A stretch of 63,556 nt of DNA from an uncultured Desulfobacteraceae bacterium (lineage in GTDB: Bacteria > Desulfobacterota > Syntrophobacteria > BM002), in the NCBI GenBank assembly GCA_964346905.1, contig CAYFXH010000005.1:1-63556 (forward strand), given 5' to 3'. Within the stretch, counting starts at the first letter, position 1. Each line of letters starts with the position of its first letter. Below the pieces are notes generated by a model, which was not told the DNA's origin, did not search any database, and saw only the letters and a list, made by a program, of their open reading frames with translations. Position numbers and translations under genes: made by a program. Positions 1 to 63,556 of this stretch are shown in pieces.

Positions 1-1952
1 GCCCCCATGATCATGGCCAGGTCCACGTCCCTGGTGTCTGCAACCACACCCTCCTCCATTATGAGATCCACTTCTCGGGTGAGATTGGTAAGCACCCGCT
101 CAATGATCTCTTCTTTACGGAAATCCTTCTCACTCTCTTGCTGCCAGATCTTGTTTACCTCGGGATCCACCTTGCGGTTGGGAGGTTCACCAATGTAGAT
201 CCCAGGTAGTTGTGCCTCTACCAATCGTTTCAGGTTCGCATTGATGGGAAACCGCTGGGGTCCGAAGGCGCGGTTCAGGGTCTCTTGCACATGGAGGGCC
301 ACGGCCGGCCCCACCATCCCCAGCAATTCGAAGGGTGCCATGGGCAGACCCAGGCCGAGCAGGGCCTCATCCACTTGTTTGAAGTCAGCCCCCTGGTCAA
401 CCATCTCGAGGCAGTCCACCAGCATCTTGGTCAAGAGGCGGTTGACCAGAAATCCGGCAGAGTCCTTCACGAGGATTCCGGTCTTTTTGAGCTGTTTGGC
501 AACGGCAAAGGCAGTGGCCAAGGTAATCTTGTTGGTTTGTTGGCCGGTGATGATTTCCACGAGCGGCAGAACTGCCACCGGATTGAAAAAGTGGAATCCC
601 ACCACCCGTGCGGGGTGGTTGAGCTTGGAGGCCATCTCGGTGATGGAAAGGCTGGAGGTGTTGGTGGCAAGGATGCAGGCTGAGGAGATCACCGCCTCAG
701 CCTCGGCGAATACCTGCTGCTTAACATCCATGTCCTCGAAAACAGCTTCGATGACGAAATCGCAGTCGGCAAAATCAGCCCATTCAAGAGTCCCCTTTAC
801 CAGCGTGAAAAGATAGTGGGCTCTGGGTTCAGGTACTCTGCCCTTTTCCACCAATCTGCCCAGTTCCGCCTGGATGTAGCCAAGGCCCTTGTCTACAAAC
901 TCCTGTTTGATATCCTTCATCACCACTGGCACCTCATAGCGGCGCAGGAAGAGAAGCGCTAGCTGAGAGGCCATGAGGCCTGCGCCGATGATACCCACCT
1001 TGGTAACGTTCTGAGGCTTGACTTTGGGAACTCCGGCGGGGCGCTTGGCCCTCCTCTGGACCAGATCAAACGAATAGATGCTTGCCTTGCATTGGCGGCT
1101 TTTGATGAGATCCCCCAGGGCTTTGTCTTCCTCAGCGAATCCCTGCTCCACATCCAAGCTGAAGGCAGCCTCGATCAATTCCAAAGCTCGATACGGTGCA
1201 ACGGTGGCACCATGAACCTTGCTGTCCACAAAAGTACGGGCTTTTTCCAGCAGGGGTTTTAGCTCGCTGGAATCCACCGGTGTACGTTCCACTTTTTCGC
1301 TGCCTGCAATGATCCCCTCCAGAAAACGGATGGAATCATCCAGGAACTCGGCGGTGTCGAATAAGCGATCAGCCAACCCCATCTCAAAGGCCTGGGCACC
1401 ATTAATCATGCGATTCTGGTTCAGAGGATTGAAGATGATGAGTTCCAGTGCCTTCTCCGGCCCCAGCAGACGGGGAGCTAAGGTAGAGCCGCCCCAACCG
1501 GGAACTAATCCCAGAAAGCACTCCGGGAAAGCGATGGCGGTGACACCTTTGGAAACGGTACGGTAGTCGCAATACAAGGCGATTTCGAGGCCGCCGCCAA
1601 GAGCGGCACCGTTTATAGCCGCCACGGTGGGGTGGGGAAGATCCATTATTCGCTTGAAGGTAGTATGGCCGTATTCACCGATGGCCTTTCCCTGCTCGAA
1701 GGTGTTGATAAAAGGAATCTGGGTAAGATCGGCGCCGGCGGCAAAGATATAGGGCTTTCCAGTAAGCAGAAGCCCTTTTACCTCTGGTTCCTTTTCAATC
1801 ACATCCAAGGCATGGTGCAGGGAGTTGAGCGCCTCCTCATTAAAGGTGGTGGGTTTTTTGTAATCTTCACCATTATCCATAGTCAGCAGAGCGATTTTAC
1901 CCACTCTGGACTCATAGAAGTGCGGGTAGAATGTAGTGACGGTCTTGGCCAT
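1..1952 (-). CDS. Fatty-acid oxidation multifunctional enzyme (enoyl-CoA hydratase N-domain + 3-hydroxyacyl-CoA dehydrogenase); the C-terminal end runs off the left window edge
   Basis: Absent from the ORF track because there is no stop in the window. Hand translation from ATG at 1952 (AAGGAGAA RBS just upstream) gives MAKTVTTFYPHFYESRVGKIALLTMDNGE...AINGAALGGGLEIALYCDYR (crotonase). Further on come GAGLMASQLALLF and VVGFHFFNPV (NAD-dependent HAD). The frame stays open to position 1. Confidence 0.85.
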   Translation of the reverse strand, partial: MAKTVTTFYPHFYESRVGKIALLTMDNGEDYKKPTTFNEEALNSLHHALDVIEKEPEVKGLLLTGKPYIFAAGADLTQIPFINTFEQGKAIGEYGHTTFKRIMDLPHPTVAAINGAALGGGLEIALYCDYRTVSKGVTAIAFPECFLGLVPGWGGSTLAPRLLGPEKALELIIFNPLNQNRMINGAQAFEMGLADRLFDTAEFLDDSIRFLEGIIAGSEKVERTPVDSSELKPLLEKARTFVDSKVHGATVAPYRALELIEAAFSLDVEQGFAEEDKALGDLIKSRQCKASIYSFDLVQRRAKRPAGVPKVKPQNVTKVGIIGAGLMASQLALLFLRRYEVPVVMKDIKQEFVDKGLGYIQAELGRLVEKGRVPEPRAHYLFTLVKGTLEWADFADCDFVIEAVFEDMDVKQQVFAEAEAVISSACILATNTSSLSITEMASKLNHPARVVGFHFFNPVAVLPLVEIITGQQTNKITLATAFAVAKQLKKTGILVKDSAGFLVNRLLTKMLVDCLEMVDQGADFKQVDEALLGLGLPMAPFELLGMVGPAVALHVQETLNRAFGPQRFPINANLKRLVEAQLPGIYIGEPPNRKVDPEVNKIWQQESEKDFRKEEIIERVLTNLTREVDLIMEEGVVADTRDVDLAMIMG

Positions 1953-2079
1953 GGTTTCTCCTTCATGGTTTGCCGGTTGAGCCAGTGGAGCCGGGTTACC
2001 ATTGCTTTCTTTAGAGGATGAGTGTATCGATAATTCTTAAGAAGGTAACAGGCTTAACTGGCCAGACCGACTAAACGAA

Positions 2080-3309
2080 CTATTTCTTCTTGGCTGAAGG
2101 TTTTTTCCTGGACGCTTTCCTGCCGTTACCTTGAAGATTTTCCCAGACAACCGCACCTCCCTGACCCAAGCCTACACACATGGTCGCCAAGCCGTACTTG
2201 GCTTTAGGGTTTTCGGCAAACTCGTGCATGAGATGAATCATTAAACGAGGCCCGGAGGAAGCTAGGGGGTGGCCAAAGGCAATGGCTCCTCCCCACGGGT
2301 TCAGACGAGGTTCATCAGGCCATTGGAGGTTGAACTCTTTCATGAAGGCAATGCACTGCACGGCAAAGGCCTCGTTGAGCTCAATGAGGCCAATATCGTC
2401 CATGCTGAGTTCCGAGATTTTGAGAACCTTGTGGGTGGCAGGGATGGGTCCCAACCCCATGACCTCGGGCCTGACTCCGGCATAGGTGTAAGCCACCAAA
2501 CGCATTTTCGGCTGGATGCCGAGCTTCTTGGCCCTGTCCGCCGACATGAGCAAAACCCCACAGGCGCCGTCATTAAGGCCCGAGGCATTGCCAGCGGTCA
2601 CCTTTCCCATGGGGCGGAAGGGGGTTTTCAGATCCTTAAGCCCCTCCATGGTGGTATCGGGACGGAGTTGCTGATCACGATCCGCAACCACCCAACCCTG
2701 GGGGGTGTAAACGGTCATGGGCACAATCATCTTGTGGATTTTCCCTTCTTTATATGCTCTGGCAGTTTTCTGCTGGGACAGCATGGCGTATTCATCCGCC
2801 ATCTCCTTGGATATCTCCGGGAACATATCGTGGAGATTTTCGGCTGTCTTTCCCATCACAAGGGCGTCTTCCGAGACCAGCCGTTCCACCAGAAATCTGG
2901 GATTGGGATCGGCAGTGGCGGCCATGGGGTGATGCCCCATGTGTTCCACACCACCGGCTATGGCGATATCAAAAGCGCCCAGCGCTATTTCCGAGGCGGC
3001 GGTGGTAACCGCGGTCATGCCCCCGGCGCACATGCGATCCACCGAGGCTCCAGCGCACTTCTCAGAGAGTCCGGCCAGGATTGCCGAGGTTCTCCCGAGG
3101 GTGAGGCCCTGATCTTTCTCTTGGGTGGTGGCCCCCCACAAATTCTCTTCCACCATATCGGGAGTAACCTGGGAGTTGCGACGCAGAAGCTCACGGATGA
3201 CCTTCACCACCATATCATCAGCGCGGGTGTGCCAGAAAAATCCCTGTTCGCCAGCCCTGCCGAAGGGAGTGCGAATGCCATCCACCAGGACCACTTCTCG
3301 TGCCTTCAT
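2080..3309 (-). CDS. Acetyl-CoA C-acyltransferase (thiolase)
   Basis: 409 aa ORF. Carries VDGIRTPFGRAG, DRMCAGGMTAV (active-site Cys region), GNASGLNDGA and a MCVGLGQGGA C-terminal signature. Confidence 0.9.
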   Translation of the reverse strand: MKAREVVLVDGIRTPFGRAGEQGFFWHTRADDMVVKVIRELLRRNSQVTPDMVEENLWGATTQEKDQGLTLGRTSAILAGLSEKCAGASVDRMCAGGMTAVTTAASEIALGAFDIAIAGGVEHMGHHPMAATADPNPRFLVERLVSEDALVMGKTAENLHDMFPEISKEMADEYAMLSQQKTARAYKEGKIHKMIVPMTVYTPQGWVVADRDQQLRPDTTMEGLKDLKTPFRPMGKVTAGNASGLNDGACGVLLMSADRAKKLGIQPKMRLVAYTYAGVRPEVMGLGPIPATHKVLKISELSMDDIGLIELNEAFAVQCIAFMKEFNLQWPDEPRLNPWGGAIAFGHPLASSGPRLMIHLMHEFAENPKAKYGLATMCVGLGQGGAVVWENLQGNGRKASRKKPSAKKK

Positions 3310-3348
3310 ATTTCTGCTCCTTTTCTGAGTGAAAGTAGCTAGTATTTC

Positions 3349-3414
3349 ACCACAAAGGTCACAAAGCTATACAATATCTACAATACCCTCTGTGCTCTTT
3401 GTGTTCTTCGTGGT
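3349..3414. repeat. Inverted repeat built on CACAAAG / CTTTGTG words between the acyl-CoA dehydrogenase and thiolase genes
   Basis: ACCACAAAGGTCACAAAGC (3349-3367) is mirrored by GCTCTTTGTGTTCTTCGTGGT (3394-3414). It matches the reverse complement at 16 of 19 positions, with a 2 nt insertion. Confidence 0.65.
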
Positions 3415-3431
3415 CCATAGAGTGACATGCC

Positions 3432-5291
3432 TCAGTTTAAGGCGAAAGCTTCTTCCGGGATGTCCACTGCTGCCCGCTCACCGCTCATTATGGCTCGAGC
3501 CTTACCCTGCGCGAGAGGAAGCACATTTGTGATAAAGAATTCGGCCGAGGCGACCTTTCCCCGATAGAAGGCGGCGCTCCGATTCGTTGCCACAATCTGA
3601 CGCTGTGATTCAACGTCCTTAGCTCCGGCGTCCAGGTACATTTCATGGAGACGGCGATTCGCTATGAGTGCCTGCCACAAGAGCATGAATCCCACGGCAA
3701 CATCCCCGAAAAGTTCCAGGTAGGGAGTAGCGTAAAGCAGGGTCTCCATGTAATCTTCGGTCATGCCCTTGAGACCGAAGTATTTGGTTACCTGTATGAG
3801 TTGTTCCCGTGCAGCCTCAAAGGTAGCCACGAGTTCTCGCAGTTCGAAGTCCTTGCGCGCCCACTTGAGAAATTCTTCGGTTTCCGCAATCAGTCGCTTG
3901 AAAAGCTGTCCCCTCTTTATGACCAGCTTTCGTCCCACCAAATCAAGAGCCTGAATACCATTGGTACCCTCGTAGATGGATGCGATCTTGCAATCACGCA
4001 GGTGTTGCTCAACAGGATATTCCTGACAATAGCCGTAGCCACCGTGAACCTGGATCGCGGTTTCGCAGACCCGAAAACCCATGTCGCTGCCATAGGCCTT
4101 GCAGACCGGGATGAGGATATCAATGAAGTCCTGGTATTTTTCTCTTTCCTCTTCGTCTTCGGAGGAACGCACCATATCCTCACAGAAGCCGACGTAGTAG
4201 AGAAGGGCACGGAGACCTTCACTTACAGACTTCATAAACATGAGCATCCGACGCACATTAGGATGTTTGATGATGGGCACTTTCGGCGCGGTGGGGTCCT
4301 TCATCCGGCTGGCTTCACTACCCTGAATGCGCTCTTTGGCGAAGTGAAGCGCAGCCAAATAAGAGGCGGTGCCGTGAGAAAGTCCCTGCATGCCCACAAA
4401 GAGCCTGGACTCATTCATCATCTGAAACATGATGCGCATGCCTTGATTTTTCTCACCCAGGAGATAGCCTATACAGTTGTTATTTTCGCCGAAGTTCAGC
4501 GTGCAGGTGGGGGATCCGTGGATTCCCAGTTTGTGTTCGATGCCGCCGCAGGAGACATCGTTATCCACCAGGGTACCATTTTCCGGGCGCAACTTGGGTA
4601 TGATAAAGAGGGAAATACCCTTTGTTCCCGGCGGGGCTCCCTCAATCCGGGCCAATACCATGTGGACAATGTTTTCGGTGAGATCATGCTCTCCGCAGGA
4701 GATAAAGATCTTAGTACCGGAAATGGAGTAGGTGCCATCATCGTTGCGGATCGCTTTGGTGCGCAGAGCGCCCACGTCTGTTCCAGCCTGAGGTTCGGTG
4801 AGGCACATGGTCCCGCACCATTCACCGGTGTACATCTTGTCCATGAACGTGCGTTTCTGATTCTCAGTTCCGAAAACCTCTATGAGCCTGGCAGCTCCGT
4901 GGGTGAGCCCCGGGAACATAATGAGACTCCAGTTGGCTGCTCCGAATGCCTCTATGGCTGCGAGACTCAGGGCCACCGGTAGTCCCTGACCTCCCACCTC
5001 CACATCGTCAGTGATGGCGAGCCAACCTCCCTGCCGGTACATGTGGTAGGCACGATGGTACGACTCTGGCACCATCACCTTGCCATTTTCCAAAGAGCAC
5101 CTCTCCCGATCACCTTTGCGGTTGGCAGGAGCAAGTTCTTTTTCCGCCAATTTCCAAGCCTGCTCCAGGACCATGTCATACATTTCTTTGGAATATTCGG
5201 CATACTTGGCGGTATTAGAAAGCTGCTCGATGTCTAATTGCTCGAAGAGCACGAATTTGACATCTCTCTCATCCACCAGTAGATTCGCCAT
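3432..5291 (-). CDS. Long-form acyl-CoA dehydrogenase (about 600 aa type with a C-terminal extension)
   Basis: 619 aa ORF. Has an AGGAGA RBS, the motifs CLTEPQAGTDVG and IYEGTNGIQALDLVGRK, and sits in an operon with the thiolase and fadB-like genes. Confidence 0.88.
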   Translation of the reverse strand: MANLLVDERDVKFVLFEQLDIEQLSNTAKYAEYSKEMYDMVLEQAWKLAEKELAPANRKGDRERCSLENGKVMVPESYHRAYHMYRQGGWLAITDDVEVGGQGLPVALSLAAIEAFGAANWSLIMFPGLTHGAARLIEVFGTENQKRTFMDKMYTGEWCGTMCLTEPQAGTDVGALRTKAIRNDDGTYSISGTKIFISCGEHDLTENIVHMVLARIEGAPPGTKGISLFIIPKLRPENGTLVDNDVSCGGIEHKLGIHGSPTCTLNFGENNNCIGYLLGEKNQGMRIMFQMMNESRLFVGMQGLSHGTASYLAALHFAKERIQGSEASRMKDPTAPKVPIIKHPNVRRMLMFMKSVSEGLRALLYYVGFCEDMVRSSEDEEEREKYQDFIDILIPVCKAYGSDMGFRVCETAIQVHGGYGYCQEYPVEQHLRDCKIASIYEGTNGIQALDLVGRKLVIKRGQLFKRLIAETEEFLKWARKDFELRELVATFEAAREQLIQVTKYFGLKGMTEDYMETLLYATPYLELFGDVAVGFMLLWQALIANRRLHEMYLDAGAKDVESQRQIVATNRSAAFYRGKVASAEFFITNVLPLAQGKARAIMSGERAAVDIPEEAFALN

Positions 5292-5384
5292 TTTTCTCTC
5301 CTTGAATGCTCACTACGTTGGCCGCTTGGTGCAAAGCGCAGATCGCATAGAGTCTGTTAACAATGGTCTTTGTATTTGCATATT

Positions 5385-5981
5385 TCACCTTCCCTCACGA
5401 AGCCCCCGAATAAACAAATCGGCCAAGGGATCGGCCATCTGGGTAAGATCGTAATCCTTGCCGGCCAGTAGCCATGAGGTGACCGTTTCATCTATTGCAC
5501 CGAAAAACGCCTTTTTGACAGCGCTCAAGTAAAGATCCTTGCGAAACAACCCCTGCTGTTGGCCCTCTTCGATGATTTCACCAATGAGGTCGAAATAGCC
5601 TTTAAGATCCGGTTTAGGATAGGCACTCATGAAATGACGGCTCTGGCGGAGCTCCAGTTGAAATACTGCTGCCAGGTCAGCATGGTCCTGCATCTCAAAA
5701 AGGTGGAGGTGAACCAGTTTTCTCAGTTTGACCCCTGCGTCCTCTTCCTGGCTCAGCCGGCGATGAAATTCATGGATAAACCGTTGAACCTTCTCCTCGA
5801 AGATACTCATGAGAAGATCGTCTTTGTTCTTGAAATAGAGATAAATGGTGCCGGCGGCCACTCCAGCCTTTCGTGCTACGTCAGCAATGGTTGCCTGATG
5901 ATAGCCACTTTGGGCAAAGGATGTTATGGCCGCATTCATGATCAGCTCGCGTTTGTCGTTGCTTTTTTTTCCTCGGCCCAT
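5385..5981 (-). CDS. TetR-family transcriptional regulator, FadR/YsiA-like by context
   Basis: 198 aa. N-terminal HTH is AAITSFAQSGYHQATIADVARKAGVAAGTIYLYFKNKDDLL, with a GGAGGTGA RBS. It is the first gene of the beta-oxidation operon. Confidence 0.85.
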   Translation of the reverse strand: MGRGKKSNDKRELIMNAAITSFAQSGYHQATIADVARKAGVAAGTIYLYFKNKDDLLMSIFEEKVQRFIHEFHRRLSQEEDAGVKLRKLVHLHLFEMQDHADLAAVFQLELRQSRHFMSAYPKPDLKGYFDLIGEIIEEGQQQGLFRKDLYLSAVKKAFFGAIDETVTSWLLAGKDYDLTQMADPLADLFIRGLREGR

Positions 5982-6042
5982 GGGGAATCACCTCCGCGAA
6001 CCTGCCCTCCCACGGAGACACAGGGCGACGGCTGCCAGAATA

Positions 6043-6062
6043 ATGAATGAATGTTCATTCAT
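6043..6062. promoter_or_regulatory. Perfect 9-2-9 palindrome ATGAATGAA-TG-TTCATTCAT, candidate operator of the adjacent TetR/FadR-like repressor
   Basis: Read directly from the sequence. It lies about 60 bp upstream of the TetR start at the edge of a strongly AT-rich 180 bp tract (6061-6240). Confidence 0.6.
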
Positions 6063-6203
6063 AATTACTATTATATAGAAGTGGATGTAGATGTCAATAG
6101 TTTTCTCATGTACTACTATAAATATATTAATAATATATATTTATAATCTATTTTTTTGATAGCTTTTGATGAATCAACTGAAGAAATAGCAGTTATTATG
6201 TAT

Positions 6204-6217
6204 TGAATGAATATTCA
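6204..6217. promoter_or_regulatory. Second, shorter TGAAT-GAAT-ATTCA palindrome related to the 6043 site
   Basis: Shares the TGAATGAA word with the 6043-6062 palindrome and lies in the same divergent intergenic region. Confidence 0.35.
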
Positions 6218-6343
6218 GAAAAGATGGTTTCAGCACTGAATCTCAACCCCTTTTCTCTCACTCACACCCAGCGAACCTGGGAACATCCTTGCTCAACCAG
6301 AGAAAAGGTTCTACAATTCGGCTATTTCGCATAGCGCATTTTC

Positions 6344-6431
6344 CAGTAGGCAGTAGGCACCAGGCAGTTGGACCCGTGGTTCCATATCTTTTCGTTTCTT
6401 GGCCGAGTCGTAACAGCTGCCCGCTGCTAGC
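6344..6431. repeat. Hairpin element with heptamer-tandem arms in the queF leader
   Basis: CAGTAGG CAGTAGG CACCAGG CAGTTGG occupies 6344-6371. A 39 nt spacer follows, then GCTGCCC GCTGCTA GCTGATC at 6411-6431, which is an imperfect reverse complement. Confidence 0.55.
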
Positions 6432-6450
6432 TGATCAGGGGGTAAAGGTT

Positions 6451-6861
6451 ATGACTGAGAAGTTCAACCATCTGGGCAGCGGCGATACGGAATACCAGTA
6501 CACCGTCAACCCTGACTTTTTGGAGACTTTTGCCAATCCGCATCCGGAACGTGACTACACGGTGACCTTTACCACCCAGGAGGTGACGAGTCTCTGTCCC
6601 ATGACCGGTCAACCTGACTTCTACCGGATAACTATTACCTACATTCCGGAACGTCACTGCCTGGAGTCCAAATCACTCAAGCTCTACCTTTTCAGTTTTC
6701 GGCAGAGCGGAATGTTTGCTGAGGCCATGGCGAACCGCATCCTGGACGACCTGGTGAAGGTTTGTCGTCCCCGCTGGATGCAGGTGGAAAGCGTCATGAA
6801 CCCCAGAGGTGGTATCGGCCTTACCGTTCTGGTGGAGTACCGTGTTGATGAGCGCGAATGA
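6451..6861 (+). CDS. queF: NADPH-dependent 7-cyano-7-deazaguanine (preQ0) reductase, unimodular type
   Basis: The internal ATG at 6451 follows GGGGGTAAAGG. Motifs are SLCPMTGQPDFY (catalytic Cys) and ESKSLKLYLFSFR (QueF motif). The track ORF 6289.. is an upstream extension. Confidence 0.88.
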   Translation: MTEKFNHLGSGDTEYQYTVNPDFLETFANPHPERDYTVTFTTQEVTSLCPMTGQPDFYRITITYIPERHCLESKSLKLYLFSFRQSGMFAEAMANRILDDLVKVCRPRWMQVESVMNPRGGIGLTVLVEYRVDERE

Positions 6862-7507
6862 TCTGCGGGGAGCAGAGAGCTATCTGGCGATACTGGCTTG
6901 CATGTATGGTGGCAGTTTGGTGCTGGCCGCCGTCATGGCGAGCAAGATTATTGTGGTGGGACCTCTGGTGGTTCCAGCCGGGGTACTCGCCTACTGCCTG
7001 ACGTTTCTTGTTACGGATGTCATTAGCGAAATCTGGGGCAAAGAGCGGGCCCAGACGGTGGTTATGGGCGGGTTTGTTGCCTTGGTGCTTGTATTTGTGC
7101 TCACCGGGATAAGTATTCTCTGGCCCCCCGCTCCTTTCTGGCCGCACCAGCAAGCATACGAGACTATCCTGGGGAGCAGTGCCCGGATCATGGTAGCCAG
7201 CCTTATCGCTTACATCGTCAGCCAGTACCATGACGTCTGGGCTTTCCATTTTTGGAAGCGGCTGACGGGTGACCGCTTCTTATGGTTCCGTAACAATGCC
7301 TCTACAATTGTCTCCCAACTGGTGGACAGCGTCGTGTTCATCACCATAGCTTTCTCTGGTGTTATGCCGCTGGCGCCGCTCATTTTGGGACAGTGGGTAG
7401 TGAAAGTGGGAATCGCTGTGCTGGACACGCCTTTCGTCTACCTTCTGGTGTATCTGTTGAGACGTCGGTTACCGTCGACAAAGCTGGGACCAAGCTTTGA
7501 AACCTAG
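6848..7507 (+). CDS. yhhQ: Queuosine-precursor transporter, YhhQ/DUF165 family
   Basis: Multi-TM protein with VPAGVLAYCLTFLVTDVISEIWGKERA and NNASTIVSQLVDSVVFITIAF. It overlaps the queF stop by 14 nt. The start at 6848 is chosen from context. Confidence 0.8.
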   Translation: MSANDLRGAESYLAILACMYGGSLVLAAVMASKIIVVGPLVVPAGVLAYCLTFLVTDVISEIWGKERAQTVVMGGFVALVLVFVLTGISILWPPAPFWPHQQAYETILGSSARIMVASLIAYIVSQYHDVWAFHFWKRLTGDRFLWFRNNASTIVSQLVDSVVFITIAFSGVMPLAPLILGQWVVKVGIAVLDTPFVYLLVYLLRRRLPSTKLGPSFET

Positions 7508-7546
7508 AGGGAGCCAAAGGGAAACGGGCGAGAGATCTTCATCCTT

Positions 7547-7568
7547 GGGCCCATGAGGCCATTTTTTT
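7547..7568 (+). terminator. Weak candidate intrinsic terminator after yhhQ
   Basis: GGCC-CATGA-GGCC (only a 4 bp stem) followed by A then T7. Confidence 0.3.
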
Positions 7569-7683
7569 CTTGCGCTTCAAGGGTTAGCTAGCTAGGCTAC
7601 CAGTGACTTGAAGTTGCAATGCTTGGTGGGCAGTGCCTACCATGTACCGAGGAGAAAAGACAGTTCTAGGAGGGTAACCTTTC

Positions 7684-9267
7684 ATGAAAATCCTTATTAG
7701 CGACAGCCTCGCTCAGAAAGGCGTTGATCTACTCCGAAACGTCCCTGACTTTGAGGTGGAATTCAACCCTGGGCTCTCTCCCCAAGAGCTCAAGAGCGCT
7801 ATCAACGACGCTGAGGCTCTTGTTGTTAGAAGTGCCACCAAGGTGACCGCAGATATCATCGAGGCGGCACCACGGCTACGGGTGATTGGTCGGGCCGGAA
7901 TAGGTTTGGACAACGTGGATATCCCAGCGGCCAGCAAACGGGGTATTGTAGTCATGAACACCCCTGATGGAAACATTATCACCACGGCCGAACACACCAT
8001 AGCCATGCTCATGACCCTGTCGAGGAATATTCATCAGGCCACCACCTCCATGAAAGCCGGACATTGGGAGAAGAAAAGGTTCCTTGGACACGAAGTTTAC
8101 CATAAAACCCTGGGCATTATTGGCGTGGGTCGCATCGGGCGCATTGTCGCCGAACGTGCTATGGGTTTGCGCATGCAGGTGATTGCCTACGACCCACACC
8201 TGGAGCCTGAGACTATTCAAAGGTTGGGGGTTATTCCGGTGGGGCTGGACGAGCTTTTCCGCCGTTCAGACTATATCACCATACACACTCCCCTTACCCG
8301 GGACACGAAAGGTCTGCTCAACCGTGAGGCCTTTGCCAAGATGAAAGATGGGGTGATGATCATCAACTGTGCCCGCGGCGGTATTGTCAACGAGCAAGAT
8401 CTGTACGAAGCTATCACAAGCGGCAAGGTGGTGGGCGCAGCCCTGGATGTGTTCGAACAAGAACCACCCGGCGACCATCCCTTGCTCAAGCTGGAACAAG
8501 TAATCTGTACCCCTCATCTGGGAGCCTCCACTGGCGAAGCCCAGGAGAACGTGGCTGTGGGCATTGCCGAGCAGATCAAGGAGTTTCTTCTCGCCGGCGG
8601 CATCCGCAATGCCGTGAATACGCCCCAGATAACCTGCGAACTCATGAGCGAGATTTGTCATTACCTCAGCCTGGCTGAGAGATTGGGCTCCTTTCTCGGG
8701 CAGGTTACTCACGGTGCCATGAAAGAAGTGACCATTGAGTATATGGGCGGCGTGGCCCAGTTGGACACGGCACCTATCACGCTGTCAGCACTAAAAGGTC
8801 TTTTGGAGCCCATCCTTCAGCACGAAGTTAATTATGTTAACGCCCCTATCCTCGCCAGGGAACGGGGAATTCTGGTGAAGGATTCGAGGAGTGAGGAGGC
8901 ACAGGATTATCTCAACCTCATTACCATTCGGGTGAGAAGCACGGCTGAGGATACACTGGCCGCCGGGACCCTTTTCGGGAAGAAAGAGCCCCGACTGGTT
9001 CGCTTCAACAATACCTCCCTGGAAGCAGATATACGGGGCAACCTGGTGCTGATTTATAATGAGGATGTGCCCGGGACCTTCGGCAGTATTGGAACCTGTT
9101 TTGGTAAGCACAACATCAATATCTCCATGTGGAAAGCCGGTCAGATTATCGAAACCGGCGAGAATGTGCTGCTGCTTCGGGTTGACAACCCGGTGGAGGA
9201 GGAAACCATGGAAGATCTGATGGATCTGCCCAATGTTAACTCGGTACAGCTGTTGCACATCGCATAG
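7684..9267 (+). CDS. serA: D-3-phosphoglycerate dehydrogenase (long form with C-terminal ASB/ACT domains)
   Basis: 527 aa. Has GIIGVGRIGRIVAERA (NAD site), and the catalytic region contains CARGGIV and TPHLGAST. The long C-terminal regulatory region is present. Confidence 0.9.
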   Translation: MKILISDSLAQKGVDLLRNVPDFEVEFNPGLSPQELKSAINDAEALVVRSATKVTADIIEAAPRLRVIGRAGIGLDNVDIPAASKRGIVVMNTPDGNIITTAEHTIAMLMTLSRNIHQATTSMKAGHWEKKRFLGHEVYHKTLGIIGVGRIGRIVAERAMGLRMQVIAYDPHLEPETIQRLGVIPVGLDELFRRSDYITIHTPLTRDTKGLLNREAFAKMKDGVMIINCARGGIVNEQDLYEAITSGKVVGAALDVFEQEPPGDHPLLKLEQVICTPHLGASTGEAQENVAVGIAEQIKEFLLAGGIRNAVNTPQITCELMSEICHYLSLAERLGSFLGQVTHGAMKEVTIEYMGGVAQLDTAPITLSALKGLLEPILQHEVNYVNAPILARERGILVKDSRSEEAQDYLNLITIRVRSTAEDTLAAGTLFGKKEPRLVRFNNTSLEADIRGNLVLIYNEDVPGTFGSIGTCFGKHNINISMWKAGQIIETGENVLLLRVDNPVEEETMEDLMDLPNVNSVQLLHIA

Positions 9268-9434
9268 AAGGACAGACAATTTGTGAAGGTCCACCTAGAG
9301 CACCGGCCACCCGTTGAACCACGCAGCTGCTGGAAGACACTGGTGTTTCCTTGGAACGGATATCTCCTGGACTACGTGAAACTTCCAGGGGGTATTTCAT
9401 ACCTGATCGCTACCCTTAACAAACAGGAGAGATA

Positions 9435-10208
9435 ATGGAATACAAGGATATCCAGGTCCGATTGGATGGTCCCATGGCCACCCTGTTGTTGGACCGGCCC
9501 GAGAAACGGAACGCGCTGTCGCTCAACACTCTGGAGGAGATGATCCACGCCCTTACGTATTTGGCGATGCGCCAAGAGGTGAGGGTGGTGGTTCTCCGGG
9601 GCAATGGCCCCGTCTTTTCAGCAGGGCATGACTTGAAAGAACTCAAGGCGGGCGATTTTCAGGATTACCGTCACATCTTTGCAACCTGCATGAAGATGAT
9701 GCTTTTGCTCTGCGAGATACCACAGCCAGTGATCGCGGCGGTGCATGGCATTGCCACCGCCGCCGGTTGCCAACTGGTGGCGGCCTGTGACCTGGCGATT
9801 GCGGCCGAAGATGCACGCTTTGCTACCCCCGGGGTGAAGATCGGCTTCTTTTGTACAACGCCGATGGTGCCTTTAAGTCGGGTAGTGGGCCGCAAGAAGG
9901 CGCTGGAGATGCTGCTCACCGGGGAATTTATCTCGGCTCAGGAGGCGATGCAGTTCGGACTGGTGAATAGGGTGGTTCCCGCCGAGGAGTTGGATGATGC
10001 TGTACAGAAGCTGGCTGATACCATCTCTCAGTTTAGCCGGCGTGTCCTTGGCACAGGGAAGGAAACCTTTTATCAACAAGTTGAGATGTCGGAGCGGTTG
10101 GCCTATGCTTACGCCAGTGAGGTTATTTCGGTCAACGGGGTGATGCCCGTGGCCCGGGAGGGCATGGCCGCATTTTTGGAAAAACGAGATCCGGTGTGGC
10201 CGGAATGA
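9435..10208 (+). CDS. Enoyl-CoA hydratase/isomerase (crotonase) family protein
   Basis: 257 aa. Motifs LDRPEKRNALS, FSAGHDLKE and VHGIATAAGCQLVAACD. Confidence 0.85.
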   Translation: MEYKDIQVRLDGPMATLLLDRPEKRNALSLNTLEEMIHALTYLAMRQEVRVVVLRGNGPVFSAGHDLKELKAGDFQDYRHIFATCMKMMLLLCEIPQPVIAAVHGIATAAGCQLVAACDLAIAAEDARFATPGVKIGFFCTTPMVPLSRVVGRKKALEMLLTGEFISAQEAMQFGLVNRVVPAEELDDAVQKLADTISQFSRRVLGTGKETFYQQVEMSERLAYAYASEVISVNGVMPVAREGMAAFLEKRDPVWPE

Positions 10209-10379
10209 TTTCGCAAAGCGCAAAGCGCAGAGCGCAAAGCGTTTATTCTGAATTTTTTGATTTATCCGGCTATTCGATCTGCAGTTAGTATATATTTAGA
10301 GTCCAAATTGTAAGAGCATCCTAGCCCTTATAGATTTCTTGTCACCCGCTATGCGCTATGCGCTTTGCGCTTTGCGAAA
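10209..10379. repeat. 171 bp inverted-repeat element with heptamer-tandem arms (CGCAAAG)n
   Basis: The left arm is TTTCGCAAAGCGCAAAGCGCAGAGCGCAAAGCG (10209-10241). The right arm is CGCTATGCGCTATGCGCTTTGCGCTTTGCGAAA (10347-10379). They are reverse complements at 31 of 33 positions and enclose a 105 bp AT-rich core. Confidence 0.85.
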
Positions 10380-10395
10380 AAGAAAGGAGAGAGGT

Positions 10396-10713
10396 ATGTA
10401 TTTGCCGAAACCATTCAAGGAGTTTGAGAGTCAATACCCCGAGATTGCTAAGCTCTATGAAGAACTGGGGGTTAAGTGCCAATCGGCCGGACCCTTGGAG
10501 GCAAAAACTCGGTATCTGGTTAACTTGGGGATTGCAGTGGGTGCGGTCTCGCCGGGGGCGGTAAAATCTCATGCCCGCAAAGCCCTAGAGAAAGGGGCTT
10601 CCGCCGAAGAACTCTATCATGCACTGCTGCTCGCGCTCACCACGATAGGATTCCCGGCAATGATAGCCGCCATCGGCTGGGTGGAAGAGGTCATAGCAGC
10701 TGAAGGAAAGTAA
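10396..10713 (+). CDS. Carboxymuconolactone decarboxylase / AhpD-like family protein
   Basis: The ATG at 10396 follows AAAGGAGAGAGG. The sequence reads MYLPKPFKEFESQYPEIAKLYEELG...TRYLVNLGIAVGA...ELYHALLLALTTIGFPA. The track ORF 10339.. starts inside the repeat arm. Confidence 0.65.
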   Translation: MYLPKPFKEFESQYPEIAKLYEELGVKCQSAGPLEAKTRYLVNLGIAVGAVSPGAVKSHARKALEKGASAEELYHALLLALTTIGFPAMIAAIGWVEEVIAAEGK

Positions 10714-10715
10714 CC

Positions 10716-11249
10716 GTGTTCAACCCAGAGCAAATCCAGGTGGTCTCCCAGGCGGTGGAAATTGCTGAGGACGTGACCGCCAATTATTTCAAAATCTCCA
10801 CCGCCCAGTGGAAGCACGTGCGCTACGATATTCGGACCCTTGCTGAGCTTAGAGCCGAAGAGATTACGGAGTCCGCCTTTGCTCAGATCACCCGCTACGG
10901 TGGCAAACGTGACCACACCCCAGGCGGCGAGCGGTACTATGATTACTTCAAAATCTGCCTGCAGGATCACAACATAATGGCGGCGGTGGAGCGGGATGGA
11001 CCGTTGGAGCTGTTCCCCCTCACAGTGTATGTGGTTACCCACGAACTGGTGCACGTGGTTCGCTTCTGCACATTTCTGCAGCGCTTTGATGCAGAACCGG
11101 TGAAGCGTCAGCAGGAGGAAGTGCGGGTGCACGAGATCACCCAGAAAGCGCTCGGCACCCTGGGCCTCTCTCATCTGGATTATGTACTGAGAGTTTACCA
11201 GAACTATGAATTCATGGAGAAGTTCAGAGATCACGGTGATATTGGCTAG
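10716..11249 (+). CDS. Hypothetical protein with a single HExxH motif (THELVHVVRF)
   Basis: 177 aa with a GTG start after GAAGGAAAG. It is tightly coupled to the upstream gene. I recognise no family. Confidence 0.5.
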   Translation: MFNPEQIQVVSQAVEIAEDVTANYFKISTAQWKHVRYDIRTLAELRAEEITESAFAQITRYGGKRDHTPGGERYYDYFKICLQDHNIMAAVERDGPLELFPLTVYVVTHELVHVVRFCTFLQRFDAEPVKRQQEEVRVHEITQKALGTLGLSHLDYVLRVYQNYEFMEKFRDHGDIG

Positions 11250-11319
11250 CCGGGTGGTCGGTTAATTGTTTGGTCCGTCGTAGCAGCGTTAGTATTTACC
11301 TGAATCAATCTTGTGCTCA

Positions 11320-11404
11320 TGTAGGAGCAAAGTCCCCGTTGCGATCCGCTTGGAGCTTAGCCTACTTCCACTTCTTTTATCGCGACCTGGAGGTCGCTCC
11401 TACA
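11320..11404. repeat. REP-like nested palindrome
   Basis: TGTAGGAGC (11320-11328) pairs with GCTCCTACA (11396-11404). An inner hairpin GCGACC-TGGA-GGTCGC sits at 11382-11397. Confidence 0.6.
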
Positions 11405-11471
11405 GCGAACTGGACTTCTAAAATCCATCATGACTTACGATTAATGACTAATGACGAGATTCACGAACCCC

Positions 11472-11499
11472 TTGACAAACGGCCAATGTTGATTATATA
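11472..11499 (+). promoter_or_regulatory. Candidate sigma-70 promoter for the FmdB-like gene
   Basis: TTGACA (11472-11477), a 16 nt spacer, then TATATA (11494-11499). It lies about 60 nt upstream of the GTG at 11562. Confidence 0.4.
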
Positions 11500-11561
11500 C
11501 AGACAGGCCGTGCAACCAGAGGCGGTGTGCTTATCATCATCGTTCTTGGAGGTGAGAACGC

Positions 11562-11852
11562 GTGCCCATCTATGAATACGAATGCAGCAGGTGTCATCAG
11601 ATTACTGAAGCCTTGCAGAAGTTCTCTGACCCGCCCCTGCGCACCTGTTCGCACTGCCAGGGAAGACTCAGAAAATTGATGTCCTTGAACAGTTTTCACC
11701 TCAAAGGAAGTGGCTGGTACGTTACCGATTACGCAGGCAAAAATGGTGGTAATCAAGCGAAGCCAAGCAAGAGCGAAACAAGCGATAAAGATGTAAAGGC
11801 CAGCACGTCTGAAAAAAGTGACTCTAGCAGTAAGAGTTCCTCAAAGCCGTAA
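11562..11852 (+). CDS. FmdB-family zinc-ribbon protein (CxxC...CxxC) with a Ser/Lys-rich tail
   Basis: GTG start after GGAGGTGA. The sequence is MPIYEYECSRCHQITEALQKFSDPPLRTCSHCQGRLRKLMS. Confidence 0.8.
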   Translation: MPIYEYECSRCHQITEALQKFSDPPLRTCSHCQGRLRKLMSLNSFHLKGSGWYVTDYAGKNGGNQAKPSKSETSDKDVKASTSEKSDSSSKSSSKP

Positions 11853-11905
11853 TTCCTGAATTCCTCAATTTCTCAATCCCGCAAACCCGAATCCTTCAAT
11901 CCCTT
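11851..11905. repeat. About 8 nt periodic tandem repeat (AATTCCTG AATTCCTC AATTTCTC AATCCCGC AAACCCG AATCCTTC AATCCCTT)
   Basis: Read directly. It starts inside the TAA stop of the FmdB-like gene and overlaps the 3' end of the convergent ORF. Confidence 0.7.
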
Positions 11906-12342
11906 TCGCCCACCGACAGGTAGTCCCAGGGTTGGGATGTGAATAAATGGCGGGGAAATTGGGAAATGAGGCGCCCAGGAAGGTAGAGAGCACAGCCGAT
12001 GATAACGGTATCCATTGCAATGATGACATAGCCGAAGCTTGCGGGAAATTCACCCTTGATCTCTTGCTCTTCAACCAGCTTTTTCAATTGGAAGGGTTGC
12101 AGAACAACAATGTTTTTCTCTGCGTGACTGCCAAAGAGCTGCAGAGCTACCGAGGTTGGCTTGAGGTGTGGCTTTATCCAGCGAAGCAGCGGTAAGCCGA
12201 CGGATTCCACCCTCAGTAAAGCCAGTTTCTCCAGCCGGCGGTCCTTGGTCACTAACCAAACAGTACGGCCGCGCCTGAAAAGGAGGTGGTTGGCAAAAAC
12301 TGCCTGGGGAATGCCAAAACGGGCCTGGAGAAACCCCAACAA
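11896..12342 (-). CDS. RsmF C-terminal (PUA-like) domain encoded as a separate ORF
   Basis: LLGFLQARFGIP...GLPLLRWIKPHLKPTS...GYVIIAMDTVIIGCALYLPGRLISQFPRH resembles the C-terminal domains of RsmF. There is no ATG. The likely TTG start is at 12342 or 12339, and the frame is open up to 12444. Confidence 0.5.
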   Translation of the reverse strand: MLGFLQARFGIPQAVFANHLLFRRGRTVWLVTKDRRLEKLALLRVESVGLPLLRWIKPHLKPTSVALQLFGSHAEKNIVVLQPFQLKKLVEEQEIKGEFPASFGYVIIAMDTVIIGCALYLPGRLISQFPRHLFTSQPWDYLSVGERD

Positions 12343-12352
12343 ATGATTTCTT

Positions 12353-13270
12353 TCAGAATTCTCTACGAACTTTGGCCAGGAAGAACCCCACTGTATCGAG
12401 CTGGTGGGGGTAGATGCGCCAGCACTGCTTGATGGAGGATGCATAGGTTGTCTCCTTCCACTGGTTCAGACCGGGACTGTGCGGCACCTCTAGGGTAATG
12501 GGCTGGACTTTTGCCGGCCTGTTTTCCAAAAGGAACTGAATTACGCTTTCATTTTCATCCGGGTTGTAGGTGCAGGTGGAATAAACCAGAGAACCACCCG
12601 GCTTAAGAAGATCAAAACCCCTGAGGAGGAGATCGCCCTGCAGTCCGGGCAGCTTTTTGCCAGGCTGGGCTGGCTGCCGAAGAGTACCATTTGCTCCGGT
12701 GCGTAATGTCCCCTCGGCCGAACATGGTACATCCACCAGGACTCGGTCAAATGCATATCTTTTGGGAAAATGCTGGCCGGGATAACGCACAGTGACGGTG
12801 TTGGTAACTCCTAACCTCTTCAGATTGGCGTGGAGAGGGATGAGACGCTTTGCACTCCTGTCGTTGGCCACGATTAATCCTCTATTTCTCATAAGCTGAG
12901 CGAGCAAACTCGTCTTGCTGCCCGGAGCGGCACACAGATCGAGAACCAAGTCACCGGTTCTCGGTGCAAGGACGAGACCAGCCAACACCGACGAGAGGGC
13001 CTGAGCATGGAGGTGGCCTAAGGAAAACTCAAGAAGGTAGCCAGGCTGGGCAACATTATCGGCACGAAAAACCATGGCGACGGATTCTTCTGGTACCAGA
13101 AAGACACCACTTTTCTCCAGTCTCAAGCGGACTTCGGTTGCAGAGCCTTTTAACGTATTGATGCGCAGGTGCACCGGTAGGGGGTCAGAAAGCTTCCTGC
13201 AGAAGGCAGCGAAGTCTGGAATGATTTTGGCGTAGGTGGAAAAGAGTTCTTTAGGGGTTTGGCCGGGCAT
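12353..13270 (-). CDS. NOL1/NOP2/Sun-family RNA cytosine-C5 methyltransferase (RsmF/RsmB-like catalytic domain)
   Basis: 305 aa. Motifs LDLCAAPGSKT, DVPCSAEGT and YSTCTY, ending in DTVGFFLAKVRREF. Confidence 0.85.
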   Translation of the reverse strand: MPGQTPKELFSTYAKIIPDFAAFCRKLSDPLPVHLRINTLKGSATEVRLRLEKSGVFLVPEESVAMVFRADNVAQPGYLLEFSLGHLHAQALSSVLAGLVLAPRTGDLVLDLCAAPGSKTSLLAQLMRNRGLIVANDRSAKRLIPLHANLKRLGVTNTVTVRYPGQHFPKRYAFDRVLVDVPCSAEGTLRTGANGTLRQPAQPGKKLPGLQGDLLLRGFDLLKPGGSLVYSTCTYNPDENESVIQFLLENRPAKVQPITLEVPHSPGLNQWKETTYASSIKQCWRIYPHQLDTVGFFLAKVRREF

Positions 13271-13426
13271 GGGGATCGTTGGTAACTCAGAATTTGGTAT
13301 GCAACATGTGGATTTCGGAATGCAGATTGTTCCTTGTTTTCACCTGTATTAAACGAGCACATACAGTGAACATACAAGAGATTCACCATGCAGTAGTCAA
13401 AGCCAAGGAATCATTGCTCTGCACAT

Positions 13427-13720
13427 CTATAGGTCGTTGTGATCCTCTCGATGCGAGGAGTCGGGTGCCAGTCGGGGATGGTCAACACCCGGTGGCGTCT
13501 GCGCATGACGCAGACGGGCTACGATCCGCACAACCACGCCAAGCAGGATGACAGCGCTGATCAAGATGATCAGGTTGGAGGCAAAGAAGGTAAGGATGAA
13601 CTGGTGCGGATGGCTAAGGTTATAGGAGGCTAGGCAAAGATTGATCCCCAGAATAAGGAAAAAGATGGCCAGTAAACCACTGGCAGTGCTCATGGTCCAC
13701 CAGACCACTTTCCTCACCAC
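13427..13720 (-). CDS. Small two-TM membrane protein, hypothetical
   Basis: 97 aa with two hydrophobic spans. Its start overlaps the stop of the upstream kinase-like gene by 7 nt. Confidence 0.45.
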   Translation of the reverse strand: MVRKVVWWTMSTASGLLAIFFLILGINLCLASYNLSHPHQFILTFFASNLIILISAVILLGVVVRIVARLRHAQTPPGVDHPRLAPDSSHREDHNDL

Positions 13721-15132
13721 GGTACACTCCCTCCTTCTTCTTGACCGCTGCTGACCGCCACCTGGTTTTGCCGTTGCGGCAAGATAAAGTAAAAGGTATT
13801 GCCATACTTCTGGGGCTCCACTCCCACCTCACCCCCGTGGATCTCGATTATATGTTTGACAAAGTAAAGGCCGTGACCTGTGCCGACCTTGATGTCGCTT
13901 CCTGGGCTCCGGTAACCTTCATCGAAAAGCCTATCACTCTCATCAACAGGTATGGGTTTGCCGGTGGTGAAAACGGTGAACTTGACCCCATTTATCCCCT
14001 GGCCAAAATAGTCTTTCAAGATCTTTTTGCCATATGAGACAAACTTAACACTATAGCCGAACTCGTCCTCGATCTCCTCAGTATATTTGACCGCGTTGGA
14101 AAAGAAATTATCGTAAACCTGAGCCAGGAGGCCCTTGTCAACCACCAGCTCCAGGAGTTCGTCGGAAACTTCTTCCAAGCGGTTGTCCACCTTGATATTT
14201 TTTTGTTTGAAATGCGGCAAATAGCCTGCCAAAGTGGGCTCGATAATTTCCGTTCTGAAATTACACCGCTGCTTGCGAAGCACATAGGTGCCGTGCCGGA
14301 AGTGGTCACGGCGCAGCAAGGTTTCCAGATAGAGGCTGGAGCGCTCGTAGTGCCTCTCCATCTCCTTTCTCGATTCATCTAAAGTCTCGATGTTGTTCCC
14401 CAGCGCGTTGTAGATTTCGCGCAGTTTTTGACAGGTCCGATCATCAATCTCTGGGCAGAACGATACCAGCTCGCGGACCTTTTCCTGTATCTCAACGTTG
14501 TTTTGAATGCTCCGCAGGAGCTTTTTTAGAAAGAGACGGTAGTAGAGATTAGGAGAGATTACATTGTGATCGATATCCGCGACCAGTTGGTTGATGAATT
14601 TGATATGGTGCAGATTCTGATGGATTAGCTGCTTTTGATGCAGGTTATAGCCGATTCGGTTGGTGAACTTCTCGAGGAAAAAGCGTTGCTGCTCGTTAAT
14701 TTTATCCGCTGGGAATAATTCAAACATGCCAAGTATGCCTTTTACATGTTGGAAGGGCAAAAGCTCGCCCACCGCCCTGTTTCCTCGAATGGGAATGACA
14801 TATGAGTGCTCGGTAAAGTAAGGATTTTCCTGGACGACGATCTCCGGATTGGCAGCGGAGAAATCCTTTTCAAGGCCGTTGGCGCTGGAACAGACTAGGC
14901 CTAATGTCTCGCCATCTTCAACCAACAAGTAAAGCCGGGCATCGAGATCGAAGAATTCTTTGGGCACTAAGGTGCAAACGAGATAGAGGCTATCCAGGGC
15001 GGTATATTCCTGAGCCAGATCAAAAAAAGAGGCGAAGGCCTCTTCTTGAAGACGTTCGAAGTTGTACTGGGTATAATTCTCGAGCTTCTCCCTGACCCTC
15101 TCGCGCACTCTTTCCATTTTACTTCGGCCCAT
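13714..15132 (-). CDS. Cytoplasmic sensor histidine-kinase-like protein (N-terminal GAF-like region + HATPase_c)
   Basis: 472 aa with an AGAGGAAG RBS. The C-terminal region has NFFSNAVKYT (N box) and GTGHGLYFVKHIIEIHGG (G2 box). The DHp His region is atypical (ADIDHNVISP). Confidence 0.7.
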   Translation of the reverse strand: MGRSKMERVRERVREKLENYTQYNFERLQEEAFASFFDLAQEYTALDSLYLVCTLVPKEFFDLDARLYLLVEDGETLGLVCSSANGLEKDFSAANPEIVVQENPYFTEHSYVIPIRGNRAVGELLPFQHVKGILGMFELFPADKINEQQRFFLEKFTNRIGYNLHQKQLIHQNLHHIKFINQLVADIDHNVISPNLYYRLFLKKLLRSIQNNVEIQEKVRELVSFCPEIDDRTCQKLREIYNALGNNIETLDESRKEMERHYERSSLYLETLLRRDHFRHGTYVLRKQRCNFRTEIIEPTLAGYLPHFKQKNIKVDNRLEEVSDELLELVVDKGLLAQVYDNFFSNAVKYTEEIEDEFGYSVKFVSYGKKILKDYFGQGINGVKFTVFTTGKPIPVDESDRLFDEGYRSPGSDIKVGTGHGLYFVKHIIEIHGGEVGVEPQKYGNTFYFILPQRQNQVAVSSGQEEGGSVPW

Positions 15133-15349
15133 TGCTTCCTCTGTAATCTTTTGAGCTCAGGGGTATGAGACTTGTTTTTCAACGCTACCCCGGATTGAGT
15201 TACATAAGGTGCTCACACAATACGAGCCGATATTCCATAGAAATCTCTCTAGATAGCCTTTGTTATAAAGTCACAGGGGGAGGATTTCAAGTCTTAATCG
15301 GTGTATTTACTAGGCGGAGGGATACCAGAGAGGGGTTAGCCAAAGCATT

Positions 15350-16483
15350 CTATGTTCGATGGCGAGTTCTAGGAACAGGCAGGGTTATTATCAGAGTGAC
15401 TTGCTGGTCACAGCCGTTTTTGATGACCACGTTACCGCCATGTTGGGAGATGATCTGCTGGGAGAGGGGAATTCCGACTCCGCCGTCGAGGGCGGGCTCT
15501 CGGTAGAATGGAAAGAATAGTTGGCAGTCATTGAGAGGTTTGGGATTGAGGCTGTTACCATTGATCTCAATGACCACATGTCGATGGTTGAGGGTGGTAG
15601 AAATGGTGAGTTCGCTGCCTGCCGCCATGCCTCGTATCATGGTTTCAACGATGGAACGGAGGCTCTCTTCTATCAGGTACCGATCTAGCTCTATCTCGGG
15701 TATCGTCCTGCTCATATTGGTGGTGAGCTGAATTCCCGTATGATGGAAGTGGTGGTGTAGTTGCTTGAGGACTTTGGTCAATATCTCGTTGATATCGCTC
15801 GGCACTGTCTGCAAACGGATTCGCTTGAAGCTGCTCAAAACTCGATTGAGGATCTCCTCCAGCCGGGAAACCTCCTTCACAATAACATCTAGGTGGGCGC
15901 GGTTGGGGTCGTTTGAAGCCATTCGCCGGTCGAGCAAGCGAGCAAAACCACCAATGGAGGTGAGCGGGTTGCGAATCTCATGGGCAACGCTTAGGGACAT
16001 GTCATTGAGCACTTTGATTCTTTCGGTGAGCACCAACTGATCTTCCAGGTACTTTCTATTGGTGATATCAAAAACGAAGCCGTCAATACAATACAGTCCC
16101 GTGTTGCGTTTGACCGGAATGGTATGGTTGATGATGTGACGCACCGTGCGCTCGCGGTGAATAATCCGGTACTCAAGGGTAAAACTTTTCCCCTCTTTCA
16201 AGTACCGTTCTCGGCTAATCTGCACACGTTGTCGGTCCTCAGGATGGATATGTCGGTCCCAGAAGAACTGGTCCTGCTGGATTTCCTCGTCAGTGTAACC
16301 AAAGACCTTTAGACAATAAGGGCTTATGTAGATGGTGCTGAGCTGGCAGTCTAGGCTATAGGCCACCAGTGGCGCATGTTCGAAAAGGCGGCGGTACCTT
16401 TGTTCACAATCTTCCGGCTCTGAAGTGCGATGGAGAGCATCAAAATCGCTGAGGTTGGGGCTTCCGTGCCGCGGGGATCTCAT
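15350..16483 (-). CDS. PAS-domain sensor histidine kinase
   Basis: 377 aa. PAS region, then the H box LSVAHEIRNPLTSIGGFARLL and an HATPase region. I saw no TM segment. Confidence 0.82.
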   Translation of the reverse strand: MRSPRHGSPNLSDFDALHRTSEPEDCEQRYRRLFEHAPLVAYSLDCQLSTIYISPYCLKVFGYTDEEIQQDQFFWDRHIHPEDRQRVQISRERYLKEGKSFTLEYRIIHRERTVRHIINHTIPVKRNTGLYCIDGFVFDITNRKYLEDQLVLTERIKVLNDMSLSVAHEIRNPLTSIGGFARLLDRRMASNDPNRAHLDVIVKEVSRLEEILNRVLSSFKRIRLQTVPSDINEILTKVLKQLHHHFHHTGIQLTTNMSRTIPEIELDRYLIEESLRSIVETMIRGMAAGSELTISTTLNHRHVVIEINGNSLNPKPLNDCQLFFPFYREPALDGGVGIPLSQQIISQHGGNVVIKNGCDQQVTLIITLPVPRTRHRT

Positions 16484-16646
16484 CAGACTTTCCCTGAAAC
16501 CAACTTCAGTGTGATCGACTGTAGACCATGGCGTATATATGTACTAGCGGCGGAGTGTAAAATATTTTTCATTAATTCTCAAGAAAAAAATGCAAAAAAT
16601 GTCGAAAAAACCAAATTTTATCATCCACAAAATTTTTGACATTTTA

Positions 16647-16674
16647 TTGACACTCATCGGCGCTGATGTGTCAA
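16647..16674. promoter_or_regulatory. Palindrome TTGACAC(T)CATC-GGCGCT-GATGTGTCAA upstream of fabH, next to a direct TTGACAT repeat
   Basis: Read directly. TTGACA words occur at 16636 and 16647, 11 bp apart. The site is about 240 bp upstream of fabH in an AT-rich region. Confidence 0.4.
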
Positions 16675-16912
16675 GAGTAAGTGGACGTATCTATCGCTCT
16701 GTACATCATTTCATCCTCACTAGGCAGCATCCCTATCCCATCCCTTTGCCCTGCTGGCTCATCCGGCTAGGCTGTAGTGACCACGGACACCCGACAACAA
16801 CCTAGGTATAGTTGGAGTTGTTTGACTTTAACGGACCATCTTTGTTAGAGGTTTAGTTGGGTTTTTGAGGTGATTTCGGGGTACGTGAGCCAGATTGGAA
16901 GGAGAATGAAAC

Positions 16913-17902
16913 ATGACTGTGGCAAGGATCATCGGCACCGGCTCATATCTTCCGGAGCGGGTTCTTTCTAATTTTGATCTTGAAAAGATGGTGGATACCT
17001 CTGATGAGTGGATCCGCAAGCGCACTGGTATCAGAGAGCGGCGGCTAGCTCAGTCGGATCAAAGTGCTTCTGACTTGGGCAAGGAAGCAGCTTTGCAGGC
17101 TCTGGTTCAGGCAAAAATGGAGCCAGACGATCTAGATCTCCTGGTGATGGCTACCATCACCCCTGATACCTGCTGTCCCTCTGGCGCGAATTGGCTGGAG
17201 AAGAAGATCGGTGCCAGACGTGCCGTTTCGTTTGATGTCACAGCTGCCTGCTGCGGCTTTATTTTTGGCCTTTCCGTGGCAGAGCAGTATCTCAAGAACG
17301 GCACCTATGCCAATGCAATGGTGGTGGCCGCCGAAGTAATGAGCCGGACGGTAAACTGGCAGGATCGTAGTTCCTGTATTCTTTGGGGTGATGGGGCAGG
17401 GGCTGCAGTGCTAGATACTCGGAGGGTAGATGGCGGTGAGATCTTGTCTACCATCCTCCACACTGACGGCTCTCAAGGGGAAAACCTTCTCATGCCAGGC
17501 GGCGGCTCAAGAACTACCCCCATCAGTCATGAAAGCGTGGAACGGGGGCTCCACTATTTGCAACTCATTGAAGCACCAACCACCTTTCGGGTGGCTGTGG
17601 AGCATTTTACCATGGCCTGCGAAAAAGCCCTGGAAGCAAACGGATTAGCCGCTGATCAAATTGCTTTGTATATACCCCATCAGGCCAATATTCGAATCAT
17701 GCGGGCCATGGCCAGAAAACTCAAGGTTTCCATGGATCGCATCTTTGTAAACATCGACCGTTACGGCAACATCTCCTCGGCGAGTATGGCAATCGCCCTT
17801 GATGAGGCCAGACGGCAGGACCGCATTAAGAGGGGAGATCTCGTGCTTCTCTGCGGTTTTGGGGGTGGTCTAACCTGGGGCAGCAGCCTAATTCGTTGGT
17901 GA
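16913..17902 (+). CDS. fabH: Beta-ketoacyl-ACP synthase III
   Basis: 329 aa. The active-site Cys context reads FDVTAACCGFIFGL. Also present are IPHQANIRIM and GFGGGLTWGS. Confidence 0.9.
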   Translation: MTVARIIGTGSYLPERVLSNFDLEKMVDTSDEWIRKRTGIRERRLAQSDQSASDLGKEAALQALVQAKMEPDDLDLLVMATITPDTCCPSGANWLEKKIGARRAVSFDVTAACCGFIFGLSVAEQYLKNGTYANAMVVAAEVMSRTVNWQDRSSCILWGDGAGAAVLDTRRVDGGEILSTILHTDGSQGENLLMPGGGSRTTPISHESVERGLHYLQLIEAPTTFRVAVEHFTMACEKALEANGLAADQIALYIPHQANIRIMRAMARKLKVSMDRIFVNIDRYGNISSASMAIALDEARRQDRIKRGDLVLLCGFGGGLTWGSSLIRW

Positions 17903-18019
17903 GGCCCGCACCCGGATCAAGGTACCGTTCATTGTTGGACAGTTAGCGCTGCGGGGCCAACATAATCTCGGTGTCCTCTGTGATTACACTCCCTACCCTT
18001 TTCCTCGAGGAGGTGTACC

Positions 18020-19138
18020 ATGGCTGCTTTTACCTATCTTTTTTCAACCCTGAAAATTGGAGAGCTCACAGTAAAAAACCGTCTAACGATGGCGCCCCTC
18101 TACCTCGGTTATGCCGGCGAGGGTGGGACGGTGAGCAACCTGTTACTGGATTACTACACCGCGATGGCGCAAAGCGGTGTAGCGTTAGTGGTGGTGGAAA
18201 ATGCCACTGTCGACCACCCCACTGGTAGTGGTTCCAACCGAACAATACGAGCCGACACTGACGACAACTTGGATGGGCTCGCTGAACTCGCTGCCACCGT
18301 AAAGAAGGGAGGTGCCAAGGTCTGTTTGCAGATTAATCATGCTGGACGTTTTGCCGGTGTACCAGAGTCGGTGGCGCCTTCTGCTGTGGAAACATTTGGT
18401 CGTATACCCATGGCCCTGAGCAAAAAGGAAATGGGAGAGATAGCAGACAAGTTTGCCAGCGCCGCTCTCAGAGCGAAGAAAGCCGGATTCGACATGGTGG
18501 AACTGCATGGCGGCACCGGCTATCTGCTGGCCCAGTTCGTCTCGCCGAGGACCAACAAGAGAGGGGATGAATACGGCGGTTCTCTAGAAAATCGCCAACG
18601 GTTCCCCTTGGAGGTGGTGGCCACTGTAAAGGAATTGGTTGGAGATTATCCGGTGGGCTATCGATTCTTGGCGGACGAATGGTTGCCTGATGGTCTGAAA
18701 CTGAGAGAGTCATCTCCGTTTGCCAAAGCTCTGGCTGCTGCCGGGATTGCATATCTTTCAGTTATGGGTGGGACGTATGAGTCCTTTTTCTTACCGGAAA
18801 TTGTAGAAAAATCGAAAGAAAAAGGTTACATGGTTGACCTCGCTGCAGCAATCAAAAAGCACGTTAACGTTCCAGTTATAACCGCTGGCAGGATTGACAG
18901 CGGCGAGCTTGCTGAACACGTCATAGGCAGCGGCCAGGCAGATTTGATTGGTCTGGCGCGGGTTCTGTGGACGGACCCGAAATGGCCTGAAAAGGTGAAG
19001 CAGGGAAAAGAGAGTGAGATACTGCACTGCGACCCGGAGTGCGACACCTGTATACAGTTGGTGATGAAGGGCAAGCCTGCCTTCTGCGTCCGCTGGCCGC
19101 ACGAAAAAATGCGAGCATGGAAGGAGAAGTTCGTGTAG
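18020..19138 (+). CDS. Old-yellow-enzyme family NADH:flavin oxidoreductase (2,4-dienoyl-CoA reductase N-domain-like)
   Basis: 372 aa. Motifs NRLTMAPL, LQINHAGR, GFDMVELHGGTGYLLAQFVSPRTNKRGDEYGGSLENR and DLIGLAR. Confidence 0.85.
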   Translation: MAAFTYLFSTLKIGELTVKNRLTMAPLYLGYAGEGGTVSNLLLDYYTAMAQSGVALVVVENATVDHPTGSGSNRTIRADTDDNLDGLAELAATVKKGGAKVCLQINHAGRFAGVPESVAPSAVETFGRIPMALSKKEMGEIADKFASAALRAKKAGFDMVELHGGTGYLLAQFVSPRTNKRGDEYGGSLENRQRFPLEVVATVKELVGDYPVGYRFLADEWLPDGLKLRESSPFAKALAAAGIAYLSVMGGTYESFFLPEIVEKSKEKGYMVDLAAAIKKHVNVPVITAGRIDSGELAEHVIGSGQADLIGLARVLWTDPKWPEKVKQGKESEILHCDPECDTCIQLVMKGKPAFCVRWPHEKMRAWKEKFV

Positions 19139-19287
19139 GTAGTCAGATCCAATATAGCTGGCGAAGGCTGTCAATATCCGGTGCTTCGGGAATTTCCCAG
19201 CCCTCAAGCTCCAACCATGTAAAGTTCAATGCACAACCGGTCTTCGGATTTACCGTTTCGTTAGATTCGATATGAGGATTTTTTGCT

Positions 19288-20022
19288 ATGACCACTGATC
19301 TTTTAGCTCATCGCATCTGTTTAGTCACCGGGTCAAGCCGTGGGATCGGATTAGGAATTGCCCGGTCCCTTGCTGCGAATGGGGCCACAGTCGTGCTGCA
19401 TGGCAGGGATGAGGACGCACTGCGTACATCCCTGGCTAGTTTACCCGAAACGACGAAGCACAGCTTCATTGTCGCTGATCTAAGTTCGGCTAAAGGTACG
19501 CGAAACCTGGTTGACGGCTTCCTCCAGTTGGAAGAAAAACTGGATGTGCTCATTCACAGTGCAGGAATTCTGGGCCCTAAGACTCCTTTGGCTACCTATC
19601 CGGAGGGAGATTGGGATGAAGTCCTTTGGATCAACCTCACCGCTCCATTTCTCATCACCCAGGCGCTGCTGCCAGCTCTGAGAAAGGGTGACCAGCCATC
19701 GGTGATCTTTATATCCAGCGGGGTCGGCAAAAAGGGTCGTGCTGAATGGGGCGGTTACGCAGTGAGCAAATTCGGGGTGGAGGGAATCACTCAGGTGTGG
19801 GCCGCTGAGTTGCAGCAAGAGGGCATCAGGGTGAACGCGGTAAATCCGGGAGGAACTCGTACCCAGATGCGGGCCGCCGCCTATCCCCAAGAAGACCCAC
19901 TAACCCTACCAACTCCGGAGGAAATCGCCCCAGTCTTTGTCTGGCTGGCCAGAGTCGATACCCAGATTACCGGACAAAGTCTGGAGGCCAGAGACTGGAT
20001 AGCGCGGGATCCGGCCGTCTAG
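19288..20022 (+). CDS. Short-chain dehydrogenase/reductase (YciK-like)
   Basis: 244 aa. Contains VTGSSRGIGLGIA, and the catalytic region reads SSGVG...YAVSKFGVEG. Confidence 0.85.
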   Translation: MTTDLLAHRICLVTGSSRGIGLGIARSLAANGATVVLHGRDEDALRTSLASLPETTKHSFIVADLSSAKGTRNLVDGFLQLEEKLDVLIHSAGILGPKTPLATYPEGDWDEVLWINLTAPFLITQALLPALRKGDQPSVIFISSGVGKKGRAEWGGYAVSKFGVEGITQVWAAELQQEGIRVNAVNPGGTRTQMRAAAYPQEDPLTLPTPEEIAPVFVWLARVDTQITGQSLEARDWIARDPAV

Positions 20023-20095
20023 CGAGAGCTGTTCTCTCCATGTTGTGCTACTGTGTTGAGATTACACTATATTTTCCTCTTGGAATCAAAGGCTT

Positions 20096-20293
20096 ATGGC
20101 GAAAATTCCCGTAGTTGACCTGAGTGAATGCATCGAGTGTGAATGCTGCGTGGAGATTTGTCCCGAGGTTTTCAGAACCAGTGAAGCCATGGGCTACATC
20201 GAGGTGGTTGAACTTGAAAAATACCCCGTGGGAGCGGTACAGGATGTCATTAACTTTTGCCCAACCGATTGCATTAGCTGGGAAGAGGAATAG
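20096..20293 (+). CDS. Small single-cluster ferredoxin
   Basis: 65 aa with CIECECCVEICP plus a distal CP (FCPTDC). Confidence 0.75.
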   Translation: MAKIPVVDLSECIECECCVEICPEVFRTSEAMGYIEVVELEKYPVGAVQDVINFCPTDCISWEEE

Positions 20294-20365
20294 TGCGGTG
20301 TCCAAGCGCTAGCAGCCATGAGAAGATGTATGCTGGTTTGAGATAGATGAAATGAGGGTAATCAG

Positions 20366-20914
20366 TTATGGGCTCTGGATGATTTCTGCTAAATCAGCGG
20401 GCCTGAAGTCGAGTTTTTTGAATAGCTTCCTTTCAACCCCCTTGGCTATACTGAAATTTTCCCGGATGAGCAGGGAGAGTCTCTGATTATCCCTGCTGTA
20501 CCTTTGTAGAATGTCATCCATCCGCTCTTGTAGGCTGACCACGGAGGTGTGTAGGACTCTTTTGTCGGCATAGTAAACAATTTCCTTCTCTGGATACACT
20601 CCATCGGGAGAGTTACCTCTCAACCACACGTGCTCGCCAACAATATCGGCGATTTCATCAAACTGGTGCTGCAGGCATATCTCCCTTCCCAGAGCGGCGT
20701 GGTCGCCACCGGTCTCTATACATTGAGTCTTGCCGATGTCATGCAGCAGCGCTCCTGCTATTGCCTTTTCCAGGGAAATGTGGACACCGGATCTAACAAG
20801 CCCCTGGGAGATAACTCTGACAATCTCGGCGACCACAACGCTGTGTTCTCTGATGTTGAGCAACATCTGGTACTGGTCCATCAGAACATAGCACTCTTTT
20901 TCTGTTGGTATCAT
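20366..20914 (-). CDS. HD/HDIG-domain metal-dependent phosphohydrolase
   Basis: 182 aa with HSVVVAEI...ALLHDIGK...DH. It has a 4 nt ATGA overlap with the upstream MFS gene. Confidence 0.75.
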   Translation of the reverse strand: MIPTEKECYVLMDQYQMLLNIREHSVVVAEIVRVISQGLVRSGVHISLEKAIAGALLHDIGKTQCIETGGDHAALGREICLQHQFDEIADIVGEHVWLRGNSPDGVYPEKEIVYYADKRVLHTSVVSLQERMDDILQRYSRDNQRLSLLIRENFSIAKGVERKLFKKLDFRPADLAEIIQSP

Positions 20915-22524
20915 GAGGTAGTTTTCCTTCCCGGCATCATGTTACACATAATAATGCTGATAAAGGATACCAGCAATGCGATCCAGAAAACAGCCTCAAC
21001 CCCCTTGCCGATGGACTGGCGGACCACATTTAGAGATGTGCTGGAAAGCGACGCCACCATTTCCGGCCGGAGGAATTCCTGAAGATTCTGGGAGAGCTGG
21101 ACTGCCAGGTCTGGCGGAATCTCTGAGTGCAAAGGAGAATTCATGAGGGTCTTAATGGCTTTATCGATGTAATGAGACACCAGGGCGCCAGAGATCCCTA
21201 TGCCTACGGTGCCGCCCAGGGTTCTGGCAAATTGTTGCGATGACGTGGCAACCCCCAGATCACTCTCAGAGAGACTGTTCTGCACTTTCAACAAGGTAGC
21301 AACGGATACGAAGCCCATGCCTATGCCAATTGGACAAACCACTGCACTAAAATAGATGAGACCTGTGGTCGGCTTGAAGGTTAGGGTGAGAGCAATACTG
21401 ATACACATGAGGAGCGCTCCGGCCACGCATGATAGTTTTTCTCCAAGTCGGTTTACGACCTGGCCGCAAACAAGGGCGCCAGCTGACCACCCCAAACTTA
21501 GGGGGACCATTACGAGACCCAACTCCGCGGCGGTTCTTCCCAGGGTGCCTTGAACGAAGAGGGGCAGGAATGCCAGAAGGGAAAAAATCGCAAAACTGCT
21601 GAAAAAAACGGCCCCGTTCGGCAGGGTAAAACCAGGTGTCCGGAAAAAATGGAGGGGCAGGATTGGTTCTGCGGCCCGCCGTTCGACATGCCAGAAAACA
21701 AGGCCGGCGAGGAGTGCAAGCATAAATAGGCCGATGGGCTGCGGAGAAAGCCAAGTGTGAGCTTCACCCAAAATGAGAAAACCGGACAACAGCGCTAGAA
21801 TGCAAGTGCTCAAGGCTATAGCGCCGAGGTAGTCGACAGCTGCATCCCTTTTCTTTTGCCGTGATTCCTGGAAATACCTCACAATAAAGAAAACTGCCAG
21901 GCTGCCAACGGGTACATTAATGTAAAAGACCCACGGCCAGGTCAAATAGGTGACAATAAGGCCTCCCAGCAACGGGCCCATAACACTTGAAACTCCCCAG
22001 ACAAAGCTGATAAGGCCCATCATCCTGCCGCGTTGTTCCGGAGCAGATACCTCGGACACCACGATATAGGCGAGAGCAAAATTGCCGCCCGCCCCAATTC
22101 CCTGCAGGGCTCGCAAGAGCACGAGCTGGGGCATGCTGTTCACCAGACCGGCAAGCAAGGAGCCAATGAGAAAAGCTCCTACAGCCAGGACAAAGAGCTT
22201 TTTGCTGCTGTAAAGGTCGGCCAGTTTGCCGAACAGAGGCAAAGCAATGGTCCTGGTTAGCATGTAGGCTGAAAATACCCAGCTATAGAGTTCCAGTCCA
22301 CCCAGGTCGGCAACGATGGTGGGCATTGCCGCCCCGATGATGAGAGCATCCAGCGCGCCCAAAAAAACCGCCAGCATGGCAGCGACGAGCACGAGAACTC
22401 GAGATGTATGTACCGTTTCTCCTGACACAAGTCTGGTATGTATCTTGGAAGTTGTTCGGCTCCAGTTGATCTGGCTAGATGGAAGCCCTGCCATGAGGGT
22501 TTTGTTTCTGAAAAGCCTTTGCAA
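20911..22524 (-). CDS. MFS transporter, 14-TM DHA2 (EmrB/QacA-like) type; the true start is probably downstream of 22524
   Basis: 537 aa maximal ORF. Contains FLGALDALIIGAAMPTIVADLGG, and the hydropathy reads as many TM helices. Confidence 0.8.
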   Translation of the reverse strand: MQRLFRNKTLMAGLPSSQINWSRTTSKIHTRLVSGETVHTSRVLVLVAAMLAVFLGALDALIIGAAMPTIVADLGGLELYSWVFSAYMLTRTIALPLFGKLADLYSSKKLFVLAVGAFLIGSLLAGLVNSMPQLVLLRALQGIGAGGNFALAYIVVSEVSAPEQRGRMMGLISFVWGVSSVMGPLLGGLIVTYLTWPWVFYINVPVGSLAVFFIVRYFQESRQKKRDAAVDYLGAIALSTCILALLSGFLILGEAHTWLSPQPIGLFMLALLAGLVFWHVERRAAEPILPLHFFRTPGFTLPNGAVFFSSFAIFSLLAFLPLFVQGTLGRTAAELGLVMVPLSLGWSAGALVCGQVVNRLGEKLSCVAGALLMCISIALTLTFKPTTGLIYFSAVVCPIGIGMGFVSVATLLKVQNSLSESDLGVATSSQQFARTLGGTVGIGISGALVSHYIDKAIKTLMNSPLHSEIPPDLAVQLSQNLQEFLRPEMVASLSSTSLNVVRQSIGKGVEAVFWIALLVSFISIIMCNMMPGRKTTS

Positions 22525-22762
22525 AAAAGACCGGAGGGCCTAATATACCAGGTAAGAGCTCTGGGGTCAGCTATGAGTTTCACGCTTTGGGTATAACGAT
22601 AAAACCCATACAGGCTGAGTGCTGGTGGCCGAGTGCGTTACGCCAGAAAGAGGAAGGCACCGTTGGTTAGCGCAGCAAGCTCTAACTGGCAAACTGGCGC
22701 AACCGGCTCAAGGGGCAAGCAAGCCAGGTACATAATGTTCCAAGGAATCTCTGGGCAACGGC

Positions 22763-23944
22763 ATGGAAGCTGAGAAATGGAATAAGGCGATCATCCACCT
22801 AGATATGGATGCCTTCTATGCTGCTGTTGAAGTTCTGGACAATCCATCATTGAAAGGAAAACCGGTTGTTGTCGGCGGCGGCAAAAAGAGAGGTGTGGTT
22901 TCATCGGCCTCTTACGAGGCCCGGAAGTTCGGCGTCCATTCGGCTCAGCCAGTTGCCACGGCAATGCGGCTGTGTCCCCCTGGGATTTTCCTGCCGGTGA
23001 GGATGCAGAGGTACAGAGAGGTCTCTCAGCAGGTCTTTGAAATATTTCACCGATTCAGCCCGCTGGTTGAACCCCTCTCCCTGGATGAAGCCTTTCTGGA
23101 TCTAACGGGCTCCACCCGCCTTTTCGGCTCCGTTGTGGAGGTTGCCAGAAAGATCAAGCAGCAGGTAGCTGCAGAGACGGGGCTCACGGTCTCTGCAGGC
23201 GTTGCTCCTTCCAAGTTTGTGGCGAAGATCGCCTCTGACATTCAGAAGCCCGATGGCCTTACCATTGTGCCGCAGAAGAAAGTAAGGGAGTTTCTCAATC
23301 CTCTCCCCATAGAGAAGCTGTGGGGAGTGGGGAAGACAACCCGCAAAACCCTCTCTCAGCTTGGGGTCAAGACCATAGGTGACCTGAGCCGTCTTCCTTC
23401 TGAGCTTCTGGTCAAGAGGTTGGGAAAACAGGGACTGCACCTACACCTCCTTGCTACAGGGGTGGACGAGCGGGAGGTCCAATCAGAGCGCCAGGTGAAA
23501 TCCATCGGCCACGAGGAAACCTACCCCGAAGATATCCGGGACATGACCTCGGTGAAAAAAGAACTCCTTTCCCTTGCCACTCGGGTGGCCCGGCGGCTTC
23601 GTCGCAATAATTTTATTGGCAGGACCATCACCCTGAAGGTGAAATACCAAGATTTTGTTCAGATTACCCGCTCAATTACTCTTCCGGAACCGAGTGATGA
23701 CGGCAGGGAGATTTTCCAGAATTGCTGCGACCTGTTGAGAAAGACCGAGGTGGGGAAAAGGCCGGTGAGGCTCCTTGGCATATCTGTGTCTCAACTCAGT
23801 ATGTTTGATGAAGAGGAGCAACTTGCCCTGTTCAACCAGATTGAGGTGGGAGAGAAGAGGAAGAAGTTAAACCGAGCTCTGGACACCATTTCCGATAAAT
23901 TCGGCGAGGAGGCCATAGTGCCGGGGACCCTTCTCGAGTCGTAG
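22763..23944 (+). CDS. dinB: DNA polymerase IV (Y-family)
   Basis: 393 aa. Motifs IIHLDMDAFYAAVE, SASYEARKFGV and SLDEAFLD. Confidence 0.9.
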   Translation: MEAEKWNKAIIHLDMDAFYAAVEVLDNPSLKGKPVVVGGGKKRGVVSSASYEARKFGVHSAQPVATAMRLCPPGIFLPVRMQRYREVSQQVFEIFHRFSPLVEPLSLDEAFLDLTGSTRLFGSVVEVARKIKQQVAAETGLTVSAGVAPSKFVAKIASDIQKPDGLTIVPQKKVREFLNPLPIEKLWGVGKTTRKTLSQLGVKTIGDLSRLPSELLVKRLGKQGLHLHLLATGVDEREVQSERQVKSIGHEETYPEDIRDMTSVKKELLSLATRVARRLRRNNFIGRTITLKVKYQDFVQITRSITLPEPSDDGREIFQNCCDLLRKTEVGKRPVRLLGISVSQLSMFDEEEQLALFNQIEVGEKRKKLNRALDTISDKFGEEAIVPGTLLES

Positions 23945-24003
23945 AGCATTGGTTCACCGGCTTAAAAAGCTCATACCACAGACAAATGGAGAGCAAATAA
24001 GGA

Positions 24004-24284
24004 GTAGGCAGCGGGCAGCAGGCAGGAAAGAGTGGACGGTAAATGGTAGACGGTTAATGTTAGTGTCCGTAGTCCGCCTGCCCCGTGGAATACGAACTCT
24101 ATTCCATTGGGGTGGCTAGTCGCCTCTAGTCAAATTCGTCATTCCGGAATCCAGAAGACAAGATGCAATTGGATACCTGATCTCGGCTTCGGTTCGTCCG
24201 GTATGACGATTGTTACCATCTTTGGTTTTTCAAGCGCTATTGACGACTAATCTTGCAACGGACAACGGACAACAAACAACGGAC
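24004..24284. repeat. Composite intergenic element: several heptamer-tandem tracts plus two internal hairpins
   Basis: GTAGGCA GCGGGCA GCAGGCA lies at 24004-24024. A T(A/G)NA(C/T)GG-type 7 nt periodic run follows from 24033. GTCCGTA GTCCGCC (24065-24078) is complementary to AACGGAC AACGGAC AACAAAC AACGGAC (24257-24284). The internal hairpins are at 24081-24112 and at 24137-24148/24197-24208. Confidence 0.7.
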
Positions 24285-24382
24285 GCCGCCAGAGTTGAGC
24301 GGGCAGAGAGCGAATTAAGAGAAAACGTCCAAATGACCAACGATACATGAGAAATGAGCCCTGACTGGCTGGTGCTGTTAAG

Positions 24383-25414
24383 ATGGAAGACCTGCTTGAA
24401 ACTCTCAGGATAAATGAGGAAATTGCTCAGAAGTTCTTTGAGATCGAGGTAAGTATTTTATCAATCCTCAATTTCAGGGATCTTTTTGAAAGACTGCTGA
24501 CAGAAATTAGGCAAAAGTTTGGCGTACCCTATGTGTGGATATCAATGATCGAAAAGAGTGAGGTCTCCGACCTGATGCAAACCCTGGAGTCCTCGAAGAT
24601 CCTCAAGGAGCGCTTGAATGTAATCGACCGGAATACGTTTTTGAACCTTATTGAAAACAGGGCAAAACCGATCCTCATTAGCGGTGATCTCAAACCCTAT
24701 CATCAACTCCTTCCTCAAGGACAGATGTACTTTATTCGCTCCATTGCCATCGCCCCGATAACCCTCGATGGCGAAATTATTGGCAGTTTGAACCAGGCAG
24801 ATATTTCCAGACTCCGTTACCGACCCGGAATGGACACGCGTCTGCTTGAACAGCTCGCCGTCAAGGTGTCAATCTGCCTGTCCAACGTTACCGCGCATGA
24901 AAAACTGAGATGGCTCGCTGGGAGCGATCCGCTTACAGGTTTGCTCAATCGCAGGGTGATGGAAACGGTGCTGCGACGAGAATACAAGCGAGCCGCACGA
25001 TACAAGTCCTCTCTGACGCTGGCGTTTCTGGACCTGGATGATTTCAAGGCGGTGAACGATCAATATGGACACGACCGCGGCGACGAATTATTACGCTATG
25101 TTGCCGCAACGCTCAAGGAGATGACCCGGGACAGCGATGTTGTTTCCAGGTACGCTGGGGATGAATTCGTAATAATCCTTCCGGGTACCAGCACACGCGA
25201 GACTCACCTTCTGATCCAACGGTTGCAGGATTACTTTCGAAAAAATCCCATGGATGCAGATGGTGAGACAATACCAGTTGCTATCAGTTTTGGACTTTCC
25301 TCAATAGGAGATGCTGGAGTCAATGACCCTACTTCTCTACTGAGAAAGGCAGATGAGATGCTCTACAGCGCCAAAAAGCGCAAGCAGGAAGATGGTCTTG
25401 AGACCGCTGACTGA
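24383..25414 (+). CDS. Diguanylate cyclase (GAF-like/DUF484-like N-domain + GGDEF domain with an AGDEF active-site variant)
   Basis: 343 aa. Motifs DPLTGLLNRR, FLDLDDFKAVNDQYGHDRGD and RDSDVVSRYAGDEFVIILPG. The RxxD I-site sits 5 residues before AGDEF. Confidence 0.85.
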   Translation: MEDLLETLRINEEIAQKFFEIEVSILSILNFRDLFERLLTEIRQKFGVPYVWISMIEKSEVSDLMQTLESSKILKERLNVIDRNTFLNLIENRAKPILISGDLKPYHQLLPQGQMYFIRSIAIAPITLDGEIIGSLNQADISRLRYRPGMDTRLLEQLAVKVSICLSNVTAHEKLRWLAGSDPLTGLLNRRVMETVLRREYKRAARYKSSLTLAFLDLDDFKAVNDQYGHDRGDELLRYVAATLKEMTRDSDVVSRYAGDEFVIILPGTSTRETHLLIQRLQDYFRKNPMDADGETIPVAISFGLSSIGDAGVNDPTSLLRKADEMLYSAKKRKQEDGLETAD

Positions 25415-25691
25415 CGTCTCCGCTTGCTTACCTTTTTCCCCTGCGGATTTGCCCGCCACTCAACAACCAACCCAGCATGATCCCAGGAAGAGTATGGATT
25501 TTTTTAAACCTCGTTTTTTTCAGCCGATAGGCCACCACAGTTGAGGGCTGGCCCGTTCGCCGCCCGGTCGTCAGTTCCAGGCTATGGCAAACCGGTCCTC
25601 TTCGCCTTCAACCGCTTGCCGGGCGGCTCGCATGGCGGGCAGGCACGCCCATCTTCACGGTCTCACCGCGGAGTTACGTGACTGATGCTGG

Positions 25692-26135
25692 CTAGGTGAT
25701 CTGGTGGACCTCGAGAATTCGTATCCGATATTTCAGAGTTCTTCCGGCGAGGGGATGGTTGAAATCAAGGACAAAATGATCTTTCTGGATGTCTCCTACG
25801 AAACAAAGACCTTTTTGGCCAGGTTTTATTTCCACCTTCAGGAGCGTTCCTTTCCTGAGTTGCTTGCCCTTGGGAAATTCTTCCAGTGGCACCCGGAGGA
25901 CTCGGGACTGATCAAACTCACCGAAGGCTTCCCCAGGCTGAAGCTTAAATTCCCTTTCGGCTCCAGGATTAAGCCCAACAATTTCCTCCTCAATTTTGGT
26001 AAAGACCTCACCCGAGCCAAACTTAAAAACCAGGGGATCCTTTCTGTTGGTGCCGAGCACTCTTGTGCCTGACTCCAGGAAGGCGTCATATTCCATGGTT
26101 ACATACGTTCCGGGACCAACCTGCGGCATGGGCAC
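25692..26135 (-). CDS. FKBP-type peptidyl-prolyl cis-trans isomerase, SlyD-like
   Basis: 147 aa. Motifs YVTMEYDAFLESG, FKFGSGEVFTKIEEEIVGL and DFNHPLAGRTLKYRIRILEV. Confidence 0.8.
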   Translation of the reverse strand: MPMPQVGPGTYVTMEYDAFLESGTRVLGTNRKDPLVFKFGSGEVFTKIEEEIVGLNPGAEREFKLQPGEAFGEFDQSRVLRVPLEEFPKGKQLRKGTLLKVEIKPGQKGLCFVGDIQKDHFVLDFNHPLAGRTLKYRIRILEVHQIT

Positions 26136-26454
26136 ATCCTTGTAAGCTGTTTTCAGATGATCCTTGATGAAATCTCTGCCAAAAAGATAATCCCTAATTA
26201 TAACGAATTAGTCCGGCCATGTGAACTACGAATGTATTGCCAAACTGGGGCTCGCAGGAATTTCGAAATGTGGAATGTGGATCTCAGAATGCAAACAGCG
26301 AAGTCATGGCACAGAGAATCCAAACCTCCTGAATTCCTGGATCTATGCTGGAGTCTCCTTTGGCTGCGGTTGACTCCATGGCTGTGAAAAGAGATAATGC
26401 CTAGAATTCGACACATTCAGTGAGATGGTCTCCTACTCCTGCTGGAGGTGGGTT

Positions 26455-27594
26455 ATGCGAAGGATATTGGCAACATGGTTGGCGGCAATGATGATTTTTA
26501 TGGTGACAATGGCGCTCGGTCAACAGGATGAATTTGAAGACGAGATGAGGAGCCAACAAGAGCAATGGGAATCACTCACCAAGGAAGGGGAGGACGTATT
26601 TCTTGAGACTGAGCAGAGTTGGAATCAAATGCTCAGGGAACAGCAAGCAGCTTGGGAGCGCATGGTGGCCGAGATCAACCGCATTTGGTTGGATAGCCTC
26701 ACCACCACCAAAAAAGAGTGGGTGGATTACAGTGATCAGTACTCCACTCGGTCCTATGTCAACTTTGAAAAAGGGGATATGGTTCTGGCCACCATGCTCA
26801 AAGCCAGTGAAACTCGTACCGCTGCATTGGGCAAAGAGAGGATCAGGAGGCAGTTGGCGAAAGTCCTCTCCTCCAACAACCCCTCGGGACGTTCCATTCT
26901 GGCTGGGCAGATTGTCGATAGCCAGGGACGGCCGGTAACACCAGAGACCCTGGACCGCTATCTCGAAAGAGATGTGTTTCCTCAACTCCGGCGGGATTCA
27001 AAACCTATTACGGGCAGAGATGGGGTGCCGCGCTACAAGGTCTCTGTTCCCCTCAAGTTGATTCCCAATCATACCATGGTACGAGCCCGACCCTACATTC
27101 CCGAGGTGAGCCGCCAGGCCCAGAGATTTCGGCTGCGGCCGGAGTTGGTAATGGCAGTAATTCACACTGAGTCCTATTTCGATCCCATGGCGCGCTCCCA
27201 TGTTCCAGCCTATGGACTCATGCAATTGGTACCCATCTATGGGGGAAGGGAAGCGTATAGATATGTCTACGGAAGAGATCGCGTCCTTCCTGCAAGCTAC
27301 CTCTATCAACCGACAAATAATATCGAGCTAGGAGCGGCCTACCTCAATCTCCTTATCTACAAACATTTTGCCACTGAACGCAATCCGCTGAAAAATCTCT
27401 ATCTGTCAGTATGTGGGTACAACTGGGGACCCACCTCCATTCACCGCAAGATCATCCGCCGCTATCCCACCTCCACCATGAGTCCAGAGCAGCTCTACCA
27501 GGTGCTCCGGCAGCGGACTCCGCAAGAAACCCGTGACTATCTACAACGGGTAACACAACGGATGGGGATGTATCAGCCACTCTTCAAAGGATGA
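26455..27594 (+). CDS. Membrane-bound lytic murein transglycosylase (MltC-like: N-terminal DUF3393-like + SLT domain)
   Basis: The ATG at 26455 follows GGAGGTG and is followed by a signal peptide. The SLT catalytic region is VMAVIHTESYFDPMARSHVPAYGLMQLVP. Confidence 0.8.
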   Translation: MRRILATWLAAMMIFMVTMALGQQDEFEDEMRSQQEQWESLTKEGEDVFLETEQSWNQMLREQQAAWERMVAEINRIWLDSLTTTKKEWVDYSDQYSTRSYVNFEKGDMVLATMLKASETRTAALGKERIRRQLAKVLSSNNPSGRSILAGQIVDSQGRPVTPETLDRYLERDVFPQLRRDSKPITGRDGVPRYKVSVPLKLIPNHTMVRARPYIPEVSRQAQRFRLRPELVMAVIHTESYFDPMARSHVPAYGLMQLVPIYGGREAYRYVYGRDRVLPASYLYQPTNNIELGAAYLNLLIYKHFATERNPLKNLYLSVCGYNWGPTSIHRKIIRRYPTSTMSPEQLYQVLRQRTPQETRDYLQRVTQRMGMYQPLFKG

Positions 27595-27666
27595 TCATAG
27601 CTGGATGAGTCGGAGCTTTCAGAGGGTTCCTCATGGGTCACGGCCTATCAAGCGATCCGTGTATGT

Positions 27667-28338
27667 TTACCTTTCTCCGGCGGCCGCTTTGGGGTACTCC
27701 GACTTTGCCACAAGGGCGCCCGTGGGACAAATGGCAGCGCAGGCACCGCAGTGGTGACAGGGAAAATCGGCGGGATCTCCGCTACCGATAAAGGCGATCA
27801 CGGTGTCGATGCCCCGCTTGGCAAAGGTCAAAAGATTGTGGTCATTTTTTTTCCGGCAAACGTCAACGCACTTGCCGCAAAGCACGCAGCGGAATGGATA
27901 GTAGGTGAAGAACGTAAGGTCGACTTCTTCTTCGACGTCCCGGGCAAGGAGCTCCAGGGGCCGCGGGTTCAAACCGACCTTGAGGTGCTTAGCGGTGCGG
28001 ATTAATTGGCAACTGCCCTTGACCGGACAGACCTTTGCGTCGCAGTGGTGTACGGACATGAGCAGCTTGAAGGATGCGCGTTGAAGGCGTCTCACCGGTT
28101 GAGTGTCGGTCCGTACCACCAAACCCTCGCGGACTTTCTCAGCACATGAGGCCACCGGCCGGTCAATGTCGTCAATCTCTACAAAGCACAATCTGCACGA
28201 GGCGTGGGGGTGCGTCCTCGTCTTCATGAAACACAAATTGGGGATGAAAATCCCGTTTTCGAGACATGCCTGGAGAACGGACTTTCCTTGTTCAGCCTGA
28301 ATCTCTTTTTCGTCGACAATGAGTTTGACCATAATCAC
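27667..28338 (-). CDS. Iron-sulfur protein equivalent to the N-terminal FeS module of NuoG/HydA ([2Fe-2S] + three [4Fe-4S]-type motifs), with no catalytic domain
   Basis: 223 aa. Motifs LCFMKTRTHPHASCRLCFVEI...SC, HHCDAKVCPVKGSC, CVLCGKCVDVC and CHHCGACAAICP. The start is GTG 28338 or ATG 28332. Confidence 0.8.
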   Translation of the reverse strand: MIMVKLIVDEKEIQAEQGKSVLQACLENGIFIPNLCFMKTRTHPHASCRLCFVEIDDIDRPVASCAEKVREGLVVRTDTQPVRRLQRASFKLLMSVHHCDAKVCPVKGSCQLIRTAKHLKVGLNPRPLELLARDVEEEVDLTFFTYYPFRCVLCGKCVDVCRKKNDHNLLTFAKRGIDTVIAFIGSGDPADFPCHHCGACAAICPTGALVAKSEYPKAAAGER

Positions 28339-28566
28339 TGTCTCTGCACGATGCGGAGAACTAATCCAGCACTGGCAAAAGGAAGGTTAAGCCAGCTCCA
28401 CTTCCCCCCTCAGCCGGAATATTGGCATGGTGGCATGAGGGCTCAGAAGAGTATGCAACATACGATATGAACACTTTATCTATCCATCATGCCAAAAACG
28501 GCGCAAAAGCAAGGGTGCCACAGAGTTTATGACCTCAGGTGGTTACGAGGGCTGCGCAACGGTGGA

Positions 28567-30654
28567 CTACTCTCCTGCCGGTTTTTTCTCGGGGGTGCGC
28601 TCAATGATGGGGGCCAGCTCCGGCGGCGAAACCTTTAGCACCGCATCGTATTCCGGGGGACAGACCACCATACATTCCCCGCATTTCACACAAAGCTCCT
28701 GGTCGATGGCCTTCTTCCTCCCTCTGGTTGTAAAAATGGCTTCCACCGGGCAACAGCCTACACAGACTTCGCATCCCCGGGCGCACTTTTCGAGGACGAT
28801 GTAGAAGGCGGTAAGGGTCCGACACTTCAGGGCCGGACACCGCTTTTCCCTGACGTGCGCCTCGTATTCATCAAGGAAATATCTGAGCGAAGTGAGTACC
28901 GGATTGGGGGCGGTTTTCCCCAGCCCACAAAGGGACCCATTCTTGATGTCCTGGCTTAGCGTTTCCAGAAGCTTCAAATCCTGCTCCCTCCCCTCGCCCT
29001 TGGTGATACGGTCCAAAATATCGAGAAGATGGCGGGTTCCGATTCGGCAAAAGGTACATTTGCCGCAGGATTCCTTCTGGGTGAAGTCGAGGAAATACCG
29101 AGCCACGTCCACCATGCAGCTGTCTTCGTCCATCACCACCATGCCGCCGGAGCCCATCATCGCCCCTGCTTCAGTAAGGGAATCGAAGTCGATGGGGGTG
29201 TCGAGAAAATCTTCCGGTAAACAGCCTCCGGAGGGTCCGCCGATCTGTACCGCCTTGAACCCTTTTTTGTTGGGGATTCCGCCGCAGACGTCGAATATGA
29301 GCGTCCGCAGGCTTGTTCCCATGGCAATTTCCACGAGCCCTGGGTGCTTGACGTTGCCGACCACGGAGAAAATGGCGGTGCCAGGGCTGCTTTCGGTACC
29401 AATGGTTCGAAACCACTCCACGCCTTTCTTGATGATTGATGGTACCGAGGAGAGGGTCTTTACGTTATTGACTACGGTGGGTTTTCCCCAAAGGCCTTTT
29501 TCCACCGGGTAGGGCGGGCGGTACTGTGGCATTCCACGGTTTCCTTCAATCGACTGGATAAGCGCAGTTTCCTCGCCACAAACAAAGGCCCCAGAACCCT
29601 GGAACACGGAGACCTCAAGATTGAACGGTGTCCCCACAATGGAAGACCCCAAAAGAGAGAGCTCCTCAGCGTTCTGGATGGCTCGTTTTATGGCCTTTAC
29701 CGCGAGGGGGTATTCCGCCCTGATATAGACAATGGCCTGGTTTGCTCCAACGGCGTAAGCGCAAATTGCAAGGCCTTCCAGCAACTGATGGGGATTGCTT
29801 TCGAGAATGGTGCGATCCATGTAGGCGCCGGGGTCCCCTTCGTCACCGTTGCAAATGACAATTTTCCCGTCGGTTTCGGCGGTTCTTGCAAGTCTCCACT
29901 TGCGCCCGGTGGGGAAGCCGGCGCCGCCCCTGCCGCGCAGACCCGAGGCCTCGATTATTTCAACGATCTTGTCGGGCTCAGCACCCAGCGCCTGAACCAA
30001 CCCGGAATACCCACCCTCACCGATGTATTGATAAATGTCGTCAGGATCGATGAGACCACAGTGTTCCATCACCAGTCTTTGTTCCAGATTGAACCGCGCA
30101 AAGTCCATCACCGCAGGAATCAGGTCGTTTTGCTCCATGGCGCCCAGGACGTATTTGAGAACGGGATCGTTCTCTCCCAGGTAAGCTCTCACCAGTACCC
30201 GCGCCCTGTCAGCGTTGATTCGGAAATAACAGATGGGCGGAAACCCGGTGGCTGGATGATCAATTACCACCAACGGCTCCGCGTAGCAGTGGCCGATACA
30301 GCCAACGGGAACGATCCGGGCCTCAATGGATTTACGGGAGAGTTCTTCTTCGAAGGCCTGCTTGGTTTCGGCCGCCCCAGAGGCGAGTCCGCACGTGGAC
30401 ATGACGATATAAATGGTGGGAATGGACCCGTGCTTTTTCTCCTCGGCGCGCTGTTTGGCCTCCCGCTGGATGAGGGCAAAACGATCCTTAGCATCCACCT
30501 TCGTCACCGGTTTCCCCCTCCGCTTTTTCCCGTTCTTCCCGCTCTCGCTGAATCTGGAATTGAACGAATATCCCCTCAACTTTACTGGGCTGCATGTGTC
30601 CTTTAACGGTCTCGTTAACCAAGGCGACGGGTGCCAGGGCACAGCATCCGACAC
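28567..30654 (-). CDS. NuoF/HydB-type NAD(H)-binding FMN flavoprotein with an N-terminal thioredoxin-like [2Fe-2S] domain and a C-terminal 2x[4Fe-4S] ferredoxin domain
   Basis: This is the maximal ORF. The likely true start is a GTG near 30513 (VTKVDAK), because the upstream part overlaps the nuoE-like gene. Motifs GLRGRGGAGFPTGRKW, CNGDEGDPGAYMDR and ESCGKCTFCRIGT, plus two CxxCxxCxxxCP clusters. Confidence 0.88.
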   Translation of the reverse strand: MSDAVPWHPSPWLTRPLKDTCSPVKLRGYSFNSRFSESGKNGKKRRGKPVTKVDAKDRFALIQREAKQRAEEKKHGSIPTIYIVMSTCGLASGAAETKQAFEEELSRKSIEARIVPVGCIGHCYAEPLVVIDHPATGFPPICYFRINADRARVLVRAYLGENDPVLKYVLGAMEQNDLIPAVMDFARFNLEQRLVMEHCGLIDPDDIYQYIGEGGYSGLVQALGAEPDKIVEIIEASGLRGRGGAGFPTGRKWRLARTAETDGKIVICNGDEGDPGAYMDRTILESNPHQLLEGLAICAYAVGANQAIVYIRAEYPLAVKAIKRAIQNAEELSLLGSSIVGTPFNLEVSVFQGSGAFVCGEETALIQSIEGNRGMPQYRPPYPVEKGLWGKPTVVNNVKTLSSVPSIIKKGVEWFRTIGTESSPGTAIFSVVGNVKHPGLVEIAMGTSLRTLIFDVCGGIPNKKGFKAVQIGGPSGGCLPEDFLDTPIDFDSLTEAGAMMGSGGMVVMDEDSCMVDVARYFLDFTQKESCGKCTFCRIGTRHLLDILDRITKGEGREQDLKLLETLSQDIKNGSLCGLGKTAPNPVLTSLRYFLDEYEAHVREKRCPALKCRTLTAFYIVLEKCARGCEVCVGCCPVEAIFTTRGRKKAIDQELCVKCGECMVVCPPEYDAVLKVSPPELAPIIERTPEKKPAGE

Positions 30655-31060
30655 AGGCTACCCGTTCGACGCTGTATTCACGGTCAGGAGTGGTTTCCCC
30701 ATCCTTTATGCCCAGCTTGCGTTCAAAGTTTTCCAAAATGATATCTCCCCCGGCTACGTGGCAGGCGGTACCCAGGCAAACCTTGATCTGGTGTCTGCCA
30801 GGCGGTTGGAAGCGAAACTGGTTATAGAAGGTGGCAACCCCGTATACTTCGCTGGGAGAGATGGAGAGGTGTTTTGCAACCAGCTCCATGGCGGCGGTGG
30901 CAAGGTAAGCATGCTTCTCCTGGATAAACTGGAGAATGGGAATGAGGTTTCCCCTATGCTTTTCGAACTCGGGAAGCTTGGCCGCCAAATCTTCGACCAT
31001 TGCTCTTTCTTCGGGATCCAATTGGGGAGCTGGCATGCACACTGCGTCCTCAGAAATCAC
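30488..31060 (-). CDS. NuoE/HydC-type thioredoxin-like [2Fe-2S] subunit
   Basis: 190 aa. Motifs LIPILQFIQEKHAYL, VATFYNQFRF, KVCLGTACHVAG and VACVGCCALAP. Confidence 0.85.
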   Translation of the reverse strand: MISEDAVCMPAPQLDPEERAMVEDLAAKLPEFEKHRGNLIPILQFIQEKHAYLATAAMELVAKHLSISPSEVYGVATFYNQFRFQPPGRHQIKVCLGTACHVAGGDIILENFERKLGIKDGETTPDREYSVERVACVGCCALAPVALVNETVKGHMQPSKVEGIFVQFQIQREREEREKAEGETGDEGGC

Positions 31061-31537
31061 TAGCCGTTGTTTCCGTGTTGCAATCTGCGTTTATCATTTT
31101 GAAGCTTATATTTCAAGTCACGCTGTCCCACTGCTCACGGCTTGGTGAGAAGTCCATCTGCCCGACGAAATCGAAATTCAACGGGGAGAGCCCTGTTCCA
31201 TTCTCGTTACCCGAGAGGGCGAAGCCGCTGGAACAGGGGAAATCATTGCGCTCAGGTTCAACCGAATTTACTGTGCCGTTCATGCAATGGCTGTTTACGA
31301 GAGCATCACGGTTGATGCCAGGGACGGTCTATCTCGGTGAAACGAAACCAACCACAGGGAGAAAGAGGTGTATCGCCTGAGAGCCGAAAGATATGTCCAA
31401 TTTCATGCACGGTCTCTGAGCACTTGAACGTGGTTGCAATCACCGTGGAAGGTTGCACGTATTCCCTACTGGTGGGGGCAATGGCAGGAGGGGAGAGTTG
31501 CTCTGCATGCTGCAATCAGGTATAGCGCCTGAATGAT

Positions 31538-32356
31538 CTAATCCTTACCCTCCCCTTTTTTCAGCTTGAGGACGACTTCGTTTGCTACCAGTTGGCCTTT
31601 TATGGGATCTCTTCTGTATTCCTCAACCACAATCCTGTCTTCGAATATCTTTTTGACGATGCCATCATTTTGGCCAACGTAGGTTCCCTCTTGGACCACG
31701 TACCCTTTACCGGTGGCATCTTCCACCAAAGCCTTGTTGCCCAGCTGACCCCAAATAATCGCCTTGAGGCCGGATTGGATTTCACTTAAAGGCATCCTCT
31801 GGAGAGGCGTAAGTGGTACGCGAGGCTTTTGCTCCGTTTGCTCTTCAGCGCGGGCAGCGAGGATAAACGGCTTGAAGGGATCAGGCTTGCCGGTGGGATC
31901 GTATTTCCAGCCTGTTTCGGTGGTGACAGCGGGCGCTATGCTGCTGGATGCTTTTGCAGCCGCGGGGGTGGCCTCTGGGGGCGGTTTTTTTTCTCCTGGC
32001 TTCTTGGCGGCCAGTCTCACCGGAGAAGACGCTGCCGAGATACTAATTCGGTAACTCTGGGGACCGGTACGGGCGTATCTCACATTTTTCGCAAGCGCCA
32101 GCTTGTGGGTCGCATTATCCAGATATTTCCCCTTGAGAACATCCAGACTTTGGGGCGCGTCCCCTTTATCCTGCATATATTTCCTGACAGCTTTGTTGAC
32201 TTTTGCTCTCAGTACATGGTTAGGATCTACCTTGGCTATGTCTACCTTCTTGCCTGTGGGTTGGTTTTCTTTCTCGATTTTTTGTGCATACCAGACGTAG
32301 ACGCCCACCAATGCTAAAAGAATTACAGCGAGAATAATGGTCTTTTTCTCTTTCAT
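31538..32356 (-). CDS. PilP-like pilus-assembly protein with an N-terminal TM helix and a pseudopilin-like middle segment
   Basis: The ATG at 32356 follows GGGGGAG. The C-terminal region reads DPFKPF...LKAIIWGQLGNKALVEDATGKGYVVQEGTYVGQNDGIVKKIFEDRIVV (PilP fold signature). The track ORF extends 13 codons further upstream. Confidence 0.6.
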   Translation of the reverse strand: MKEKKTIILAVILLALVGVYVWYAQKIEKENQPTGKKVDIAKVDPNHVLRAKVNKAVRKYMQDKGDAPQSLDVLKGKYLDNATHKLALAKNVRYARTGPQSYRISISAASSPVRLAAKKPGEKKPPPEATPAAAKASSSIAPAVTTETGWKYDPTGKPDPFKPFILAARAEEQTEQKPRVPLTPLQRMPLSEIQSGLKAIIWGQLGNKALVEDATGKGYVVQEGTYVGQNDGIVKKIFEDRIVVEEYRRDPIKGQLVANEVVLKLKKGEGKD

Positions 32357-32609
32357 CCCGCTCCCCCTGGCTACGGACCGGTTGAGGTATGGCAAGAATG
32401 GGTTAGATATATCTTAGATGCAAGAATTATGCAAGTCACGAAGGCTGGTTATAAAGAAAGTTGCAGGGACGCGGGGTGGTGGACGCTAACTGGACGTGAG
32501 AACAGGGAATTGCAGAAAAGTATGTTGATCCGTAAACTGCGAGCTGGGAGAGTCTCCTCCGGCCAAAAACGTACAGTTTTGTGTCATATGGGACAGATTA
32601 TACTGCTGG

Positions 32610-33146
32610 CTAGAGCCCTGCTAAATCCCAATAGGAGCCAGCTGATTTGTCAGGATCCCAGAAAATGCGGTCAGATGGATTACCGGAGGTATCGGCGTCC
32701 ACAATGCATGAGCTTCCAGGAATCCAGAAATAGTAGCCGTTATTTCCTCCTGGGTGGCCAAAGAAGAACTGCCACTTGTCGGTGTTACTATTGCCATCGT
32801 TCACAATCGTCCAGGATATCTTATTGGGGATGTTAATCATGGCAAACTCGTCGCCAAAGTCAGCAAGGTTTCCTCCAATTCCGGAGATGGTAACTGGATT
32901 CACCGGGTCATCAGTGGGCTCCCCGGTAACCGCAGGATCGGGCTTCGGCTCGTCAATGGCGGCGACGGTGAGGAGGGATCTCATGATGGAGATCACTTGC
33001 GAATCAAAGGACTTCTGGCGGTTGACTGACAGCGCCATCATACCGATGCTGGCGAGCACGCCAAGAATGCCAACCACCATAAGTAACTCGACGAGGGTGA
33101 AACCGCTCTGGGTAGAGACGACTGGAGTAAACCTTTTGACACTCAT
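32610..33146 (-). CDS. Type IV pilin / pseudopilin-like protein with a prepilin N-terminal cleavage/methylation motif
   Basis: The ATG at 33146 follows AGGAGGAG. MSVKRFTPVVSTQSG/FTLVELLMVVGILGVLASIG is a class-III signal with Glu at +5. Confidence 0.8.
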   Translation of the reverse strand: MSVKRFTPVVSTQSGFTLVELLMVVGILGVLASIGMMALSVNRQKSFDSQVISIMRSLLTVAAIDEPKPDPAVTGEPTDDPVNPVTISGIGGNLADFGDEFAMINIPNKISWTIVNDGNSNTDKWQFFFGHPGGNNGYYFWIPGSSCIVDADTSGNPSDRIFWDPDKSAGSYWDLAGL

Positions 33147-33269
33147 GTTCTTTCTCCTCCTGGCTTGCAAAATTCTCGCCCTGAGGTGCCCCGTTTTTCC
33201 AAAATGCTCCCCAGACCTGGTAAATCACCGTCCAGGGATAAGGTGCCAATCTTTGGCGCCATACTAGGA

Positions 33270-33285
33270 GCAATTTTGATGCCAA
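33270..33285 (-). promoter_or_regulatory. Sigma-54 (-24/-12) promoter for the pilin gene
   Basis: The minus strand reads TGGCATCAAAATTGCT, matching TGGCAC-N5-TTGCW in spacing and at all but one core position. It lies about 125 nt upstream of the pilin ATG. Confidence 0.7.
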
Positions 33286-33649
33286 GCGCTGAGCACGAAC
33301 CGATTTCAGTCTACGCGGTTTGGGGAATTTTGTAAATGTACAAGCATAATGCTTGAAACGACGCACAGTTATGAATCTTTGTCTTTTTCTCCTCCATGGG
33401 CTGGAGTGTGCGTACGCCCGGATTTCCAGTTGCTGATTTCTGACAGTAAGTGTCAGGTCGTGCCCGTACTTGTCATTTGGCCACAATACTCCTCATCATT
33501 TGGCCAGGATACGGTCGGTTGCACGAGAGCAGGTAATTCATGACTAGACGCACTTCTGCACTGGGCGAACAAGAGTGTGGAGATTGCTTCTAAGATGGCG
33601 AGATAGACCATGCCCCGCCCAAACTTCAGCCGGGGGGAGGGACGCAAGG

Positions 33650-33844
33650 CTAACGCGACTTGGTGGCCCCTTGCATTTTCTTGTATTCTTTGAATTCCGG
33701 GCAATTGCGGCATGAGAAACTTACCCAGTACTTTTTGACCGCCTCTTCTAGGCACTTCTGGTAGTGGGGGCAGTCAAAATAGCGATGGGCATTCACATTG
33801 CCGTATCGTAACTCCTTGTGCAACTCCTTTGCGGGCGTAGGCAT
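33650..33844 (-). CDS. Small Cys-rich hypothetical protein (C-x5-C...C-x2-C)
   Basis: 64 aa from the ATG at 33844, with a strong AAGGAGG RBS 12 nt upstream. Contains FDCPHYQKC and FSCRNCPEF. Confidence 0.5.
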   Translation of the reverse strand: MPTPAKELHKELRYGNVNAHRYFDCPHYQKCLEEAVKKYWVSFSCRNCPEFKEYKKMQGATKSR

Positions 33845-34257
33845 CAATTCCCTCTGCCTCCTTGTAACTTGGATCTGGTTACCATTCAGTTCAGACTCAT
33901 TCTTGCAATGAATCCTTTCAGGGTATCTCTAGGCTTATCTGTTCAGCTGTTAAAAAAAGTGATGACACCATTTATAACATTTTTGTCTAAATCTGAAAAG
34001 TACTATATCCATGGAACGTTCGGGTAAGCTGTTCGGTCGCCCTGCTGCGGGGCGAACCGGCAAATCTGCTGGTGATTTCATACAACAGTACATCAGAAGG
34101 TTACCCGTTGGGTTGAGCGAATACTCATATCTCTTTGGACAGGTATCCTGGTAAAAGGTTCCCCGGTTGGAAAACGGCCGTAACCGCTGTGGGGATGGAG
34201 GATTGCCGCGTGGAAGTTTTAGACCATGAACCGCCCAGATGGAGCTCATCAGCATGG

Positions 34258-35124
34258 TTAAGGACCCGTGGCGCTGTACCACGTACTGTTGGGATATTTG
34301 GCTAGTCGGGCGGCCCTGGCATCCTCAATGAGTTGGATGGTTGCTGCGGCATTGGCATTTCCCATGCTTGCTGCCTCACGTAACAGGGGCAGGGCCGGAT
34401 CCTCAATCAGCGCCAAGCAGGCAGGGGCACCACCCATTACCTTCTTGCGGGCAAATGCTGGAATCTTCGCCATGAAACCGGTAACTGGACTGGCAGCCTC
34501 ACCTGTCTTTTTAACCAGAAGCCGCATCAACCGGGTATCGCTCATCCAGGCACGGTCAACGTTGCTCAAGGTTCCGCCGTTTAGAACGATGTTACGTTTT
34601 TGTTGCAACATTCCTCGCAGACCTACCAAGGCCCCCTTGGCCACTTGCGGATTTGGGCTTTCAAGATAAAAGAGGATGGCACCGAGGTACTCCTCATTGG
34701 TCGCTTTTTCGAAGGCGGCAGTCAGAAACTGCTTGTTGATTTTTTTATTCCAGGATGTCTGGGGCATACCAACCAATCGGGTAAGCACCGCCAGATTTGC
34801 CCCTGAAATCCGATTGAGGGTGATGTGGTATTGCTGTTTGTAGTAAACGGCGGAAGCCTGGTTTCGCTCCAGATAATACTTCTGGGCATGGCCGTAGTAG
34901 ATGAACAAGGGTGCGTTTCCGTTGGGATCGTTTTCCTGGTTCTGGGCCAGATCGATGACTTTGTCATAATTATTCCTGTCAAAGGTGTTCAGAGTGTCTC
35001 TTTCCCAGTCGAGTAAGGGGCGTTCTGCCCACATTAGGGACTGGGCCGAAAGACTTGATATCCCTCCGCTTACGAGAAATACCAAGATAACGGCGAAACC
35101 AGATAACCCTGTCCTCTTGCCCAT
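34258..35124 (-). CDS. Secreted hypothetical protein
   Basis: The ATG at 35124 follows AGGAGA. The signal peptide is MGKRTGLSGFAVILVFLVSGGISSLSAQS. I recognise no family. Confidence 0.55.
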   Translation of the reverse strand: MGKRTGLSGFAVILVFLVSGGISSLSAQSLMWAERPLLDWERDTLNTFDRNNYDKVIDLAQNQENDPNGNAPLFIYYGHAQKYYLERNQASAVYYKQQYHITLNRISGANLAVLTRLVGMPQTSWNKKINKQFLTAAFEKATNEEYLGAILFYLESPNPQVAKGALVGLRGMLQQKRNIVLNGGTLSNVDRAWMSDTRLMRLLVKKTGEAASPVTGFMAKIPAFARKKVMGGAPACLALIEDPALPLLREAASMGNANAAATIQLIEDARAARLAKYPNSTWYSATGP

Positions 35125-35411
35125 GGATTGGTCTCCTTTTTTCAGCAATAGCCGGTAAGAGATTGGCTGCAGATTATAGAAACGGTACACCGGTATGTCA
35201 AACTAACAATGGTGTGTATCTCGTCAGTGGTGCGTCGCACCAAAAAGCAGAGCGCATGGAGCATAGAGTTTCCCTTTTCGGACCGTGCTCCATGCTCAGT
35301 GCCCTCCGAAACGGCCGAAGAATCCACTGAAGTCGCAGAGGTTTGACACCTGACAGCAAACCTGCCGAGCTCTGGTGAAGATTTGGCCGTGCACCCGGAG
35401 CAGCGGGTCAT

Positions 35412-37133
35412 TTATTGGTCGGTATTGGTCTGCACGTTTGCCAGTGGATTAGATCCATCGAGCCCTTCGGGTACGGGTATTCCCAACAGCTGGGTCACCA
35501 TGGGAACCAGATCGAGGGTTGAACCGGTACGTTTAAGGGAGTGGCGGGCGGGGATAATTCTAGACAAACCGGGCCCGGCCACCCAGAGAGATACGATTAG
35601 ATCCTCCGGATAGAAACTGCCGTGGTGTCCATACTTGTCGAAGTCGCGTTCAAAATAATATCCTTTCTTGTTAATTAACTTGATATCCGGGGCTGTCTCT
35701 CTGGTATATTGTCTTCTCAGTCCTTGAACTATATGTTCTCCCAATTCGAAGTGTTCTGCCAGCTCATCAAGAGGCCGCAGGGCACTGAGGAAGGCAGCAT
35801 CCTCGCCCGCACTGGCCCGATAGGAGCGGTAATCAAAGACCCACCACTGATCGCTCTCCGTCACACCATCATGTCGCTCTTTCGGATACTGACGGATCAC
35901 CATGGAATAAATGGATGTCTGCACATCCGGATTGGCCAGGATGAGATCCACCGCCGGCTTGACATCGGCTAACAACCGGGGTGGATCCAGCCAATTTCCT
36001 GTTTGTCGGTTCTTCAGGTAAATTTCCTTTGTGCAGGCCCCTGGCATAATAACTGCATCGGCCCGACGGTTGCTCCTTGTCCAGCCGGGCAGTTTGAAAT
36101 GGCCGTCCAGGCTGGGATGCAGGGTGTTGTCAGGTATGTGTTTTCGGATACGGATGAAGCCGTGCTCAGAGACCAGAATAACGATGGTGTCCTGGTAGCT
36201 CCCAACCTTCTTGAGACCACTGATCAACCTACCCATCAATGGATCCAACACCGTCTGGGTGTACTGTTTTTGAATTTCGTCCATGGACGCTTGACGTTTT
36301 TTGAAATCACCAACGGGATAGTGGGAGAACAGGTCTGTGCCCAACAGTTGCACCACCATTACATCGGGAACCAGGTGCTTATACCTGGAAATCCCTGCCA
36401 GACTCTTCCCATAAGACAGTATGCGGCCGGTCAGAAAACCATCCAGGGTCTTGTGGTCCACATAACGGCTATCCGGAATCCATTTGCCATTGCGGAACGC
36501 TCCCAGAACTGAACCGTTACCCCAGAAAAACATGCCGGATTTCACTGACCAATCCGCCCCTTTGGTTAGCATGAGCATGGTGGTCATGGAACGTTTGCCT
36601 GCCTCACCCACATAATCAAACAGAGTCTTGACTCCCCGCGCCTTCAGAATACGGTTAATTCGCGTTTGTGAGTAAGAGATGAGTGTGCGAATCTGGGTTG
36701 TGGTCCGGTCAAACCAGATGGTGGAAACAACCCCGGTGGCCTGAGGATACAGCCCGGTGTACATGGAGGTTATAGCTGGTTGAGAGGCGGCCGGAATGGT
36801 GGTGAAAACCCGGGGAAGATATACATAGGCCTGATCGTTGTTGGGTCCTTTAATGAGTTCCTGAAAATTGGGTAGTCCTTCCAGGTCTTCATCGAGAATG
36901 TTTCGTTTCATTCCGTGGAATTCGAGTATCAGCACCTTGGGGCTTGTCCTGCCAGCCTTTGCGCTTCCCCCCACGAGCACCAATACGAGAAGTGCCGTGG
37001 TCACCAGTGAAACTGCCGGAATTGTATGGTGGCGTAGTTTCTGGAAATACCGAGGTTCCATGCGCTTCATCTTCTCAAGGGGGCGAGCAGTGGAGTCGTT
37101 ATGTATATATCCAGGCATCATAAACAAAAGCAA
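35412..37133 (-). CDS. Alkaline-phosphatase-superfamily protein (nucleotide pyrophosphatase/phosphodiesterase-like), membrane anchored
   Basis: 573 aa maximal ORF with an N-terminal TM helix. Motifs VLILEFHGM, FTTIPAASQPAITSMYTG and TIVILVSEHGF. Confidence 0.65.
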   Translation of the reverse strand: MLLFMMPGYIHNDSTARPLEKMKRMEPRYFQKLRHHTIPAVSLVTTALLVLVLVGGSAKAGRTSPKVLILEFHGMKRNILDEDLEGLPNFQELIKGPNNDQAYVYLPRVFTTIPAASQPAITSMYTGLYPQATGVVSTIWFDRTTTQIRTLISYSQTRINRILKARGVKTLFDYVGEAGKRSMTTMLMLTKGADWSVKSGMFFWGNGSVLGAFRNGKWIPDSRYVDHKTLDGFLTGRILSYGKSLAGISRYKHLVPDVMVVQLLGTDLFSHYPVGDFKKRQASMDEIQKQYTQTVLDPLMGRLISGLKKVGSYQDTIVILVSEHGFIRIRKHIPDNTLHPSLDGHFKLPGWTRSNRRADAVIMPGACTKEIYLKNRQTGNWLDPPRLLADVKPAVDLILANPDVQTSIYSMVIRQYPKERHDGVTESDQWWVFDYRSYRASAGEDAAFLSALRPLDELAEHFELGEHIVQGLRRQYTRETAPDIKLINKKGYYFERDFDKYGHHGSFYPEDLIVSLWVAGPGLSRIIPARHSLKRTGSTLDLVPMVTQLLGIPVPEGLDGSNPLANVQTNTDQ

Positions 37134-37189
37134 TAGTCTCTTTGCTTTTCTACCGTTGGACTACCCTTGGACGGTTTGATGGTCTCGCG

Positions 37190-38353
37190 TTAGAATCCCA
37201 GCCTCAGGACCAGGTATACTTTGGGATCGCGCTCGGTATCGGTCACGCTCTGGGCCACATCGAAGCCTACCACAAAGGGGATTTTGCCAAATACGAACAT
37301 CTGCAGCCTCAGACCAGCACCAACGCCCACGTCCACCCCAGAGATGGAGTCACTGTCATCATATTCTCGCCAGATTTGGCCGGTGTCCACAAAAGCCACC
37401 GTCTGCAATTGTTGAAAGTGAAAGAGGTCCCAAGCGGTGGTTGTGCGGTTGATGACGAGAACCGGATAGCGAAATTCTAAACTAGCGGCCCACATCTTTT
37501 CGCCGGAGAAATCGTTAAAGTCGTAGCCTCGCAGACTGTCTTGGCCACCCAGGACAAACAGCCTTGGGTCGTCCTTCTTGACGCCGCCATGGAACCGCAA
37601 GGCCGTCACCAACCGGTGCCCAGACTTGAAATAGCGGCGTAAATTGAGATTGGCATAGAGCCGCAGATCTCCAGAATAACTCTGAAAGTCACGCTGGCTA
37701 CCCAGGGTCTTATCGCCATATTTTGCGGTGAGATTCACCTGGGTGCCGGAAATAATATCCATAATGTAATACTCGGCGGTATCGCGCACCAAACTCAGCA
37801 AGACGCTGTTGAGTCGCTCGGTTTCGTCCGGCAAATCCACCCATGACATCTCATAGCCGGGTGCTATACGATGGTATAGATTGATGGGCCAGCTGACAAT
37901 GGCATTGCCGCCCAGTTCTCTGAGCCAGTCGTCCTCATCATTGCCCGTGTCCTTGAGGTCTCCGAAAAAGGTATTCTTGTCGAAGAGGTTCAATCCGAGG
38001 GCGGGGTACCAGCCCAGATAGCTATAACCTGCCTGCAGTTGTTCCTTACCACTTTCTGTACCCACACCACCACGAAAGCTCAACCTATGCTCTCCCGTGT
38101 AACTGCTGCCTTCCCAATGCATACCGGGGATGACTCCGTCTTTTTCATTGTAGTCCAGATAAGGGAAGAAAAAATCAGTGGAAAAACCACCACGGAACTC
38201 TTGCTGTTCATATGATTCAGCCAAGCCTGAAAATGCAAAGAAAAGAGGCAGGATTGGTACGAATCCAAGCAAAAACAACCTGCTCAGCCCACGTGTCCTC
38301 TGGGGTGACGTTTTGGCGGCTTCCCTCCAGCAACCGTCAAGGCCCGCCGACAT
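37190..38353 (-). CDS. Omp85/BamA-family (bacterial surface antigen) outer-membrane beta-barrel without an obvious POTRA array
   Basis: 387 aa. The C-terminal region reads LGGQDSLRGYDFNDFSGEKMWAASLEFRYPV...GVGAGLRLQMFVFGKIPFVVGFDVAQ and ends in aromatic ...LRLGF. Confidence 0.7.
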   Translation of the reverse strand: MSAGLDGCWREAAKTSPQRTRGLSRLFLLGFVPILPLFFAFSGLAESYEQQEFRGGFSTDFFFPYLDYNEKDGVIPGMHWEGSSYTGEHRLSFRGGVGTESGKEQLQAGYSYLGWYPALGLNLFDKNTFFGDLKDTGNDEDDWLRELGGNAIVSWPINLYHRIAPGYEMSWVDLPDETERLNSVLLSLVRDTAEYYIMDIISGTQVNLTAKYGDKTLGSQRDFQSYSGDLRLYANLNLRRYFKSGHRLVTALRFHGGVKKDDPRLFVLGGQDSLRGYDFNDFSGEKMWAASLEFRYPVLVINRTTTAWDLFHFQQLQTVAFVDTGQIWREYDDSDSISGVDVGVGAGLRLQMFVFGKIPFVVGFDVAQSVTDTERDPKVYLVLRLGF

Positions 38354-40079
38354 CCCCGACTCCTAGCCTCCACGCCAGCATGGGGCTTTCAAAGAGCCTG
38401 TACTGGCCGTGACGAAAGTAGCTGAAGAGCAACCGCTGCCCATCTGGACTGACTTGAGGCGAGAAAATACCGCCAATCACCTGAGACAGAGGCCAGGTGG
38501 CGCCGGTTTGCAGGTCCAGTCGGTGGAGATTAAAAATACCATTCTGATCGGAGACATACAGGAGGGCTTTGTTTTCAGGGAGGAACAGGGACCACAGTTC
38601 ATCGTATGGTGTTTCAGTGAGACGGGTCTCGGTGTCGCTCTTGAGGTCTTTGAGGATCAGATCGTATTGGTGTTGATACTCTCTGGAGAAAACAAGGAAA
38701 CTTCCATCTGACGACCAGCGGGGGTAGGCCTCGTCGTTGCTGGTCTGGGTCAGGGGGGTAACTTCGCCGTCGTCGAGTCGGATCTTGTAGATGTCAGCAA
38801 AACCGTTTACTGTGGCCACAAAGCCCACCTCCCTGTCTCCAGAGAGAAAGGAAGGATATCGATTGATGCGGAGTTTCTGTTTTATTTGTTTCACCTTCTT
38901 CTGCTTCAGATCGTAAACAAAGAGATCGCTGCGATTGTCATCATCGCTCACGATAACGAGACGGCTGCCATCATGGGACCACCCGAGAGGAGAGAGTTCT
39001 AAACCCCGCCTCTTGAGTCTGGTCAACCGGCCGGTGGCAACTTCCATGAGATAGAGCGAAAAATTCAGAGCCTCATTCTCCCAGTCAGACAGGAAGGCAA
39101 TATGGCTGCCGTCGGGACTATAGACCGGGAAGAGATTCCAGCCCTTGTTGGCAGTTAATAGCTCCACTTGGCGGAGCGGGTCCTGCCACCCCGGTCCTCC
39201 CACACGAAGCCGCCCATCGGCATACTGCTGCCAGGCCCGCTCAAGAGTCCTGAAATTTTTGCCGGTGACCTGCTGGAGGGCCTCGTGGATATTCAGCCTG
39301 TTTTTTATCAGTCTGAGGAGACGGGGAACGGATTCCTGGCCATGGGTATCCACCAGAAACTGAATGAAAAGATCACTTTGGTAGTAGGCCAACCGAATTT
39401 GGTGGGGGGGCAAGTGGCTAAAGCCACGCAACTGGTTGAGGGGAATAAGATTGTGGTCCATAACCGCATCTCGTACAAACATGGAAGCCATGGAGCCCCA
39501 AGAGCGGGATTCGTATTGCGCAACCCCTTCCATGAACCAGAGAGGCGACAGCACACCGGTTAGGACAATCTGCAAAGAGCGATAGGGCCCCTCAAGAAGG
39601 TACTTTAGTTGGACGGCGTGGGTGATCTCGTGTAGCGCCAATTGTTTGAGGCGTCTGTCGTTGCTCTGGACCGGGAATACCACTCTCTCTTTGAAGAATT
39701 CGGTAAAGCCACCACTACCCTCAACCAATCCAGTAATAATCTGCGTGGTCTCGTACTCCTCTTGGGATGGATAAATGAATACGGGAATGGTGCGGTCAAA
39801 GTGTATCTCAAGATTCCGAGCGATACGCTCCAGATGAGTCCTATAGATTTCAGCCACGTCCAGGGCTCGCTCTCGGAGGGTATCGGGATAGATGATGCGA
39901 AATTGATCGGTTTGGATCTCCTTCCAGTCATAGCTGGTGTCGTTTACCTTGTTCTTGCCGAACAACCTCTCGGCACCCGTTACGGTCATTTGATCTTGAG
40001 CGCAGGAAAGCATGGCCAGTAGACACAAGCCGGACAAGAGACTGACCAAGGTCTCTTTTCTGTTAGCACTCTTGGACAT
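38337..40079 (-). CDS. Lipoprotein fusion: MA-clan HExxH peptidase-like domain + TolB-like PD40 beta-propeller
   Basis: The probable start is MSKSANRKETLVSLLSGLCLLAMLSC at 40079. Contains LALHEITHAVQ and then repeated PD40-like blades (YSPDGSHIAFLSD, WSHDGSRLVIVSD, PRWSSDGSFLVFS, SPQVSPDGQRLLFS). Confidence 0.7.
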   Translation of the reverse strand: MSKSANRKETLVSLLSGLCLLAMLSCAQDQMTVTGAERLFGKNKVNDTSYDWKEIQTDQFRIIYPDTLRERALDVAEIYRTHLERIARNLEIHFDRTIPVFIYPSQEEYETTQIITGLVEGSGGFTEFFKERVVFPVQSNDRRLKQLALHEITHAVQLKYLLEGPYRSLQIVLTGVLSPLWFMEGVAQYESRSWGSMASMFVRDAVMDHNLIPLNQLRGFSHLPPHQIRLAYYQSDLFIQFLVDTHGQESVPRLLRLIKNRLNIHEALQQVTGKNFRTLERAWQQYADGRLRVGGPGWQDPLRQVELLTANKGWNLFPVYSPDGSHIAFLSDWENEALNFSLYLMEVATGRLTRLKRRGLELSPLGWSHDGSRLVIVSDDDNRSDLFVYDLKQKKVKQIKQKLRINRYPSFLSGDREVGFVATVNGFADIYKIRLDDGEVTPLTQTSNDEAYPRWSSDGSFLVFSREYQHQYDLILKDLKSDTETRLTETPYDELWSLFLPENKALLYVSDQNGIFNLHRLDLQTGATWPLSQVIGGIFSPQVSPDGQRLLFSYFRHGQYRLFESPMLAWRLGVGDVGGP

Positions 40080-40154
40080 ACGTTCACAGAAAATGATGGG
40101 TTGCACCTGCACCCTATCAGCATGAGCGCAGGGAGGATTCACTATAACAACGGT

Positions 40155-41084
40155 TCACTTGGAATCACTGAGACCCTTGGCGGCATCCTCAAGAGTGACC
40201 GCAGTTTCGGTATATAGTACCTGAGCCTGGCGGTGAATCCACCGGACCGAGCGACCAAGCATCTGGCCCGGACCTATTTCAACCATGGGCCCCAGATTCT
40301 GGCTAATCAACTGCTCCACCACCCCCAGCCAACGTACCTGACTGTGGAGCTGAATTGAGAGCAGCTCTGCCACCTGAGCCGCCTTCTCCAAAAACTGGTA
40401 GTCGATGTAGGAGATGATGGGGGTGTGGGGCTCATTGATAGCGGTCTGGGCAATCCTTTCGGCCAAGCATTGATAGGCACCGTTGAGGAGGCTACAGTGA
40501 TAGGGTGCCGCCGCAGGTAGCCAATCGGTCTTTAGAGCTTGGGAATCGAGCGCTCGTTTCAGAAGCTGGTCCACTGCCGGACGCTCACCGGAGACGATGA
40601 TCTGGTGCCTGGTGTTGACGATGCTCACCTCCACCACACCCTTTACCCGTTCGCACAGTTCCTCAATCTCCGGGAGCGAAAGACCCAGGACAACACCCAT
40701 ACCACCCTGGGTGTTGGCCTGCTGGATACAGCGATCGGCTGCCAACATGAGGGTGAGACCGCTTTCAAAGTTCAGAACTCCGGCGGCATAGGCGGCCGCA
40801 TATATTCCTGAACTGTAGGGCGCCAGGGCGGCAGCCCTGATGCCCCTGGCTGCCAGCAAGTCTGCCACCATACAGCTCACGGTGTAGACTGCCACTTGGG
40901 AGATGAGATCCTCATGGAGCCTCTCTTCAGGTCCGGAGAACATGATGTCCCCCAGGGGTAGACCCAAGTGGGCCTCGGCCCGTTTCAGCATATCCATACT
41001 TTCGCTGAAACGTTCAACTAGATCACGCCCCATGCCCAGGTGTTGGGCGCCTTGGCCTGGAAACAGAAAGCTACAACTACTCAT
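40155..41084 (-). CDS. FabD-like acyl-carrier-protein S-malonyltransferase with a non-canonical nucleophile elbow (PYSSG instead of GHSLG)
   Basis: 309 aa. Begins FLFPGQGAQHLGMG. The elbow region is AALAPYSSGIYAAAYAAGV, and the overall length and layout match FabD. Confidence 0.7.
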   Translation of the reverse strand: MSSCSFLFPGQGAQHLGMGRDLVERFSESMDMLKRAEAHLGLPLGDIMFSGPEERLHEDLISQVAVYTVSCMVADLLAARGIRAAALAPYSSGIYAAAYAAGVLNFESGLTLMLAADRCIQQANTQGGMGVVLGLSLPEIEELCERVKGVVEVSIVNTRHQIIVSGERPAVDQLLKRALDSQALKTDWLPAAAPYHCSLLNGAYQCLAERIAQTAINEPHTPIISYIDYQFLEKAAQVAELLSIQLHSQVRWLGVVEQLISQNLGPMVEIGPGQMLGRSVRWIHRQAQVLYTETAVTLEDAAKGLSDSK

Positions 41085-41794
41085 GGCCGGCCCCTACCCT
41101 GAAACTTCTCCACCTGGAAACCTTCTGGAGGCTCAACCCTAAACAAACCGTCCGGGAGTTTGGTGTTTTCGCGTAGGTTTGATAGGTAAATCACGGTCCA
41201 GTCTTTGTTGGACTCTAAGATAGCGATCTCCTGAGGCAGCCAGGTGCTAGGATCGATCTTCACCTCCAACCGTTTAAAATAACGAGCCCTCCTGCGAGAT
41301 TTTGGTTCCATGGTCATCTGCACCCATATTTCACCACCCGGTCGGGGGAGGGGTGCAACCTGTACCCGGTATTGACGCTGAAACGCTTCTGGATCACCAG
41401 TTGCACCGGTGATCCGCTCCAACAGTCCGCCGCCGAGCGGTTTCCGGTACAGATTTGCCTTCTTCAGGTCAGGATAGAGAACAAGAATCATATCATCCTG
41501 GACCACCAGGGTAAGAGGGGCGGGCCCAACCACCTCCCAGTGCAGTCGAGCCGGTGGTTGCCAATAGAGGTTACCCTCCGACTCTAGGGGCGTTACTAGC
41601 AGCCGCGAGTATTTGAGTTGTTGGAAACGAGCGCTGAGGCTTTTGAGTTCCTGGGCCTTGGTCTGGAGGTGGGCAAGCACCTCGGTCGTGGTGAAGGGAC
41701 CGGCTGCTGTCGCCTGCAGCCAGCTAAAGGAAGCAGTTCCGCCCAGAATGAGGCTGAAACTTAGCACAATGGCCAACCGTGCCGGAGTCTTCAT
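41081..41794 (-). CDS. LolA-like outer-membrane lipoprotein-carrier family protein
   Basis: The ATG at 41794 follows AAGGAG and precedes a signal peptide. Contains LKSLSARFQQLKYSRLLVTPLESEGNLYWQPPARLHWEV. It has a 4 nt overlap with the fabD-like gene. Confidence 0.65.
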   Translation of the reverse strand: MKTPARLAIVLSFSLILGGTASFSWLQATAAGPFTTTEVLAHLQTKAQELKSLSARFQQLKYSRLLVTPLESEGNLYWQPPARLHWEVVGPAPLTLVVQDDMILVLYPDLKKANLYRKPLGGGLLERITGATGDPEAFQRQYRVQVAPLPRPGGEIWVQMTMEPKSRRRARYFKRLEVKIDPSTWLPQEIAILESNKDWTVIYLSNLRENTKLPDGLFRVEPPEGFQVEKFQGRGRP

Positions 41795-41924
41795 CTGCTC
41801 CTTTCCATAATGCTGAACCTCTCCAACCGAGCACGCCGAAACCCGGGACTCTAGGTCCTGAACAACGTCACATTCATACGCCAATCACACGTCTACATCG
41901 CTAACTCTCTTCACGCTAATACGA

Positions 41925-41993
41925 ATGTAGGGTGGACACAACCCACCACTGATGTTGATCATTCCGATGGGTGGATCAATGCGCACCCTACAT
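41925..41993. repeat. REP-like palindromic element
   Basis: ATGTAGGGTG (41925-41934) pairs with CACCCTACAT (41984-41993), a perfect 10 bp inverted repeat. It encloses further GGTGG/CCACC pairings. Confidence 0.65.
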
Positions 41994-42117
41994 TGACTTT
42001 CCGGAGTCACCACAGTCGTAGCGGGTAACCCGCGACCTGTATCATCTATGCAGACTCCCCATTACTTTAAACCTTTGAGAAACCGCACCACGAAGCCTTG
42101 CTCAAGGTCGGTCAATG

Positions 42118-43104
42118 CTACCTGCGGTACGATTGGATTTTCTGCTCTTCTATGGGCTCCACTAGGTACCACTGGTCCGGATAGCGGCGGATGTATCGTT
42201 CAAATACCGCCGCCACCTGTTCTAGGTTGTGCTGCAGCGCTTTTCTGCGATCAGGGCCATACCGTAAGTTTAGCGGCTGCTCGATGATGCCTCGGTACTG
42301 TCCCGGAGCCTCCATCACTGAAAAGGCAGGAACAACAGGCGCCTGAGCAGCCATGGCCAGAAGTAGCGGTCCCACCGGCAGGTGCACCTGGCGATGGAAC
42401 AATGTCGTTACTTCTGATCGATCAGAAAAAACCCGATCACCCAATACGGCCACCACCTCATTTCGCTTTAGAGCCTTCATTAGCTCAATGGCGCCGTAGG
42501 CTGACTCCTCCACTTCAATGATCTGGATACCGTGACGCTGGCGCATTACATTTATGAGGCCATCGGTGAATGTGGTGTTGTGCCTGATGGCGGCCACGTT
42601 AACCGGATAGCCCATGGCCCGTAACCCCAAACCCCCAATTTCCCAGTGGCCCAGATGCGCGGTCAGCAAAACCGCGCCTCGCCCCTTCAGCAAGGCCTCG
42701 TCCAGATGGTGACGTCCTTCATAGCAGTGAGCAAAAGCTTGGCTTTCCTCCAGTGTCATGCTGAGCAGGCGGAAGAAATCGACAATGTAGATGCCATAGT
42801 TCTGAAAGAATTTCCAGAGTAACAGCCGTCGACCTGCTGGCGGTTGACAGTCATGGAAGATGACGTCCAGATTGTGTAAGACGTGACGCCGGTCGCGTCG
42901 CGAGAATGCAAAGGCCAGTGCAGCAACGATTCGCGCTAACCCATAGGAGACGGATGCTGGCAGAGACTGAACCGTCTTCAGGGCCTGTCGATACAAGAAC
43001 GGTTTATCCAAAACATGTACACGCATGGTCAACCATAGCCCGCAAGAACTGGCAGCAATGAAGTCAGCAACCCTCTTTTGATGTATAATGCAAGGTGCCG
43101 TCAC
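42118..43104 (-). CDS. LpxL/HtrB-family (lysophospholipid/lipid A) acyltransferase
   Basis: 328 aa. The N-terminal TM region is followed by LLTAHLGHWEIGG (HX4E/D-type motif) and VAVLGDR. Confidence 0.75.
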   Translation of the reverse strand: MTAPCIIHQKRVADFIAASSCGLWLTMRVHVLDKPFLYRQALKTVQSLPASVSYGLARIVAALAFAFSRRDRRHVLHNLDVIFHDCQPPAGRRLLLWKFFQNYGIYIVDFFRLLSMTLEESQAFAHCYEGRHHLDEALLKGRGAVLLTAHLGHWEIGGLGLRAMGYPVNVAAIRHNTTFTDGLINVMRQRHGIQIIEVEESAYGAIELMKALKRNEVVAVLGDRVFSDRSEVTTLFHRQVHLPVGPLLLAMAAQAPVVPAFSVMEAPGQYRGIIEQPLNLRYGPDRRKALQHNLEQVAAVFERYIRRYPDQWYLVEPIEEQKIQSYRR

Positions 43105-43264
43105 TCTGCATATCTATACATCAATAGACTCTTACCATCCCTTTGATAGTGTAAATAATGTTCCCTGTCAACACGACCCTGTACCGGGAGATCCCCCAAA
43201 AAGCCGAGGTACTCAATAAAGCGAACTGTCCTTTTGTGGTGTTTCTTCTGAGTGACTGCGGCAG

Positions 43265-43379
43265 GTCTGAGCCACTTCCCCGTCTGTGGTTGGGGGAGCC
43301 CCTGGTCCCGTTCCCCAGGAACGGGAAACAGGGAGGGGGTGCCTTCCCCCGGCCACAGTCGGGCTAGAAGTGGCCAGAC
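43265..43379. other. Long imperfect hairpin (about 115 nt) in the divergent LpxL-like / radical SAM intergenic region
   Basis: GTCTGAGCCACTTC..TGTGG..GGGGG is mirrored by CCCCC..CCACA..GAAGTGGCCAGAC. The apical perfect stem is CCCGTTCC (43307-43314) / GGAACGGG (43318-43325). Confidence 0.55.
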
Positions 43380-43625
43380 CGTGAGCCTTGGAACGACAGA
43401 AGAGACACCAGAAAAGCATCTTCATTTGCACATCAGCATAAACCGATACGAGACCTGGGTTCACAAACATTAACCATCCATTTGAGGGGGACTCCTGGAC
43501 CCTGTACCCCTAGCACCAACCAGCCAGATGAGGATGAGCACACGCTTTTTTACATTTTCCATTTACATTATAATACCCAGGCTCTACATTTTAGAAGAAA
43601 GCAACATTTCGCCAGGATTATGTAA

Positions 43626-44936
43626 ATGTCACTCCGTATACTGTTGATTTCCCCCATTGGTCTCAAGAAAGTTCTCGGAGCAGATTTTTTCTTTAAGCTG
43701 CCCTTTTTGGGCTTGCCTACCATCGCTGCGTACACTCCGCCGGGTTGTGAAGTCAAGATGGTGGATGAGCGAATAAGTCCAGTGGATTTCGATGATGATG
43801 CAGATCTGATCGGGATTAGCGTGATGACTCCACTGGCTACCCGGGCCTATGAGATTGCGGATGAGTTCAAGCGACGGGGCAAGACGGTTGTTATGGGTGG
43901 CATGCACGTGTCCGCACTTCCGGATGAAGCCCTGGAGCATTGCGATGCGGTCGCGATTGGCGAAGGGGAACAAGTATGGCCCCAGATGGTGGAGGACTTC
44001 AAAAGAGGGGAACTGAAAAAGATCTACAAGGCCGAAAAGTTGTTTGACTTATCGGCAGCGCAACCGCCCAGATGGGATATCATTGACAAGGGATTGTATA
44101 GTCCGGTGGACTTCATCGAGACCACCCGAGGATGCCCGATCAACTGCAATTTCTGCGCTGTTACCCAGTACTACGGGGCTAAATACCGAACCAAACCCGT
44201 CGGTCTCGTTGAGGAAATGGTGGCACAAGTAAAGCCGGTGGATAAAATCCTCGCTCTCAAGAATCTCATATTCTTCGTTGATGACAACATTATTGCTAAC
44301 CGGAAACACGTCATAGAGCTGTTGAGAATGTTAAAATCTTACAATATCCAGTGGCTAGGGCAGGCCTCCATATCGGTTGCGAAGGATGACGAACTCCTGA
44401 AGCTCATGTCCGAAACCCGGTGTCTCGGGCTCCTGATAGGGATGGAAAGCCTTTCCAATGACACCTTGGCGGAATGTGGCAAACGTATCAATAAACCGGC
44501 TGAATACGAGGAGGCCGTGGCCAGGTTGCACCGTTATGGCATTGGCGTGAAGGCTGCGTTTATGGTTGGCTTCGACAACGATGACATCTCCGTATTTCCT
44601 ACAATGGAAAGATTCATCCGAAGATCCAGCTTTGACAGCGTCTATTTCAGTATTCTCACACCCTATCCGGGCACACGGCTTTATCAGCAGATGGAGAGCG
44701 AGGGCAGGTTGATCCACAAGGATTGGGCAAGGTACGACACTGCTCATGTTGTTTTTCGTCCGAAAAAAATGACCGTGCAACAGCTGGAACAGGGATTTAT
44801 CTGGCTCAATAAGAAGGCCCTTTCGCTCAGATCCATAGTTTTGCGACTTGCTTGGGCGAGAACAGTACCTCAGTTTTTCATTCCTGACAATTTAGCCTTC
44901 AGATCCTGCCTTTTGAAAATGCTGCGAGGGGCATAA
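43626..44936 (+). CDS. B12-binding-domain radical SAM protein
   Basis: 436 aa. The N-terminal Rossmann-like cobalamin domain reads DLIGISVMTPLATRAY...VVMGGMHVS. It is followed by TRGCPINCNFCAV (CX3CX2C). Confidence 0.85.
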   Translation: MSLRILLISPIGLKKVLGADFFFKLPFLGLPTIAAYTPPGCEVKMVDERISPVDFDDDADLIGISVMTPLATRAYEIADEFKRRGKTVVMGGMHVSALPDEALEHCDAVAIGEGEQVWPQMVEDFKRGELKKIYKAEKLFDLSAAQPPRWDIIDKGLYSPVDFIETTRGCPINCNFCAVTQYYGAKYRTKPVGLVEEMVAQVKPVDKILALKNLIFFVDDNIIANRKHVIELLRMLKSYNIQWLGQASISVAKDDELLKLMSETRCLGLLIGMESLSNDTLAECGKRINKPAEYEEAVARLHRYGIGVKAAFMVGFDNDDISVFPTMERFIRRSSFDSVYFSILTPYPGTRLYQQMESEGRLIHKDWARYDTAHVVFRPKKMTVQQLEQGFIWLNKKALSLRSIVLRLAWARTVPQFFIPDNLAFRSCLLKMLRGA

Positions 44937-44950
44937 TTGTTGCACCTCAT

Positions 44951-45042
44951 GTGATTGCAGATTTTTGCTTTCAGATTTGAGATTGAGGTGAGTCGAAACT
45001 ACGGCAATCCACAATCTACAATCTGCAATCTCAAATCTGAAA
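44951..45042. repeat. 5x7 / spacer / 5x7 heptamer-arm hairpin element (copy 1)
   Basis: GTGATTG CAGATTT TTGCTTT CAGATTT GAGATTG occupies 44951-44985. After a 21 nt spacer comes ATCCACA ATCTACA ATCTGCA ATCTCAA ATCTGAA (45007-45041). There is a perfect 16 bp pairing between 44969-44984 and 45027-45042. ACAGTGGGAG follows the element. Confidence 0.85.
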
Positions 45043-45178
45043 CAGTGGGAGCGATTTTCAGCCGCACTTGATCAAGTTCGGGATAACAATCACACCTCGA
45101 AGAACACGCAAGTCACCAAACTATTATTGAATTTTTCTTTGTATACTGTGTGATTATTGTAGTTAAGTAAGACAGCTT

Positions 45179-45814
45179 GTGAGCAGCGGTTTTCAGATGC
45201 ATTCAAAGAGAGGTTTTCTCTTGCGCTTGATACGGTTGGTTGCAGCTCTAACGGTTCTAACCTTGTTGGGCTGCGCCACTCCTCCACCTGTTCCCGAGAG
45301 GCTTGCATTTCTGGACTATCAAGGGCACGTCAATGAACACCACATTTTCATCCAGGCGCCTCCTTCCCGTATCTTTGCCGTCCTCACTGACTTTGACCGG
45401 TATGTCACTTTAGTTCCCTCTGACCGTGTCCAGCTGAGCAAGGTGAATCCCGGGCCGTATGAGGTTGGTACCATCATTCGGGCCGAAACGCTTTACAGAA
45501 TCAAGGTTCGGTGGGACTCACAGGTTGTGGCAATACAAAAAGATCGTCTTCTTGTGCTCCAGTTCTTGAGCGGCATCTTTCAGGGGGGCTACGAGGTGTG
45601 GCAACTTATACCTCAAGGAAATTCCACCAGGGTGAGTCATAGCCTTATGTACAATATTTCCAGTTTTCTTTACAGAGTGTTATGGGTGCTCAAGCGGGGA
45701 GAGCACAAGCACAACACGTTGACGGAAGCAACCATTCAGAATCTGAAACGTGCATGCGAGACCGAGCTGCCTCATCCTCAAGGGGAAGCGAGCCAGGAGG
45801 GAGAGCGGTTGTGA
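45179..45814 (+). CDS. SRPBCC (START/polyketide-cyclase-like) lipid-binding-fold lipoprotein
   Basis: 211 aa. The lipobox is LTLLGC. Contains HIFIQAPPSRIFAVLTDFDRY. The start is uncertain, either GTG 45179 or ATG 45197. Confidence 0.65.
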   Translation: MSSGFQMHSKRGFLLRLIRLVAALTVLTLLGCATPPPVPERLAFLDYQGHVNEHHIFIQAPPSRIFAVLTDFDRYVTLVPSDRVQLSKVNPGPYEVGTIIRAETLYRIKVRWDSQVVAIQKDRLLVLQFLSGIFQGGYEVWQLIPQGNSTRVSHSLMYNISSFLYRVLWVLKRGEHKHNTLTEATIQNLKRACETELPHPQGEASQEGERL

Positions 45815-46638
45815 ACTCCTGTATTCTCTGCCAGACGCGCCAGTTTCGACCCTTCACTCGCGAGGGCGAATGGCAGTACCTTCGCTGTCTTACCTGCGGT
45901 CTCATTTTTCTCGAGCAGCAACCCTCAAGCAGTTTTTTGCAGGATCATTATCAGGATTATCTCCCTGGTGATCCCCAAGGGATAGAGAGTTGGCGCCAAC
46001 TGATGGCCCAGGTATTTGCCAAGAGCGCCAGTCTCATTCAGGAAGAAATCACCGTGCCGGGACGGTTACTGGACGTCGGCTGCGGTTATGGTTTTTTTTT
46101 GAAAGAGATGGCTCGCCGGGGCTGGCAGGTGGAGGGAATTGAAATCTCAGCTACGGGCTTAGGCTACGCCCGAGACAATTTGGGACTTCAGGTCTCAGAC
46201 AAACCCCTGCCGCGACCCGAGTGGCAAGATAATTGCTACGACGTTATCACGTTATTTTATGTGATAGAGCACCTGCAGGATCCGAAGGGTGTGCTCAGGG
46301 AAGCTTATCGGCTTCTTCGCTCCGGTGGGTTGCTGCTCCTAAGATGGCCACACACCGCTCCCATCGTGAGGATGTTAAAACCCTGGGCGGACCGGCTGAA
46401 ACTCTATCAGGCCCCCTCTCATTTGTTTGACTTTTCGCCAATGACTCTATATAAAATTTTACATCAGTCGGGTTTTCATGAGATCCGGACAACTGTCTGT
46501 GGTTGGACCAGGCCAGCCGGAAAACGAGCGCGTCTAGCGGCGTGGTTCTTTGGCAGTTTAGGCGAGAAGCTGGCACGGATAAGCCGTAATCGTATGTTGT
46601 TGCCGGGTGTGAGCAAAACCACTTTGGCCCGGCGATGA
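45811..46638 (+). CDS. Class I SAM-dependent methyltransferase with an N-terminal Cys4 zinc-ribbon
   Basis: The GTG at 45811 overlaps the upstream TGA (GTGA). Contains CILCQ...CLTCG and then LLDVGCGYGFFLKEM and a YRLLRSGGLLLL motif. Confidence 0.8.
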   Translation: MNSCILCQTRQFRPFTREGEWQYLRCLTCGLIFLEQQPSSSFLQDHYQDYLPGDPQGIESWRQLMAQVFAKSASLIQEEITVPGRLLDVGCGYGFFLKEMARRGWQVEGIEISATGLGYARDNLGLQVSDKPLPRPEWQDNCYDVITLFYVIEHLQDPKGVLREAYRLLRSGGLLLLRWPHTAPIVRMLKPWADRLKLYQAPSHLFDFSPMTLYKILHQSGFHEIRTTVCGWTRPAGKRARLAAWFFGSLGEKLARISRNRMLLPGVSKTTLARR

Positions 46639-46669
46639 ACCTTTCAATACACATCATATGAGGTAAGTC

Positions 46670-47047
46670 ATGTCCAGAATGCCCCTGATGACGGTGCTCG
46701 GTCTCGTTTCTTTTCTGATACTTTCTGGGTGTACTGCTAAGCAAGGTGTCGTTCGGCTCAACACCGAACCGCGTGGGGCGAAATACTTTGTGGATGGGAT
46801 TGAGAAAGGGACAACCCCGGCAGAATTTGAATGGGACGTCTCGCGTCCCATTTTGCTTGAGATCAGGAAAGAAGGCTACCATTCTGAACAGGAACTGCTC
46901 AATAAAGGTTGGCTCCAGTTCCAAATCAGTCAAGGGAACTATGGTGAGATTCGGATCGGCAAAGTTACTTACAAATGGACGGTAACCATTAATCGGAAGT
47001 TGAAATCCGCACCTCCGGGAGTTGCTTCCGGTATTGGAGGGCAGTAA
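46670..47047 (+). CDS. PEGA-domain lipoprotein
   Basis: 125 aa with a GAGGT RBS. The lipobox is ILSGC. Contains VRLNTEPRGAKYFVDGIEKGTTPAEF. Confidence 0.7.
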   Translation: MSRMPLMTVLGLVSFLILSGCTAKQGVVRLNTEPRGAKYFVDGIEKGTTPAEFEWDVSRPILLEIRKEGYHSEQELLNKGWLQFQISQGNYGEIRIGKVTYKWTVTINRKLKSAPPGVASGIGGQ

Positions 47048-47062
47048 AGTGGTCCAACCCTC

Positions 47063-49378
47063 ATGGAGCACTCGAGGACTGGAGGCCTGGATTCCGGAAT
47101 AGACGCGATCGCGAAAAGAGATATGGAGCGACAGCAGGTGGCGACCTACTTTTCAGCTAATTCCCAAACTGGATACCATGGTACAGGACATGCAGGTTCA
47201 CGGTTTCACTCTGCAGTTAATGCGCCGGTAGTGGGCATTCCGCGTGGTCTTCTCTATTTCAGATACCAACCCTTATGGGCCACGTTTTTCTTTGATTTGG
47301 GGGTCGAGGTACGGGTGTCTCAACCCACCGAACGGTCTCGCTTCGAGACCGCTCAAAGCCTTACCCGCAGCGATCTCTGCCTGCCTGTCAAGGTTTTCTT
47401 GGACCACGTGGCCAGATTAAAAGACCAGGTGGACTATATCCTGCTACCTCGGGTGATCAGTGTCAGCCCCGACGCGTATATGTGTCCCAAGATCCTGGGG
47501 TTGACCGACATGGCTCGGAATGTGTTCTCCGATTTACCCACCCTGTTGACGCCCAGGATTAATGCCAAACTTCCCAAGCCCGAGGGATTTGCAGAAGCGT
47601 GTTTGGAGGTGGGACGGTACTTCAGCCGCAGCAGTTCACAGATACATAAAGCGTGGAAGGCTGCCCAGGGAGCTCAGGCCGAGTTCGAACAGCGGCTGCT
47701 GCGCTACCCCTTGGACGAGTCCCTGAGACCATGGGATGCGACTTTTAGTCAACGACACAGTGAACCTGGAACCGAACAGCGGTACCGGGTAGCAGTCATC
47801 GGCCGCCCTTACATCGCCTTTGATAGCGCTCTCAGTCACGATCTCCTCAATCTACTTAAGCGGGACAGCGTACAGGTCGTCACCCCAGAATCCCTGCCTT
47901 TCGAGGTGAAGGAAAAGGAGAGTCAGAGGCTGTCGAAGCAGGTGTACTGGCAGTTGGGTAAAGAACTGGTAGCAGCGGCCATGCACTACATGAAATGTCC
48001 TGATGTGGATGGCATCGTTAATGTCTCCAGTTTTGGCTGTGGGCAGGATTCGTTCACCAACGCGCTGGTGGAGTATTACGTCACCAAACACTCAGAGAAA
48101 GCATATCTCAATCTGGTCCTGGATGAGCACACAGCCGACGCCGGGTTGAATACCCGAGTGGAGGCGTTCCTGGACATGGTGGACCAGAGGAAAAAAAACG
48201 GAGTTTCAGGGTCAAGAGAGCTTAAGGAGGATGCAGAGCCACTTAGATCCAAGAAGCTTGTAAAGCAACCCAAACCCCATGACATGCACCTGACCATTCC
48301 CCATATGGGTCATCTCCACCTGGGCTTCGAGCAGGTGTTCAAGAATCTCGGCGTGCACATAACCATGCCGCCCCGCCCCAACAAAGAAGCTTTGCTGTTG
48401 GGTACGCGCTATTCCCCTGAGTGTGCCTGCCTGCCGTTTAAATTCAATCTGGGCAACATGATCCAGGCGATGAATCAAGGCGCCACCGACATCATGATGC
48501 CCGGCGGCTTCGGTCCCTGCCGTTTTGGTTACTACAGCGTGATCCAGGAACAGATCCTGCGGGATCTCGGCTACGAGTTCAGAATGGGTCGTGCAGATGA
48601 CCCGGACAGTCTCCGTGACATGCTCGATATGGTCAAGAGAATCGCGGGACTGAATACTAAGTGGGACTCCTACAAGGTCTTTTTCTTTATTCTCCATCGT
48701 CTCGCCCTGGTGGACTGGTCCCTACGGCGGGCCCACTGGTTGCGGCCCAGAGAAATTGACAGACGTTCCACTGACCGGGCTCTTCGTCGTTGCCTGAAGA
48801 TAATTGACCAGACAAGTAGATTCCGCGACTTGTGGCGAGCAAAGCAGGAGGTGCGTCGGGTATTGGCCTCGGTTGCTTACGACCGCAGCCGCCCCGTTCT
48901 CCGGGTAGGCATTGTCGGCGAGATATTCATGGTGCTGGAAAATTACGCCAACATGAATGTGGAAGAACGGCTGGGGGAGATGGGAGTTGAGGTCCATCGT
49001 GGCGTTTGGCTGAGTGACTGGCTCAATGACCGCTATCGTTTTAAACTCTTCAGGCGGAATCAATTCAAGTGGTCCCTCAGTCAGGCAGCACCATACTTGT
49101 GCGAACCCAGTGGGGGTGAAAGCGTGAAATCCATAGGCAAATCTGTCTGCTTTGCCAAAAAGGGATTTGACGGAATCGTCCATCTGATGCCCTTCACGTG
49201 CATGCCGGAGCTGGTGGCCCAGACGATTCTGACCAAAGTGTCAAGCGATTATAATATCCCGGTGCTTACCCTAATCTTCGATGAGCATACTTCGCCTGGT
49301 GGGGTGCAAACCCGGCTGGAGGCCTTTGTAGATCTGATACACCGTAAAAGAGGTTTAAAGGGAAAAAATGGCGATTAA
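47063..49378 (+). CDS. 2-hydroxyacyl-CoA dehydratase / benzoyl-CoA reductase-superfamily protein (DUF2229-type N-half + HgdB/D-component-like C-half)
   Basis: 771 aa. VGIPRGLLYFRYQPLWATFFFDLGVEVRVSQPT...DLCLPVKVFLDHV is typical of the CoA-enzyme-activase-associated domain. The second half has RVGIVGEIFMVLENYANMNVEERLGEMGVEV and MPFTCMPE. Confidence 0.7.
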   Translation: MEHSRTGGLDSGIDAIAKRDMERQQVATYFSANSQTGYHGTGHAGSRFHSAVNAPVVGIPRGLLYFRYQPLWATFFFDLGVEVRVSQPTERSRFETAQSLTRSDLCLPVKVFLDHVARLKDQVDYILLPRVISVSPDAYMCPKILGLTDMARNVFSDLPTLLTPRINAKLPKPEGFAEACLEVGRYFSRSSSQIHKAWKAAQGAQAEFEQRLLRYPLDESLRPWDATFSQRHSEPGTEQRYRVAVIGRPYIAFDSALSHDLLNLLKRDSVQVVTPESLPFEVKEKESQRLSKQVYWQLGKELVAAAMHYMKCPDVDGIVNVSSFGCGQDSFTNALVEYYVTKHSEKAYLNLVLDEHTADAGLNTRVEAFLDMVDQRKKNGVSGSRELKEDAEPLRSKKLVKQPKPHDMHLTIPHMGHLHLGFEQVFKNLGVHITMPPRPNKEALLLGTRYSPECACLPFKFNLGNMIQAMNQGATDIMMPGGFGPCRFGYYSVIQEQILRDLGYEFRMGRADDPDSLRDMLDMVKRIAGLNTKWDSYKVFFFILHRLALVDWSLRRAHWLRPREIDRRSTDRALRRCLKIIDQTSRFRDLWRAKQEVRRVLASVAYDRSRPVLRVGIVGEIFMVLENYANMNVEERLGEMGVEVHRGVWLSDWLNDRYRFKLFRRNQFKWSLSQAAPYLCEPSGGESVKSIGKSVCFAKKGFDGIVHLMPFTCMPELVAQTILTKVSSDYNIPVLTLIFDEHTSPGGVQTRLEAFVDLIHRKRGLKGKNGD

Positions 49379-49895
49379 CTCTTGCTTGGAAAATCCTCCC
49401 ATGACACGGTTCGCCACTTTGCTCGCCTTCATTTTCTGTCTCACTTCATTGAATTCTGTCTTGGCTGATAACGAAATTACTCATGAGGACAAATGCCGGG
49501 TGTGGAAAACGTACGTAGACCGCAGGGTAGCACGGTACCGCGAAGAAATAGAGGTGATGAGTACAAAACAGGCCTCCCTAGAGGAGAGGCTCGCCCGCCC
49601 CGAGTCCTTGAAAAACGAGAGGGAGAGGTCGATGTATCAGGAAAAAGCGGCGTCGGCTCAGGAAAAGATCCGTTTAAACCAACTAAAAATCGACCGATTC
49701 CAGCAGCGAAGAAATTGTGCATATGCTGCCGGACTTTCCCCAATCAAATACCGCTACTGCAAGTGGGTGCTTGAGGCCTCCAGGCAGGGAAAATCCACTG
49801 GTGCTAAACTCATGGCCTTCGTGAGCGAGATGGGTAACGCCACCAAGGAGGAACTCTACCAGCTGCGAGAGTGGTTGCATGATCTGGGCGAGTAA
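49368..49895 (+). CDS. Secreted coiled-coil hypothetical protein
   Basis: 175 aa with a signal-like segment TRFATLLAFIFCLTSLNSVLA. It overlaps the upstream stop. I recognise no family. Confidence 0.45.
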   Translation: MAINSCLENPPMTRFATLLAFIFCLTSLNSVLADNEITHEDKCRVWKTYVDRRVARYREEIEVMSTKQASLEERLARPESLKNERERSMYQEKAASAQEKIRLNQLKIDRFQQRRNCAYAAGLSPIKYRYCKWVLEASRQGKSTGAKLMAFVSEMGNATKEELYQLREWLHDLGE

Positions 49896-49962
49896 CGCCC
49901 TGGATTCAGCATATACTGAGGCTATAGGAACTGCTTTTTCCCCAGGCCGGAGGCCAGCCACT

Positions 49963-50937
49963 CTAGAGGTCACCGGTTTCCCATTTACCGCAACGATCCC
50001 CCCACCGTACCAAGCGCTCCTGGCCTGCGGCCACCGGTACTCTGACCTCCATGACCTCGCAGCCGTTGGAGCAACCCTCACATTCAAAACCGTTGAGCTC
50101 GTAAGGTATCTCTCCAACCTCAAAACCGAGGAAGCGAGTTTGTTTGCTTGAGTCCACCACTTCCTTGGCCAAGAGCGCGGCACCAATGGCTCCCATTACC
50201 TCAAAATCAGGGGGAACAACCAATCCTTTTCCCAGAACTCGCTCAAACGCAGTTCGCATGCCCACATTTGCAGCTACACCACCCTGAAACAGAATAGGTT
50301 GGCGTAGCTCCTGGCTCTTGACCAGATTGTTCATATAATTGCGCACGAGGGCCTCACATAGACCGGCGATGATATCTTCCACACTGTGGCCCATCTGCTG
50401 TTTGTGGATCATGTCCGACTCTGCAAACACGGTGCAACGACTGGCAATTTTTACCGGTTTTCTGGCTCTGAGGGCGTATTCACCAAAGGATTCAATGGGG
50501 ATTCCCAAGCGGTACGCCTGTTGGTCAAGAAAGGAACCGGTACCGGCGGCACACACCGTGTTCATGGCAAAGTCGATTACGGTGCTGTTGCGCAAGATAA
50601 TACTCTTGGAATCCTGTCCGCCAATTTCGATGATTGACTGGATGTCTGGTTCATAATGGAGGGCTGCCACAGCGTGGGTGGTGATCTCGTTCTTGATCAC
50701 ATCGGCACCTATGAGAATGCCGGCCAGGTAACGTCCACTGCCAGTGGTGCCTGCACCGGCTATGGTCAACTCTCCGTCCATTTTCTGAGCCATTTCCAGG
50801 AGACCATTTTGCATCGCCTTCATGGGTTGGCCGTGGGTGCGCAAGTACTGCTTGTGAAGCACTCGACCAGCATCATCCATGAGCACCAGGTTGGTGCTGA
50901 TGGAACCAACATCGATTCCGAGGTAAGCGGCTTTCAT
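49963..50937 (-). CDS. BadF/BadG/BcrA/BcrD-type ATPase (HgdC-like activase) with a Cys-rich C-terminal tail
   Basis: The ATG at 50937 follows AAAGGA. Contains MKAAYLGIDVGSISTNLVLMD, EIGGQDSK and CAAGTGSFLD. The tail is FECEGCSNGCEV...CGKW. Confidence 0.8.
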   Translation of the reverse strand: MKAAYLGIDVGSISTNLVLMDDAGRVLHKQYLRTHGQPMKAMQNGLLEMAQKMDGELTIAGAGTTGSGRYLAGILIGADVIKNEITTHAVAALHYEPDIQSIIEIGGQDSKSIILRNSTVIDFAMNTVCAAGTGSFLDQQAYRLGIPIESFGEYALRARKPVKIASRCTVFAESDMIHKQQMGHSVEDIIAGLCEALVRNYMNNLVKSQELRQPILFQGGVAANVGMRTAFERVLGKGLVVPPDFEVMGAIGAALLAKEVVDSSKQTRFLGFEVGEIPYELNGFECEGCSNGCEVMEVRVPVAAGQERLVRWGDRCGKWETGDL

Positions 50938-51072
50938 GGACACATCCTTTTGCAATGTCAGTTGTCCGTGGTTCGTAGTCAGTTGCATGGAAGTGTGAAA
51001 AGTCAATCCATTGAGATCATACCTTAAATGGGCACATTTGGCGACGATTCTCTTGTGGAAAATGGAGCTTTA

Positions 51073-51177
51073 CAGATTGCTGATTTCGGATCGCAGATTT
51101 CAGATTTGCCTACCTTGAAAAGGGTAATCGAAGGATTCAGCAATCTGAGATCTACAATCTGCAATCTACAATCTAAG
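51073..51177. repeat. 5x7 / spacer / 5x7 heptamer-arm hairpin element (copy 2)
   Basis: CAGATTG CTGATTT CGGATCG CAGATTT CAGATTT occupies 51073-51107. After a 35 nt spacer comes ATCTGAG ATCTACA ATCTGCA ATCTACA ATCTAAG (51143-51177). CAGATTGCTG pairs with CAGCAATCTG as a perfect 10 bp match. ACTGTGGGAG follows the element. Confidence 0.85.
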
Positions 51178-51206
51178 ACTGTGGGAGAGGCCTCGAAGCC
51201 CCGACT

Positions 51207-53792
51207 TCATCCTAATCTCCCCGTCTCCCTTTGCCCGTGTCCCCGTGGCAATCTTTGCTCACACCATGACAGCACTGCCGGCAGCAGAATGAGAGCGGCA
51301 AGAAGGCAGCTGAGGATGCCCAGGCCGGTAACCCAGCCGATGCTGCGCAGACCGGGATAATGGGAGCTCACCAAGGAACCGAACCCTATGGTGGTGGTCA
51401 AGGAGGTAAGTACAATGGCGCGACCTATTTGCCTGAGAACCACCGTTAGGCTCTGTGTCGACTCCTCTCGCCAGTGGTGGACAATGTGAATGCCATCATC
51501 AATCCCGATCCCCACGATCAGAGGCAATACAATGAAGTTGGCGTAATTAAATGGCAGTGACGCCAAGGCCATAACCCCCAACATGGCAATGATTCCGGCA
51601 ACCAGGGGAATGATAGCGAGAGCTGCAGTCAAAGGGTGTCGCAGAGCCAAAAGCAGTGCCACCGTGATAGCCACACCGGCCAGAACGAGGGAGTCGCCCA
51701 AATCTTGCCAGACCAGGCCTTTGAGATGATCTGTCAAAACCGGCCATCCGGCCAGCCGCCACTGGCTCTGACTCAGGCCACTTTCGGCCACGGCCCTTTG
51801 AAGATCCAGGGTTAAACGCTTCAGATCGCTCTTACGCCACAACCCTTCCCGGGGATAGATAAAGGTGAACAGCTTTTTGTTTTGCCCGTGACCCACCAGA
51901 AAAAGATCCAGCAAGCCCTGGAGATTGGCTTGCTGGAACGTTCCTGAATCAACCTCTCCGCTGGGCTGCACCAGTGTTCTCAACCAGCGCAGATATGCGT
52001 CGTACTCAGGGAGAAAGTGGAAACCGTTCTCCTGAAGGGCCTGTTTGAAGGAGGCTTCGATACGATCAGGATTGAGCTCCGCACCGTGGCGATGGAAGAA
52101 CTCCAGTGCCTTCCGCTGGCCCTCCGGTGCCGGCCAGTAGGAAAGAATGCTGCGATAGTGCGACAATCTCCCCGCACTCTGCAGTCGGTTCAAAGCCTTC
52201 TCAATACGCCAGGCGCGATTCAGCAGTACCGCATCGCTATCACCCTCCAAGACCAGGAGCAGATATCCGCTGGCGCCACCCAGGATGGACTCAAGTTGTT
52301 TCTCCACGGCCATGTGGTCTGCTTGTTGGGGCCGCAAAGCCCGGAGCTCTTCTTCAAAGGAGACGTCAAAGGCTGACACCCCAAGGATTGTCAACAAGAC
52401 CAGGCTGGTTGCCACAACTAGGCGTGGACGGGCTACCACGGAGCTGATCAGGGACTCGAGACCAAAGTTGGGAATAGGTCGGGCCGAGCCCAGGATTCCA
52501 CCACGGTTCTGCTGGTAAACAAGGAGAGCAGGAAGCACCACCAGCATGGCGGTGAGGCAGGCAATCATGCCCACACCGGTAATGATACCCAGTTCTTGAA
52601 ATCCCCTGAAAGAAGATGCTCCCAGAGCAAAAAAGGCTGCCGCAGTAGTCAGTCCTCCCATGAGAATTGCACGACCGCTTTTCGTCAATGCCAGGTGCAG
52701 CGCGGTTGGCTGGTTCTGACTCTGAGAGGCCTCCACATATAGGTTGAGCAAGTGTATGGCGAAGTCAATACCGAGTCCCAAGAGAACGGCGGCGAAGGCA
52801 CCGGTGAGGATGTTGACGTGGCCGAAAATAAGCTGCAAAGCCCCGAAGGTCCAGATAAGGGCCATGCCCAGTGGTAGGAGCATGAGAAAAAGGATGCGCA
52901 GCTGTCGAAAGACGAGATAAAAGAGAAGGGTAACACCGAGGAACGAGATGATGAAGCTGCTTTGCAAATCTCTACGGGTAAGAGCCTCGTCCTCCAGGGC
53001 AATGGGATATCCGCCGGCGAAAGAGACAGTGGGAGCGATAGGGTCGCCGGGGTGAGATTGCTGCCAGTTGCGAACGGCGTTTTCGGCTGCCGCCGAAACA
53101 GCAGCCATGAGACGTTTGGTGTATTCGATGTTTCGCGCCGATTGCTCGGGCCGTATGAATATCAGAAGATGACGGCGGCTCTTATCCACCAGGTAGCCAT
53201 CCTCCAGATCAAGGCCGGCAAAAGAACGCTGGGCAAACCAGCGGGAAAGCCAGAGGTGGCGCAGTCCCAGAGGGTCTCTTACGATGAGTTCCCTGACTCC
53301 ACCCTGCATTGGCATCAACAGGAGACGTTTGTTTTCTCGCACCTGATTGTGAATGGAAGCATCACTCAGCCGGTGGAGCAGATCAAGCCTTTCCTTTTCG
53401 GAGAGAAACAAGGCAGCATGAGGCATAAGAACCTCAGTGAAGAAGCGTTTCTGTTGGCTGCTAACCCTGGCCTCCAGATACCCTATGTGCGGGAAAGATG
53501 TTATTTCTTCAACAAATGCATCGACTACTTGCTTGCCGCTTTCCAGGTCTCCAGGTTCAGGGAGACTGACCAGCACGACAAGCACGTCCTGAGGGCCCGC
53601 TTCCTGCAGATCGGCCAATAGTTTTCTGGCCTGGCTGTCTCTGGACGGCATGAGAGAGTCGAGGCTGGAGTCCATTCGGAGCTGGGTGATGAGTACAATG
53701 GACAGTCCGGTGAGAAGGGCAGCGCTCAGCAGAATCAGCCGATGGCCTCGGACAATGCGGTCAGCAAGAGCTGCAAAGAGAGTCTGGGCCAT
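51207..53792 (-). CDS. MMPL/RND-superfamily (sterol-sensing-domain-type) lipid exporter
   Basis: 861 aa. It has two blocks of about 6 TM helices, each preceded by a large soluble loop. Sample motifs are GIDFAIHLLNLY and GIGIDDGIHIVHHW. Confidence 0.8.
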   Translation of the reverse strand: MAQTLFAALADRIVRGHRLILLSAALLTGLSIVLITQLRMDSSLDSLMPSRDSQARKLLADLQEAGPQDVLVVLVSLPEPGDLESGKQVVDAFVEEITSFPHIGYLEARVSSQQKRFFTEVLMPHAALFLSEKERLDLLHRLSDASIHNQVRENKRLLLMPMQGGVRELIVRDPLGLRHLWLSRWFAQRSFAGLDLEDGYLVDKSRRHLLIFIRPEQSARNIEYTKRLMAAVSAAAENAVRNWQQSHPGDPIAPTVSFAGGYPIALEDEALTRRDLQSSFIISFLGVTLLFYLVFRQLRILFLMLLPLGMALIWTFGALQLIFGHVNILTGAFAAVLLGLGIDFAIHLLNLYVEASQSQNQPTALHLALTKSGRAILMGGLTTAAAFFALGASSFRGFQELGIITGVGMIACLTAMLVVLPALLVYQQNRGGILGSARPIPNFGLESLISSVVARPRLVVATSLVLLTILGVSAFDVSFEEELRALRPQQADHMAVEKQLESILGGASGYLLLVLEGDSDAVLLNRAWRIEKALNRLQSAGRLSHYRSILSYWPAPEGQRKALEFFHRHGAELNPDRIEASFKQALQENGFHFLPEYDAYLRWLRTLVQPSGEVDSGTFQQANLQGLLDLFLVGHGQNKKLFTFIYPREGLWRKSDLKRLTLDLQRAVAESGLSQSQWRLAGWPVLTDHLKGLVWQDLGDSLVLAGVAITVALLLALRHPLTAALAIIPLVAGIIAMLGVMALASLPFNYANFIVLPLIVGIGIDDGIHIVHHWREESTQSLTVVLRQIGRAIVLTSLTTTIGFGSLVSSHYPGLRSIGWVTGLGILSCLLAALILLPAVLSWCEQRLPRGHGQRETGRLG

Positions 53793-54031
53793 AAATAAAT
53801 CTCGCCCCTCTATCCGGTGGTTTTACCTAGGTCAAGCCGTCTCATCTGGACGTGGTTAGGGAGAGATCATAACTCCCTGGAAGTATTGGAGTAGTATGAT
53901 CGTTACATGTTTCATGCCACCTGTTGTGTCCTGAAAGCTGGCACAACACACCACTACTTCATCAATCCAGTATACAACCAGATACTCCGGACGTTGCTTC
54001 TTTTCTCTTGTTAGTGTATCTGGCCTTTGCC

Positions 54032-54066
54032 AAAAAAAAAGGAGCAGGCGTTCACGTGCCTGCTCT
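54032..54066 (-). terminator. Rho-independent terminator of the ATP-grasp/radical-SAM/NHL operon
   Basis: The minus strand reads GAGCAGGC-ACGTGAAC-GCCTGCTC (8 bp stem, 8 nt loop), then C and T9. It lies 63 nt after the stop of the NHL gene. Confidence 0.8.
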
Positions 54067-54128
54067 CTACAAGGATTGCCCACTATGTACTGAGAAGGAA
54101 CCAGGTTATGGTACCCTATTCGCATCAG

Positions 54129-55796
54129 TTAACGGGAAAACTTCTGCACCCGTGAGTTGGCCGTGTCGGCCACGTACACATTTCCGGCTCCATCCGCACT
54201 GAGTCCATACGGCTTGATGAACTGCCCGGAGCTCGTGCCTGGTCCACCGTAGGATCTGAGACTCTGTCCGGTTGGACTCATTTCCCAGATCAAGGCGGTG
54301 GCAGCATCCAGTACCAACAGGTTCCCCGAGGTCCGGTCCAAGGCTACATCAGCAGGATATTTCAGTCGGTCGGTGAAGGCGGCAAGAAACCGACCTTGGA
54401 AGTCGAACTTTTGCACCCTCCGCATCTTGCTGTCTGCAACGTAGACATTACCGTTTTCATCCACTGTCAGCCCCATGGGTTCGACAAAATCGCCGCTGCC
54501 CTTGCCTTTGCGGCCCCAGGCGCGTAAGAATCTCCCCTGATTGTCGAACACCTGGACCCGGTTCAGTTTGGCATCCACCGTGTAAATGGACCCCTCCGGT
54601 CCCACTGCAATCCCGCTCAAAAAAGCAAAATCGCCGTTTCCGTTGCCTTTCCGGCCCCACTGGCCGAGATAAACGCCGTTGGCATCAAATTTTTCTACCC
54701 GAAAATTGTAGGTGTCGGCAACGTACACATTGCCTTCACCGTCCACGGCCACATCGTAGGGGCGAGCCAAACTACCAGAACCAGTCCCCTCCTGTCCCCA
54801 GCTCTTTAAGAAGGTACCGCCGGTATCAAATACTTGGATCCGGTTGTTGTACGTGTCCGCCACATAAATGTTGCCAAAACCATCTGCCGCTAGCCCAAAT
54901 GGTTTGAGAAAATCTCCGGAGCCTGTACCTGGCACGCCCCAGGCTTGAGCAAAACGGAGGGTGGTGCTCGGGCCCACCGAAGATGGAAGACCGAGCAAGG
55001 GCCTATCCACCCTGGCAGCTGCAGCTCCCATGGAAATCACATTTTGGCCCACCGATACGGTCTCATTGGTTTTCTGCTCAACCACCCTGGTAAAGGCTAG
55101 CTTCTCCTGAGCCTCGGTGACCTGAAGCTTACCCGTGTGGATTTTTTCGACTCCCAGAATCTCCCCTGAGACCGGGTGCTTGATGATCTCGCCTTCCCGG
55201 TAGACTTCAAATTGCATACCTGGTTTTGCCCCAGCAGACTTTCCCAGATCAATGATGAAAGTCTCTTCTTTCTGGTGGATGATGAATCCCCGCAGGGGAA
55301 ACTTGCTCACCAATTGGGCCACAAAAGGGTTTATCTTTCGGGACATGGCGCCAACGCTGGTGGCTGCCAAGCGATCGGCCACTTTAATGGTAGCACTTTC
55401 CGTCTCAATAATTTTCACGTTCAAATCAAGACCTTGTCGGTGACTGATAACCGCGCCAGTGGCTATGTAGGTGGCTCCCAGGACCCGCCCCAATTGGGCC
55501 GCAGTATCGACATCGATAACCCCGGTTATGCCCAATTGTTGCTCTTCCATGACCTTTTGCAACGCTTGGCGTTCGATAACATCAAAACGGCCTTGTTTTA
55601 CGAAAGCGGTAGTGAGCCACTGGGCTGCAATCTTACCCAGATCCTGAGACTTGGCTTTCTCTCCTTGCGCTTCCAGATCCACCACGGCGATCCTGGTACG
55701 AGTCGTAGCATGCACGTGTGTCTGGGAGGTAACCCAGAAAAAGAGGGCAACGGTCAAAATCACGCAGCTTACACCCACCCGCTGGTTTGGCTTCAT
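54129..55796 (-). CDS. Secreted CsgG/LpoB-like N-domain fused to a six-bladed NHL-repeat beta-propeller
   Basis: 555 aa with a signal peptide. Contains RIAVVDLEAQG...GRFDVIERQALQKVMEEQQLG...GATYIATGAV, then six repeats of the type G.F..P.G.A.D..GN.YVADT.N.R.Q.F. Confidence 0.75.
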   Translation of the reverse strand: MKPNQRVGVSCVILTVALFFWVTSQTHVHATTRTRIAVVDLEAQGEKAKSQDLGKIAAQWLTTAFVKQGRFDVIERQALQKVMEEQQLGITGVIDVDTAAQLGRVLGATYIATGAVISHRQGLDLNVKIIETESATIKVADRLAATSVGAMSRKINPFVAQLVSKFPLRGFIIHQKEETFIIDLGKSAGAKPGMQFEVYREGEIIKHPVSGEILGVEKIHTGKLQVTEAQEKLAFTRVVEQKTNETVSVGQNVISMGAAAARVDRPLLGLPSSVGPSTTLRFAQAWGVPGTGSGDFLKPFGLAADGFGNIYVADTYNNRIQVFDTGGTFLKSWGQEGTGSGSLARPYDVAVDGEGNVYVADTYNFRVEKFDANGVYLGQWGRKGNGNGDFAFLSGIAVGPEGSIYTVDAKLNRVQVFDNQGRFLRAWGRKGKGSGDFVEPMGLTVDENGNVYVADSKMRRVQKFDFQGRFLAAFTDRLKYPADVALDRTSGNLLVLDAATALIWEMSPTGQSLRSYGGPGTSSGQFIKPYGLSADGAGNVYVADTANSRVQKFSR

Positions 55797-57175
55797 TTCT
55801 GGTCTCCTTGCAACCGCCTGGACTGGGAATACGCCTGCCAGGCCGGATCGGCGAACGACTTGTACGAGTCAGCAAACTCATCCATGGAATCAGCCAGTTG
55901 GGTGAAGATCAAATCCGCCCCCTCATGGGTGAAGTAGGCCCCGTGGTTCAGCGCCATCTCACGGCCCACCTCAGGGTGATCCACAAGCATGCAGGGGCGA
56001 TACAAGTTGTCGTCGTATGGTATCTTTGCTTTTATTGCCTGAAACAAGGGAGAGTTGAGGGCTTCTTTCAATGAGGTGTTATGGATGTTGTGGGTGGCAA
56101 AGTGGCAAAACACACAGGGCTCCACATCACCCTTGGCATTGATGTGCGCATACTTGCGAGCGCCGGACATGCAGCCATTCACCACCGGACCATCATTCCA
56201 AAAATCTATGAACAGCATTGCCTTGCTATTGCGCCAGCGGCCCAGGCACGCCCTCAGATAATCTCTTTGAGCGGGAGTAGGCATGAGTTCGGTTTTAGGA
56301 TCCCTTCCCACCGGGACATACATGAAGTAGCAGCCGAGAAGGCACCCTTTTTCACTCATGAAATCTATGAATTCGTCGCTGGTGATGATGTCGTGATTCT
56401 CTTTGGTTTGCGTGGCGGAGTAGCCAAAGAGCACCCCCCCATCACGAAGCATGTCCATGGCCTGCATAACCCGGTCGAAGTGACCTTTTCCTCGCCTCTG
56501 ATCTGTGTATTCCCTGTAGCCCTCAATGCTGATAGAGGGTAGGACATTGCCCACCGAGACGATCTTTTCCACTATTTTTTCGTCAACAAGGCCCCCGTGG
56601 GTATACACCAGGAAGGACATATCATTGTGCTTCCGGAAAATATCAAAAATGTCCTTCCGGAAGAAAGGCTCACCCCCAGAAATGGTGATGAAATAGATGC
56701 CCATTTCCTTGGCCTCATCGAGGATCCGGTCTATGGTCTCAAAACTCAATTCGTCATTCTGCGTGTAGCTGCCCGCATAGCAGCCAAAACAGTTGAGGTT
56801 GCAGCGCATGGTGGGGCTGATTACCAGGAATCCCGGGGGGTAGTAGCCTCCGGGATCTTGAGCGAAGGCTTTACGTTTGTTGGTGCCTACCAGGAGTTGG
56901 TTGATAACGTAGCTTTGGATGATGGTCTTGCGGTGGTGGGGGTTGAGAGACCGAAGTATTTTCTTGGTAATTTCCAGGCTGGGATGTCCCTGGTCAAAAA
57001 GATCTCGAATCCACCGAATCCGGTGAACATAGTAGTCCCTCTTCGCGAGCTTTTCGGCAAGCTTGGCCACCGTCAGGTAGATGAGCTTGAACAGTTTGTC
57101 GTTGCTTACATGGGCCAGGGAAGCCATCAACAGATTAATGGCGTGAACTTCCAACCGATGGTTATTGGTCTTCAA
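55793..57175 (-). CDS. Radical SAM enzyme with a long helical N-extension and a C-terminal auxiliary-cluster-like Cys motif
   Basis: 460 aa. Contains ISPTMRCNLNCFGCYAGSY (CX3CX2C) and ITISGGEPF. The C-terminal region has GCMSGARKYAHINAKGDVEPCVFC...YRPCM. It has a 4 nt overlap with the NHL gene. Confidence 0.85.
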   Translation of the reverse strand: MKTNNHRLEVHAINLLMASLAHVSNDKLFKLIYLTVAKLAEKLAKRDYYVHRIRWIRDLFDQGHPSLEITKKILRSLNPHHRKTIIQSYVINQLLVGTNKRKAFAQDPGGYYPPGFLVISPTMRCNLNCFGCYAGSYTQNDELSFETIDRILDEAKEMGIYFITISGGEPFFRKDIFDIFRKHNDMSFLVYTHGGLVDEKIVEKIVSVGNVLPSISIEGYREYTDQRRGKGHFDRVMQAMDMLRDGGVLFGYSATQTKENHDIITSDEFIDFMSEKGCLLGCYFMYVPVGRDPKTELMPTPAQRDYLRACLGRWRNSKAMLFIDFWNDGPVVNGCMSGARKYAHINAKGDVEPCVFCHFATHNIHNTSLKEALNSPLFQAIKAKIPYDDNLYRPCMLVDHPEVGREMALNHGAYFTHEGADLIFTQLADSMDEFADSYKSFADPAWQAYSQSRRLQGDQK

Positions 57176-57243
57176 TGTTCTCCTCCAAAGCTCAGGAGTT
57201 TACTCAATTTTAAAGCCACGTCCTTTGCGCTTGGTTTCTCTAC

Positions 57244-57744
57244 TCACACTATTAGATGCCAGAGGCGAATGAGGCCATCACCGATGCCCACGAACATTAG
57301 ACTGCCTAAAATACTTCCGCTAATCAAGAGGGAAAAACTTGTTTTTTTGGGGAGACCAATGATATGAGCCAGAAAAACCCCGCTCCACATGCCACCTCCC
57401 TTCACTGGCAGCATGGTGAGAAGTACTACTCCCGCATGCCCTAGAGTTTTAAATCTCTGGAAAAAGTGTCTTTCCTTAGTGGCATCGCCTTTTCGCTGAA
57501 AATGTTTCCTGAGCCGTTGTAGCCGTTCACTGGTGAATGTATGTTCATAAAGGTAATAAAAACAAGGAATCTGCAAAGTATCCATAAAAACAACGAGGGG
57601 GAAAAACAAGAGGAGATTGAGCCTGAATAGACTGGCGGTTAAAACCGCTGCGGGTCTTCCCCCTAAGATATAGAGAGCGATGAAGTACAGGAGGCTGTGC
57701 TCATGAATGTGCTGCTGCAGCCATGCGATCAGATCGCCCATCAA
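57244..57744 (-). CDS. Small polytopic membrane protein, putative small-multidrug-export (COG2426-like) family
   Basis: 166 aa with 4-5 hydrophobic spans and an LPVKGGGMWSGVFLAHIIGL motif. Confidence 0.5.
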   Translation of the reverse strand: MMGDLIAWLQQHIHEHSLLYFIALYILGGRPAAVLTASLFRLNLLLFFPLVVFMDTLQIPCFYYLYEHTFTSERLQRLRKHFQRKGDATKERHFFQRFKTLGHAGVVLLTMLPVKGGGMWSGVFLAHIIGLPKKTSFSLLISGSILGSLMFVGIGDGLIRLWHLIV

Positions 57745-57839
57745 TTCAACACCAAGGGTCCAGCCTCCAGTGAAGAGGTCGGAAGTCTTAATTATTTAGC
57801 GTAACTGTAGGTATTTTTCAATTACTTTTTGCCTCGTGT

Positions 57840-59126
57840 TCAGATTCTCCTTCTCATACGGACATGGATAAAGTCTTTACTCCCGTAAAAGGGCAGCAAG
57901 GCCAGCAAACTCCCAAAGATTGGCAGAGGATCGTCCAGGTCAATGATGTCATAGCGCAAATTCGGTTGGTGGAATTCAAAAAAGCTCGGTTTCAGTTGCC
58001 AGCGATTGGGGTTTTGCAGGAAGTGGAGAATATCTCCCGGAAGGAGCCAGCGGCAACGCTGTCCCACCTTGTAGTGGTGCACAGTAGGAACATCCAAACC
58101 CAGGGCCATTAAGGCCAGCAGGTAGGGGAAATTCACCCCAGCATGGATTGCTAGGGCCAATGATCCCCAAAAGCGAGGATTTACCTCTAGCAGCTTGGCT
58201 TTGCCATCGCGAGTATCGATTTTGAATTCAGCCATGGCCACGCCCACCAAATGGAGGCTCTCCAAGAGTCTCGCCCCGTCACGTCTCGCCTGGTCATGGA
58301 TAAAGCTTTCGCGCAGAGTACTGGGCCCACCATCTACTGGGTACTCTCGAAGGCGGCGATGGATAAAGCTGGCTCGCACCTGATGATCTTGATCCAGCAG
58401 GAAACTGGCGCCAATCCCTGCACCCTGAGGTGGCAATCTTTCCTGCAGCAATGGCAGTTGTCCAGAATGAAACACTCGCTCCAGGGCAGCGACTAACTGC
58501 TCTGGCCCCGCCACGTATTGGACCCCAGCGCTTCCTGACCCCACTCTCGGCTTGACCACCACCGGATACTCCAGCTTTCTGCTCAGTGGTTTGGCTTCTT
58601 CTATAGTGGTAATCTCGAAGGTTCTCGGAATGGGGATACCCAGTGCTTCTGCTCGCCTGAGCACCTTCAGTTTGTCACGAGCGAAGAGCAAACTCTGGTA
58701 CGCGGCAAAAGGGAGACGAGTTTTATCTTGAAATCGCTCCCTGTTTTGGGCAAGCAGCAGCAGGGTGTCCTCCTCCATTGGCATAAGCACGTGGTGGGGT
58801 TGTCGATCCAGATAGTTTTCGAGAAAGACAAGGTATTGGGACGGCTGCAGAACAGGGGATGGGGTGCGGACCCGGCGGTGACAGTAGCGGGAGAAGAGCG
58901 CGGGCGCCAGATAGGTGCTCTCACCGACGGTAACTCGCATCCCCATGCGGCCAAGGGCTCGAACCGCGGCAAGCGTCTTGCGCCAGTAACCATCGGTGAT
59001 GAAGATACGAGTCTTTTTCAGGTCCGTGGGGACTTGTCCTGGGAGTGAGTTGGGAAGGTGGGTACGGCAACTCTTGTGCAGGTCGGCCTTGCTGCTGAGG
59101 GCGAAATTCCATATCGTACTGTTCAT
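57840..59126 (-). CDS. ATP-grasp-fold carboxylate-amine/thiol ligase-like protein
   Basis: 428 aa. Contains IFITDGYWRKTLAAVRALGRMGMRV, YPVVVKPRVGSGSAGV and MAEFKIDTRDGKAKLLEVNPRFWGS. Confidence 0.75.
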   Translation of the reverse strand: MNSTIWNFALSSKADLHKSCRTHLPNSLPGQVPTDLKKTRIFITDGYWRKTLAAVRALGRMGMRVTVGESTYLAPALFSRYCHRRVRTPSPVLQPSQYLVFLENYLDRQPHHVLMPMEEDTLLLLAQNRERFQDKTRLPFAAYQSLLFARDKLKVLRRAEALGIPIPRTFEITTIEEAKPLSRKLEYPVVVKPRVGSGSAGVQYVAGPEQLVAALERVFHSGQLPLLQERLPPQGAGIGASFLLDQDHQVRASFIHRRLREYPVDGGPSTLRESFIHDQARRDGARLLESLHLVGVAMAEFKIDTRDGKAKLLEVNPRFWGSLALAIHAGVNFPYLLALMALGLDVPTVHHYKVGQRCRWLLPGDILHFLQNPNRWQLKPSFFEFHQPNLRYDIIDLDDPLPIFGSLLALLPFYGSKDFIHVRMRRRI

Positions 59127-59493
59127 GAGTTTGTCAGGATTAGACGTTTAGCTGGACCGTGGTATAGTACTATAGCAAATGGGCGAGGGATTCAATGCCA
59201 TATTCTCCTGTCTACACCGGGATGCAACCTGAGTCAACCTTGACGCGAAAGGCATAATCTGATAAACAACACTACCTCTCCCCAGCCAATTTTTCTTCCT
59301 TCGCTACGAGAAAATTGTGTTCGTTCTCAAGAGGCCCACCAGAACTAACTGGTGCCAAGAGAAATAGAAGCTCGTCGGCCTGGTAAGAGATTGGGATTTT
59401 GACGGCACAGTAAATCCGCCTGAACCGGACCAGATGCAATCCCGCCGAGGGCGGGACACCTGGACTTTTTGCGAAGCCGTCAAGCTTGGTTCT

Positions 59494-60234
59494 ATGAGAT
59501 TCAAGGGTAAAATCGCTCTTATAACTGGTGGAATCCGAGGCATTGGTGCGGCCATTAGCAAGAGTTTCCTTCTCGAGGGTGCCCATGTTGTGGTAACCTA
59601 TTCCCAGGATCAAGATCAGGCGCGAACATTTCAAGAGGAACTCGGGACCAGTGCTCCACAAGCGATTGTTCACCGTGCAGACGCGTCTGACTTTGATGGT
59701 ATGAAAATTCTGGTCGAGCAAACCCTTGAGCAATTTGGCCGTCTGGATATCCTGGTAAACAACGCCGGAATTCGGCGTGACAACCTGGTAATGTTCATGT
59801 CTGAAGCAGAGTGGCATGATGTGCTGCGGGTGAATCTCCAGGGTACTTTCGTCTGCTCCAAGCTGGCACTGAAACCCATGATTGCCCAGCGGTGGGGACG
59901 GATGATCAACATCGTCTCACCGAGTGCATTAATGGGTCGTCAAGGCCAGGCCAACTATGCCGCAGCCAAAGGGGGTGTAGCAAGCTTCACCAAGTCTCTG
60001 GCAAGAGAGGTGGGTAAGCTCGGTATCACTGTCAATGCCGTGTCTCCTGGGGTCATTGAGACCGATATGACTCGTTCCTTGCCTGAAAAAACCCTGGCTG
60101 AACTGAAGCAGTCCATCCCCATGGGCCAATTCGGCCGACCGGAAGATGTGTGCGGAACAGTTTTGTTCCTGGCCTCAGAGGGAGCCTCTTATATTACCGG
60201 ACAAGTTATCAGGGTGGATGGAGGTTTGACCTGA
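59494..60234 (+). CDS. fabG: 3-oxoacyl-ACP reductase (SDR)
   Basis: The internal ATG at 59494 gives MRFKGKIALITGGIRGIGAAIS. Also present are NNAGI, GQANYAAAKGG and GQVIRVDGGL. Confidence 0.85.
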   Translation: MRFKGKIALITGGIRGIGAAISKSFLLEGAHVVVTYSQDQDQARTFQEELGTSAPQAIVHRADASDFDGMKILVEQTLEQFGRLDILVNNAGIRRDNLVMFMSEAEWHDVLRVNLQGTFVCSKLALKPMIAQRWGRMINIVSPSALMGRQGQANYAAAKGGVASFTKSLAREVGKLGITVNAVSPGVIETDMTRSLPEKTLAELKQSIPMGQFGRPEDVCGTVLFLASEGASYITGQVIRVDGGLT

Positions 60235-60286
60235 GCCAATTTATTGGACCAAATTTTGCATATACGGGCTTGAACAGAAGCTTCTC

Positions 60287-60607
60287 ATGAAGGAGGAACT
60301 GGCATTGCAAATGTCCTTGTTAGAGCGGGAAGATCTCGTCGAACATCTGAAGGCGCTCCTTGTCCGCACTCTCCGTTTAGAAGACATTGGCCCGGAGGAC
60401 ATCGTTGACTCAGAGCCCCTGTTTGGCGATGGGCTAGGCCTCGATTCCATCGATGCCCTGGAATTGGTGGTTGCCATCGAGAGGGAGTACGCTGTTGAGA
60501 TCCCAGACGCGGAGGTGGGACGGCGTGCTTTTGCTTCAGTCGATGCGCTGGCGGATTTCATACGTGAGAAGGGGGCGGTGCAAAAGGCTTCCGATGCGGT
60601 GGGTTGA
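60287..60607 (+). CDS. Acyl carrier protein (long form)
   Basis: 106 aa. Contains LFGDGLGLDSIDALELVVAIE, with the phosphopantetheine Ser in DSID. Confidence 0.8.
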   Translation: MKEELALQMSLLEREDLVEHLKALLVRTLRLEDIGPEDIVDSEPLFGDGLGLDSIDALELVVAIEREYAVEIPDAEVGRRAFASVDALADFIREKGAVQKASDAVG

Positions 60608-61019
60608 AACCACGACGAAGGTCAGGTTCAATGAGGTGGATCAATGGGGCATAACCTGGTACGGTCACTATTTTGCCTGGTTTGAACTGGCTCGGATGAA
60701 AGTTCTGGAGAAGTTCTCCCTCCTTCCCGAAGACTTCACCGCTTTGGGGTTTGTGGCACCGGTGGTGAATGCCCATTGCGAATTCAAGAAACCAGCCCGC
60801 ACCAATGACCTCATACAGATACGAGCACACCTTCTGAAGCCACAGACGGCATCTCTGACCTTTCAATTCGAAATTCTGTTGCAGAATGACGAATCTTTGC
60901 TCGCCAGGGGTGAAACGGTTCAGGTCTTACAGCGGTTGGATGGAACCATGATATACAAACTAACCGGCACCCTCAAAGAGCGGGTGGAGTCGATGGTCCA
61001 ATATTTTTGGCCCGAATAA
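60594..61019 (+). CDS. 4HBT/YbgC-type hotdog thioesterase
   Basis: The ATG at 60594 overlaps the ACP stop by 14 nt. Contains TKVRFNEVDQWGITWYGHYFAWFELARMKVLEK. Confidence 0.7.
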   Translation: MRWVETTTKVRFNEVDQWGITWYGHYFAWFELARMKVLEKFSLLPEDFTALGFVAPVVNAHCEFKKPARTNDLIQIRAHLLKPQTASLTFQFEILLQNDESLLARGETVQVLQRLDGTMIYKLTGTLKERVESMVQYFWPE

Positions 61020-61090
61020 ACGAGTGGGGTCACATTCTTGGTGGTTGTTGCCTGAAACCAATCTCAATCAGTTTCGCAATCAGTTCGGTA

Positions 61091-61168
61091 AACCACAAAG
61101 ACCACAACGTGCACAAAGAGGACACTACCATTGAGGCGAAATTCTTTGTGATCTTATCCTTTGAGGTG
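61091..61168. repeat. Imperfect inverted repeat built on CACAAAG / CTTTGTG words
   Basis: ACCACAAAGACCACAACGTGCACAAAGAGG is mirrored by TTCTTTGTGATCTTATCCTTTGAGGTG. It uses the same word set as the element at 3349-3414. Confidence 0.5.
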
Positions 61169-61230
61169 ATACAGCAGTCTGTTGCTTCTGGGCAACATCC
61201 AGTGCAGACTCGATCCCTATGGACTGAAAT

Positions 61231-61668
61231 ATGTCACTCTCCCATGAACAGGTTCAGAACTTGCTGCCTCACAGATATCCCTTTCTCTTCGTCGACAAAG
61301 TCACTTCCCTGGAACCTGGTCATAGAGTGGAAGGTACATTCCAGGTAAAAGGTGACCACCCCTTCATTAACAAGGTCGGCGAGATTCCAGTTTTTCCAGC
61401 CTTTCTGGTGGTTGAAGCCCTGGGGCAAGTGGCGGCGCTCTGTATCCGTTATCCCCAGCAAAAATCTTCACCTGTACCTGGTGGCCAAGGTTTTCTGGTT
61501 CGCATTGACCAATGTTCATTGGAAAAACCAGCCCGGCCGGAGGACGAGTTACTTTTGACAGCCAATCTGGTGAGAGGATTTACCACCCTTTATAAATTCG
61601 AGGCAAAAGGTTTCGTTGATGGCCAAGTAGTGGTGAAGGCGTCCTTGACCCTTTACCTGGAGTTCTAG
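61231..61668 (+). CDS. FabZ/FabA-like hotdog beta-hydroxyacyl-ACP dehydratase
   Basis: 145 aa. Contains LLPHRYPFLFVDKV and DHPF...FPAFLVVEALGQ (His/Glu pair). Confidence 0.8.
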   Translation: MSLSHEQVQNLLPHRYPFLFVDKVTSLEPGHRVEGTFQVKGDHPFINKVGEIPVFPAFLVVEALGQVAALCIRYPQQKSSPVPGGQGFLVRIDQCSLEKPARPEDELLLTANLVRGFTTLYKFEAKGFVDGQVVVKASLTLYLEF

Positions 61669-61671
61669 CAT

Positions 61672-62403
61672 ATGGCAGTCCCCAAAGATGCAGCATCTTT
61701 CAGATTGTGTGGACTGGTTCCTGCTTTCAATCTTTCTCGTACTATTTCTCAGGTTGTCCGGCAAACCCGGCAGTACCTACCCGAGGTTCTGGTAGTGGAT
61801 GATGGTTCCCAGGATGATACGGCCCAACTGGCCAAGAAAAGTGGCGCCAAAGTTCTCAAAATTCCCAGAAACCAAGGGAAAGGGTGGGCCTTGCGATGTG
61901 GTATCAGGTATTTGCTGCAGGATCCATGGGAGGGGATAATCACTCTTGACGGCGACTTGCAGCACGATCCAACCGAGATCCCCAAACTCGTCCAGGAGTA
62001 TGAACGCACAGGTGCACACATTGTCGTTGGCTCTAGAATGGAGGAGGCGAAAAAGATTCCCTGGATTCGCTATTGGACCAATAGAGTTGGAGTCTACTGC
62101 ATCTCGTGGGCGGCCGGGCAGCCGTTGGCGGACACCCAAAGCGGCTTCCGTGTTTACCGCAGAGAGGTTTTTGAATTGATTCCGCTCTGGACCACTCGTT
62201 ACGATACCGAGACGGAAATCTTGATCAAAGCCGGCATGCGGGGAATGAGGATCACATCTGTTCCCATACAAACGATTTATCATAAGGATGATGCAAACAG
62301 CTCTTCTTTCCGACCTTTTCCGGATACTTTCCTCATTTGCATGGTGTTCTTGAAAAGCCTCTTCTGGCGAAAGGGGTTGTATTTACGTGATTTTGAGATA
62401 TGA
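61672..62403 (+). CDS. Family 2 glycosyltransferase
   Basis: 243 aa. Contains VPAFNLSRTISQVV, VVDDGSQDDT, RNQGKGWAL and DGDLQHDP. It starts 4 nt after the dehydratase stop. Confidence 0.8.
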   Translation: MAVPKDAASFRLCGLVPAFNLSRTISQVVRQTRQYLPEVLVVDDGSQDDTAQLAKKSGAKVLKIPRNQGKGWALRCGIRYLLQDPWEGIITLDGDLQHDPTEIPKLVQEYERTGAHIVVGSRMEEAKKIPWIRYWTNRVGVYCISWAAGQPLADTQSGFRVYRREVFELIPLWTTRYDTETEILIKAGMRGMRITSVPIQTIYHKDDANSSSFRPFPDTFLICMVFLKSLFWRKGLYLRDFEI

Positions 62404-62494
62404 GATAACCGATATCGTTGGAGTGGAGGAGTACTCCGTAGACTTTGACTGCTCTCACGTCTGTGGAGCCTTTAAAACATTGGGGTGGGGTTAG

Positions 62495-63556
62495 ATGAGT
62501 AGGTCGGATGTAATTGTCACCGGAATAGGTGTTGTCTGCGCTCTCGGGGAGAATAAGGACTTATTTTGGAATGCTCTACGTCAGGGCACATGCGGAATCG
62601 GCTCCATAGATCTCTTTAATGTTTCGGGGTACCGCAGCCGTATCGGTGGTCAGGTAAGAGATATTGATTTCTTCTCCCGACTCTCCCCGCACCATTGTCG
62701 TCGGTTGGGACGTTGCGATCTTTTAGGGCTTTGGGCTGCCCATGAAGCTTTAGAGGAAGCGAAAATCATGGAACGCGCCCTTCCTCCCGAGCGCATTGCC
62801 GTCGTCCTAGGTGCAGGTGCCGGCGGTGTACTGGAGGCAGAGCAATACCGCCGCCAGCTCTACGAGGGTCTGGTGCGACCGCGTCCATCTCTGCTTATGC
62901 CGTTTCCGGCCTGCAACCTCACCGACGCCATCGGCAACCTTTACGGTTTTCACGGACCTCGATCTACCATTGCCACCGCTTGCTCTTCCAGTGCTACCGC
63001 CATAGGCTATGGCGCAGATCTCATTCAGTCTGGCCAAGCTGAGGTGGTTATTGTCGGAGGTGCTGAGTCCCTCTCGGAACTTACCTTTTCCGGCTTCAAC
63101 GCGCTCCGCTCAGTGGATCGCTCCACCTGCCGACCTTTTGATCGGAATCGGGAAGGGTTGGTGCTCGGCGAGAGCGGAAGTATTCTGGTGCTCGAGTCAC
63201 GGCGGTTCGCCGAGGCCCACGGGATATCTGGTTATGCTCGCGTGCTTGGATATGGCATTTGTGCCGACGCCTACCACATGACTTCTCCCGATCCTCAGGG
63301 GGAGGGAGCAGAAAGAAGTATGGCCAATGCACTTAACAATGCAGCGGTACCTGCAGATGCAGTGGACTATGTCAACGCCCACGGCACCGGCACGGTACTC
63401 AATGACAGAGTGGAGACTATGGCGATCAAGCGGCTTTTCGGCAAAAGGGCCCAATCGATGCCGGTCAGTTCCGTCAAATCCGCCATTGGACACTGTCTCG
63501 GTGCCGCCGGAGGGGTGGAGGCTGCCGCCACCATCTTGGCCCTCCATCACGGGGTA
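62495..63556 (+). CDS. Beta-ketoacyl-ACP synthase I/II-type condensing enzyme; the 3' end runs off the right window edge
   Basis: Not in the ORF track because there is no stop in the window. Hand translation gives MSRSDVIVTGIGVVCALG... It contains IATACSSSATAIG (Cys), ADAYHMTSP (His) and VNAHGTGT (His). The frame is open to 63556. Confidence 0.85.
   Translation, partial: MSRSDVIVTGIGVVCALGENKDLFWNALRQGTCGIGSIDLFNVSGYRSRIGGQVRDIDFFSRLSPHHCRRLGRCDLLGLWAAHEALEEAKIMERALPPERIAVVLGAGAGGVLEAEQYRRQLYEGLVRPRPSLLMPFPACNLTDAIGNLYGFHGPRSTIATACSSSATAIGYGADLIQSGQAEVVIVGGAESLSELTFSGFNALRSVDRSTCRPFDRNREGLVLGESGSILVLESRRFAEAHGISGYARVLGYGICADAYHMTSPDPQGEGAERSMANALNNAAVPADAVDYVNAHGTGTVLNDRVETMAIKRLFGKRAQSMPVSSVKSAIGHCLGAAGGVEAAATILALHHGV

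Follow-up and report, generated by a model that had tools for sequence, protein, structure and literature searches.

The four genes at 54032-59126 of the window (the whole 63,556-nt stretch of DNA that was analysed) belong to a larger conserved cluster; within the unit, the gene for the radical SAM (rSAM) enzyme forms the conserved core, and the other three genes are accessories. The best reading of that cluster, which covers about 28 kb (starting near 35.4 kb in the window and running past 63.5 kb), is dedicated lipid biosynthesis by a "ladderane-type" or aryl-polyene-like type II fatty-acid synthase (FASII), of the class present in anaerobic Desulfobacterota, Geobacterales and Nitrospirota. 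We put a probability of roughly 55% on the interpretation that the four genes are its tailoring and export arm, acting by the mechanism proposed below. The unit comprises:

57840-59126, minus strand: ATP-grasp ORF (carboxylate-amine ligase type), 428 aa, with Pfam profiles above cut-off
57244-57744, minus strand: small membrane protein of Pfam family PF06695 (Sm_multidrug_ex), 166 aa
55793-57175, minus strand: rSAM enzyme with SPASM domain, 460 aa (PF04055 and PF13186)
54129-55796, minus strand: secreted CsgG-like/FlgT_C/NHL protein by domain calls, 555 aa
54032-54065, minus strand: intrinsic-terminator-like hairpin, 8-bp stem and 8-nt loop, then C and T9

The initial annotation had described four genes on one strand, with gaps of 95 and 68 nt and 4 nt shared by the last two, and the ORF coordinates agree. 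The 8-bp/T9 terminator that it placed at the end of the unit is present at 54065-54032, and reads GAGCAGGC, 8 nt, GCCTGCTC, then C and T9. The same annotation took the unit for a self-contained operon. Instead, these genes make up one arm of a cluster whose other parts in the window are:

40155-41084, minus strand: FabD-like malonyl-CoA:ACP transacylase
41081-41884, minus strand: LolA-like periplasmic lipid carrier
42118-43104, minus strand: acyltransferase of the LpxL/HtrB family (lysophospholipid acyltransferase type)
43626-44936, plus strand: B12-binding radical SAM enzyme
45682-46638, plus strand: SAM-dependent methyltransferase
47063-49378, plus strand: DUF2229 and HGD-D protein, a PlsA/Ger-like domain set by its domains and the PlsA/Ger literature
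49963-51006, minus strand: BcrAD/BadFG-type activase, PlsR-like, by profile matches
51207-53792, minus strand: MMPL/HpnN-like RND lipid exporter, by profile matches
59127-59433: divergent intergenic region between the ATP-grasp and FabG arms, an arrangement kept in relatives
59434-60234, plus strand: FabG-type ketoreductase, first gene of the divergent fatty-acid-synthase arm, by profile matches
60287-60607, plus strand: acyl carrier protein (ACP), by profile matches
60453-61019, plus strand: ORF of a hot-dog thioesterase by profiles, with translation probably starting near 60600 (relatives have 141-152 aa)
61231-61668, plus strand: FabZ/FabA-like dehydratase, by profile matches
61672-62403, plus strand: GT2 glycosyltransferase of the polyprenyl-phosphate sugar synthase type (best matches PpgS, AglJ and ArnC, all below cut-off)
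62490-63556, plus strand: FabF-like ketosynthase, cut by the window end

The arm from ATP-grasp to NHL is divergent from the FabG-ACP-thioesterase-FabZ-GT2-ketosynthase arm, and the MMPL and PlsA/Ger-like genes come after it. No Rfam family matched in the divergent intergenic region. The deacetylase of the cluster lies outside the window, which stops before the TIGR04072-type gene.

We compared neighbourhoods at 84 rSAM-centred loci, counting genes up to 10 kb away from the rSAM gene. Its most frequent neighbours were B12-binding radical SAM enzymes (40 loci), GT2 (37), ACP (36), LpxL-type acyltransferase (34), thioesterase (34), FabD (27) and FabG (25). The other genes of the unit were rarer: ATP-grasp was near rSAM at 17/84 loci, PF06695 at 11 and CsgG/NHL at 7-8. 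The complete four-gene set is limited to the nearest clade, in at least five other species with proteins 71-87% identical; these orthologues and the strong profile matches rule out chance ORFs. With distance, ATP-grasp, PF06695 and CsgG/NHL are lost one after another, and the rSAM gene is retained with a FASII-like cluster that holds KS/CLF, ACP, KR, DH, thioesterase, FabD, LpxL-type acyltransferase, polyprenyl-P-sugar-type GT2, deacetylase, B12-binding radical SAM enzymes, PlsA/Ger-like reductase, MMPL and LolA. Gene maps of relatives include single-strand operons (e.g., ATP-grasp-GT2-rSAM-HGD-BcrAD-B12rSAM-acyltransferase-ACP-FabD-TE-B12rSAM), and GT2 adjoins rSAM in Geobacterales and Syntrophaceae.

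The cluster shares many features with the "ladderane-type" FASII clusters (anammox kuste33xx/36xx and syntenic loci in Desulfotalea, Geobacter and Pelobacter; antiSMASH class "ladderane"), namely KS/CLF, a dedicated ACP, FabZ, a B12-binding radical SAM enzyme, a SAM methyltransferase, a polysaccharide-deacetylase-like gene and further radical SAM genes. The NCBIfam equivalog TIGR04072 ("lipid biosynthesis B12-binding/radical SAM"), a "ladderane-type" lipid marker with a cut-off of 360 bits, was passed by the B12-binding radical SAM enzyme beside KS/CLF in relatives L006 (410 bits) and L001 (380 bits). Unlike our cluster, the published one is described without an ATP-grasp/PF06695/CsgG-NHL arm and without a PlsA/Ger-like pair. 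To our knowledge, ladderanes are known from anammox bacteria only, and we know of no diabolic-acid-type lipids in Geobacter or Geomonas, which are cultured rSAM carriers.

The rSAM enzyme matched PF04055 (80.4 bits) and PF13186 (31.2 bits), and has more than 4393 homologues carried by at least 587 species genomes. Both of its features noted initially were borne out. The AlphaFold2 model (mean pLDDT 83.8) has five helices and zero strands in residues 4-105, matching a helical N-extension of about 100 residues before the CNLNCFGCY motif that begins at C125, and the C-terminal cysteine cluster is C335-x18-C354-x2-C357...C395, invariant among close relatives. The enzyme combines a five-helix N-terminal extension with a partial SPASM/twitch domain. 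Its best curated NCBIfam match, an AhbD/NirJ-type model, was far under cut-off. Elsewhere the gene lies singly in housekeeping surroundings, for example beside genes for a tRNA synthetase and SecDF. Such loci occur in Actinomycetota (Humimicrobiia), Synergistota, Atribacterota, Armatimonadota, Omnitrophota, Patescibacteria, Chloroflexota, Bacteroidota and Planctomycetota; full-length homologues are also carried by gammaproteobacterial plasmids.

The suggestion that this enzyme recalls radical SAM tetraether or membrane-spanning lipid synthases proved apt in architecture and carrier phyla. Mss is the bacterial membrane-spanning lipid synthase (T. ethanolicus WP_129545148.1, T. maritima Tmari_0825; Sahonero-Canavesi et al. 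2022, PMC13159169). It too belongs to the radical SAM enzymes, occurs in strict anaerobes and has a usually solitary gene, and the phyla published for its homologues (Actinobacteria, Synergistetes, Armatimonadetes, Chloroflexi, Nitrospirae, Atribacterota, FCB, PVC, candidate phyla, delta- and gamma-Proteobacteria) agree with those found here; Ger/PlsA-like genes co-occur in Desulfobacterota. The window's rSAM gene differs in sitting in a fatty-acid-synthase-like cluster, and the ATP-grasp, PF06695 and NHL proteins are undescribed for Mss. The archaeal GMGT synthase Gms, an AhbD-related radical SAM enzyme of the SPASM/twitch class, has the same layout, including an N-terminal extension of about 100 residues, which is reported to make up a hydrophobic pocket for lipid (Garcia et al. 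2024, PMC11214058). However, Gms is 36% identical to AhbD with E = 7e-79 (PMC11214058), whereas the window's enzyme, like remote members of its family, matches half of the AhbD model at about 1e-19 to 1e-27; because this match is so much weaker, we place the enzyme in a different family. Tes/GDGT-MAS (PDB 7TOL) likewise belongs to the radical SAM enzymes, has auxiliary Fe-S cluster(s) and forms sp3-sp3 C-C bonds between lipid tails, but its similarity is weak: alignment is confined to the CxxxCxxC region (E = 3.4e-5 over 72 residues), and by fold it ranks 29th with a TM-score of 0.37. The link to Mss, purely one of architecture and phyletic pattern, suggests that the enzyme most resembles those that join lipid tails, and not those that modify peptides.

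Of the accessory proteins, the ATP-grasp ORF exceeded the Pfam cut-offs for ATPgrasp_Ter, CPSase_L_D2 and ATP-grasp_3, and all its NCBIfam matches were far under their cut-offs; by fold and sequence it is a generic ATP-grasp protein. Its 1592 homologues are very conserved and about 390 aa long, with the usual start of the family near codon 38 of this ORF. At the loci compared, its gene always adjoins GT2 or the deacetylase. This constant adjacency gives better grounds for the head-group amidation proposed initially, which stays plausible with a substrate that we infer entirely: the protein may amidate an amino-sugar head group. Lipid-linked amino-sugar logic is represented by ArnC/ArnD/ArnE-F (Und-P-Ara4N), hopanoid HpnI/HpnK/HpnJ and MshA/B/C. 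The cluster has counterparts in its polyprenyl-P-sugar-synthase-type GT2, which resembles polyprenyl-P-HexNAc synthases, its Polysacc_deac_1 deacetylase and its small flippase-like membrane protein, as well as in an ATP-dependent ligase acting after deacetylation, as for mycothiol, and an HpnN-like MMPL exporter, as for hopanoids. The likeness is one of analogy only, as all profile matches are far under the family cut-offs, PF06695 is not SMR/EamA, and profile searches found no ArnT-like periplasmic transferase in the window.

The small membrane protein matched PF06695 at 52.5 bits (cut-off 30.7), a family placed in the DedA superfamily by the literature, and may be a lipid or lipid-carrier flippase. 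The last gene had been read as a fusion of a CsgG/LpoB-like domain to six NHL blades. The domains are present and the blades readable (YVAD, YVAD, YTVD, YVAD, LVLD, YVAD), but "fusion" overstates the case. Because the CsgG match spans only profile positions 6-101 of 210, it marks an N-terminal alpha/beta domain and not the CsgG channel, and the protein is better described as TolB-like: a CsgG/LpoB-like alpha/beta domain, an FlgT_C-like beta-sandwich and a six-bladed propeller. The sequence carries a type I signal peptide and lacks a convincing lipobox. The protein is a lineage-specific accessory, and probably a periplasmic scaffold.

Three other explanations were weighed. Modification of a ribosomal peptide by the ATP-grasp and rSAM/SPASM proteins, with export by the small membrane protein, is very improbable, even though such pairs are known from RiPP clusters, the closest solved folds to the rSAM enzyme are the RiPP maturases SkfB, SuiB and PqqE, and several of its sub-threshold NCBIfam matches are peptide maturases. 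Those models all score far under their cut-offs. A precursor peptide is absent: as the initial inspection had found none by eye, so our comparison of 13 close loci found no conserved same-strand small ORF, and the intergenic gaps are just 95 and 68 nt. By profile the N-extension contains no PqqD/RRE domain, and its predicted fold is helical throughout. Lacking both precursor and peptide-recognition domain, the RiPP reading was rejected; the lipid reading is preferred, as all of the conserved neighbours have lipid, fatty-acid-synthase or envelope-export roles, and the solitary rSAM genes with their tRNA synthetase and SecDF neighbours also speak against a peptide. We also doubt that the CsgG-N/NHL gene, perhaps along with PF06695, is a functionally unrelated insertion between rSAM and MMPL that leaves ATP-grasp and rSAM as the true pair. 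The narrow distribution of both genes would fit an insertion, as would the strong terminator between the NHL gene and MMPL, and MMPL directly follows rSAM in relatives without the NHL gene (L011, L012, L002 and L015-17). However, the 4-nt overlap is kept in L006 and L007 and CsgG/NHL is 72-80% identical in at least five species, which suggests co-translation and purifying selection in place, and the cluster has further envelope proteins (LolA, an Omp85-like protein and a PD40 propeller).

A more serious, though still tentative, alternative keeps the lipid cluster and changes the chemistry. The rSAM enzyme would not couple two tails but perform another C-H functionalisation of the cluster product or a lipid-linked sugar, such as cyclisation, desaturation, hydroxylation or cross-linking of an ACP-bound or polyprenyl-linked intermediate. 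Its tight linkage to GT2 and to the TIGR04072-marked cluster is compatible with this, as is a compact variant (L085) in which it is paired with a CrtI/phytoene-desaturase-like enzyme. Syntenic FASII clusters containing radical SAM genes were reported in Geobacter, Pelobacter and Desulfotalea by Rattray et al., and the Desulfotalea product was polyunsaturated hydrocarbons, not ladderanes (Rattray et al.). In the "ladderane-like" clusters of anammox bacteria, Desulfotalea and Geobacter, the unassigned radical SAM enzymes have been discussed in such terms. Against it, solitary orthologues of 42-47% identity persist in housekeeping surroundings in many phyla without the cluster, which favours a general membrane lipid as substrate over an intermediate specific to the cluster.

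We return to the tailoring and export arm, with the rSAM enzyme as a putative Mss/Gms-like catalyst of C-C coupling. Points that weigh against this reading are the weak similarity to GDGT-MAS, an AhbD match far poorer than that of Gms, the lack of known diabolic-acid-type lipids in Geobacter and Geomonas, the failure to find an ArnT-like transferase in the window, the position of the deacetylase outside it, and the strong terminator that parts the unit from MMPL. The dedicated synthase (KS/CLF, ACP, KR, DH, thioesterase and FabD) would make an acyl chain, which B12-radical SAM enzymes and the methyltransferase would then alter and the LpxL-type acyltransferase would put on a lipid backbone; the PlsA/Ger-like reductase may turn ester into ether bonds. 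Holding lipid tails in a pocket of its five-helix N-extension, the rSAM enzyme would use a 5'-deoxyadenosyl radical to take hydrogen off an unactivated sp3 carbon and, with a single auxiliary Fe-S cluster, form a C-C bond between alkyl chains, like Mss, Tes and Gms. GT2 and the deacetylase would supply a lipid-linked hexosamine, to whose free amine the ATP-grasp protein would join a carboxylate via an acyl-phosphate. The PF06695 protein of the DedA superfamily may flip the lipid, or the carrier that bears it, to the other side of the inner membrane, and delivery of the product to the outer membrane would fall to MMPL and LolA, joined in this lineage by the secreted CsgG-N/NHL scaffold.

The initial annotation described four minus-strand open reading frames at 54032-59126 as a self-contained operon. 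Their layout was as described: the coordinates agreed, the first three genes are separated by gaps of 95 and 68 nt, the final two overlap by 4 nt, and a terminator closes the unit.

Features of the four-gene unit.
57840-59126, minus strand: ATP-grasp protein, 428 aa
57244-57744, minus strand: PF06695 "small multidrug export" protein, 166 aa
55793-57175, minus strand: radical SAM/SPASM enzyme, 460 aa
54129-55796, minus strand: CsgG-like/NHL protein, 555 aa
54065-54032, minus strand: terminator; 8-bp GC-rich stem, 8-nt loop, then C and T9

All domain calls in the unit exceeded curated Pfam cut-offs. Apart from this single strong terminator, promoter and terminator scans gave nothing above shuffled expectation, and neither a tRNA nor an Rfam family was found in the window, the surroundings of the unit included.

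The CxxxCxxC motif (C125-x3-C129-x2-C132) and a PF04055 score of 80.4 bits (cut-off 29.5) place the third protein in the radical SAM superfamily. An AlphaFold2 model (mean pLDDT 83.8) folded residues 4-105 into five helices and zero strands, in agreement with the helical N-extension proposed for it, and the proposed C-terminal cysteine pattern, C335-x18-C354-x2-C357...C395, proved invariant in close relatives. PF13186 (SPASM) scored 31.2 bits (cut-off 21.5). In a full SPASM domain there are seven cysteines, serving two clusters. Of the auxiliary cysteines here (C335, C354, C357 and C395, plus C278), only three are conserved family-wide, and the most distant full-length members keep the N-extension with just three. 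This count points to a single auxiliary Fe-S cluster, twitch-like and possibly with an open site. The family is large: a search at E <= 1e-10 gave more than 4393 homologues, at least 587 species genomes hold relatives, and there are 624 clusters at 50% identity with E < 1e-30. Two distant full-length members, P0236 and P0245, have lost CxxxCxxC and retain the N-extension and C-terminal cysteines; they look like pseudo-radical-SAM proteins. Two others, P0168 (504 aa) and P0184 (440 aa), are paralogues, each ~36% identical to the window protein, that occur on the same contig set (5.8-139 kb), suggesting tandem or paired paralogues in some organisms.

No curated NCBIfam family claims the enzyme; its best matches (AhbD, NirJ, mycofactocin maturase, StsB, HpnH and PqqE) scored 45-96 bits against cut-offs of 225-650. 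The nearest solved structures are BlsE, SkfB and SuiB by sequence, and SkfB, SuiB, PqqE, BlsE and anSME by fold, with GDGT-MAS at rank 29. Structure searches with the radical SAM and ATP-grasp proteins returned generic SPASM/twitch and ATP-grasp folds only, and did not indicate substrates.

We compared 84 loci centred on relatives of the radical SAM enzyme, searching all window proteins against the six-frame ORFs of each locus; a contig scan had found such relatives at 587 or more loci, of which it kept the 80 closest. Within 10 kb of the radical SAM gene lay genes for a cobalamin-binding (B12) radical SAM protein in 40 loci, a GT2 glycosyltransferase in 37, an acyl carrier protein (ACP) in 36, and an acyltransferase and a thioesterase (TE) in 34 each; then FabD (27), FabG (25), ATP-grasp (17), MMPL (13), BcrAD (13), PF06695 (11), HGD (11), CsgG (8) and NHL (7). 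Gene content changed with distance from the window protein.

Gene content of the compared loci, by identity of the radical SAM enzyme.
77% or more (L003-L009, L013): each compatible with the order ATP-grasp, PF06695, radical SAM, CsgG/NHL
66-70% (Syntrophobacteraceae): ATP-grasp, radical SAM, MMPL; without PF06695 and the NHL protein
56-58% (L002, L015-L017): ATP-grasp, polysaccharide deacetylase, PF06695, radical SAM, MMPL
51-57% (Geobacterales, Desulfuromonadales, Nitrospirota): deacetylase, GT2, radical SAM, acyltransferase, ACP, B12-radical SAM, FabD, TE, B12-radical SAM, KR, KS, CLF, LolA; without ATP-grasp
51-53% (Syntrophaceae): single operon of ATP-grasp, GT2, radical SAM, HGD, BcrAD, B12-radical SAM, acyltransferase, ACP, FabD, TE, B12-radical SAM
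50% or less (Zixibacteria, Omnitrophota, Patescibacteria, Atribacterota, Armatimonadota, Actinomycetota, Chloroflexota, Bacteroidota, Synergistota, Planctomycetota): radical SAM gene solitary

In the closest tier, protein identities across the unit are 71-87%, and L006 and L007 keep the 4-nt overlap. In the most distant tier the neighbours, where checked, were ThrRS/PheRS, SecDF/RecJ, PanC and MatE. The counts and tiers do not sustain a self-contained operon: all four genes travel together in the closest clade only, members go missing further out, and the radical SAM gene keeps the company of a larger lipid cluster. It is the core, and the ATP-grasp, PF06695 and CsgG/NHL genes are accessories of decreasing reach.

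One compact variant (L085, 10001-17739) carries ATP-grasp and GT2 genes, a divergent CrtI/phytoene-desaturase-like gene with a B12-radical SAM gene, and then radical SAM-SPASM and HGD-D genes. The absence of fatty-acid-synthase genes within 10 kb at this locus is a hint that the enzymes may be able to act on ordinary membrane lipids. Two IncF plasmids of Enterobacteriaceae, Klebsiella pneumoniae pFF1023_1 (L086, record 86720-88021) and Escherichia albertii pEA5_1 (L087, record 2254-3633), also carry full-length homologues of the radical SAM enzyme; these are 36-37% identical and stand solitary amid IS elements and replication genes. Searches of plasmids and E. coli gave nothing beyond these two, with zero megablast matches in 5426 complete E. 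coli genomes.

In the window, the lipid cluster extends from ~35.4 kb to past 63.5 kb, and the remainder holds ordinary metabolism and regulation genes. Across a 307-nt intergenic region from the unit, a divergent upstream arm encodes FabG, ACP, a hot-dog thioesterase, FabZ, GT2 and a FabF-like ketosynthase. Downstream, on the unit's strand, are an HpnN-like MMPL exporter and a BcrAD activase. Farther along come genes for a DUF2229/HGD-D protein, an SRPBCC protein, a methyltransferase, a B12-radical SAM protein, an LpxL-type acyltransferase, LolA and FabD, and the cluster also holds a peptidase-MA/PD40 propeller protein, an Omp85-like protein and a phosphodiesterase.

Selected features of the surrounding cluster.
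62490-63556, plus strand: FabF-like ketosynthase, running off the window end
47063-49378, plus strand: DUF2229 and HGD-D in one protein, 771 aa
49963-51006, minus strand: BcrAD activase, single-domain, its own gene

In relatives, the arm runs on as KS, CLF, a B12-radical SAM (TIGR04072 equivalog) and a polysaccharide deacetylase, which puts part of the cluster beyond the window. As listed, the thioesterase ORF shares 155 nt with the ACP gene (60453-60607, plus strand); with a Pfam match that starts at residue 57 and relatives of 141-152 aa, it probably has its true start near 60600. An SRPBCC/polyketide-cyclase-like (lipid-binding START-type) protein is encoded at 45179-45814 (plus strand), between the B12-radical SAM and methyltransferase genes. 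At the cluster's far end (35412-40142, minus strand) are type I phosphodiesterase/sulfatase-like, Omp85/ShlB-like outer-membrane and Peptidase_MA_2 plus PD40 propeller proteins; these envelope proteins, beside FabD and LolA, may belong to the same export route.

The DUF2229/HGD-D and BcrAD pair is kept beside the radical SAM gene in many relatives: L003, L006-L008, L011, L014, L028, L037, L044, L046 and L085. Neither protein matched any NCBIfam model. Between them, the two carry domains like those of plasmalogen synthase PlsA/PlsR or glycerol ester reductase Ger. Ger, whose domain order is described as BBD(H/D)n, is a single chain, whereas here BcrAD is encoded apart from DUF2229/HGD-D.

The B12-radical SAM proteins adjacent to KS/CLF scored above the cut-off (360) of TIGR04072 (rSAM_ladder_B12; "lipid biosynthesis B12-binding/radical SAM protein" in NCBIfam), with 410 bits in L006 and 380 in the Geomonas locus L001. 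The B12-radical SAM protein in the window scored 74.6 bits, and the syntenic KS/CLF-side gene would fall past the window end. These scores in L006 and L001 tie the cluster to the class of Rattray et al. 2009, who described type II fatty-acid-synthase clusters that also contain radical SAM, methyltransferase and deacetylase-like genes and are common to anammox bacteria, Desulfotalea, Geobacter and Pelobacter. In Desulfobacterota and other phyla outside the anammox bacteria, "ladderane" is the label that genome-mining tools give this class. The export part in the window (LolA2-like protein, MMPL and LpxL-type acyltransferase) resembles that of aryl-polyene and flexirubin clusters. The cluster class is already known bioinformatically, not chemically; as far as could be found, the ATP-grasp/PF06695/NHL arm and its link to an Mss-like enzyme and a PlsA/Ger-like pair are apparently undescribed before.

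Mss is a radical SAM enzyme of anaerobes, typically a stand-alone gene, that couples fatty-acid tails to give diabolic and iso-diabolic acids (PMC13159169, PMC11868695). Its authors set the homology threshold at E <= 1e-50 and >= 30% identity to WP_129545148.1 / Tmari_0825, and reported homologues in Actinobacteria including Humimicrobiia, Synergistetes, Armatimonadetes, Chloroflexi, Nitrospirae, Atribacterota, FCB, PVC, candidate phyla, and delta- and gamma-Proteobacteria; in 34 Desulfobacterota MAGs, homologues of Mss and of Ger are reported together. Compared with the text of these papers, our family matches the published phylum set, occurs in anaerobes and is usually a solitary gene. A profile search with distant family members returned metagenomic or MAG proteins only. 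The case that the window enzyme belongs with Mss is circumstantial, the likeness being judged from architecture and the published phylum list.

Two other lipid-joining enzymes were weighed. The archaeal Gms cross-links tetraether chains and carries a 100-residue N-terminal extension forming a hydrophobic lipid pocket that opens to the active site (Garcia et al. 2024, PMC11214058). The window enzyme likewise has an extension of ~100 aa as a separate domain, kept across its family. However, Gms is an AhbD homologue (reported E = 7e-79, 36% identity), whereas the window enzyme matched the AhbD model TIGR04545 at 96 bits (E = 2.6e-27; cut-off 500) over residues 122-295 only, and distant family members match it just as weakly; this far weaker similarity rules out Gms. 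Tes (GDGT-MAS) differs as well, full-length sequence or fold similarity to 7TOL being absent.

A heme or cofactor maturase of the AhbD/NirJ/HpnH/MoaA/PqqE kind was rejected, as the curated models fall far under cut-off and such pathway genes are not adjacent. HpnN, HpnH, HpnJ, HpnR and HpnB recur as sub-threshold best matches; a hopanoid side-chain pathway was dropped, since a cyclase is absent and the radical SAM family is present in hopanoid-free phyla. For a RiPP or other peptide-maturation system, the initial annotation had seen no convincing precursor ORF, and a tblastn search of 15-120 aa ORFs from 53700-59500 against 13 close loci found no conserved precursor gene, the matches being antisense shadows of coding genes. 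No PF05402 match indicated an RRE/PqqD domain, and the N-extension of the radical SAM enzyme has no beta-strand. Together with the lipid gene neighbourhoods, these results make a peptide system very unlikely.

Three Pfam models over cut-off assign the first protein of the arm to the ATP-grasp superfamily. Its top Foldseek matches were biotin carboxylase, PurK, 2PN1 and L-amino-acid ligases, and its best PDB sequence match was 2PN1, a structural-genomics protein. NCBIfam matches were all under cut-off, giving no specific characterised subfamily and no characterised close relative. The family is tight (~390 aa, 1592 homologues, 58% mean column identity) and usually starts near codon 38 of the window ORF (KKTRIFITDG), ~37 codons downstream of the ORF start; residues 1-27 of the model are disordered (pLDDT below 50). 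The N-terminal extension aligns with P0426 alone, and another family member, P0432, is also 428 aa long. In one respect the gene is constant: it always adjoins GT2 or the deacetylase. The GT2 is nearest to polyprenyl-phosphate HexNAc/hexose synthases (PpgS, AglJ, ArnC), all below cut-off, and the deacetylase (Polysacc_deac_1/DUF3473) lies past the window end in this lineage. By analogy with the lipid-linked amino-sugar logic of Arn, HpnI/K and MshA/B/C, this position suggests sugar transfer, then N-deacetylation, then ATP-dependent ligation of the freed amine. A search of the window for an ArnT-like (Arn-type) periplasmic transferase found none.

The PF06695 protein scored 52.5 bits (cut-off 30.7). 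Characterised DedA superfamily members are lipid scramblases or polyprenyl-phosphate transporters, and by that analogy we read it as a probable flippase, not a drug pump. PF06695 was placed in this superfamily by Okawa et al.

The last protein had been described as a CsgG-like/NHL fusion, and both parts can be recognised, a CsgG-like N-domain and six NHL blades legible in the sequence. It does not, however, resemble the CsgG channel: its match runs from position 6 to 101 of the 210-position profile (the N-terminal 45%), which argues for an LpoB/FlgO/TolB-N-like alpha/beta domain rather than a curli channel, and a type I signal peptide is present with no lipobox. The CsgG-N/FlgT_C/NHL protein is predicted to be secreted and to follow TolB-type domain logic. 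It is limited to the closest clade, where translation of its gene is coupled to that of the radical SAM gene.

The lipid context first proposed for the unit is supported by the neighbourhoods, but its self-containment is not. Most likely, the radical SAM enzyme would catalyse C-C coupling of lipid tails inside a dedicated lipid cluster, with an arm for head-group amidation and flipping; all of these enzymatic steps are ones that we infer. A more specific reading, which we consider unlikely as a whole (roughly 15%), is that the cluster makes methyl-branched, ether-linked, membrane-spanning (brGDGT-like) envelope lipids by a dedicated anaerobic pathway. Branched chains would come from the private fatty-acid synthase and B12-radical SAM methylases, the Mss-like enzyme would couple the tails, and the PlsA/Ger-like enzyme would provide the ether bonds. 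A new head group, an amide-substituted amino sugar, would be assembled by GT2, deacetylase and ATP-grasp. Flipping of this head group, or of its carrier, would fall to the DedA-type PF06695 protein, and export of the product to MMPL, LolA and the NHL scaffold. If true, all missing brGDGT-type steps would lie in a single Desulfobacterota locus, and PF06695 and the ATP-grasp family would gain their first functions.

Since 2009, ladderane-type clusters have been noted in Desulfobacterota, Geobacter and other anaerobes, and genome mining flags them routinely. This window joins a Mss/Gms-like radical SAM enzyme, a PlsA/Ger-like reductase, B12-radical SAM proteins and a private fatty-acid synthase to an undescribed head-group and export arm. 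Branched membrane-spanning ether lipids (brGDGTs) are widely used palaeoclimate proxies, and the locus may bear on which organisms and enzymes make them in anoxic settings. In culturable Geomonas, the same cluster contains an orthologue of the radical SAM enzyme; Geobacter MAGs carry one as well, and some Geobacter are genetically tractable, which makes the question directly testable. Studying the locus could also lead to first functions for PF06695 and a large ATP-grasp family.
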